Assembly: GCA_009926705.1 (NCBI GenBank)
Contig: RFOJ01000001.1
Location: 1-27,058, forward strand
From: Acidimicrobiia bacterium
Lineage (GTDB): Bacteria > Actinomycetota > Acidimicrobiia > Acidimicrobiales > Ilumatobacteraceae
DNA: 27,058 nt
Reading direction: 5' to 3'
The notes beneath the pieces are model-generated. The model searched no databases. It was given only the letters and a program-made list of their open reading frames with translations, and was not told the origin of the DNA. Shown here one piece after another: positions 1 through 27,058 of the stretch (positions are counted from its first letter, which is position 1; every line of letters begins with the position of its first letter). A program made the position numbers and the translations under genes.

Positions 1-1846
1 GGCAGTTGCCTTGGCCGTTCTCGTCGAGCTCTTCTGTCTTGCGGTGGTGGTGCTCAAACGTTTCGTCGAACGAGAGTCCACGCGTCGCCTCGGCGACCGA
101 GACCCGAAGTGAACCCATCGTGTCGACCACATCGGTGCCGTCGATGGCGAGACGAATCGGGTCGAGACCGTGCTGCTTGGCGACGGCTTCGAACATTCGT
201 TCACGCACCAGTCGGCAGGCTCCGTCGACGGCGCCGCCGCTCATCCACGTTTGTCGCGAAGCCGACGTGCTGCCTGCACTACCAATCGCCGTAGAGATTG
301 GCTCAAGCAGAACGGTGTCAACCCCAAGAACGGTCCGGGCAATCTGCTGTGCCAGAACGACGAAACCTTGTCCAACTTCGGCGGTTGCGAACTGAAGTGT
401 GGCGACGCCGTTTGCCAGGTGGCATCGAGCGGTGGCGTAGTCGTCAAAGCCTTCGGAGTACATCAAGTTCTTGATTGACACACCCCAACCGACACCGCGT
501 CGGATGTTCGACTTACGCGCCGTAAGACCCGAACCGCCGGGAATCTCGAGCGGGTCGGGGGACTCGGGCAGCGGTTCAGGCATTGGGATCGCGGCAGTTT
601 CGCGAATGCATCGTTCGACGGGCGCCACGCTCTCGACGACCTGGCCGGTGATGAGTTTGTCGCCGGTCCGCATGGCGTTCTTCAGGCGGATGTCAACCGG
701 AGAGATACCGCACGCGTCCGCGAGCTTGTCCATCTGCGACTCGTGGGCAAAGCACGCTTGCACGACGCCGAAACCGCGCATCGCGCCGCATGGCGGGTTA
801 TTCGTGCGTACGGCGTAGCCGTCGACCGTCGCGTTCTCACATTGATAGGGGCCTTGCACGTGGGTTACGGCATTGATGAGTACCGCGGAAGATGTTGAGG
901 CGTAGGCACCACCGTCGAGCACGAGTCTTGATTCAACTCGTCGCAAGGTGCCGTCTCGATCGGCATGGTGGCGCATGAAGATGGTTGCTGGATGCCGGTG
1001 AATGTGTCCGAAGAACGACTCCTCACGGCCGTACTGCATTTTGATTGGTCGTCGGGTGACGAGAGCGAGCAGACAACAATGCACCTGCAGGCTGATGTCT
1101 TCGCGGCCCCCGAATGCGCCGCCAACACCACCGAGCGTGAGACGTACCTTTTCCGGCTCGAGATTGAGGCACGCCGCAATCTGTTTTTGGTCTTCGTGTA
1201 ACCACTGCGTGGCGACGAACAGTTCGACGCCGTGTCCGTCGTCGTCGGGGAGCGCCAAGGCGGCTTCGAGACCGAGGAAGGCCTGGTCTTGCATACCGAT
1301 CTCGTACGTGCCTTCGACAACAACCTCACCGACGAGGTTCTGATCACCGCGCACGATGCGCTGGCGACGAATGACGTTTCCGTCTGGGTGGATCTTTGAC
1401 TGTGAAGGGTCAATCGCCTTCTCGGCATCAACAAGGGGAGTCAGCACTTCGTAGTCGACCTTGATGGCAGCCAAAGCACGACGGGCCGTCTCTGGATGGT
1501 CGGCGGCGACTGCGGCAACCGGTTCACCCGCGTAGCGCACGTAGTCACGCGCAAAGACCGGTTGGTCACTCGCGATGAGGCCGTACGTGAGCTTTCCTGG
1601 CACGTCATCCGCCGTGACGACCGCCGACACACCATTGATGGCGAGTGCCGCTGACGTATCGATGCGCAGGATGCGCGCGTAGGGGTGCGGGCTGCGAAGC
1701 GTTGCGCCCCACAGCATGTTGTCGGCCCAGGCATCGCTAGAAAATGCGAAACGTCCCTGCACTTTGGGAATGCCATCTGGGCGCAGGGCCGAAGTGCCAA
1801 GAGCACCCTGGCGAGTGCGAGTTGAGGTGTCGGTCTTCGTCGCCAT
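1..1846 (-). CDS. pucD: Xanthine dehydrogenase family molybdopterin-binding subunit (PucD-like), 3' end truncated by the window edge
   Basis: Absent from the ORF track because no stop falls inside the window. Manual translation of several segments from ATG 1846 stays in one frame: MATKTDT...RPDGIPKVQGRFAFSSD...LRSPHPYARI, GMQDQAFLGLE, GVGGAFGGREDISLQ, VRTNNPPCGAMRGFG, KNLMYSEGFDD, ending ...LDENGQGNC. The start sits just after the stop of the 2Fe-2S gene (TGAGATG). Confidence 0.9.
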   Translation of the reverse strand, partial: MATKTDTSTRTRQGALGTSALRPDGIPKVQGRFAFSSDAWADNMLWGATLRSPHPYARILRIDTSAALAINGVSAVVTADDVPGKLTYGLIASDQPVFARDYVRYAGEPVAAVAADHPETARRALAAIKVDYEVLTPLVDAEKAIDPSQSKIHPDGNVIRRQRIVRGDQNLVGEVVVEGTYEIGMQDQAFLGLEAALALPDDDGHGVELFVATQWLHEDQKQIAACLNLEPEKVRLTLGGVGGAFGGREDISLQVHCCLLALVTRRPIKMQYGREESFFGHIHRHPATIFMRHHADRDGTLRRVESRLVLDGGAYASTSSAVLINAVTHVQGPYQCENATVDGYAVRTNNPPCGAMRGFGVVQACFAHESQMDKLADACGISPVDIRLKNAMRTGDKLITGQVVESVAPVERCIRETAAIPMPEPLPESPDPLEIPGGSGLTARKSNIRRGVGWGVSIKNLMYSEGFDDYATARCHLANGVATLQFATAEVGQGFVVLAQQIARTVLGVDTVLLEPISTAIGSAGSTSASRQTWMSGGAVDGACRLVRERMFEAVAKQHGLDPIRLAIDGTDVVDTMGSLRVSVAEATRGLSFDETFEHHHRKTEELDENGQGNC

Positions 1847-1847
1847 C

Positions 1848-2342
1848 TCACGCACCACCCGAGATGTCTGCCGCGCGCGTATCACGCGCTTGTCGCACTG
1901 CTTCAAAGATGCGACCGTAGCCGGTGCAGCGACAGATATTGCCGCTGATGGCTTCTTTGATTTCAAGATCGCTCGGTGCTGGGTTGCGGTCGAGCAGATG
2001 GTGCACCGCGACGATGAGCCCTGGCGTACAGAAGCCGCACTGCACACCACCTGCGTTGACGAACGACTGCTGCACGTCGGTTGGCTCGCCGTCGCTCGCC
2101 AAACCTTCCACCGTGACGATGTCGGCTTCGACGGCGGTCGCCGCCATGACGAGACAGGAACAGACAGCTTCGCCGTCCATGATCACCGTGCACGACCCGC
2201 ACTCACCTTGCTCGCAGGCGCCCTTGGTGCCTGGGAGGCCGAGCCGCTCGCGCAGCACATAGAGCAGGCTTTCACCAGCCCACGCGTCCTGCACCTGGTG
2301 CTCCATGCCGTTCACGCGAAGCGTGTAGAACTCGTTGCTCAC
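1848..2342 (-). CDS. Xanthine dehydrogenase small [2Fe-2S] subunit (PucE/CoxS-like)
   Basis: Motifs GTKGACEQGECGSCTV...SC and QCGFCTPG...GNICRCTGY. The start is moved from the ORF-track 2645 to GTG 2342, which overlaps the upstream stop (GTGA); 164 aa. Confidence 0.92.
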   Translation of the reverse strand: MSNEFYTLRVNGMEHQVQDAWAGESLLYVLRERLGLPGTKGACEQGECGSCTVIMDGEAVCSCLVMAATAVEADIVTVEGLASDGEPTDVQQSFVNAGGVQCGFCTPGLIVAVHHLLDRNPAPSDLEIKEAISGNICRCTGYGRIFEAVRQARDTRAADISGGA

Positions 2343-3220
2343 TGTGGACCTCGCTTCGTTGTCGCAGTCGATTCGTAGGCGGCACGCAACAACAAGCGTT
2401 GCGCGAGCACAGAGATGGCGTGACGGCGATAGTCGGCTGTCGAACGATGGTCGTCGATTGGCGAACACTCGGCCGCAGCTCGTTGGCCGAATTCGCGAGC
2501 GAGGGTGTCGCTCACCTTCGGATTGCCGACGAGTGATGTCTGTGTCGCCAGCCAGGCTTCGGTTGCTCGTGCGCGTACCACGGTGGGGGCGACGGCTCCG
2601 AGTGCGATTCGCACCGTGCCCGCTCTCGCATCGTGCACCAAACATGCAGAAGCAGCGGAGATCACCATTGCGTTTCGAGTCCCGACCTTGGCGTAACCCT
2701 GGAAGCCCTGCACAATCGGAACACTGACGGCAACGATGAGCTCGTGCGGTTGTCTCGCGTTCCGCTTGACGCCAACCATGAAGTCGTGCACCGATACGTC
2801 GCGCGCTGCGGCACTTGAGCGGAGGTGAACGACCGCGTCGAGCGCACTGAGCACGGGCAGGCCGTCACCTGCGGGGGAGCATGTGCCGAGGTTGCCGCCA
2901 AGCGATCCAGCTGCACGTATCTGCGGTGAACCCACCGTTCGAGCCGCCTCGGCAAGTGCCGGCACGTAGTCGCGCAGCGGTGCGCGTTCCATCTCTGCAT
3001 AGGGGACTCCCGAGCCGATGCGGAGCATGCTCGTCTCGTCGTCGAGGTGCCAGCGGCGAAGCTCGGCCACGCGACGGAGCGAGACGACGTTCTCCACTTT
3101 CGTGCGATTGAAATTAACTTCGACCATCAAGTCAGTGCCGCCCTGGATGAGCCTTGCCTGCGGGTTCGCCGCCAGAGCAGAGAGCGCCTGCTCAATGCTC
3201 GTTGCGTTGACGACGGTCAT
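2339..3220 (-). CDS. Xanthine dehydrogenase FAD-binding subunit (PucC/CoxM-like)
   Basis: GGTDLMV, ARTVGSPQIRAAGSLGGNLGTCSPAGD, YAKVGTRNAMVIS and PIDDHRSTADYRRH motifs; directly upstream of the 2Fe-2S and Mo subunits. Confidence 0.92.
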   Translation of the reverse strand: MTVVNATSIEQALSALAANPQARLIQGGTDLMVEVNFNRTKVENVVSLRRVAELRRWHLDDETSMLRIGSGVPYAEMERAPLRDYVPALAEAARTVGSPQIRAAGSLGGNLGTCSPAGDGLPVLSALDAVVHLRSSAAARDVSVHDFMVGVKRNARQPHELIVAVSVPIVQGFQGYAKVGTRNAMVISAASACLVHDARAGTVRIALGAVAPTVVRARATEAWLATQTSLVGNPKVSDTLAREFGQRAAAECSPIDDHRSTADYRRHAISVLAQRLLLRAAYESTATTKRGPQ

Positions 3221-3230
3221 GCGTAGATGC

Positions 3231-4274
3231 TCACAGGACGGGTTTCCAGTCTGCGAATGCGTCGATCATTGCCCGAACGTCACCGAGCGGGTAGAGGATC
3301 GGGCAGGTCGCGCCATTGCGCATGTAGTGCGCCACTTGCTCGCGGGCGTCGGCCGGCGTTCCGCTCGCGGTGAGCATCTGCACGATCTCGTCGGGCACGT
3401 GCTTGGACGCGGCGACTACTTGTTCGTGGGTTGCCGGCCATGTGAGCACGCTGCCTACCTTGTCGAGGAGCGATTGGGGTACGCCCGATGCCTTCATGAT
3501 GTGCGGTTGTTGACCGAGATACTGCGTGACCATGAGACGAGCCATGTCGAGGGCCGTCTTGCGGTCTTCGTGCACGCTGCAGACCACGAGTTGCGGCCGG
3601 TCGATCGAATCCATCGAGCGGTTCTTCTTTGCGGCACCGGCACCCAGTGCTTCGATGGCTTTGGCGTTGTACTCAGGTGAGACGAGGTAGTTCAAGACGA
3701 CGCCATCGGCGATTTCGCCAGTGAGTTCCATCATCTGCATTCCGGTGGCACCGATGTAGATCGGCACGTCTTTTGGCCGGCGCTCTTGGTAGACGTAGTC
3801 AAGTTCAACACCGTCGAGCTTCACGAACTCGCCATTCATCGTGACGTTCTCGTTGTTCAAGAGAGCTCGCACGGCAGTGACAATCTCGCGCATGGCGCGC
3901 AAGGGCTTGGCGCGATCAATGCCGACTTTCTTGGCCAACGGATCCCACCATGCACCGATACCAAGCAGAACGCGTCCCGGCGCGAGGTCGTCCAGAGTGC
4001 TGAACGTAGCTGCGAGGCGGGCGGGGTTGCGGCTCCAGCAGTCCACGACACCCGAGCCGACCTTCAACGTCTCAGTCACCGAAGCGAACGCTGCCATTGG
4101 CACCGTTGCTTCGCGCACGAGTCGACTCTCGGCCTGCCAAACAGCTTCAAATCCGCGCTGCTCGGCATATTTTGCAAATTCCATTCCTTCGCGGATGCGA
4201 TGCGCATCCTGCAAGTAGAGCGCGACTCGGGCGGTGCCCTTCGAAGTGAACGGGGTGAAGGTGGGCGTTGTCAC
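3231..4274 (-). CDS. LLM-class oxidoreductase, Mer (methylene-H4MPT reductase)-like, probably F420-dependent
   Basis: LLM TIM-barrel motifs [57 protein letters not shown] and SGTP; by eye it follows Mer along its full length. Start GTG 4274 has GGAG upstream and overlaps the ssnA-like stop (ATGTGA); 347 aa. Confidence 0.85.
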
Positions 4275-5380
4275 ATGTTCTCCAGTCGTTGATGCAACTT
4301 TCGGGCTGCTTCGCGTGCCTTGGCGCGAGTCTCCGCTTCGTCGACGAGTAGCGAAGTGCCATGGTCGACAATCACTCGACCGCCGGCAACGACTCGCTCG
4401 ACACGCATGCCCGTAGTGAAAGCGCCGTGCCACGGCGAGTTGGCTTCGGGATAGCGCCAGGTGACGACATCGTCTCGCGACTCGGGGAATGCCTCTCGAG
4501 CGTTTTGCATCCATCCCGCGACCACGTCTGGTGTGGCAGCTAGGTCAAATTCACGCAGCCGCGCGTAAGCGAGACGTGACTCTTCGGCCATGTCGCTACC
4601 GATGCCGTCAGAACCAAGCAACACTTTGTTGGGCTTCGTGGTCGGCTTGGCATACCCGACACCGTTGTTCATGTTCGAGCGGGGGTTGTGCGCGATGCGG
4701 CCACGAAGAGGTCGATCGAGATGCACAGTGTGCACGAGCAACCAATCGTCGGCGGCGTGTTTCTCCAGCCGTGCGCCCGCAGCAACGTCGTCAATTGCTT
4801 CGGCAACGTGCACATGCACACCTACGCCATGCTTCTTGGCGAGCGCGGCCGCGGCCTCGATTGTCTCATCAGAGCACGTGAAGGCAGCATGCAAGCCGAC
4901 CATCCCGCGCTTTCCAGCACTGAGGTGACGATCGCACTCATCCAAGCCGGCCATGGCCCCCTTGGTCATGCGTGAGATCGGCGACACCTTTTCGTGCAGT
5001 GATCCGTCGTCAGCCCAGCGGTCGGTGGCCCCGTAGCAAGCATTCACGCGCACACCGACTTCGCTGCAGGCCTTGTCGATTGCTTCGAGCGAGCCTTCGA
5101 TTGCTCGCGGTGACTCGTGATGGTCGATGATGCACGTCGTGCCAGCGAGCGCAGCCTCGAGGGCGCCGAGCTTGGCTGACCAGTAAATAGTTTCGAGATC
5201 GAGGGCTGCATCGAGCCGCCACCACACAAGCGAGAGCATGTCGGGGAAGTTTCTCGGACTCCGACTTGGACCAGGCATGCCGCGCGCAAGAGCCGAATAG
5301 AGGTGATGGTGCGCGTTGACGAGCCCAGGTGTAGTGCTCAGCACCGGTGAGGATGCGGCACTGGCAGTGGTGGCGGTCAT
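4271..5380 (-). CDS. ssnA: SsnA-like metal-dependent amidohydrolase, N-terminally shortened
   Basis: [65 protein letters not shown] and [10 protein letters not shown] parallel E. coli SsnA as recalled (HNHFYSGLSRG, WWRLDRALD, HNARSNMNNHVGY, LGTDGIGSDM). Start ATG 5380; 369 aa. Confidence 0.82.
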
Positions 5381-5390
5381 CGTGATCGGA

Positions 5391-8000
5391 TCAGTCTTCT
5401 TCGGAGTTGCCGCGACGCATTGGTAGGTGGGTGCGCCACACGCCGTCGAGTTCGTGCAGAGCCTTTGCGACCGCGCCAGCAGTCGGCACAAGCCCGATTT
5501 CGCCGACACCCTTGATGCCGTACGGCGCATTCGGTTGCGGCGATTCGACGAGCATCACCTTCATCGGCGGTACGTCCTTGGCGCGCAAGATGCCGAGTGA
5601 GCGAAGCGTCATATTGGTGGGGAAGCCCGTCTCCGGATCGGCGGGAAAGTCTTCTGACAAGGCGTAGCCGAGACCCATGTGAATGCTGCCCTCTATTTGC
5701 CCTTCACACAGCGTGGGGTTCACGGCACGGCCGACGTCGTGTGCTGCAACAACGCGCTCGATTTTGCCCGTCTCACGATCAATCACCACCAATTGGGTGG
5801 CGTAACCGAATGTCGAGTGGATGATTGGGTTGGTTACCCCAGGATCGCCCAACTTGGTCGTCCAGTCGACGCGGTATTCACCGACATGGTCGATACCGCG
5901 GGTGAGACCTGCTTCGAGTGCTGTTCGGCAAGCGTCTTGCACCGCTCCAGCACCCATGAGCGTGCCGCGCGAGCCGGTTGTCTGACCCAGTCCAAGTTCC
6001 CTGGTCGTGTCAACGACCACTCGCACACGACGCTCGTCGTCGTCGATGGCGAGATGTTGACCGAGTTCTTCGATTGCCACTTGCATCGCCACGGTGTTGA
6101 TGCCTTGGCCCATCTCCGTCCAGCCGTGGCGCACTTCGAGCGAGCCGTCGTCTTCGATTCGCACGACTGCCCGCGTGACTTCTTTGAAGCCGTTACCGAG
6201 CCCGCTGTTCTTCAATCCGAGACCGAGACCGACTGCCTTTCCGGCTTTCTTCGCCTCGTCGTAATGCGGTTTGATCGCTTCGAGACAAGCGAGTGCACCG
6301 TTGCAACCGTCGTCCATCAACTGACCAGGGCCCCACACCATGCCTGGTTGGATGACGTTGCGTCGGCGAATCTCCCACGAGTCGATACCAGCAAGTTCGG
6401 CAAGGCGGTCGAGCATGCCTTCCATCGCGAACTGTGCCTGGTTGGCGCCGAAACCGCGGAATGCGCCACCGACTGGGTTGTTGGTACGAACGGCGATGGA
6501 TTCGACGTCGATGGAAGGCAAGTGGTACGGCCCGCTCGCATGGCCGGCCATTCGTTCGAGCACCTTCATGCCGACACTGGCGTACGCGCCCGAATCGCCC
6601 ACGGCACGCACGCGCAGGGCAGTGAGCTTTCCGTTTTCGTCACAGCCCATCTCATAACTCATGCGAATCGGATGCCGCTTGGCATGCATGAGGAGGCTTT
6701 CTTCACGCGACAAGACGCACTTGACGGGAGCGTCGAGCAACCACGCCGCAAGCGAAGCGTGAGCTTGGTTCGACATGTCTTCTTTTCCACCGAACGCACC
6801 GCCGTTGGTGATGAGTTCGACCGTCACGCGGTCGTTGGCAAGACCGAGCACTCGGGCGATGTCGTTGCGGTCGTCCCACACACCTTGACCGCCGGAGTAC
6901 ACATGTAGGCGTCGCGTCTCACCGCTCCCGGAGGGCACGGCGAGCGTTGCTTCAGGTTCCAGGAATGCATGCTCAATTCGTTGCGTCTGGAAGGTTTCTC
7001 GCACGACGTGCTTGCTGGAAGCGAGTGCAGCATCGACATCACCACGCTGATACGTGCTGGTGCTGAGCACATTGTCTTTGGTCTGCCATACGGCAACTTC
7101 GCTGGTGGAAAGAGCGACGTCGACGTCGGTGATCGGCGTGTGCACCTCGTAGTCAACCTCGACAAGCCCAGCCGCCGCCCTCGCTTGTGCGCGCGACTCG
7201 GCGACCACGATGGCGAGCACATCACCGGCATACGACGTGCGGCCGCCGACTGGAATCATGACCGGCCAGTCTTTGTAAATGATGCCGACCATCAACTCGC
7301 CCGGGATGTCAGACGCTGTGTAGACGGCACGAACGCCCTCCGCCGCTCGTGCGGCGTCGGTGCGAATGGCCTTGATACCCGCCCGAGCGTGCGCAGTGAG
7401 ATGCAGTGCGGCATGCAGCATGCCGGGCACGCGCATGTCGTCGATGTATCCGCGGTCACCGAGAGCGAGCGCTTCAGCTTCGTGCTTTACAGTTCGCGAG
7501 CCGACTCCGCCGGCCGCGGCGAGTGGAGGTATTTCATTCTTTGCGACGCATTCGATCGCGTCGAGAATTTTTGCGTAACCCGTGCAACGACACAAGTGGG
7601 CTCCAAGGTGGCGGGCCATGTCTTCTCGCTTGAGGGCTGCACCCTTCTTGTCGATCTGCGCCTTGGCGCGAACGACGATGCCGGGGATACAAAAGCCACA
7701 TTGCAGACCCCCGCATGCTGCGAACGCCTGCGAGAACTTGGCGCGCTCTTCTTCGGAAACTCCCTCGAGTGTTGTGATCTGCGCGCCTGACGCTTTCTCA
7801 AGGCTCGTCTGGCACGAGACGACTGCCTTTCCGTTCACCAGAACGGTGCAACATCCGCACTGACCAGAAGGTGAGCAGCCATCTTTCGGAGATGTGATGT
7901 TCAGTTCTTCGCGCAATGCCGACAACAGATGCGGATGCGGTTGCCGAACGACGACGGGTACGCCGTTCACGACGAACTCAGTGGCTGCCCCCGCGCTCAC
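5391..8000 (-). CDS. Fused [2Fe-2S] + molybdopterin-binding hydroxylase, selenium-dependent xanthine dehydrogenase type
   Basis: N-terminal KDGCSPSGQCGCCTV and QCGFCIPG...HLCRCTGY. Mo-domain motifs TQRIEHAFLEPE, GGAFGGKED, GGAFRGFG, GMGQG, TTGSRG, AAHDVGRAVNP..CEGQIEG and KGVGE (catalytic Glu). The 869-aa fused layout and the LKNSGLG motif match clostridial Se-dependent Xdh as recalled. GTG start. Confidence 0.85.
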   Translation of the reverse strand: MSAGAATEFVVNGVPVVVRQPHPHLLSALREELNITSPKDGCSPSGQCGCCTVLVNGKAVVSCQTSLEKASGAQITTLEGVSEEERAKFSQAFAACGGLQCGFCIPGIVVRAKAQIDKKGAALKREDMARHLGAHLCRCTGYAKILDAIECVAKNEIPPLAAAGGVGSRTVKHEAEALALGDRGYIDDMRVPGMLHAALHLTAHARAGIKAIRTDAARAAEGVRAVYTASDIPGELMVGIIYKDWPVMIPVGGRTSYAGDVLAIVVAESRAQARAAAGLVEVDYEVHTPITDVDVALSTSEVAVWQTKDNVLSTSTYQRGDVDAALASSKHVVRETFQTQRIEHAFLEPEATLAVPSGSGETRRLHVYSGGQGVWDDRNDIARVLGLANDRVTVELITNGGAFGGKEDMSNQAHASLAAWLLDAPVKCVLSREESLLMHAKRHPIRMSYEMGCDENGKLTALRVRAVGDSGAYASVGMKVLERMAGHASGPYHLPSIDVESIAVRTNNPVGGAFRGFGANQAQFAMEGMLDRLAELAGIDSWEIRRRNVIQPGMVWGPGQLMDDGCNGALACLEAIKPHYDEAKKAGKAVGLGLGLKNSGLGNGFKEVTRAVVRIEDDGSLEVRHGWTEMGQGINTVAMQVAIEELGQHLAIDDDERRVRVVVDTTRELGLGQTTGSRGTLMGAGAVQDACRTALEAGLTRGIDHVGEYRVDWTTKLGDPGVTNPIIHSTFGYATQLVVIDRETGKIERVVAAHDVGRAVNPTLCEGQIEGSIHMGLGYALSEDFPADPETGFPTNMTLRSLGILRAKDVPPMKVMLVESPQPNAPYGIKGVGEIGLVPTAGAVAKALHELDGVWRTHLPMRRGNSEED

Positions 8001-8018
8001 CTTTACAGTTTGTCAAAG
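8001..8018. promoter_or_regulatory. Imperfect palindrome CTTTACA-GTT-TGTCAAAG abutting the xdh start; contains a candidate -10 (TGA-CAAACT, 6 nt before GTG)
   Basis: Arms 8001-8007 and 8011-8018 are complementary with one bulge; an AT-rich island in GC-rich DNA. Function inferred. Confidence 0.4.
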
Positions 8019-8048
8019 GCTGGGGGACCTGCCAATCCACCCCCAGCC
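8018..8048 (-). terminator. GC hairpin GGCTGGGGG/CCCCCAGCC followed by TTTG on the minus strand; possible terminator
   Basis: Perfect 9-bp stem (8018-8026 with 8040-8048), 13-nt loop, short U tract; lies between the carbamoylase pair and the xdh operon. Confidence 0.45.
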
Positions 8049-8156
8049 ATCGATACGTCGAGGGTTCTGGCGACCCCGGAGCCAGGCGGACGGGGGTTTC
8101 AGAAGGCCCCAGCCCCAGAGCGGGGCGGGCCCCCGTGGCGCGCGGTAAGGCCGGCC

Positions 8157-9119
8157 CTAGAGCGGGCTGCCGTCGGCGCGGGTGTTGGCCCCGCGCTGGG
8201 TGGTGAGCCGGCGATACACCTCGGGTCGTCGGTAGTAATCCAGATCGAACAGGGTGTTCTGGTAGTTCTTGCACCACTCGAGGTCGCATTCAGCGACCAC
8301 AACTTCGTCGCCCGCACTCACCGTCTTAGCGAGGATTTCCCCAGACGGGGCGATGATCTGCGATTCAGCAAGCGAGTCAACGCCTTCTTCGACACCACCC
8401 TTGGCGACACCGACGACGAACGTGCCGTTCTGATACGCGCCCGACTGCATGACGAGCGAATTGTGGAATCCGGCGTGGCGATCCTGGCTCGGGTCGGGGA
8501 TGTAGTTGAGCGGCGTGTTGTAGCCGCAGAGAATGAGTTCGACGCCTTGCAAGCCCATCTCGCGGTACGTCTCAGGCCATCGGCGATCGTTGCAGATCAT
8601 CATGCCGATGCGACCGCCGAACGCGTTCCACACACCGAATCCCTCATCGCTTGGTTCGAAGTAGTAGCGCTCAGCATGTTGGAAAGGGCGATTGGGTTCG
8701 TTTGACGCGTGACCCGGAATGTGCACCTTGCGGTACTTGGCGACGATGGCGCCGTCGCGCTCGACCAGCACTTGCGTGTTAAAGCGGTGTCCGTCAGCAG
8801 TGAGCTCGGCGTATCCGAGACTGAAGCCCACCTTGCGCTGCTTGGCTGCATCGAACAGCGGCTGGGTGGCAGGGGACGGCATTGAGGTTTCGTAGTAGTG
8901 GTCGGCGGTCGCGATGTCGTCGACGAACCACCGCGGGAAGAACGTCGTCAATGCAAGTTCCGGAAACACGACGAGCTGGGCACTTTGGTCGGCTGCTCGA
9001 TGCAACAGTGCGACGAGACGAGCGACCGCCGATTCTCGGCTGTCGGTTCGTTGGATCGGCCCCATCTGTGCAGCAGCGACGCGCACGACTCGAGGCGTTC
9101 CGCGCAATGCGCCTTTCAT
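8157..9119 (-). CDS. N-carbamoyl-D-amino acid hydrolase (DCase-like, nitrilase superfamily)
   Basis: VFPELALTTFFPRW (Glu), YRKVHIPGH (Lys), ICNDRRWPE (Cys), RPFQH..RYFEP and MQSGAYQNG closely match Agrobacterium-type DCase as recalled; GAGG RBS upstream. Confidence 0.9.
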   Translation of the reverse strand: MKGALRGTPRVVRVAAAQMGPIQRTDSRESAVARLVALLHRAADQSAQLVVFPELALTTFFPRWFVDDIATADHYYETSMPSPATQPLFDAAKQRKVGFSLGYAELTADGHRFNTQVLVERDGAIVAKYRKVHIPGHASNEPNRPFQHAERYYFEPSDEGFGVWNAFGGRIGMMICNDRRWPETYREMGLQGVELILCGYNTPLNYIPDPSQDRHAGFHNSLVMQSGAYQNGTFVVGVAKGGVEEGVDSLAESQIIAPSGEILAKTVSAGDEVVVAECDLEWCKNYQNTLFDLDYYRRPEVYRRLTTQRGANTRADGSPL

Positions 9120-9159
9120 GACGCCTCACCACAAGGAAGTGCGAAGGTTGTCGACAACA

Positions 9160-10407
9160 TCACGAGAACGACATTTCTGCAAGCTCTCGCATCGTGTCAA
9201 GTAGCACGTCTGCGCCAGCGACGAGATCTGCTTCATCAGTGTGTTCGGCCACGTTGTGGCTGAGACCCTTGTGACTCGGTACGAAGATCATCGCCGTCGG
9301 GCACATGCGGGCGATCATCTGAGCATCGTGACCCGCACCGGAGGGCATTCGCTGCACGGTGTTGCCTCGTGCTGCTGCGAGACGCTCAACCATCGAAACA
9401 ACACGTTCGTCGAACACGACGGGCTCGAAGCGGGCGAGGCTACGACGCGTGATAGCGACATTCTCGCGCTCGGCAAGTTCGCTGCAGAAGGCGTCGATCT
9501 CGGCCTCCGCTCGCTGCAAGACGAGCTCGTCGGTGTTCCGCACGTCGAGCGTGAGCACCGCCCGGCTCGGCACGACGTTGGTGAGATTCGGATGCAAGTC
9601 GACCTTTCCGACGGTGCAGACCTGATGCCCGCCGAAACGTCCGGCGAGTTCGCGTACGAAGACGGTGAGAGCAGCCGCGGCGTACGCCGGATCGCGCCGC
9701 AGGTGCATCGGGGTGGTGCCGGCGTGGTTGCTCTGGCCTTGGATAGTGACTTCTTGCCATGAGATGCCCTGAACGCCGGTGACGGCACCGATTCGCACGC
9801 CGTTGACTTCGAGGAGCGGACCCTGTTCGATGTGCAACTCGACGAACGCGTGGGGTGCAGCACCAGGGCAGGGCATTGCCCCCAGGTATCCAATTCGTTC
9901 GAGCTCGTCCCCGAGACGTGCACCGTCGATCGCGATGACGTCATGAGCTTCTTCGACCGACATGCCACCCGCGTACACCAGAGAGCCGAGCATGTCGGGA
10001 GCGAATCGTGCGCCTTCTTCGTCGGTGAAGACGCCGACTGCGAGCGGGCGCGAGGGCTCAATCCCGGCATCTTGCATCGTCTCGATGACTTCGAGGCCAG
10101 CCAACACGCCGTAGTTGCCGTCGTACTTGCCTCCGGTGCGAACCGTGTCGATGTGCGATCCGGTCATGACTGGCGCACCGCTGCCGACATTCCAGGTGCC
10201 GATCATGTTGCCGACGGCATCGACGGTGACGACGAGCCCGAGGTCGACCATCCACGAACGAACGAGGTCGCGACCATCTCGGTCAGCGTCGGTGAGTGCC
10301 AGTCGGTTGCATCCACCACCGTCGATGGCACCGACCTCGGCCAGCGCCATGATGCGCTGCATCAGTCGCACACCGTTGACGGAGAGCGCTTGGGTCGTCG
10401 AGCGCAC
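9160..10407 (-). CDS. M20 Zn-dependent N-carbamoyl-L-amino acid amidohydrolase / beta-ureidopropionase / allantoate amidohydrolase family
   Basis: GSHIDTV..GGKYDGNYGV, FTDEEGARF, ELHIEQGP, NHAGTTPM and SGAGHDAQ motifs; GTG start preceded by TAGAAT plus 6 nt. Confidence 0.92.
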   Translation of the reverse strand: MRSTTQALSVNGVRLMQRIMALAEVGAIDGGGCNRLALTDADRDGRDLVRSWMVDLGLVVTVDAVGNMIGTWNVGSGAPVMTGSHIDTVRTGGKYDGNYGVLAGLEVIETMQDAGIEPSRPLAVGVFTDEEGARFAPDMLGSLVYAGGMSVEEAHDVIAIDGARLGDELERIGYLGAMPCPGAAPHAFVELHIEQGPLLEVNGVRIGAVTGVQGISWQEVTIQGQSNHAGTTPMHLRRDPAYAAAALTVFVRELAGRFGGHQVCTVGKVDLHPNLTNVVPSRAVLTLDVRNTDELVLQRAEAEIDAFCSELAERENVAITRRSLARFEPVVFDERVVSMVERLAAARGNTVQRMPSGAGHDAQMIARMCPTAMIFVPSHKGLSHNVAEHTDEADLVAGADVLLDTMRELAEMSFS

Positions 10408-10413
10408 GGAGAC

Positions 10414-10419
10414 ATTCTA
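10414..10419 (-). promoter_or_regulatory. -10 element TAGAAT, leaderless start of the M20 gene
   Basis: TANNNT 6 nt upstream of GTG 10407; no SD sequence. Confidence 0.6.
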
Positions 10420-10441
10420 CGAATGGCAGTATTGAACCTTG

Positions 10442-11791
10442 ATGCGTCACGTTGACCGAGCTCGATTGGCCGAGCTGATGAAGAGCGAGACGCAACGCTT
10501 CGTCGACACCCACCCGAAATCTGCAGCGCATGCGCAGACTGCCGGCGCGCTCGTCGGTGGCGTACCGATGCCGTGGATGCGCCGTTGGCCCGGACCGTTC
10601 CCACTCGTTCTCGAGCAAGCCAGCGGGGCACGGTTCACCGATATCGACGGTCACGAATACGTCGACCTCTGCCTCGGCGATACGGGCGCAATGACGGGTC
10701 ACGCACACCGCGAGGTCGGCGAAGCGGTGAGTCGCCAGCTCTCACGCGGTGCGACCGTGATGCTTCCGACGCAGGATGCCGTGTGGGTCGCCAACGAGAT
10801 GCAGCGGCGCTTCAGTCTTCCAAAGTGGCAGTTTGCGCTGAGCGCCACGGATGCGAATCGTTTCGTGTTGCGATTCGCGCGCGCCATCACTGGCAAGCCA
10901 AAGGTGCTCGTGCACGACTGGTGCTACCACGGCACCGTCGACGAGACCCTCGTCGTTGCCCTCGGTGACCGGACGATTAGTCGCAGCGGCGCAATCGGTC
11001 CGCAGGTGAACCCAGCGTTGACCACCCGCGTGGTGCAGTTCAACGACGTTGAGGGCATCGAGCACGCGCTTGCACACGGTGACGTCGCCTGCATGCTCAT
11101 CGAACCTGCACTCACGAACATTGGCATTGTGCTTCCTGAGCCCGGCTACCTGGCGGCCGTTCGCGAAATCACCCGCAAGCATGGCGTGTTGCTCATTATC
11201 GACGAGACGCACACGATCTGCGCCGGCCCGGGCGGATGTACGAAGGAGTGGGGTTTGGAACCCGACATGTTCGTCATTGGCAAGACCATCGGCGGGGGAA
11301 TCCCCGTCGGGGCCTACGGCATGTCGGCCGAAGTCGGAGAAAAGGTCGAGCAACTGCAATTGAGCGATGGCATCGATGTGTCAGGAGTTGGCGGCACACT
11401 GGCCGGTAACGCACTCTCGATGGCGGCTGTGCGAGCGACACTCACTCACGCACTGCTGCCCGAACAGTTCGTGCGTACCAAGGCTCTCGCAACAGCGTGG
11501 ACCGCCGGCGTGAAAGACGCGTACGAGCGACGCGACTTGGCATGGAGCGTCCAACAACTCGGGTCGCGAGCCGAGTACTGGTTCTGCCCACCGCCGCGCA
11601 CCGGTGCCGACGCAGCCGCTGCCGTCGACCACGACCTTGACGCATTCATGCACTTGTGGGCGATCAACCGCGGCGTGCTGCTCACACCGTTTCACAACAT
11701 GGCGCTCTTCTCGCCGTTCCACGATCAGTCCGACGTCGACCGTCACACTGAGCAGTTCGATGCCGCCCTCACGGCGCTCGTCGGCGCCTGA
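10442..11791 (+). CDS. Class III PLP-dependent aminotransferase (GSA-aminomutase-like fold, probably not HemL)
   Basis: ASGARFTDIDGHEYVD, CYHGTVDE, LLIIDETHT and PDMFVIGKTIGGGIPVGAYG (PLP Lys), GGTLAGN. Start ATG 10442 or TTG 10439. Confidence 0.88.
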   Translation: MRHVDRARLAELMKSETQRFVDTHPKSAAHAQTAGALVGGVPMPWMRRWPGPFPLVLEQASGARFTDIDGHEYVDLCLGDTGAMTGHAHREVGEAVSRQLSRGATVMLPTQDAVWVANEMQRRFSLPKWQFALSATDANRFVLRFARAITGKPKVLVHDWCYHGTVDETLVVALGDRTISRSGAIGPQVNPALTTRVVQFNDVEGIEHALAHGDVACMLIEPALTNIGIVLPEPGYLAAVREITRKHGVLLIIDETHTICAGPGGCTKEWGLEPDMFVIGKTIGGGIPVGAYGMSAEVGEKVEQLQLSDGIDVSGVGGTLAGNALSMAAVRATLTHALLPEQFVRTKALATAWTAGVKDAYERRDLAWSVQQLGSRAEYWFCPPPRTGADAAAAVDHDLDAFMHLWAINRGVLLTPFHNMALFSPFHDQSDVDRHTEQFDAALTALVGA

Positions 11792-11794
11792 GCG

Positions 11795-12526
11795 ATGACC
11801 ACACCCCAGATCATTTGGTGCCTGTCTGTCTTCGCGGCGGCCGCATTCGTGCAGTCGATCGGCGGATTCGGATTCTCGCTGTTCGCCGTGCCGCTGATGG
11901 CACTGTCGATTCCTCTGCCTGAGGCCGTAGTTGCTGGGAGCATCGCCGCATTCGCCAACGTCGTGGTCTTGTCGGCTCGTTCATTGCGCGACGTGGAGTG
12001 GACGGTTGCGCGACGATTCAACCTTCCCGCGCTGGTTGGCATGCCGCTCGGCCTGCTCGTGCTCGTGAGAGTCGATGAATCGGTGTTGAAGGTAGCTCTC
12101 GGTGCGGTCATCATCGTGCTCATCGTGGTGCTGATACGAACGACATCAGCAACACGACCGCGGCCTGTCGTTGAAGTGGTCGCAGGGCTCGCGTCCGGCG
12201 TGCTCGCGACGTCGACTTCCACCAACGGACCACCACTGGTGTTCGCAGCCCAACTGCGCGGCTTGCCGCCAGAAACATTCCGCGCGACGCTCAGTTTCAG
12301 CTTTGCCCTACAAGGGGCGATCAGTCTCGTTGCATTCTTTGCTGCGGGTGAAGCGACACAAGGAGCAGTGTTGCTCGCTCTTGGAGGACTGCCGCTCATT
12401 GCAGCCGGACAGTGGCTCGGCATTCGCACGCGTCCTCGCGTGCACGGCAAGCGCTTCGACCGCATGGTGTACGGACTGCTCGCGCTCAGCGCGGTGTCGG
12501 TGTCGTGGTCGGGGTTCTTCGGCTAG
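11795..12526 (+). CDS. TauE/SafE (TSUP) family permease
   Basis: About 8 hydrophobic segments; QSIGGFGFSL, GMPLG, STSTNGPPLV and FRATL motifs; 3 nt after the aminotransferase. Confidence 0.85.
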   Translation: MTTPQIIWCLSVFAAAAFVQSIGGFGFSLFAVPLMALSIPLPEAVVAGSIAAFANVVVLSARSLRDVEWTVARRFNLPALVGMPLGLLVLVRVDESVLKVALGAVIIVLIVVLIRTTSATRPRPVVEVVAGLASGVLATSTSTNGPPLVFAAQLRGLPPETFRATLSFSFALQGAISLVAFFAAGEATQGAVLLALGGLPLIAAGQWLGIRTRPRVHGKRFDRMVYGLLALSAVSVSWSGFFG

Positions 12527-12554
12527 TCAGGTCTTCTGGCCACCAGTAGTGCGA

Positions 12555-13268
12555 CTACCGCGCAAACCAGCCAAGCCACGCTTCTTTTGACTTCGGCTTG
12601 AACACGGCGTTGCTCGAGCGCACACGCTGCATCGGCGCAAACGGTTCGTGTGAGTACATGTGACCGGGGAAGATGACCGTCTCATCGGGGAGCGATGCCA
12701 GGCGCTGCAAGCTGTCGTACATGTCTTCGGGGTCACTGCCGGGCAGGTCCGTTCGGCCGCAGCCGTCCAAGAACAAGGTGTCACCTGAGACCAATCTTCC
12801 GTCAACGAGAAAACACTGGCTGCCGGGGGTGTGCCCTGGCGTGTGCACGAGCGTGATCGCGATGTCTCCGACCGTGACGATGTCGCCAGGTTCATGAGCG
12901 GCAATCTGCTGCTTTTCGACTCCGGTGACCTTGGAGATCCACTCCACTTCGGCTCGCTGCGCATGGATGGGTACCGATGCCCGTTCGAGGAGACGTTCGA
13001 TTCCCTCAATGCGCATGCCCATCATTGAGCCGCCGACGTGATCAGGGTGATAGTGCGTCGCAAGCACGCCCGTCAATCGCATGCCGTCGGCTTCAATGGT
13101 GTCGATGAGCGAGTCCACGTCGTATGCCGGGTCGACGAGCACACAGTCGCCGGTCTGCCGGTCACCGATCGCATAGACGAAGTTCACCATCTGCTGCGCC
13201 ATCTGGTCGTCTCGAGCAAAGTCTCGGCCAGACAGCAACTGGCGGAAGTAAAAGCGGTCGACTGTCAC
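12555..13268 (-). CDS. MBL-fold metallo-hydrolase, glyoxalase II-like (Rv0634c-like)
   Basis: THYHPDH (HxHxDH), HTPGHTPGS, SGDTLF, GCGRTDLPG and FPGH; N-terminus FYFRQLLSGRDFA as recalled for mycobacterial Rv0634c. GTG 13268 preferred (TAGGTT 7 nt upstream); GTG 13274 is the alternative. Confidence 0.88.
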   Translation of the reverse strand: MTVDRFYFRQLLSGRDFARDDQMAQQMVNFVYAIGDRQTGDCVLVDPAYDVDSLIDTIEADGMRLTGVLATHYHPDHVGGSMMGMRIEGIERLLERASVPIHAQRAEVEWISKVTGVEKQQIAAHEPGDIVTVGDIAITLVHTPGHTPGSQCFLVDGRLVSGDTLFLDGCGRTDLPGSDPEDMYDSLQRLASLPDETVIFPGHMYSHEPFAPMQRVRSSNAVFKPKSKEAWLGWFAR

Positions 13269-13275
13269 TGGCACG

Positions 13276-13285
13276 AACCTACCCT
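13276..13285. promoter_or_regulatory. Overlapping divergent -10 elements: TAGGTT (minus, 13276-13281) and TACCCT (plus, 13280-13285)
   Basis: Each lies 6-7 nt from a start codon (GTG 13268, ATG 13292); the gap is only 23 bp and has no SD. Confidence 0.6.
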
Positions 13286-13291
13286 TGAATC

Positions 13292-14410
13292 ATGTCCGAT
13301 GACTTGATGCAACTGCGATACGCCATCGTTGGCGCAGGCATGATGGGCGTCGAACACATCCACGCGCTGAAGAGTCTCCCAGCCACCGAGGTCGTGGCGC
13401 TGTGCGACCCGCATGCGCCGAGCATCGACGCAGCGGTCGCTGCCCTCGGCTCGACCGGTCGTGCACCGACGGCACCGCAGGTGTACGACAGCGTTGACTT
13501 GTTGGTGGCAGCAGGGGGTTTCGACGTCGCAGTGGTGGCGACGCCGAACTATACGCACCGTGATGTTGTGGCACCGCTCTTGCAGCACGGTGCCCACCTG
13601 TTGATTGAAAAGCCGCTGTGCATCACCACTCAGCAGTGTCGCGAGCTCATCACGCTGGAAGAAACAACGGCCCGGGACGGACGCGTGGTGTGGACTGGTC
13701 TCGAGTACCGGTACATGGCACCGACGATGCGTCTGCTCGAGCATGCCCGAAGTGGAGTGCTGGGCAATCTGCGCATGCTCGCGATACGCGAACACCGGTT
13801 TCCGTTCTTGGTGAAGGTGGGCGACTGGAACCGTTTCTCACGCAACACCGGAGGCACCCTGGTGGAGAAGTGCTGCCATTTCTTCGACCTGATGCGTCTC
13901 GTGCTCGCCGACGAGCCGGTGCGCGTATTTGCATCGGGCGCGCAAGATGTGAACCATCTTGATGAGCGTTACGACGGCGAACAGCCCGACATTCTTGACA
14001 ATGCCTTCGTCATCGTCGACTTCAAAAGGGGTGCGAGAGCGTCGCTCGATTTGTGCATGTTTGCCGAGGCGACGCGTAACGAACAAGAGATTTCGCTCGT
14101 TGGCGACCTCGGCAAAGCTGAGGCGTTGGTAACCGAGAGCGTCGTTCGTCTCGGCTTACGCAAAGACGGTTGGTTCCAGACTCGTGAAGAAGCCGTGACG
14201 GCATCCGATGTGCCCGAAGCAGTACAGCGGCACGGCTCGCACCACGGGTCATCGTGGCGTGAGCACGTTGCGATGCAGCGCGCGATCCGTGACGGCACTC
14301 CCGCAGCCGTCACCTTGCACGACGGCTTCATGTCCGTGGCGATGGGCGAGGCCGCGCACCGAAGCATTGATCTTGGGCGCCAAGTGGCGCTGAGCGAAGT
14401 GCTCGGCTAG
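13292..14410 (+). CDS. Gfo/Idh/MocA family NAD(P)-dependent oxidoreductase
   Basis: IVGAGMMG Rossmann motif, VATPNYTH, HLLIEKPL and LVEKCCHFFDLM. Confidence 0.9.
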   Translation: MSDDLMQLRYAIVGAGMMGVEHIHALKSLPATEVVALCDPHAPSIDAAVAALGSTGRAPTAPQVYDSVDLLVAAGGFDVAVVATPNYTHRDVVAPLLQHGAHLLIEKPLCITTQQCRELITLEETTARDGRVVWTGLEYRYMAPTMRLLEHARSGVLGNLRMLAIREHRFPFLVKVGDWNRFSRNTGGTLVEKCCHFFDLMRLVLADEPVRVFASGAQDVNHLDERYDGEQPDILDNAFVIVDFKRGARASLDLCMFAEATRNEQEISLVGDLGKAEALVTESVVRLGLRKDGWFQTREEAVTASDVPEAVQRHGSHHGSSWREHVAMQRAIRDGTPAAVTLHDGFMSVAMGEAAHRSIDLGRQVALSEVLG

Positions 14411-14414
14411 CGCG

Positions 14415-15857
14415 TCAGAGGAACTTCTCGAGGAACCTGGTGCGCACTCGTGGGCTGCGGCCAGTGCGGGCTTCGAACTTGTCGATCGAGTCAGAGAAGT
14501 TGATGAGTGCGTTCACGCCGAGAAAGCGCAGCGGTTCGGGCTCCCAATCCTGATTGAGGTGACCGACGAAAGGGAGTCGTCGCAATTGGGAGTCGCGACC
14601 GAGCCATTCATCCACCACGGTTCGGGCGAGAAGGTTGGTGCAGGCGACTCCGTCACCTGTGTAACCACCGATACGGGCGTATTGGGCTGCACGGTCGACG
14701 AAGACGAAAGGGGCCCAGTCGCGCGGCACGCCCAGCGGACCGCCCCAACGATGCGTGATCTTTGCTTCGGCAGCGACCGGAAAGTGCCGGGCAATTGCGT
14801 TCACGATACGCACGTGCGTGTCGTCGTCGATGTCGAAACTCGGTCGCACGCGGGATGCAAAGTGGTACGGCGCGCCTCGACCGCCGATGGCAATTCTGCC
14901 GTCGCGCGTCAGCTGCGCATAGATGATCATCCGACCACCGTCGGTGAAGGTGGCGCGCTTCGACCAGTGAAGCTCGTCGAGCACCGCCTTCGGGAGCGGT
15001 TCCGTAGCGACCATCAGCGAATACAACGGAATCATCGTGCGACGCGTCTGGCGGAGAGCAGGGGAGTAACCCTCCGTCGCCTGCACCACGAGCCTGGCTT
15101 GAATCGTGCCGCTCGACTTCGATGCATTTGACGTGTGCGCATTCGCCGCATGCTTCACCACACCGTCGACCACCTGCACCACTGGCGATTCTTCCCACAG
15201 GCGAACGCCGCGACGCCGCACTGCGCGAGCGAGCCCCACGACGAGTGAATAGGGGTTCACGGTGGCGCAATGCGGCGTATAGATCGCACCGTAGGTGTCG
15301 GCGAGACGAACTTCGTCTCGTACCGCATCAGGCTCGATCCAGCGCAGGTCGCTCTCGCTGATGCCCACCTCCTGCTGTGCTCGCACATCACGCTGCAGTC
15401 GGTTGCGCTGCAGCGGAATCGTCGCGGAGGTCAGGGAACCACCGCGATGCCAGGCGCAATCGATGCCTTCTCGCTGAAGCACTGCTTCGATCTCGTCAAG
15501 CGTCGCAAAACTCTCGCGATAGGCGAGCAAGGCGTTGTCCCGGCCGAATTGCGCGGCGAGGTCGGCCGGCGAGAGGGCGAACATGCCGCTGCACCAACCT
15601 CCGTTGCGTCCGCTCGCTCCGAAACCGACTCGGTTCGATTCGAGGACTGCGATCGAAAGATCCGGTCGAGCCAGAGAGAAGTAGTAAGCGGTCCACAATC
15701 CGCTGAACCCGCCGCCCACGATTGCAACGTCGACTTCAGCCTTCGTCGGGGCGCGCTCGACGGACCACTCCGGTGCTACTGCTTCGTGCCAGACCGGCCG
15801 CAGGGCGGCCGCCGAGATGCGTGACGTGGCGCTCGTTTGCTGCGTCAACGGTTCCAC
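14415..15857 (-). CDS. FAD-dependent oxidoreductase, PuuB/DAO-like amine oxidase family
   Basis: VAIVGGGFSGLWTA, GFGASGRNGGW, VQATEGY, THRWGGPLG, GGYTGDGV and WEPEPLR. Start GTG 15857, or TTG 15848 overlapping the esterase stop. Confidence 0.88.
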   Translation of the reverse strand: MEPLTQQTSATSRISAAALRPVWHEAVAPEWSVERAPTKAEVDVAIVGGGFSGLWTAYYFSLARPDLSIAVLESNRVGFGASGRNGGWCSGMFALSPADLAAQFGRDNALLAYRESFATLDEIEAVLQREGIDCAWHRGGSLTSATIPLQRNRLQRDVRAQQEVGISESDLRWIEPDAVRDEVRLADTYGAIYTPHCATVNPYSLVVGLARAVRRRGVRLWEESPVVQVVDGVVKHAANAHTSNASKSSGTIQARLVVQATEGYSPALRQTRRTMIPLYSLMVATEPLPKAVLDELHWSKRATFTDGGRMIIYAQLTRDGRIAIGGRGAPYHFASRVRPSFDIDDDTHVRIVNAIARHFPVAAEAKITHRWGGPLGVPRDWAPFVFVDRAAQYARIGGYTGDGVACTNLLARTVVDEWLGRDSQLRRLPFVGHLNQDWEPEPLRFLGVNALINFSDSIDKFEARTGRSPRVRTRFLEKFL

Positions 15858-17224
15858 AAGTCGTAGAGCGCGCGTTCAGGATCAACCAGCACGTCGGTGC
15901 GCTCGTCAATCTGCCATGCAGTGCGTTTGCTCTCGGTTGCCTGCCAAGGCGCCTCGCCGGTGCGCGCGAAGGAAAGGAGTGCACCAGCGAGCGCGTCAGC
16001 AATTGGCCGATGCGCTGCCGATTGCCCGATGAACATGTCAACCCCGGGAACCGTGACGTTGTCGAAGACAAACGGAATGTCGAGACCGTGGCAAGCGCCG
16101 AGCACGCCCCCAAACACCGGTGTCGGCCACGTGAAGAAATACGACCACGTAGGAGAACCTGCTCGATCACGTCCGTCGATGACGCGCCACGCCGGAGCAC
16201 GGAACGATTCGTCGCTCTGTAACGCTGCCAGCATTTGGGCCGGGCTCGACCCTGGTCGTAATTCGCTGTACGACTTCCACGCGCGATCGGCGTCGGCACC
16301 GAACCGCTCTGCGAAGTGAACGCGGGCGTCATCTTCGGTGAGGTTCGCTGCCGCGGGGTTCAGCGCCACCCACAGCCGACTCTCATCGCGCAACGTACCG
16401 ATGACCAGCGGGCGCTTGTCACGATGCACGCGCTGATGGGCATCGAGCGGCAAGACGTCGCCACCGATCGTGGGGCTGAACATGGTGACGATGTCTTTCG
16501 GGTCACGCAACGTGCGGCCCTGTGCCGCCACCATGTCGTCGACTCCGGCGTCACGCGCATCTTCGATTGACGCGGCACCTAGTTCTTGTAGCAGCAACTT
16601 CTGCGACTGTTCGGCGCGCTCGACCGTTCGCATTTGGCCGATCGACGGGCTCATGGCCCATGCGCGATGGAACAGCGTCGCAGCTTGCGGAGCCGCCATC
16701 AGTGCGAGCACGCTGCATCCACCTGCCGACTCACCGAAGATGGTCACGTTGTTCGCATCGCCCCCGAAACGTGCGATGTTGTCGCGAACCCACTCGAGCG
16801 CCGTTATCTGGTCGAGTAACCCGTGGTCGCTGCGACCCGTGAAGCCGAACGAGCCCAGTCGGTAATTGATGGCGACCACTACGCAACCGCGCACGGCGAG
16901 GTTCGTGCCGTCGTACCACGCCGCATTCGCGGTGCCGTTGGTAAATGCACCGCCGTGTATCCAAACGAGAACTGGTAACGACGCCTGACTTGAAGACGAA
17001 TTGTCGTCGGAAGCGTTGGTCGGTGTGAAGACGTTGAGGGTGAGACAGTCTTCGACCATCTCCAGTGATCCGGTGCCCATCGCCGTCTCGAGCAGTCCTG
17101 GCACTTGCGGGCACTGCACAGGGGTAGCGCGTACGACGTGTTCAGCCACTCGATTCGGTGGAGCGAAGCGACGAGCAGTCGCATACACGATGTTTCGGTG
17201 GGCAGTGACGCGATCGGCGGACAT
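15845..17224 (-). CDS. Type-B carboxylesterase/lipase
   Basis: EDCLTLNVFTP, WIHGGAF, NYRLGSFGF, FGGDANNVTIFGESAGG (nucleophile Ser), GTLRDE and GACHGLDIPFVF (His). Confidence 0.92.
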   Translation of the reverse strand: MSADRVTAHRNIVYATARRFAPPNRVAEHVVRATPVQCPQVPGLLETAMGTGSLEMVEDCLTLNVFTPTNASDDNSSSSQASLPVLVWIHGGAFTNGTANAAWYDGTNLAVRGCVVVAINYRLGSFGFTGRSDHGLLDQITALEWVRDNIARFGGDANNVTIFGESAGGCSVLALMAAPQAATLFHRAWAMSPSIGQMRTVERAEQSQKLLLQELGAASIEDARDAGVDDMVAAQGRTLRDPKDIVTMFSPTIGGDVLPLDAHQRVHRDKRPLVIGTLRDESRLWVALNPAAANLTEDDARVHFAERFGADADRAWKSYSELRPGSSPAQMLAALQSDESFRAPAWRVIDGRDRAGSPTWSYFFTWPTPVFGGVLGACHGLDIPFVFDNVTVPGVDMFIGQSAAHRPIADALAGALLSFARTGEAPWQATESKRTAWQIDERTDVLVDPERALYDLWNR

Positions 17225-17230
17225 GCCCCG

Positions 17231-17250
17231 AGCGTACCGAGCACTACCGT
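17231..17250. promoter_or_regulatory. Divergent -10 pair: TACGCT (minus, 17231-17236) and TACCGT (plus, 17245-17250)
   Basis: Each lies exactly 6 nt from a start codon (ATG 17224, GTG 17257). Confidence 0.6.
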
Positions 17251-17256
17251 GTTGGC

Positions 17257-17910
17257 GTGTTGCGGAGAGCTCTACAAAGAATGGTCGCCGAGGTCGTTCG
17301 CGACCGATTCGAAGAGTGGCAGTTCTCGGCAGCGATCACTGCCGACACACGCCGTGGTCGCATGTTCAAGTCGTTTGGTCCGGGGTCGCTGATCGCGTTT
17401 CCGTGGGTGACCGTTTACAACGAGCACTACATCGAAATCGGTCGCGACACGATGCTCGGGCCATACATCGCCCTGTCAGCCGGCATGATGCCCGGACAGG
17501 AATGCCTGACGTCGCCGGTGGTTCGCATCGGCGACCGTTGCCTCATCGGAAGGGGGAGCGGCATCGTCGGTCATCTCGCCATCGACATCGGCAACGACGT
17601 GTGGACGGGGCACCACGTGTACATCACCGACCAAAATCACGGATACGAAGACATCAGTCGCCCGATTTCACAACAAACCCAACCCGAGCGACCCGTGGTG
17701 ATCGGTGACGGCTCATGGCTCGGTGCCGGAACTGTGGTGCTGCCAGGTGCACGCATCGGCAAGCACGTGGCTGTCGGAGCGAACTCGGTGGTGACAGGCG
17801 AATTGCCGGACTACTGCGTCGCCGTTGGCGCACCCGCGCGAGTCATCAAGCAACACGACCCAGCAAGCGGCTGGAGACCGGCTGAAGAATTCGGGCGTCA
17901 GCGCAACTGA
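17257..17910 (+). CDS. Left-handed beta-helix (hexapeptide repeat) acyltransferase
   Basis: VRIGDRCLIG, IDIGNDVWTG, VYITDQNHGY, VVIGDGSWLGAGTVVLPGARIG and VAVGAPARVIK. Confidence 0.9.
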   Translation: MLRRALQRMVAEVVRDRFEEWQFSAAITADTRRGRMFKSFGPGSLIAFPWVTVYNEHYIEIGRDTMLGPYIALSAGMMPGQECLTSPVVRIGDRCLIGRGSGIVGHLAIDIGNDVWTGHHVYITDQNHGYEDISRPISQQTQPERPVVIGDGSWLGAGTVVLPGARIGKHVAVGANSVVTGELPDYCVAVGAPARVIKQHDPASGWRPAEEFGRQRN

Positions 17911-17913
17911 ACG

Positions 17914-18426
17914 TCAGACCGACAAATCGATCGGCGGAGCGCAGTTCTTCATTCGGTTGTCACCGGCGAAAGTGGCAATCTTCTCGCTGAGCGGCAGACC
18001 TTCCGTCGTCGTCTCCGAGAACGGTGAATTGTCTCCAGCGCGCAAGCGCTCGGCATAGGCCCGACGATCGGCCACATACGTGTCGTAGTCGGCAATCCAT
18101 AACGGAATCAACGCCTGACCCTTTTCGTCGTTTGGCGGCGTCTCGCGGATGTCTTGCAGCATTCGCTCGATGGTGTCAGTGGCGCGGTCGACGAGCTCGG
18201 CACGACCAGCCAGCGCTTGAGGACCTGCCTCGTCAATCAATCGGTAGTCCGCAAGCGCGAGACGTTCGTTCTTCGCAACGAGACATCGAGCGTCTGCGCG
18301 CTGAGTCCACGCTTCGTCGCCGATCTTGTTGACGGCTTCTTTTGACGCAAAGAAGAGGGCGTACACCCACATTGCCGCGATTGCTGCGCACACAACTGAC
18401 AGAATGAGAGTTCCCGCACGCCGCAT
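17914..18426 (-). CDS. Hypothetical membrane-anchored/secreted protein
   Basis: 170-aa ORF with an N-terminal hydrophobic segment, a helical acidic body and two Cys after the anchor; fills the gap between the flanking genes. Confidence 0.75.
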   Translation of the reverse strand: MRRAGTLILSVVCAAIAAMWVYALFFASKEAVNKIGDEAWTQRADARCLVAKNERLALADYRLIDEAGPQALAGRAELVDRATDTIERMLQDIRETPPNDEKGQALIPLWIADYDTYVADRRAYAERLRAGDNSPFSETTTEGLPLSEKIATFAGDNRMKNCAPPIDLSV

Positions 18427-20188
18427 GATTTCCGAGACGCTACCTACTGACGCGCCGACGAATCGCTTTATTCGCGCAAAGAGCTTGATGCTGGCGATGG
18501 TCAGTTTTCACACTGGCTACTTCTTGATCGCCGTTAGTGGCGCGGCGGTGTTCGCCGTAGCAACGGTGCTCTCGTCGTTCGGCGTGAAAATGCTGATCGA
18601 CGACGTGATCTTGCCGAGTTTCGAGGTCGGCAACGTCGGCTTCGATACCTGGGCCTCGGTGTCGCTCATTGTCGTCGCCATCGGTCTGGTACGTGCGGCA
18701 GGCGTCGTCGTGCGGCGCACGTACGCCGGCAAGGCGAATTCGTCGACCGCCAAGACGATTGCTGACAATGCACTGAGCCATCTGATGCGACAGCCACCGT
18801 CATGGCATCGCTCGCGGATGACCGGCGACATTGCTGCGCGGGCTGGCGTCGACACCGATGCGGCTGCAGCGATTCTTGGCCCAATGCCGTTTGCTTCGTC
18901 GGTCGTGGTGCTGCTCGCAGTATCCGGGGTGTGGTTGGTGCTCACCGACGTGTGGCTTGGACTGTTTGCCTTCCTCGTGTTTCCGATGATGCTGGCGACG
19001 AACATCCTCTACCAACGGCGGGTCGACTACCACTACCAAGTCGCCCAAGACGAACTGGGCGCCCTCAGCGAAGCCGCCCACGAGAGCTTCGACGGTGTGC
19101 TCGTCGTAAAAGCGTTCGGTGCAGAAGAACGCGAGACGGAGCGACTTGCGGTCATCTCGCGTCGCCTGCGCAAAGCGCGCACCAACGCCATCACACTTCG
19201 ATCGACCTTCGAGTCAGTCATCGACGCGGCACCGTCACTCGTCAATGTTGCAATTATCGCTTTCGGCGCCACCCGCGTGCGAGACGGCGCGATGACAGTC
19301 GGAGAACTCTCTGCGTTCGTCTTTCTCTTTACCCTCGTGTCATTGCCGCTACGAATCGTCAGCTACCTGTTCTCCGAACTTCCGCACTCTGCGAGCGGTT
19401 GGGCTCGAGTCAAACAAGTGCTCGACGAGCCACTGATTCCATCACCGCGTGAACACATTCGCCTCTCCAACGATGCGATGGTGGAATTGCGCGACGTGCG
19501 GGCTTCGCATGTCGACGATGTGCTCGCATTGCGCGACATTTCCTTAACGGTTCCACGTGGTCGCACCGTTGCAATCGTCGGGTCAACGGGCTCTGGCAAA
19601 ACCACGCTTCTGCATCTCATCGCCGGCCTGATTGCCGCGCGAAGCGGCACGGTGAGCCTCGGCACCAAACGAGTGGGATTGGTGTTTCAGGAGGCGTTCT
19701 TGTTCGCAGAGAGCCTGCGCTACAACCTGACTCTCGGAGCAGACGTCTCCGAATCACGTATCGCCGATGCGTTGCGAACTGCGAGCGCTGACGGTTTCGT
19801 GAACGAACTCGGCATCGGGCTCGACACCGAGCTCGGCGAACGAGGAGTGAGCCTGAGTGGCGGACAACGTCAGCGTCTCGCTCTGGCCCGGGCTCTCGCC
19901 GTCGGAAGTGAGTTATTGCTGCTCGACGACACGACCTCGGCACTCGACCCGGCGACGGAAGCTGCGGTGCTCAACAACCTTCGCTCGATTGGCAACGAGA
20001 TCACCACGCTCGTGGTCGCCTCGCGACCGTCGACCATCGCACTCGCCGACGAAGTCGTGTTCATGATTGACGGCGCCATTGCCGCCGCAGGCCCGCATGA
20101 TCGCTTGTTGCGCGACAATGCTGACTATCGAACGCTCATCTCTGCGTTCGAACACGATCGCCAGGCACCCCAAGCAGGAAGCCGCTGA
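18425..20188 (+). CDS. ABC exporter TMD+NBD half-transporter (heterodimer subunit 1; degenerate Walker B and switch)
   Basis: Multi-TM N-terminal domain; GSTGSGKTT, VFQEAFLF, LSGGQRQR, LLLLDD and VVASR. Start uncertain (ATG 18425 or ATG 18488). Confidence 0.88.
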   Translation: MISETLPTDAPTNRFIRAKSLMLAMVSFHTGYFLIAVSGAAVFAVATVLSSFGVKMLIDDVILPSFEVGNVGFDTWASVSLIVVAIGLVRAAGVVVRRTYAGKANSSTAKTIADNALSHLMRQPPSWHRSRMTGDIAARAGVDTDAAAAILGPMPFASSVVVLLAVSGVWLVLTDVWLGLFAFLVFPMMLATNILYQRRVDYHYQVAQDELGALSEAAHESFDGVLVVKAFGAEERETERLAVISRRLRKARTNAITLRSTFESVIDAAPSLVNVAIIAFGATRVRDGAMTVGELSAFVFLFTLVSLPLRIVSYLFSELPHSASGWARVKQVLDEPLIPSPREHIRLSNDAMVELRDVRASHVDDVLALRDISLTVPRGRTVAIVGSTGSGKTTLLHLIAGLIAARSGTVSLGTKRVGLVFQEAFLFAESLRYNLTLGADVSESRIADALRTASADGFVNELGIGLDTELGERGVSLSGGQRQRLALARALAVGSELLLLDDTTSALDPATEAAVLNNLRSIGNEITTLVVASRPSTIALADEVVFMIDGAIAAAGPHDRLLRDNADYRTLISAFEHDRQAPQAGSR

Positions 20189-21982
20189 TGCTCACCGACG
20201 ACGTCACACAAGAAGTGCGCCGACGAGGCGCTGTCGACACCATTCGCCAAGGCATGGCGGAGGCTCCGGCGCTCGGCAAGGGCCTTGCCGTCACGTTTGT
20301 ACTCGCCCTGCTTGGGGCGGCTGGACGAGTGACGATTCCAATCGCCATCCAACAGGCGATCGACAAAGGCTTCGTCGACGGAACCGCGACTCGACTTCAT
20401 CGTCAGGCTCTGCGCCGTCTGCGCCGTCGTGGTGCTGTTCGCGGCCTGGTGCCAGCGCACTGCCGTCTACCGACTCGGCACGTCGGCAGAGGAGGGTCTC
20501 TACGGGCTTCGCGTACGACTCTTTGACCACATCCATCGCCTGAGCCTCGCTGACCAGAACGAAGAGCGTCGAGGTGCGCTCGTAGCCAGGGTTACAAGCG
20601 ACATCGAGACGCTGACGATGTTCTTTGCCTGGGGCGGTCTCGCATGGATGCTCGACCTCTCGCTCATGTTCGTGGTCGCTTGTGTGATGATCGCCTACGA
20701 CTGGGTGCTTGCCGTGGTGGCGTTCATGGTGGTCGCGCCGCTCATTATCGTGCTGCGCTTGGTGCAGCGTCGCCTTGTGCGCGCCTACGACCGAGTTCGA
20801 GAGGGCAACGCGACGATGCTCTCATCGGTAAGCGAAACAGTCGCCGGAGTCGAGACGCTGCAGGCCTACGACGCCATCGAGCCCGCGCTCGAACGCGTGC
20901 AGGCGAGTACAAAGCGTCGCGCCAAGGCGTCGATTCGTGCCGGATTTCTCGGCGCCTTGCTCTTCCCCTCGGGCGAAGTGTTCAGCGTGTTCACCGTGGT
21001 CGCCGTCGTCGGCATCGGTGTGTGGCGTGGGGAAGCGGCGGGTCTTACTGCCGGCTCGCTCGTCGGCTTCATGTTCCTCACGTATCGCTTCTTAGAGCCC
21101 ATCGCGGAATTCACCGAGGTGATTGATCAGACTCAAACCGCCGTCGCTGGTCTGCGACGCGTACTGAGCATCCTCGACACTCCCATCGGCCCGCCGCCCG
21201 CGACGAACCCCGTGCCGCTTCCGGCCGGGCGTCTCGGCGTCGCGCTGCACGAAGTGACGTTCGCGTACGCACCTCGCGACGATGAACCCGCAGCGAACGT
21301 GCTCACCGCGCTCACACTCACGATCCCGCCAGGGCAGCACGTGGCGCTCGTCGGCGAATCAGGTGCCGGCAAGACGACCATCGCGCGCCTCGTGGCGCGA
21401 CTCGCCGACCCGACCAAAGGTCGCATCACCATCGGCGCAGTGAATCTGAAGCATGTGGCCAACGACGACTTGCGTAAGCGACTCACGGTCGTGCCGCAGG
21501 AGCCCTTCTTGTTCGCCGACACCATCGCCTACAACCTGCGCTTTGCCAAGCCGGACGCCACCGACGCAGAACTTGCGAATGCGGTGAGATCGCTCGAGCT
21601 GGATGACTGGATCAGCAGCCTTCCCGAAGGCCTGAACACCAAGGTGGGGCAGCGGGGACAATCACTTGCGGCGGGCGAGCGGCAGATGGTCGCCCTCTTG
21701 CGCGCATCGCTCGTGAACCCCGACGTGCTGATCCTCGACGAGGCGACGTCGTCGGTTGACGCGCTCAACGAAGTACGTCTGGCGAGGGCCCTACGCAAGC
21801 TCTCTGCGGGCCGCACGACGATTTCTATCGCTCACCGTTTGTCGACAGCCGCGCGGGCTGACCGTGTGGTGGTGCTCGCTGACGGGCAAGTCGTGGAAGA
21901 TGGGTCGCATGAGACCCTGATGGCCAATGGGGGAGAATACAAACGGATGTACGACGCCTGGCTGACAGCAACGAAAGCATGA
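20188..21982 (+). pseudogene. ABC exporter TMD+NBD half-transporter (heterodimer subunit 2) split by a frameshift near 20380-20388
   Basis: Frame of ATG 20188 reads ...PIAIQQAIDKGFVDGT; the +1 frame continues RLDFIVRLCAVCAVVVLFAAW... to GESGAGKTT, LAAGERQ, LILDEAT and IAHRLST. ATG is coupled to the upstream stop (TGATG). The span of 1795 nt is not a multiple of 3. Could be a sequencing error. Confidence 0.8.
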
Positions 21983-21986
21983 GACT

Positions 21987-22730
21987 GTGAGGTCGTTCGT
22001 CGCAGGCTGCATTGCCGCTTCGACGCTGCTCGTCGGCGCGTGCGCATCGGAGTCGGCTGGCGAGGCCTGTGCACGCGGACCGATCTTTTCCAGCGCACGT
22101 GAGCGTGCCGAACGTGCTGTCGCGGAGCTTGATCGCACCACCACGATCGAACTCGAAGAGTCAGTCACACAAGTGATTGACCAGTTGTTGCTGCTGCGCG
22201 AGGTCTCGCCGAGCAGCCTGCGCGACCCACTTGGTGTGTTGATCGCCGCCTACGGGCAACTGGTGGTCGCCCTCGACGAAGTGGCTTGGAACCCGCAGAC
22301 GGCAGATACTGATCCAGCTGTTTCTGCGGCCCGCGCAGCGTTCGCCGAGACCTCCGTCGCGGAGTCGGTTGACGAGGTATCACAATTCTTCGACGAGCAG
22401 TGCAAGATTGCTCTCGGCGAGAGCAACCCGCTCTTTGCGATCACGGGCACGACGCTTCCGCTGCCAGAGAGCGGTGACGAAGCGAGTCTCGATGCCGCCG
22501 AATCAGACACGGTTGATGACGGCGAACTCACGGCAATCGGCTTCACGGTAGGAGAGTCGTACGGTGTGGCACTCACCGCGCAAGAAGCTTTGTGCGTGGC
22601 GCGCGCATTGGCAGGTTCGCAAGCTGCACGCGATGCAGAACTGGATGACGCCGCTTACTTTGCTGTCATCGTTGAGATTTTCAACACATGCGCGGTCGCG
22701 ACACCTCCGACGACGACACCCTCTGAGTAG
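21987..22730 (+). CDS. Putative lipoprotein, unknown function
   Basis: Signal peptide with lipobox (LLVGA-C), acidic helical mature part with four further Cys; 4 nt after the ABC gene. Confidence 0.75.
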   Translation: MRSFVAGCIAASTLLVGACASESAGEACARGPIFSSARERAERAVAELDRTTTIELEESVTQVIDQLLLLREVSPSSLRDPLGVLIAAYGQLVVALDEVAWNPQTADTDPAVSAARAAFAETSVAESVDEVSQFFDEQCKIALGESNPLFAITGTTLPLPESGDEASLDAAESDTVDDGELTAIGFTVGESYGVALTAQEALCVARALAGSQAARDAELDDAAYFAVIVEIFNTCAVATPPTTTPSE

Positions 22731-22733
22731 CAT
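22728..22733 (+). promoter_or_regulatory. -10 element TAGCAT overlapping the lipoprotein stop codon; leaderless start of the phosphatase gene
   Basis: TANNNT 6 nt upstream of GTG 22740. Confidence 0.5.
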
Positions 22734-22739
22734 CATCGC

Positions 22740-23417
22740 GTGCAATTGACTCTCATCCGTCACGCTGAACCCGAGTGGGTGCGTGACGGCTTCAGTCAAG
22801 ACAATCCGCCGCTCACCTCGCGCGGCCACCGACAAGCCCGACGCTTGGCTGACCGACTCGAAGCCGAGCACTTCGACCATGTCTACGTGTCGCCACTACT
22901 GCGCGCACGTCAAACTGCAGCGCCGATTCTCGATGCGCAACGTCGCGGCGAAGTGATCGAGCCGTGGCTTGAAGAGATCCGCAGCCCCATCTGGCAGGGC
23001 AACCCGGCCGAAAAAGCCGAGGCTGCCTACCGAGAAGAAAAGCGACGACCCGCACTTGAACGATGGCGCGGACTCGAAGGTGGCGAACCGGTCAGCGAGT
23101 TCACCAAGCGCATTCACCGCGGGGCTAACGAGTTTCTCGCCGAGCGCGGCATCTATCGCATCGAGCATGAACTTCCGGTCTGGCACATCGAAGAACCGGG
23201 CGACAAACTTGCGTTCGTCGCCCACGCTGGCACGAACAGCGTGTTCATCTGTCACCTGCTCGGCTTGGCACCGACTCCGTGGGAGTGGGAACGTTTCGTC
23301 ATCGGCCACGCATCAATCAGCCGACTGGAAGCCCTGAAGCTCGGTGATGGCTACACGTTCAGCCTGGTGCGTCTCGCTGACAACTCGCACCTCGAACCAG
23401 CCGACCACACGTACTGA
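22740..23417 (+). CDS. Histidine phosphatase (phosphoglycerate mutase-like) family protein
   Basis: LIRHAE (RHG-like), PPLTSRGHRQA, VSPLLRARQTA and FVAHAG. Confidence 0.9.
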   Translation: MQLTLIRHAEPEWVRDGFSQDNPPLTSRGHRQARRLADRLEAEHFDHVYVSPLLRARQTAAPILDAQRRGEVIEPWLEEIRSPIWQGNPAEKAEAAYREEKRRPALERWRGLEGGEPVSEFTKRIHRGANEFLAERGIYRIEHELPVWHIEEPGDKLAFVAHAGTNSVFICHLLGLAPTPWEWERFVIGHASISRLEALKLGDGYTFSLVRLADNSHLEPADHTY

Positions 23418-23425
23418 ACGCCGCT

Positions 23426-23546
23426 TCGCGGCGAACCAGCTAGACGAAGTGGTTCTCGCATCGCGGCGAACCGGCGGGGCGACGTGGTTCTCACATCGCG
23501 CCGCCCCGCGGTTCGCTCCTCGCCGTTCACGTGGCCACGCGAACGG
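23426..23546. repeat. Palindromic repeat cluster: two tandem 35-nt units plus long GC hairpins between convergent genes
   Basis: Units TCGCGGCGAACC-N11-GTGGTTCTC(G/A)CA at 23426-23460 and 23461-23495, then TCGCG. A 15-bp one-bulge stem 23466-23481/23502-23516 and a second hairpin 23523-23546. Confidence 0.7.
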
Positions 23547-23573
23547 AAGGTCTTGGCCACCTGAGCCGCATCA

Positions 23574-24959
23574 CTACGGCTGCGGGCGCGGCTCCGTGAT
23601 ATGGCAGGCGTTGACTGCTGCGACGACTGGCGTCGGGTCGATGGCCGCACCGCCGCGTGGGTGCACTTCGAAGTGCAGGTGCGGCGTCTCGGTGTTGCCG
23701 GTGGCGCCGATGGTGCCGAGGATTTGGCCGGCTTTCACGACCGTTCCTTCGTTGATGCCTTCGGCGATGGTGTCGAAGTGGGCAAAGAAGAAGTACGTGC
23801 CGTCAGAAGTGGTGAGGCGCACGCCGTTGCCGGTAAGCGACGCGTTGCGGTACACCTTGGTGATCGTGCCGTCGACCACTGCGTACACGAGGTTGCCCTT
23901 CGGGGCGATGATGTCGACACCCTCGTGGCGACGGCTGCCGCGGGCCTCTTGCCAAGTGTTGGTGAACGAGCAGCGTCCCTGCACCGGGAACACCTTGATC
24001 TGGGGGATACCGAGCGACTCAAGCGACGGGATGAGACCGAGCGCCTGCGCAGTGGGGAAGTCGAGGGCCTGCGACGGGTTCAAGCCACGGCTCGACTGAA
24101 AGTTGCCGAGCGCGATTGACGTCGCGACGCCGAACACACCGTCAGCTCCACCCTTCACTTCGACGCCGTTGTTGATGAGCGTCTGCTGCACGAGACGAAC
24201 AGCGTCGCTGCGCTGACCACGCGAAGGCAACGCGTTCGGGTCGAGCTGGGTCGGTGCGACGACCGAAGCAACAGGAGCAGCAACCACCGGCTGCGCGTTC
24301 TGCTGCGCAACCACGACTGGGGCTGCAGGCACTGCCGCGGGCTTAGCAGCGGCGGGCTTGGCAGCCGGAACTACGACTGGGGCAGGAGCGGTGTCGACCA
24401 AACCGAGCGCGAACGCCGTGGCGTGATCGAGCGACTTGGTAACTGGGAGACCCTTGCGACTCTGGAAGGTGGCGAGTGCGACGGTGGTGGCAAGACCAAA
24501 CGAACCGTCAGCACCACCCTTCACCGTGACGCCGTTATTGATGAGTGCCTGCTGGACGCTCCACACGGCTTCGCCCTGGTCGCCAGCTTTGGGAAGCGTG
24601 GTCGGGGTGAGGCGCTGCACGACGATGAGACCAAGGAAGCGAGCTGTGGGCTCGTCCACGATGCCGGTGACACGAAGACCGACGGCCTTCTGCATGTTGC
24701 GCAGGGTCGTCTGGGTGCGTGTCGAGAACTCGCCGTCGACACCGCCCTTCAAGGTGAAGCCGCGGGCGACCATGGCCTGTTGCAGACGAACGACGTCATC
24801 GCTCGAGTCACCGAGCACCGGCAGCACGCTGGTGCCGTTTGAGGTTGAGCCGGCCGACGCTGCGGCAGTGGCTGCGGACACCGTCGGGGCAGGCACCTGG
24901 CTGGTGGCCTGGGCGCCGAGGCTGAGAACGATGGATGTGGCGATTGCGGTGAGAACCAT
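23574..24959 (-). CDS. Secreted M23 family peptidoglycan endopeptidase with three peptidoglycan-binding domains
   Basis: Signal-like N-terminus; three repeats of LP..G....V..(L/V)QQ...G..(L/V)KGG(V/A)DG.F...T...L...Q...GL; Ala/Pro linker; C-terminal RHEGVDI (HxxxD) and HLHFE (HxH); AAGGAG RBS. Confidence 0.92.
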   Translation of the reverse strand: MVLTAIATSIVLSLGAQATSQVPAPTVSAATAAASAGSTSNGTSVLPVLGDSSDDVVRLQQAMVARGFTLKGGVDGEFSTRTQTTLRNMQKAVGLRVTGIVDEPTARFLGLIVVQRLTPTTLPKAGDQGEAVWSVQQALINNGVTVKGGADGSFGLATTVALATFQSRKGLPVTKSLDHATAFALGLVDTAPAPVVVPAAKPAAAKPAAVPAAPVVVAQQNAQPVVAAPVASVVAPTQLDPNALPSRGQRSDAVRLVQQTLINNGVEVKGGADGVFGVATSIALGNFQSSRGLNPSQALDFPTAQALGLIPSLESLGIPQIKVFPVQGRCSFTNTWQEARGSRRHEGVDIIAPKGNLVYAVVDGTITKVYRNASLTGNGVRLTTSDGTYFFFAHFDTIAEGINEGTVVKAGQILGTIGATGNTETPHLHFEVHPRGGAAIDPTPVVAAVNACHITEPRPQP

Positions 24960-24967
24960 TGCTGAAA

Positions 24968-25045
24968 CTCCTTGGTGAGATCCGCAGAAGGGATCGGCCC
25001 AGGAGCCAGGAACTGAAGGAAAATCTCACTAAAACGGCTAGTATG
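24968..25045 (-). promoter_or_regulatory. Candidate promoter (-10 CATACT) and structured 5' leader of the M23 gene
   Basis: CATACT at 25040-25045; inverted repeat GTGAGAT/ATCTCAC (25023-25029 with 24975-24981) ending next to the RBS AAGGAG (24968-24973). Confidence 0.45.
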
Positions 25046-25101
25046 ACCGCTCTCCGTGGTGGACATATGCCCAGCGTGGGGCGAGGAACACTCAGCGTGA
25101 T

Positions 25102-26181
25102 CTAATCGAGCACTTCGTAACGGCGGGTGGCGATGAGCCAGCCTGCCTGGGTGCGCTCATAGCGATCGTGCAAGACCGCTATTCGTGACCCCAATGACCC
25201 GTTCCGGCGCTGAAATCGCTCGGTGACGGTGATTCGACCAGTGGCGCTGCCTGCGGTCTCGTCAACCCGCAACACCACGATTTCCGGGCTCTGGAGTGTC
25301 CAACGATCCGGGGAGAAGTGCTTGGCGAACAATCCGGTCAATTCTTCAGCACCCTTCCCACTCGAACCGTCGGGCAACTGCAGCTGCGCGTTTGTCGTCC
25401 ACTGCGCCAGCCAGGTGACTTGGTCACCGCGCAACTGGGCGTCGGCAACTGCGGCAATCACATGGCGCAACGCTGCGTCGGTGATGGCGGTTGGTGCGTC
25501 GCCGGCGGGAACCGCAGTTGATGCCGTGGAAGCACCAGTAGCCGCACGCACGGCGGGTTTTACCGACCGTCGACCATCGCGAATGTCGTCGGGCGACAAG
25601 CCTGTTTCGAATGCTGCCGACGCACGCAGGGTGCGCATCAATTCTTTGCGCTTCACCACGCCTTCGTGCGCCGCGAACTGCACGGCAAGACCATCAATCA
25701 GCGCCGTGAGTCGCATGGCCGAGATGCGCGGCTGTTCGCAGTGGAACTCACCCGTTTCGTTCCCGCGGCGCAACACTCGTTCGAGAAAGCCAATCGACTG
25801 CTCGTCGAGCTGCTGACTGATGCTCTTCATAAGGGGATTGCGCAATGCCTCGCCCCATGCGTCGATCCAGAGCATCCACTCGACGTCGTCGCTACCCTCC
25901 GGCACGTAGCTCTCGATGAGGCGCCACAGTTGTGCGGTTGCTGACTGGCCGAGCTCGATGTCGCGTTCCATCTCGGCGAGATCTTTTCTCGCGTAGTACT
26001 CGAACGCGGCCGCCAGCAACGCTTCTTTGCTGTCGAAGTGGTAGTGGATGAGGCTGTTGGACACCCCAAGACGTTTGGCGACATCCGCCACACGCGTGCC
26101 GGCGAAACCGCGTTCGATGACCACTTCGCAAGTGGCTTCAAGGATCTCAACCCGCCGGGCCTCAACCGCGTACTTTTTCAC
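25102..26181 (-). CDS. TetR/AcrR (BetI-like) regulator fused to a C-terminal SnoaL/NTF2-like domain
   Basis: HTH RRVEILEAT...GFAGTRVADVAKRLGVSNSLIHYHFDSKEALL; BetI-like ligand domain (WMLWIDAWGEALRNP, LTALIDGLAVQ); Ala/Thr linker; NTF2-like end (ATGRITVTE...LHDRYERTQAGWLIATRRY). Start GTG 26181; 359 aa. Confidence 0.88.
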   Translation of the reverse strand: MKKYAVEARRVEILEATCEVVIERGFAGTRVADVAKRLGVSNSLIHYHFDSKEALLAAAFEYYARKDLAEMERDIELGQSATAQLWRLIESYVPEGSDDVEWMLWIDAWGEALRNPLMKSISQQLDEQSIGFLERVLRRGNETGEFHCEQPRISAMRLTALIDGLAVQFAAHEGVVKRKELMRTLRASAAFETGLSPDDIRDGRRSVKPAVRAATGASTASTAVPAGDAPTAITDAALRHVIAAVADAQLRGDQVTWLAQWTTNAQLQLPDGSSGKGAEELTGLFAKHFSPDRWTLQSPEIVVLRVDETAGSATGRITVTERFQRRNGSLGSRIAVLHDRYERTQAGWLIATRRYEVLD

Positions 26182-26187
26182 GACGAG

Positions 26188-26213
26188 ACAATAGTTCTGC
26201 CGCTGCCTAGCGT
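26188..26213. promoter_or_regulatory. Divergent -10 pair: TATTGT (minus, 26188-26193) and TAGCGT (plus, 26208-26213)
   Basis: Each lies exactly 6 nt from a GTG start (26181 and 26220). Confidence 0.6.
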
Positions 26214-26219
26214 GATGCC

Positions 26220-27058
26220 GTGAACGTGACGACGACCGACTCGGCACACGTCGACGGCGGACGACGCTCGGCTCGCAGGCTCTCACTTCGGCGGTACCGC
26301 GTCATCGTCTGGGTCGCTTTCGTCTCGCTCTACGTCATCATCGTGACGGGCTCGTTGGTGCGCCTCACCGGCTCCGGGCTCGGCTGCATCGACTGGCCTG
26401 CCTGCAATGAGGAGCAGTTCGTCGACGTCTCGACGCCCCATGCCGCCATCGAGCAATTGAACCGCCTCTTCACGGGAGTGGTCGCCGCAAGTGTCATCGC
26501 TGCCGTGTTGGCTGCGCTCTTCGTGCGGCCTCGTCAACCTCGGCTCGTGCGGCTGGCGCTCTGGCTCGTGGCTGGTGTACTGGCGCAAGTGGTGCTCGGC
26601 GGCATCGTCGTGCTGACTGGCCTGCACCCGCTCAGCAACATGGGACACTTCTTACTTTCCGTCGCACTCATGGTCGGTGCATACCTACTCGTCGATGCGG
26701 TGTCGTCCGAAGGCCAACGCGAAGCGCGCGAGCTGGCTGCCGAGGCTGGGGCCCGCAGCTCGGGCAGACAGCGAACCACCGATCTCACGTGGTGGCAACT
26801 GCGCGGTGGCCCCGTTGTCGTGCTCACCCTCGCTGCCATCATCACCGGCACTGTGGTGACGGGCACTGGTCCTCATGCGGGCGACGAGACCGCGCCGCGA
26901 TTCGACTTCATGATCACCTCGGTCGTTCGCGTACACGGAGTGGCCGTCTGGCTCGTGGTCATGGCGTCGTTGTGGCTTGGTTTCAGACTGTGGCGCAAAG
27001 GCGCCGACCAGCGCGTGCAGCGAGGGTTCGAATGGTTCCTCTTTGCCGCCATCGCACA
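26220..27058 (+). CDS. ctaA: Heme A synthase (COX15/CtaA), 3' end truncated by the window edge
   Basis: Absent from the ORF track (no stop inside the window). Manual translation from GTG 26220: VTGSLVRLTGSGLGCIDWPAC, AAIEQLNRLFTG, QVVLGGIVVLTGLHP...GHFLLS, TGTGPHAGD, RVHG. Confidence 0.9.
   Translation, partial: MNVTTTDSAHVDGGRRSARRLSLRRYRVIVWVAFVSLYVIIVTGSLVRLTGSGLGCIDWPACNEEQFVDVSTPHAAIEQLNRLFTGVVAASVIAAVLAALFVRPRQPRLVRLALWLVAGVLAQVVLGGIVVLTGLHPLSNMGHFLLSVALMVGAYLLVDAVSSEGQREARELAAEAGARSSGRQRTTDLTWWQLRGGPVVVLTLAAIITGTVVTGTGPHAGDETAPRFDFMITSVVRVHGVAVWLVVMASLWLGFRLWRKGADQRVQRGFEWFLFAAIA

Follow-up and report, generated by a model that had tools for sequence, protein, structure and literature searches.

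The reductive route of uric-acid degradation was solved in gut anaerobes in 2025. The E. coli reference cluster reads ygeW-ygeX-ygeY-hyuA-yqeA ... ygfK-ssnA-ygfM-xdhD (Li et al., 2025, bioRxiv 10.1101/2025.04.24.650524), and the ring is reduced by YgfK in E. coli and by UacX in C. difficile. For Chloroflexota, a PF00296 protein encoded beside SsnA was predicted to replace YgfK/UacX and proposed as the 2,8-dioxopurine reductase, a prediction limited to that phylum and drawn from an SSN of IPR017700 members (Li et al., 2025). The window analysed here, 27,058 nucleotides long, spans the whole of contig C1 in a MAG (64% complete) of a freshwater member of the Ilumatobacteraceae (Acidimicrobiia), an aerobic, planktonic actinobacterium. 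We consider it fairly probable that the operon of this bacterium specifies a variant of the reductive uric-acid (2,8-dioxopurine) pathway that depends on coenzyme F420 and apparently does without selenium. We infer the substrates, activities and order of steps from the gene content and synteny of the locus, the families to which its proteins belong, the complementary distributions of the genes and their presence in RNA libraries. A sequence-only reading of this DNA had taken the locus for a re-tooled 2,8-dioxopurine cluster, which the SsnA clade, the XdhF architecture and intermediate actinobacterial clusters support. It had also called the system undescribed. The F420 swap had already been predicted in print for Chloroflexota, so the operon is a new variant and the pathway itself is not new. 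The likeness to the Chloroflexota prediction is one of idea rather than of established orthology.

All the genes named in that reading were found with Pfam and NCBIfam: the minus strand encodes an M20 carbamoylase, a D-carbamoylase (DCase), XdhF, an SsnA-like amidohydrolase, a Mer-like luciferase-like oxidoreductase (LLM) and a three-subunit PucCDE-type xanthine dehydrogenase (XDH), and a class III aminotransferase is divergent. The apparently actinobacterial origin was also borne out by the placement of the genome. As in the E. coli cluster, a FAD-less fused FeS/Mo hydroxylase adjoins an SsnA-clade amidohydrolase coupled to a ring reductase, the two ureido groups are matched by a pair of enzymes, and an ordinary XDH lies nearby; the two cluster types are linked gene by gene through intermediate actinobacterial clusters. 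Unlike in E. coli, the reductase belongs to the F420-class LLMs and is neither YgfK nor the UacX of C. difficile, SsnA is short, YgeW+YqeA and YgeY are swapped for a nitrilase-fold D-carbamoylase and a carbamoylase-type M20 enzyme, the HyuA role is unlinked, and YgeX was not found. The host also differs from the gut anaerobes in its aerobic freshwater life.

Start and stop codons had been described as coupled along the gene run. This stood for the SsnA/LLM and FAD/FeS pairs, which overlap by GTGA, and for the FeS/Mo pair, with a gap of 1 nt; the XdhF/SsnA and LLM/FAD gaps are 10 nt and the M20/DCase gap 40 nt, but 156 nt separate DCase from XdhF, and coupling is therefore uneven along the run. 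Several lineages have a shuffled gene order with the genes still clustered (L115, L123, L125, L127-129, L132-133). Contigs from four river/aquatic metatranscriptomes, at least 95% identical, covered every operon gene and bridged five gene junctions, although contigs from RNA libraries may include DNA.

The first step, from hypoxanthine/xanthine to urate, would be catalyzed by the PucCDE-type XDH. Its PucD-type Mo-binding subunit (2..1846, minus strand; TIGR03196 pucD, 651 bits over 612 of 763 positions) starts at ATG 1846, just past the FeS stop, and is truncated where the contig stops, which leaves 615 of about 760 aa; the complete orthologue of a relative (L004) scores 830 bits against a cut-off of 784. 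The 2Fe-2S subunit (PucE/XdhC type, 164 aa; 1848..2342, minus strand; Pfam Fer2_2 and Fer2; pucE, 160 bits) starts at GTG 2342, overlapping the stop of the FAD subunit (XdhB type, 293 aa; 2339..3220, minus strand; Pfam FAD_binding_5 and CO_deh_flav_C; XdhB, 180 bits). The three-subunit XDH, and possibly XdhF too, may rely on this FAD subunit.

XdhF (869 aa; 5391..8000, minus strand) is a fused 2x[2Fe-2S] and molybdopterin hydroxylase without a FAD domain. It matches TIGR03311 over its full length (positions 2-842 of 848) with 826.6 bits, 4 bits short of the cut-off (830.45), which its orthologues from YgeW/YgeY-type clusters exceed (940 bits). Its Mo domains start at residue 307, matching the reported C. 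sporogenes DOPDH. On this TIGR03311/DOPDH architecture we propose that XdhF is a putative urate/2,8-dioxopurine dehydrogenase, which would strip the C6 oxygen of urate to give 2,8-dioxopurine, as DOPDH does. XdhF retains the classical XDH Glu/Arg/Glu motifs, where E. coli XdhD has Gln/Gln/Glu, and the position of Glu606, an E. coli residue that has been proposed to orient urate, lies within a gap-rich loop of the alignment, so the regiospecificity of XdhF cannot be read from sequence. The C. sporogenes DOPDH and XDH require SelD. Neither SelD nor YqeB or YqeC was found in three near-complete operon carriers, G062 (100% complete), G419 (same genus, 95%) and G402 (96%), which removes the ground for calling this Xdh "Se-type"; the operon's pathway apparently works without selenium, and its chemistry may therefore differ.

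The XDH-like active site, together with the missing selenium trait, common to all known 2,8-dioxopurine clusters, would also fit a reading that we think unlikely, in which the same logic serves another oxidised N-heterocycle (xanthine itself, 6,8-dioxopurine, 8-oxoguanine-derived bases, pteridines or methylxanthines): the LLM would reduce it, SsnA would open it and the carbamoylases would finish. The urate-supplying PucD-type XDH encoded alongside argues against this.

The short SsnA (369 aa; 4271..5380, minus strand), whose real start is ATG 5380, matches SsnA (NF005540) with 231 bits, the next family reaching 91 bits. The match covers positions 58-349 of the 444-position model and stays below the cut-off (444 bits) because the protein is a naturally short form, without the N-terminal ~55 residues of the beta-sandwich domain of E. 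coli SsnA, to whose residues 54-439 it is 33% identical. Such forms make up a conserved family of 355-375 aa, of which 24 fell into a single clade (SH-aLRT 100), sister to full-length actinobacterial SsnA and nested in a clade with E. coli SsnA (SH-aLRT 97), separate from the GuaD-like amidohydrolases; GuaD itself adjoins many of the compared clusters. With 222 bits against an IPR017700-family threshold of 455, the short SsnA probably lies outside the network of Li et al. (2025). The metal ligands (HxH, H189/H191/E194, H217 and D258) are invariant, and the AF2 model (pLDDT 94.4) shows a TIM barrel of the nucleobase-deaminase type (TM 0.81). Translationally coupled to the LLM, this enzyme would open the pyrimidine ring of the reduced product to give ureidomethyl-hydantoin. 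Its position in a separate clade on a long branch, its remodelled beta-sandwich and structural neighbours that are deaminases of several distinct bases would suit another heterocycle as well, but in other classes (L052-L054) the short SsnA and the LLM adjoin HyuA, YgeX and YgeW, which favours 2,8-dioxopurine.

The Mer-like LLM (347 aa; 3231..4274, minus strand; Pfam Bac_luciferase) has F420 classes as its top NCBIfam matches, each below its own cut-off, and no curated F420 LLM family fits. Its closest solved structures, of the same fold, are all F420 enzymes, namely, Mer (1z69, 4e-36), Fgd1 and F420 hydroxymycolate dehydrogenase. Unlike known F420 LLMs, it forms its own orthogroup, tied to SsnA and XdhF and tightly conserved (alignment columns 76% identical on average across phylum-level relatives), with orthologues 60-95% identical that adjoin SsnA/XdhF across Actinomycetota. 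Hydride transfer from F420H2 to a heterocycle C=N or C=C is established chemistry of this class. The LLM would reduce the ring with F420H2 regenerated from NADPH by Fno; each of 41 genomes gave a CofD hit and each of 5, the window's own included, a hit to Fno.

The distribution of the LLM suggests that it takes the place of YgfK, as the sequence-only reading had supposed. Among 80 SsnA loci, 75 have the LLM, 4 a short YgfK and none both, although the loci are mutually related and were gathered with LLM or SsnA as query, so that these and the following locus counts are not independent events. In some Acidimicrobiia (G091, G133, G147 and G160), a short YgfK, which matches positions 5-397 of TIGR03315 and adds a 4Fe-4S dicluster, stands directly after the short SsnA, in the LLM slot. 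The 41 family genomes hold short SsnA in 38, LLM in 34 and short YgfK in 5; the one with both has a divergent LLM copy on a separate contig. Where an LLM locus lacked SsnA, the latter was elsewhere in the genome (5/5 cases). In other Actinomycetota families (L055-L062), an LLM orthologue (60-70% identical) is clustered with full-length SsnA, YgeW, YgeY, YgeX, HyuA, YqeA and GuaD, and none of these clusters has YgfK. No YgfK, YgeW, YgeY or YgeX scored above cut-off in G000, G062, G419 and G402. We propose the LLM as a candidate 2,8-dioxopurine reductase replacing YgfK, the swap predicted for Chloroflexota (Li et al., 2025). Both the in situ replacement by a short YgfK, whose E. coli homologue works on 2,8-dioxopurine, and the clustering of LLM and XdhF orthologues with the full YgeW, YgeY, YgeX, HyuA and YqeA set speak against another heterocycle.

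The two ureido groups of 2,3-diureidopropionate would be removed by the two carbamoylases. The DCase (nitrilase fold, CN-hydrolase, 320 aa; 8157..9119, minus strand), an N-carbamoyl-D-amino-acid hydrolase, is a close homologue of hydantoinase-process enzymes (1e-96 to 1e-112), such as those of Nitratireductor (8I99, 1e-112) and Agrobacterium (1FO6, 7e-96; 1ERZ), and conserves the catalytic Glu, Lys and Cys motifs of the solved structures. As in that process, it would follow a D-specific hydantoinase on an N-carbamoyl-D-alpha-amino acid, and 2,3-diureidopropionate is such a compound; unlike there, this DCase lies within a purine operon with no adjoining hydantoinase or racemase. It would cut the 2-ureido group in place of YgeW+YqeA or UacY. 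For the M20 enzyme (415 aa; 9160..10407, minus strand; TIGR01879, hydantoinase/carbamoylase family, 398 bits, cut-off 204), of the L-carbamoylase/N-carbamoyl-beta-alanine amidohydrolase type, we propose cleavage of the 3-ureido group, the YgeY role. Twin carbamoylases had been suggested to fill the YgeW/YgeY place, and this agrees with the survey: DCase/M20 occur in 51 loci and YgeW/YgeY in 9, never together, DCase being present only where YgeW/YgeY are absent. LLM, SsnA and XdhF travel together, and at the surveyed loci both replacements are mutually exclusive with the proteins they would replace. The M20 enzyme passes the "allantoate amidohydrolase" cut-off of NF006771 (420 against 399), as it would in a classical oxidative ureide route (XDH to urate, allantoin and allantoate) with the other genes as accessories. 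This reading is close to refuted: the protein is nearer to L-carbamoylase/N-carbamoyl-beta-alanine amidohydrolase structures (8apz, 8c46 and 3n5f, 1e-84 to 1e-90) than to AllC (allantoate amidohydrolase 1z2l, 1e-62), SsnA, LLM, XdhF and DCase are left without a role, and uricase, HIU hydrolase and OHCU decarboxylase were found in none of five genomes (the window's own and four near-complete relatives).

It had been suggested that a hydantoinase may lie beyond the left edge, which is the contig end. In five relatives the Mo subunit is the last gene of the operon and the next gene is a DEAD helicase on the opposite strand, which contradicts this. The search of the parent genome did yield a dihydropyrimidinase/D-hydantoinase, on contig C3 and unlinked to the operon, which would convert the hydantoin to 2,3-diureidopropionate. 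The enzyme is nearly universal in the family (35/41 genomes) and lies in an apparent pyrimidine (Pyd-like) cluster with its own F420 LLM (TIGR03842; 24% identical to the operon LLM), so its role in the pathway is an assumption. That cluster has no beta-ureidopropionase, and the window's carbamoylases may therefore serve pyrimidines too. The hydrolase/reductase half could even be a reductive pyrimidine or D-hydantoin module, an F420 analogue of PydA-PydB-PydC or of the hydantoinase/D-carbamoylase process, merely sharing an operon with two xanthine-dehydrogenase-family enzymes. SsnA is indeed akin to PydB-type cyclic amidohydrolases, DCase and beta-ureidopropionase-type M20 enzymes are classical dihydropyrimidinase/hydantoinase partners, and the divergent aminotransferase is of the kind used for beta-alanine. 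We nevertheless regard this as quite unlikely, given that the amidohydrolase belongs to the SsnA and not the dihydropyrimidinase clade, that the genome has a true dihydropyrimidinase with a different F420 LLM elsewhere, that the XdhF-LLM adjacency is the most conserved feature, even in loci without any nearby hydrolase (L092, L099, L104), and that the alternative occupant of the LLM slot is YgfK, not PydA.

The proposed F420 variant would end in 2,3-diaminopropionate, CO2 and NH3. No DAP ammonia-lyase was found for it, and the divergent aminotransferase (GSA-aminomutase-like, class III, 450 aa; 10439..11791, plus strand; PRK07046, 633 bits, cut-off 425) is a mere candidate for the fate of diaminopropionate. 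Among solved structures, 5ykr ("probable aminotransferase") is closest to it, and GSA aminomutases and beta-transaminases come next. The suggestion that a transaminase stands in for DpaL proved weak: the gene neighbours the operon only in loci of the Ilumatobacteraceae type, whose flanks are collinear in any case, and is missing from some of these (L080, L086), though no locus has both it and a YgeX-like gene (19 vs 12 loci). Its link to the pathway is uncertain. The TauE/SafE-family permease coupled to it (11795..12526, plus strand; Pfam TauE) is probably outside the pathway. Almost no metatranscriptome coverage was seen for this permease, in contrast to the operon. In G147, a nucleoside ABC transporter of the PnrA/Bmp type comes after the cluster.

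Starting from hypoxanthine, the two oxidations of the proposed F420-dependent pathway balance its two reductions, which would account for the presence of both hydroxylases and the reductase in a single operon.

The window takes up the entire contig C1 of a 1.17-Mb metagenome-assembled genome (MAG) of 275 contigs that is 64% complete (G000). Searches with Pfam and NCBIfam bore out the minus-strand gene run that the sequence-only reading had proposed: an M20 hydantoinase/carbamoylase-family amidase (10407-9160), a nitrilase-fold CN-hydrolase (DCase, 9119-8157), a fused 2Fe-2S and molybdopterin hydroxylase (XdhF, 8000-5391), an SsnA-like amidohydrolase (5380-4271), a Mer-like luciferase-like oxidoreductase (LLM, 4274-3231), and a PucCDE-type xanthine dehydrogenase (XDH) in three subunits, FAD (3220-2339), 2Fe-2S (2342-1848) and Mo (1846-2, truncated where the contig stops). 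A class III aminotransferase coupled to a TauE permease gene diverges from this run on the plus strand (10439-11791). The start and stop codons from XdhF to the Mo subunit are tightly coupled, either overlapping as GTGA or lying 1 or 10 nt apart, and 40 nt separate M20 from DCase and 156 nt DCase from XdhF. The latter spacer (8001-8156) is the sole sizeable gap of the operon, measures 53 to 152 nt in relatives and could accommodate a regulatory site or internal promoter. No Rfam family for a riboswitch or other RNA reached threshold in the window, this gap included.

The nearest proteins come from MAGs labeled Ilumatobacteraceae, Acidimicrobiaceae or acIV, so the host, earlier described as apparently actinobacterial, was placed correctly. 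Relatives of the operon also occur in Microthrixaceae, Iamia, the sponge-associated Poriferisodalis and marine Acidimicrobiales. Several MAG records titled "Bifidobacterium" (loci L064, L071, L084, L085 and L094) carry the Acidimicrobiia operon with an LLM identity of 83 to 95%, and these titles are probably taxonomic mislabels. Between 65 and 90% of the sampled words of the window were present in lake, pond, river and freshwater metagenomes, and a heme A synthase gene near its right end fits aerobic respiration. A single open reading frame of the window (25102-26286) encodes a TetR regulator (TetR_N and TetR_C_6) fused to a SnoaL/DUF4440-like NTF2 domain. Four river or aquatic metatranscriptome libraries, independent of one another, gave contigs of at least 95% identity that cover all the operon genes and the aminotransferase, leave the TauE gene nearly uncovered, and bridge the Mo/FeS/FAD, FAD/LLM, LLM/SsnA, SsnA/XdhF and DCase/M20 junctions; such libraries may contain contaminating DNA, and assembled contigs do not prove one single transcript. 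The operon is real and conserved, and it is probably expressed.

We infer all enzyme functions from sequence, and the operon is best read as a variant of the known reductive urate pathway. That it serves the classical oxidative ureide route instead is unlikely, since neither G000 nor four near-complete relatives yielded a uricase, HIU hydrolase or OHCU decarboxylase. In the reductive urate reading, the LLM would take the place of the reductase YgfK. Every top match in NCBIfam and PDB is an F420 enzyme (Mer 1z69, 4e-36; Fgd1; F420 hydroxymycolate dehydrogenase), and it passes the cut-off of no curated NCBIfam family. The cofactor appears to be available in the host: CofD is present in all 41 genomes of the family sample, and the search for an F420H2 source found no Fgd above cut-off but NADPH:F420 oxidoreductase (Fno) in 5/5 genomes, including G000. 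With a predicted TIM barrel closest to F420 users and an F420-producing host, the protein is a likely F420-dependent LLM. Its orthogroup has a mean column identity of 76% over phylum-level relatives. The species-representative genome collection contains at least 575 of its loci, the best 80 of which are all from Acidimicrobiia.

We mapped the window proteins and the Escherichia coli K-12 yge/ygf proteins onto 100 fetched neighborhoods. Genome G120, flagged as unpublished, contributed to one tally and underlies none of the claims. Clusters in other families of Actinomycetota (f14, f27 and f42) connect the canonical pathway to the window operon gene by gene: an LLM orthologue, 60 to 70% identical, clusters there with XdhF, full-length SsnA, YgeW, YgeY, YgeX, HyuA, YqeA and GuaD, without YgfK. 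Three genomes from other classes (G109, G371 and G268) have short SsnA and LLM adjoining HyuA, accompanied by YgeX in G109 and G371 and by YgeW in G109. In four Acidimicrobiia genomes (G091, G133, G147 and G160), the gene directly after short SsnA is not LLM but a short YgfK, which matches positions 5 to 397 of TIGR03315 and a 4Fe-4S dicluster. Among 80 SsnA loci, 75 had LLM, 4 short YgfK, none both and 1 neither, counts that describe a pattern rather than independent events because the compared loci are interrelated and were gathered with LLM or SsnA as query. In the 41-genome family sample, short SsnA was found in 38, LLM in 34 and short YgfK in 5. The sole family genome with both reductases, G403, has YgfK adjoining SsnA and a divergent LLM copy on a different contig. 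The genomes G000, G062 and G419 yielded no YgfK, and LLM fills the slot there. Such alternation in situ among close relatives is a classical signature of functional equivalence. The proposal that LLM stands in for YgfK thus withstood the neighborhood survey for mutual exclusion, and on these comparisons LLM is the best-supported candidate for a nonorthologous replacement in the operon.

Some LLM loci have XdhF but no SsnA, which was then found elsewhere in the genome in 5/5 cases. In L092, L099 and L104, for example (at about 7400-11000 in each), LLM follows XdhF directly and there is no SsnA or hydrolase within 10 kb, an arrangement seen in several Ilumatobacteraceae genomes. Of all the adjacencies, that of XdhF and LLM persists most. 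In G147, a PnrA/Bmp-type (purine nucleoside) ABC transporter follows the short-YgfK cluster (L046, 965-6134).

The SsnA-like gene has its true start at ATG 5380, 10 nt past the XdhF stop, and encodes 369 residues; the protein is one of a large conserved family of 355 to 375 residues. It is 33% identical by BLAST to residues 54 to 439 of E. coli SsnA. In a maximum-likelihood tree, the 24 short SsnAs formed one clade (SH-aLRT 100) that was sister to full-length actinobacterial SsnAs and nested within the clade of E. coli SsnA (SH-aLRT 97), with GuaD-like and other amidohydrolases falling outside. The alignment showed that the short proteins are devoid of about 55 N-terminal residues and of two C-terminal inserts of the beta-sandwich domain, while the metal ligands (HxH, His/His/Glu, His and Asp) are invariant. 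The N-terminal truncation explains why the HMM score (231 bits) is under the cut-off of 444. A confident AlphaFold model (pLDDT 94.4, pTM 0.92) superposed on nucleobase-deaminase-type amidohydrolases with a TM score of 0.81 by query and 0.67 by target, the lower value being expected from the trimmed small domain. Tree, alignment and model together identify the window protein as a shortened SsnA, whose tree position and metal ligands match the ring-opening amidohydrolase of reductive urate clusters.

The ureido groups would be handled differently from the reference pathway, in which the D-specific HyuA acts first and YgeW or the D-aminoacylase-like UacY is then assigned the 2-ureido cleavage (Li et al., bioRxiv 10.1101/2025.04.24.650524). 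Instead of YgeW (with YqeA) or UacY and YgeY, the operon has DCase and a carbamoylase-type M20 protein; TIGR03316 and TIGR03526 gave only weak paralogue matches in G000, G062, G419 and G402. DCase matches characterized N-carbamoyl-D-amino-acid hydrolases at 1e-96 to 1e-112 (8i99, 1e-112), with the catalytic Glu/Lys/Cys and the FPEL, YRK and ICNDRRW motifs aligned, and would perform the 2-ureido cleavage assigned to YgeW or UacY. The nearest structures to M20 are an L-carbamoylase and an N-carbamoyl-beta-alanine amidohydrolase, ahead of allantoate amidohydrolase, and M20 would take over 3-(beta-)ureido cleavage, the task of YgeY. Among the SsnA loci, DCase and/or M20 occurred in 51 and YgeW and/or YgeY in 9, with no locus combining the two sets, in agreement with the earlier suggestion that two carbamoylases replace YgeW and YgeY. 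One genome (G390:C1:292264-294695) encodes, separate from its DCase/M20 operon, a YgeW-like protein that scores 328 bits (cut-off 500) and, next to it, a YgeY-like protein (164 bits).

It had been suggested that a hydantoinase may lie past the left edge of the window. This can be rejected, because five relatives with an SsnA 61 to 87% identical show the operon ending there, with a Mo subunit of 756 to 760 residues followed by an opposite-strand DEAD helicase. Searching the parent genome revealed a TIGR02033 member (547 bits, cut-off 393) on another contig, C3. This dihydropyrimidinase/D-hydantoinase is 40% identical to E. coli HyuA and present in 35/41 family genomes; its use in the urate route is an assumption, since it sits in a pyrimidine-looking cluster. 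That Pyd-like cluster (L010, 273-10196) encodes the dihydropyrimidinase, an aldehyde dehydrogenase, a second F420-class LLM, an NMT1-type ABC transporter and an opposite-strand class III aminotransferase, with neither PydA nor a beta-ureidopropionase visible in it. The second LLM was rejected as a paralogue of the window LLM, being 24% identical to it and a member of TIGR03842 (the "CPS_4043" family, 593 bits). The C3 cluster may represent a reductive pyrimidine route that depends on F420 and makes use of the carbamoylases of the window. It is also possible that the window operon is itself a pyrimidine or hydantoin module, or that it acts on a different purine-like substrate.

Under the reductive urate reading, the operon would provide two hydroxylases. 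The three-subunit enzyme is classified by sequence as a PucD-type XDH, the full-length Mo subunit of a close relative scoring 830 bits (cut-off 784). XdhF resembles the Clostridium sporogenes DOPDH in its FAD-less FeS and Mo architecture: the Mo domains of DOPDH are given as residues 307 to 839, and the MoCoBD_1 domain of XdhF starts at residue 307 (Pfam). It appears to be a DOPDH/XdhD-type hydroxylase encoded with SsnA, 10 nt upstream of it. The active-site motifs differ, XdhF having the classical XDH Glu/Arg/Glu and E. coli XdhD Gln/Gln/Glu; the column of XdhD Glu606, a position proposed by Li et al. (bioRxiv 10.1101/2025.04.24.650524) and consulted here for the regiospecificity of XdhF, falls in a gappy loop of the XdhF/XdhD alignment.

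SelD and YqeBC are reported from all cluster-bearing strains, and both clostridial hydroxylases are reported to need SelD (Liu et al.). The set of SelD, YqeB and YqeC that marks the selenium-cofactor trait did not characterize our family sample. YqeB exceeded its cut-off in just 3/41 genomes, two with short YgfK (G403 and G420) and one with LLM (G431), and YqeC was found in 0/5 genomes. SelD was missing from 10/41, among them G062, G419, G402, G407, G408 and G264, which carry LLM; G062 is 100% complete in two contigs and has the full operon (L044), and G419, of the window's genus, is 95% complete. XdhF itself scores 826.6 bits against the 830.45 cut-off of TIGR03311, "selenium-dependent xanthine dehydrogenase," with YqeB and YqeC not found in operon-bearing relatives, and its orthologues in YgeW/YgeY-type clusters pass with 940 bits. 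The earlier "Se-type" label thus had to be dropped, as SelD, YqeB and YqeC were not found in operon-bearing relatives, and gene content suggests that the operon version is probably selenium-free. Loci of marine Acidimicrobiales and Microthrixaceae (L125 and L133, both at about 11000-17000, and L134) have YqeB, YqeC and a hydroxylase resembling XdhD (36% identity to the E. coli protein) beside an F420-type cluster, together with a distant, long-branched SsnA-like amidohydrolase. The extra genes are possibly a second, selenium-dependent hydroxylase system.

The 2,3-diaminopropionate ammonia-lyase YgeX (TIGR01747) had no match in 36/41 family genomes, including G000, G419 and G062. The other five have YgeX-like matches of 217 to 262 bits (cut-off 274), two of them directly beside LLM. 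A transaminase had been proposed to replace this lyase (DpaL). The aminotransferase is PRK07046/GSA-aminomutase-like, and its nearest structure, 5YKR, is an uncharacterized "probable aminotransferase" on which a literature search found nothing. Diaminopropionate is conceivable as its substrate, given that the reaction of GSA aminomutases proceeds through a vicinal diamine. The proposal gains from the fact that the aminotransferase (19 loci) and the YgeX-like gene (12 loci) never co-occur, although this exclusion could reflect a single evolutionary event. It loses from the genomic context: the aminotransferase adjoins the operon in no loci other than those of Ilumatobacteraceae type, in which collinearity extends to the flanking housekeeping genes, and some of these (L080 and L086) do not have it. 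Across such loci, genes for an MBL-fold hydrolase, a GFO/IDH/MocA oxidoreductase and a DAO-type FAD oxidoreductase (12555-15857 in the window) are conserved beside aminotransferase-TauE, possibly as a small unit of their own.

It was not until 2025 that the reductive urate pathway was solved. Gut anaerobes are presented as its bearers and selenium as a requirement, and a survey that used clostridial BLAST queries describes it as enriched among host-associated microbiomes (Liu et al.). Such surveys would miss the operon, because at most 3/7 query proteins (XdhAC, SsnA and HyuA) have a homologue. The F420 swap is already predicted in print (Li et al., bioRxiv 10.1101/2025.04.24.650524), and none of the papers that full-text searching turned up took the idea further or named Acidimicrobiia. 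The searchable literature does not describe the putative exchange of carbamoylases, the truncation of SsnA, the apparent lack of a need for selenium or an aerobic aquatic host.

The alternation of LLM and short YgfK in one slot among close relatives offers a natural experiment by which the reductase step could be assigned, and the pathway is a candidate first physiological role for an uncharacterized F420 LLM orthogroup. The enzymes are also candidate oxygen-tolerant, selenium-independent parts for engineering urate-lowering strains. The near-ubiquity of the operon in the sampled Ilumatobacteraceae genomes, with its relatives in other groups, suggests an F420-driven, probably selenium-free version of the pathway in oxic lakes, rivers and seas. 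A fuller scenario, which we regard as rather doubtful when all its parts are taken jointly, is that abundant Acidimicrobiia of fresh and marine waters, respiring oxygen, run the "anaerobic" reductive urate route without selenium, the LLM with F420H2 being the purine-ring reductase, XDH and XdhF redox-balancing the conversion of hypoxanthine to ureidomethyl-hydantoin, and the GSA-aminomutase-like aminotransferase disposing of 2,3-diaminopropionate instead of an ammonia-lyase. If this were true, purines would supply nitrogen in oxic surface waters without the need for a uricase.

Follow-up and report, generated by a model that had tools for sequence, protein, structure and literature searches.

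The window analysed here is a stretch of 27,058 nucleotides from an Acidimicrobiia bacterium (GCA_009926705.1, RFOJ01000001.1:1-27058), whose source genome is a 1.17-Mb MAG that is 64% complete. It carries eight closely packed genes on the minus strand, the fifth of which encodes a Mer-like oxidoreductase of the luciferase-like (LLM) family. In the order of transcription, with two short sites inside the LLM gene, the features are:

9160-10407, minus strand: M20 hydantoinase/carbamoylase-family amidase, gene 1 of the operon (TIGR01879 397.8 bits and NF006771 419.8 bits, above cut-off)
8157-9119, minus strand: carbon-nitrogen hydrolase, carbamoylase-like (PF00795, 164.8 bits)
5391-8000, minus strand: fused 2Fe-2S and molybdopterin enzyme of the 'selenium-dependent XDH' type, DOPDH/XdhD-like (TIGR03311, 826.6 bits, cut-off 830.45)
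4271-5380, minus strand: SsnA-like amidohydrolase, 369 aa, ATG at 5380 (NF005540 231 bits, TIGR03314 222 bits)
3231-4274, minus strand: Mer-like LLM gene, 347 aa (P0001), GTG start at 4274-4272, TGA stop at 3233-3231
4215-4217, minus strand: codon of LLM Tyr20, at the position of the Mer catalytic acid Glu6 (profile alignment)
4047-4052, minus strand: codons of LLM Gly75-Val76, aligned with Gly61-Val62 of jMer (profile alignment to 8qpl)
2339-3220, minus strand: FAD-binding subunit, XdhB/YgfM-like (PF00941 and PF03450; NF043083 180 bits)
1848-2342, minus strand: 2Fe-2S subunit, PucE/XdhC-like (TIGR03198, 160 bits), its start overlapping the stop of the FAD subunit
2-1846, minus strand: PucD-like molybdopterin subunit of a conventional xanthine dehydrogenase (TIGR03196, 650.9 bits), ATG at 1846, running off the window

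A class III aminotransferase gene is transcribed divergently from this operon. On the 133-kb contig of a relative the gene order is identical, and unrelated genes follow beyond the PucD-like gene. The SsnA-like protein scores under the curated cut-offs, with 231 against 444 bits for NF005540 and a TIGR03314 score that is also below. River metatranscriptome contigs with 95-99% identity span both the SsnA/LLM and the LLM/FAD-subunit junctions; these contigs hold no strand information, and DNA carry-over is possible. Elsewhere in the window lies a heme A synthase gene (CtaA), which indicates that the organism respires aerobically.

The LLM frame is open over its 347 codons, and its start overlaps the stop of the SsnA-like gene, as the preliminary description had claimed; the coordinate 4274 is right, though the start codon is GTG and not ATG. 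In fact, the minus strand reads ATGTGA at 4276-4271 (context ...AAC ATG TGA C...), in which the SsnA-like gene ends with ATG (4276-4274) as its final sense codon and TGA (4273-4271) as its stop, giving an overlap of the GTGA type. No other in-frame ATG, GTG or TTG occurs between 4274 and the codon of Leu21, a residue already within strand beta-1, and the alignment of some orthologues begins at residue 1. At the other end, the FAD subunit starts 10 nt past the LLM stop.

The neighbours point to a pathway. Two 2025 papers solved the matching route in E. coli and C. sporogenes, in which XDH produces urate, XdhD/DOPDH converts it to 2,8-dioxopurine, YgfK/DOPOR reduces 2,8-dioxopurine, and SsnA opens the ring (PMC12507026; bioRxiv 10.1101/2025.04.24.650524). 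Judged by sequence, the window holds counterparts for every early step of this route but the reductase: neither YgfK nor UacX is encoded in the ssnA neighbourhood within the window, and the LLM stands in that slot.

To what extent is this arrangement kept? A search from an 8-sequence alignment returned relatives from Acidimicrobiia only, at no fewer than 576 genome loci, the best 80 of which are 68-91% identical. Lakes, rivers and sea water are the sources of these relatives, and their labels read Ilumatobacteraceae, Acidimicrobiales or acIV. NCBI annotators name them 'LLM class flavin-dependent oxidoreductase', and JGI pipelines name them 5,10-methylenetetrahydromethanopterin reductase. We computed the linkage directly at the 63 orthologue loci having at least 4 kb upstream: within 10 kb of the LLM, SsnA is present at 49, the XdhD-like enzyme at 52 and either one at 56, and this linkage persists across several rearrangements. 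At seven loci the LLM accompanies xdhD and not ssnA. In genus g5 the operon is split, with the M20 amidase, CN hydrolase, SsnA, FAD subunit, PucE and PucD at one locus and a two-gene XdhD-LLM module at a separate one, which indicates that genes for presumed consecutive steps move together.

The distribution of the LLM relative to YgfK carries the argument further, and this complementarity within the class is the new evidence of the present analysis. We surveyed 201 genomes sampled from Acidimicrobiia, which are related and thus not independent samples. LLM orthologues, called at 514 bits or more (the next best match reached 365), were found in 29 of them, SsnA in 60, and the N-terminal catalytic domain of YgfK in 34, with three YgfK candidates scored per genome so that a missed YgfK is possible. 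Computed directly, the genomes divide as follows:

60 genomes with SsnA: LLM only, 26; YgfK-type only, 31; both, 3; neither, 0
141 genomes without SsnA: LLM only, 0; YgfK-type only, 0; both, 0; neither, 141

The two genes also share a place. When the ssnA flanks were annotated in nine LLM-less genomes, YgfK came directly after ssnA in eight, which is the place of the LLM in its operon. In those eight flanks YgfK is either full-length (896-908 bits, cut-off 835) or a short form of 616-663 aa that combines the YgfK N-domain with a 4Fe-4S dicluster. The L109 flank, the ninth, has an adenosine deaminase gene between ssnA and a Fer4-bearing frame. Genus g6 has one genome of each type, LLM and YgfK. 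In the three genomes with both, SsnA adjoins YgfK, and the LLM is the most divergent of the orthologues (68-72% identity) and sits alone, away from the pathway genes, so these lone copies may have another role. In the source genome itself, 64% complete as it is, YgfK was not found. The YgfK-like role put forward in the preliminary description is thus supported by the complementary distribution among SsnA genomes and by the shared operon position, evidence that is comparative only.

Because of this complementary distribution and the shared position after ssnA, we read the LLM as the enzyme of the YgfK step. By analogy, it would be an F420H2-dependent 2,8-dioxopurine reductase, a functional analogue replacing YgfK, and we give this reading, cofactor and substrate taken together, a probability of about 0.7. 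Within it we infer which cofactor and which substrate the LLM uses, which atom it reduces and that it is coupled to SsnA. The conventional xanthine dehydrogenase (PucD, PucE and FAD subunit) would yield urate, and the fused DOPDH/XdhD-like molybdenum enzyme would strip the 6-oxo group of urate to give 2,8-dioxopurine (isoxanthine). The LLM would take F420H2 as its co-substrate, regenerated from NADPH by Fno, and would donate the hydride at deazaflavin C5 to the pyrimidine ring of the purine, thus dearomatising it; within the N1=C6 bond, C6 would be the simplest target. The SsnA-like amidohydrolase, coupled to the LLM in translation, would then open the unstable reduced ring and so pull an otherwise unfavourable reduction forward, after which the two carbamoylases would take off the ureido groups.

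Among the alternatives, an F420-dependent enzyme of this same operon acting on another heterocycle (urate, xanthine, 8-oxopurine or the SsnA product), or running oxidatively to make F420H2, survives best, and we consider it unlikely. The substrate of the LLM is assigned solely by analogy with YgfK, the structure of whose own reaction product is only provisionally assigned. Moreover, sister LLM subfamilies adjoin other cyclic amidohydrolases, which suggests a broad substrate range in the clade: a 44%-identical LLM is start/stop-coupled to a dihydropyrimidinase, a 50%-identical one neighbours a TRZ/ATZ-type amidohydrolase, and a 47%-identical one an allantoinase-like enzyme. Against another heterocycle, the LLM/YgfK complementarity and the position after ssnA indicate the YgfK step specifically. 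Against the oxidative direction stands the family itself: F420 LLMs form one clade, divided into reductases and dehydrogenases (PMC6279831), and by that split the Mer-like, reductase branch consumes F420H2. By similarity, the LLM sits on the reductase side.

A further alternative, which we hold to be quite improbable, is that the LLM reduces no ring at all and serves the DOPDH/XdhD-like molybdenum enzyme as a reductase, supplying it with reducing equivalents of F420H2 for the dehydroxylation of urate. The two-gene xdhD-LLM module found away from ssnA and the FAD subunit (genus g5 and L038-type loci) would fit such a partnership, but the pairing is equally well explained by consecutive pathway steps. 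F420 is an obligate two-electron hydride carrier. This chemistry counts against a partnership with the molybdenum enzyme, as does the LLM's having no Fe-S or other one-electron centre; besides, the genomes that carry SsnA and no YgfK would then be left with no ring reductase.

The reading as an F420H2-dependent dioxopurine reductase also takes the LLM to be an F420 enzyme. The family placement, again computed directly, here bears on a rival of the RutA/SsuD kind, a monooxygenase that would depend on FMN, use O2 and cleave or hydroxylate the ring of a purine or pyrimidine. The protein belongs to PF00296 (222.4 bits, profile positions 16-313 of 314 in Pfam), which is common to such monooxygenases. 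Against NCBIfam, Mer comes out on top (NF002619 175.6 bits, TIGR03555 164.7 bits) and F420-LLM families take all of the first 15 places; no FMN family exceeds 49 bits, the SsuD families have 45, and RutA is absent among the 25 NCBIfam matches listed, the lowest of which has 33 bits. None of 31 NCBIfam matches exceeds its curated cut-off, and no curated model exists for the clade of the LLM. A profile built from 23 members of the LLM family and run against the PDB gives the same ranking: six Mer structures at 189-245 bits, the F420 enzymes FGD1, Adf and FGD2 at 93-114 (FGD1 at 114), and FMN enzymes at no more than 79 bits, SsuD at 72.

Structure prediction agrees. The AF2 model of the LLM (pLDDT 93.4) has (beta/alpha)8 secondary structure, and its best Foldseek match is jMer (8qpl; TM 0.84/0.88). 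Mer structures as a group match with TM 0.82-0.89 and rmsd 2.4-3.0, F420 dehydrogenases with TM 0.72-0.81, and FMN LLMs come last with rmsd 5-7. In jMer, a non-prolyl cis-peptide at Gly61-Val62, after strand beta-3, backs the F420 deazaflavin ring (PMC11094777). The aligned Gly75-Val76 of the LLM is invariant in 78 orthologues as a sequence motif. Asn195 is conserved as well, and the carboxamide at jMer chain position 178 is thereby kept. The jMer paper calls this residue 'Gln178' (PMC11094777); counted along the printed PDB chain, position 178 is Asn.

The genomic context of relatives points the same way, for the nearest out-group LLM subfamily (46-48% identity) lies within F420 biosynthesis operons, in the order Fno-like, CofE, CofD, CofC, LLM. 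Our tree gives the LLM orthologue clade a support of 99/99 and leaves deeper nodes unresolved; it includes no characterised enzymes and is silent on F420 versus FMN. Clustering with FMN monooxygenases, which the preliminary description had named as the outcome that would speak against an F420 enzyme, is absent by the NCBIfam, PDB profile and Foldseek rankings alike. The monooxygenase alternative can still appeal to the aerobic respiration indicated by CtaA and to the 'flavin-dependent' label that NCBI annotators give the relatives. With the FMN families so far down in every ranking, the F420-type Gly-Val bulge conserved, and no gene for a flavin reductase partner in the operon by Pfam and NCBIfam annotation, we regard it as very improbable. 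By its placement, the LLM is a soluble enzyme with a TIM barrel, in the Mer-like (reductase) branch of the F420-dependent luciferase-like enzymes; F420 as the cofactor that it actually uses is covered by the joint figure given above.

Can the host supply F420? The toolkit, computed directly from the source genome, includes a fused CofG and CofH (FbiC, in an 834-aa frame), CofE (250.8 bits), CofC (144.4 bits), CofD divided between two contig ends, and Fno (176.3 bits). FGD was not found in the 64%-complete source genome, where Fno was found instead. The preliminary description expected F420 biosynthesis genes in LLM carriers, and this holds across the class: all 29 carriers have CofH, or at least CofD and CofE. 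CofH is over its cut-off in 26 of the 29 carriers and in 173 of the 201 Acidimicrobiia genomes; CofD and CofE are both present in the three carriers without a CofH match, of which one is a closed genome. F420 genes are thus near-universal in the class, and for that reason their co-occurrence with the LLM discriminates little.

How close, then, is the LLM to Mer? Mer (8qpl, 1z69) is its best match by sequence, profile and fold, with the same barrel and helical subdomain, the same Gly-Val motif and the same strand motifs (G-A-x-G...AGEIADG...N). The likeness to Mer motifs noted in the preliminary description is in fact extensive: LLM residues 172-195, which correspond to the strand-5/strand-6 region, align with M. 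barkeri Mer (PDB 1z69) almost throughout. In Mer, F420H2 gives up a hydride to the carbon of a C=N bond, and the same is predicted for the LLM. The differences are that identity is only 26-28% and that the LLM stands in a purine operon and not in a C1 pathway. In jMer, Glu6 is the catalytic acid and Asp96 and Phe233 are pterin contacts (PMC11094777). By profile alignment these residues become Tyr20, Trp110 and Gln251 in the LLM, all three invariant in the orthologues (Tyr20 in 77 of 78 rows, the remaining row being a gap), and since the catalytic glutamate and the pterin contacts are missing the LLM is not Mer. Thus, even with Mer as the top HMM, PDB and fold match and with the JGI annotation of the relatives, we see next to no chance that the LLM is a true methylene-tetrahydromethanopterin or methylene-tetrahydrofolate reductase that landed in the operon by accident, because it scores far under both Mer cut-offs (276 bits for NF002619 and 348.7 for TIGR03555), the three residues are replaced, and the ssnA/xdhD linkage is kept across many rearrangements. 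Ten representatives that are 31-35% identical to the LLM were also scanned for true Mer, and none exceeded a Mer cut-off.

If the LLM is a 2,8-dioxopurine reductase, it can be set beside two unrelated enzymes of the same step. YgfK/DOPOR, the NAD(P)H:2,8-dioxopurine oxidoreductase of E. coli and C. sporogenes, shares with the LLM its place beside ssnA and, presumably, its reaction. YgfK is a protein of about 1000 aa with Fe-S clusters, a flavin and a GltD-like NAD(P)H module, and has no homology with the LLM; in contrast, the LLM has 347 aa and no metal centre, and its predicted hydride source is free F420H2. UacX, a PydA-like FMN/Fe-S reductase of the uricolytic cluster of C. difficile, likewise takes the place of YgfK at this step without being its orthologue, but it has a DHO-dehydrogenase fold unrelated to that of the LLM and is presumed to be ferredoxin-linked.

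The preliminary description knew of no F420-dependent purine reduction step, and on this point it does not stand, because such a step had already been proposed. Li et al. (2025, Life Metab 4(6):loaf031, PMC12507026) predicted an F420-dependent 'luciferase-family' isoxanthine (yanthine) reductase in SsnA clusters of Chloroflexota. That prediction concerns Chloroflexota only, and it comes from a 15-gene neighbourhood network and takes up two sentences, with no test of it (PMC12507026). As in the window, those clusters have PF00296 near ssnA and an xdhD/xdhA homologue, without YgfK or UacX, and the same role is proposed; the present LLM differs in coming from Acidimicrobiia (Actinomycetota), aerobic freshwater plankton. 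In the Atlas, a cluster near the LLM is commonest in Chloroflexota; the text of the paper gives no accessions. Among the papers searched, no other links F420 with dioxopurine. Since the prediction is already in print, the value of the present analysis is corroboration and a well-defined candidate to test, and not discovery.

What would confirmation mean? Purine catabolism would have its first F420-dependent step and, after YgfK and UacX, a third structurally unrelated way to dearomatise 2,8-dioxopurine. Very abundant aerobic Acidimicrobiia of fresh and marine waters would then carry the reductive urate pathway, with a bearing on the recycling of dissolved purine nitrogen. Being small and free of iron-sulfur clusters, the LLM would also make a YgfK-type step easier to approach by biochemistry and structure, and strains engineered to degrade urate might use it as a part.

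Beyond the orthologues, gene neighbourhoods in the wider LLM family suggest a recurring design in which a heteroaromatic ring may be reduced and then hydrolysed. In addition to the amidohydrolase-linked subfamilies described above, a 42%-identical LLM of unassigned taxon, on an unrelated contig, has an SsnA-like gene as neighbour, along with a D-hydantoinase, an M20 amidase and an Xdh of three subunits, an arrangement that also speaks for the proposed role in the urate pathway. We tentatively envision, as a possibility that falls short of an even bet, that the Mer-like LLM clade consists of general F420H2-dependent nucleobase and heterocycle ring reductases, each paired with a cyclic amidohydrolase of its own, be it SsnA, a dihydropyrimidinase or a TRZ/ATZ type, and that the reductive urate route is widespread in oxic fresh and sea water. 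If so, abundant aerobic planktonic Actinomycetota would run the 'anaerobic' reductive purine route in a form that tolerates oxygen and is free of iron-sulfur, and the reductive urate pathway would not be confined to guts.

A candidate SsnA-LLM fusion, P0225 (884 aa), was dropped because it had no Pfam match at all. The source genome holds another LLM of this general kind, on contig C3, where a TIGR03842 (F420_CPS_4043) protein is encoded in a cluster with a dihydropyrimidinase, MMSDH and an aminotransferase. Like the present LLM, it is an F420-class protein adjoining a cyclic amidohydrolase in a nucleobase-catabolic cluster; it differs in belonging to a distant subfamily, on a long branch of the tree, and in its pyrimidine-type context, and its function is likewise predicted. 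Its place beside a dihydropyrimidinase hints at a pyrimidine counterpart.

The purine operon is not always kept in one piece. In one genus of the class (g5), it is divided between two loci (L123/L124 in genome G103; L125/L126 in genome G034), one of which consists of an xdhD-LLM pair, while the other carries the M20, CN hydrolase, SsnA, FAD, PucE and PucD genes in the order of the window, minus xdhD and the LLM. In many Acidimicrobiia, we found a short YgfK of 616-663 amino acids, encoded by the gene after ssnA (loci L101, L102, L103, L106 and L110). This protein combines an N-terminal catalytic domain (TIGR03315 positions ~5-415) with a 4Fe-4S dicluster at the C-terminus, and at these loci it is devoid of the GltD-like NAD(P)H module.

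Three genomes that carry the LLM (G051, G095 and G131) gave no match to CofH, the FO synthase, at E<=1e-80, and one of them, G095, is a closed genome of 3.3 Mb. CofD and CofE scored over their cut-offs in all three, and these organisms may obtain FO by scavenging or through a divergent synthase. A point of detail concerns jMer, the Mer of PDB 8qpl: residue 178 is Gln according to PMC11094777, whereas the 8qpl chain, in the sequence printed by HMMER, has Asn at counted position 178 (DGVLINAS).

A sister subfamily, linked to F420 operons, has its LLM gene followed, with start/stop coupling, by a gene for a protein of 818-821 amino acids in which Pfam found no match. We saw this at locus L098 (1891-4356) and at locus L116 (9002-12269); at the latter, the gene after it is of the XdhC/CoxI cofactor-insertion type.

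Several other genes of the window deserve mention:

4271-5380, SsnA-like protein
5391-8000, 'selenium-dependent XDH'-type enzyme (TIGR03311)
10439-11791, class III aminotransferase, divergent from the purine operon (PRK07046, 633 bits, over cut-off)
25102-26286, TetR regulator (TetR_N and BetI-type C-terminal domain), a 394-aa frame
26220-27056, heme A synthase (COX15/CtaA)

With 369 aa, the SsnA-like protein is a short one, and hardly any sequence precedes its HxH metal motif. It covers only profile positions 58-349 of 444 and scores below the SsnA cut-offs. The aminotransferase is kept beside the purine operon in close relatives, and it might handle diaminopropionate in the stead of YgeX. 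In the TetR frame, about 170 C-terminal residues are without a Pfam match. Because a heme A synthase is encoded, we take the host to be an aerobe; a 'selenium-dependent XDH'-type enzyme is thus present in an aerobic organism.

A HyuA-type hydantoinase is absent from the purine operon of the window, and the sole strong one of the same genome lies on another contig, C3, which carries a pyrimidine-type cluster (locus L099):

273-4314 and onward, dihydropyrimidinase (547 bits), methylmalonate-semialdehyde dehydrogenase (717 bits) and an F420-class LLM (TIGR03842, 593 bits, over cut-off), then ABC transporter genes and a PRK06062 aminotransferase

We found no paper on a pyrimidine-type cluster with an F420 LLM in the place of PydA. 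The C3 cluster looks like a reductive pyrimidine pathway, in which the F420 LLM sits where PydA would be expected.
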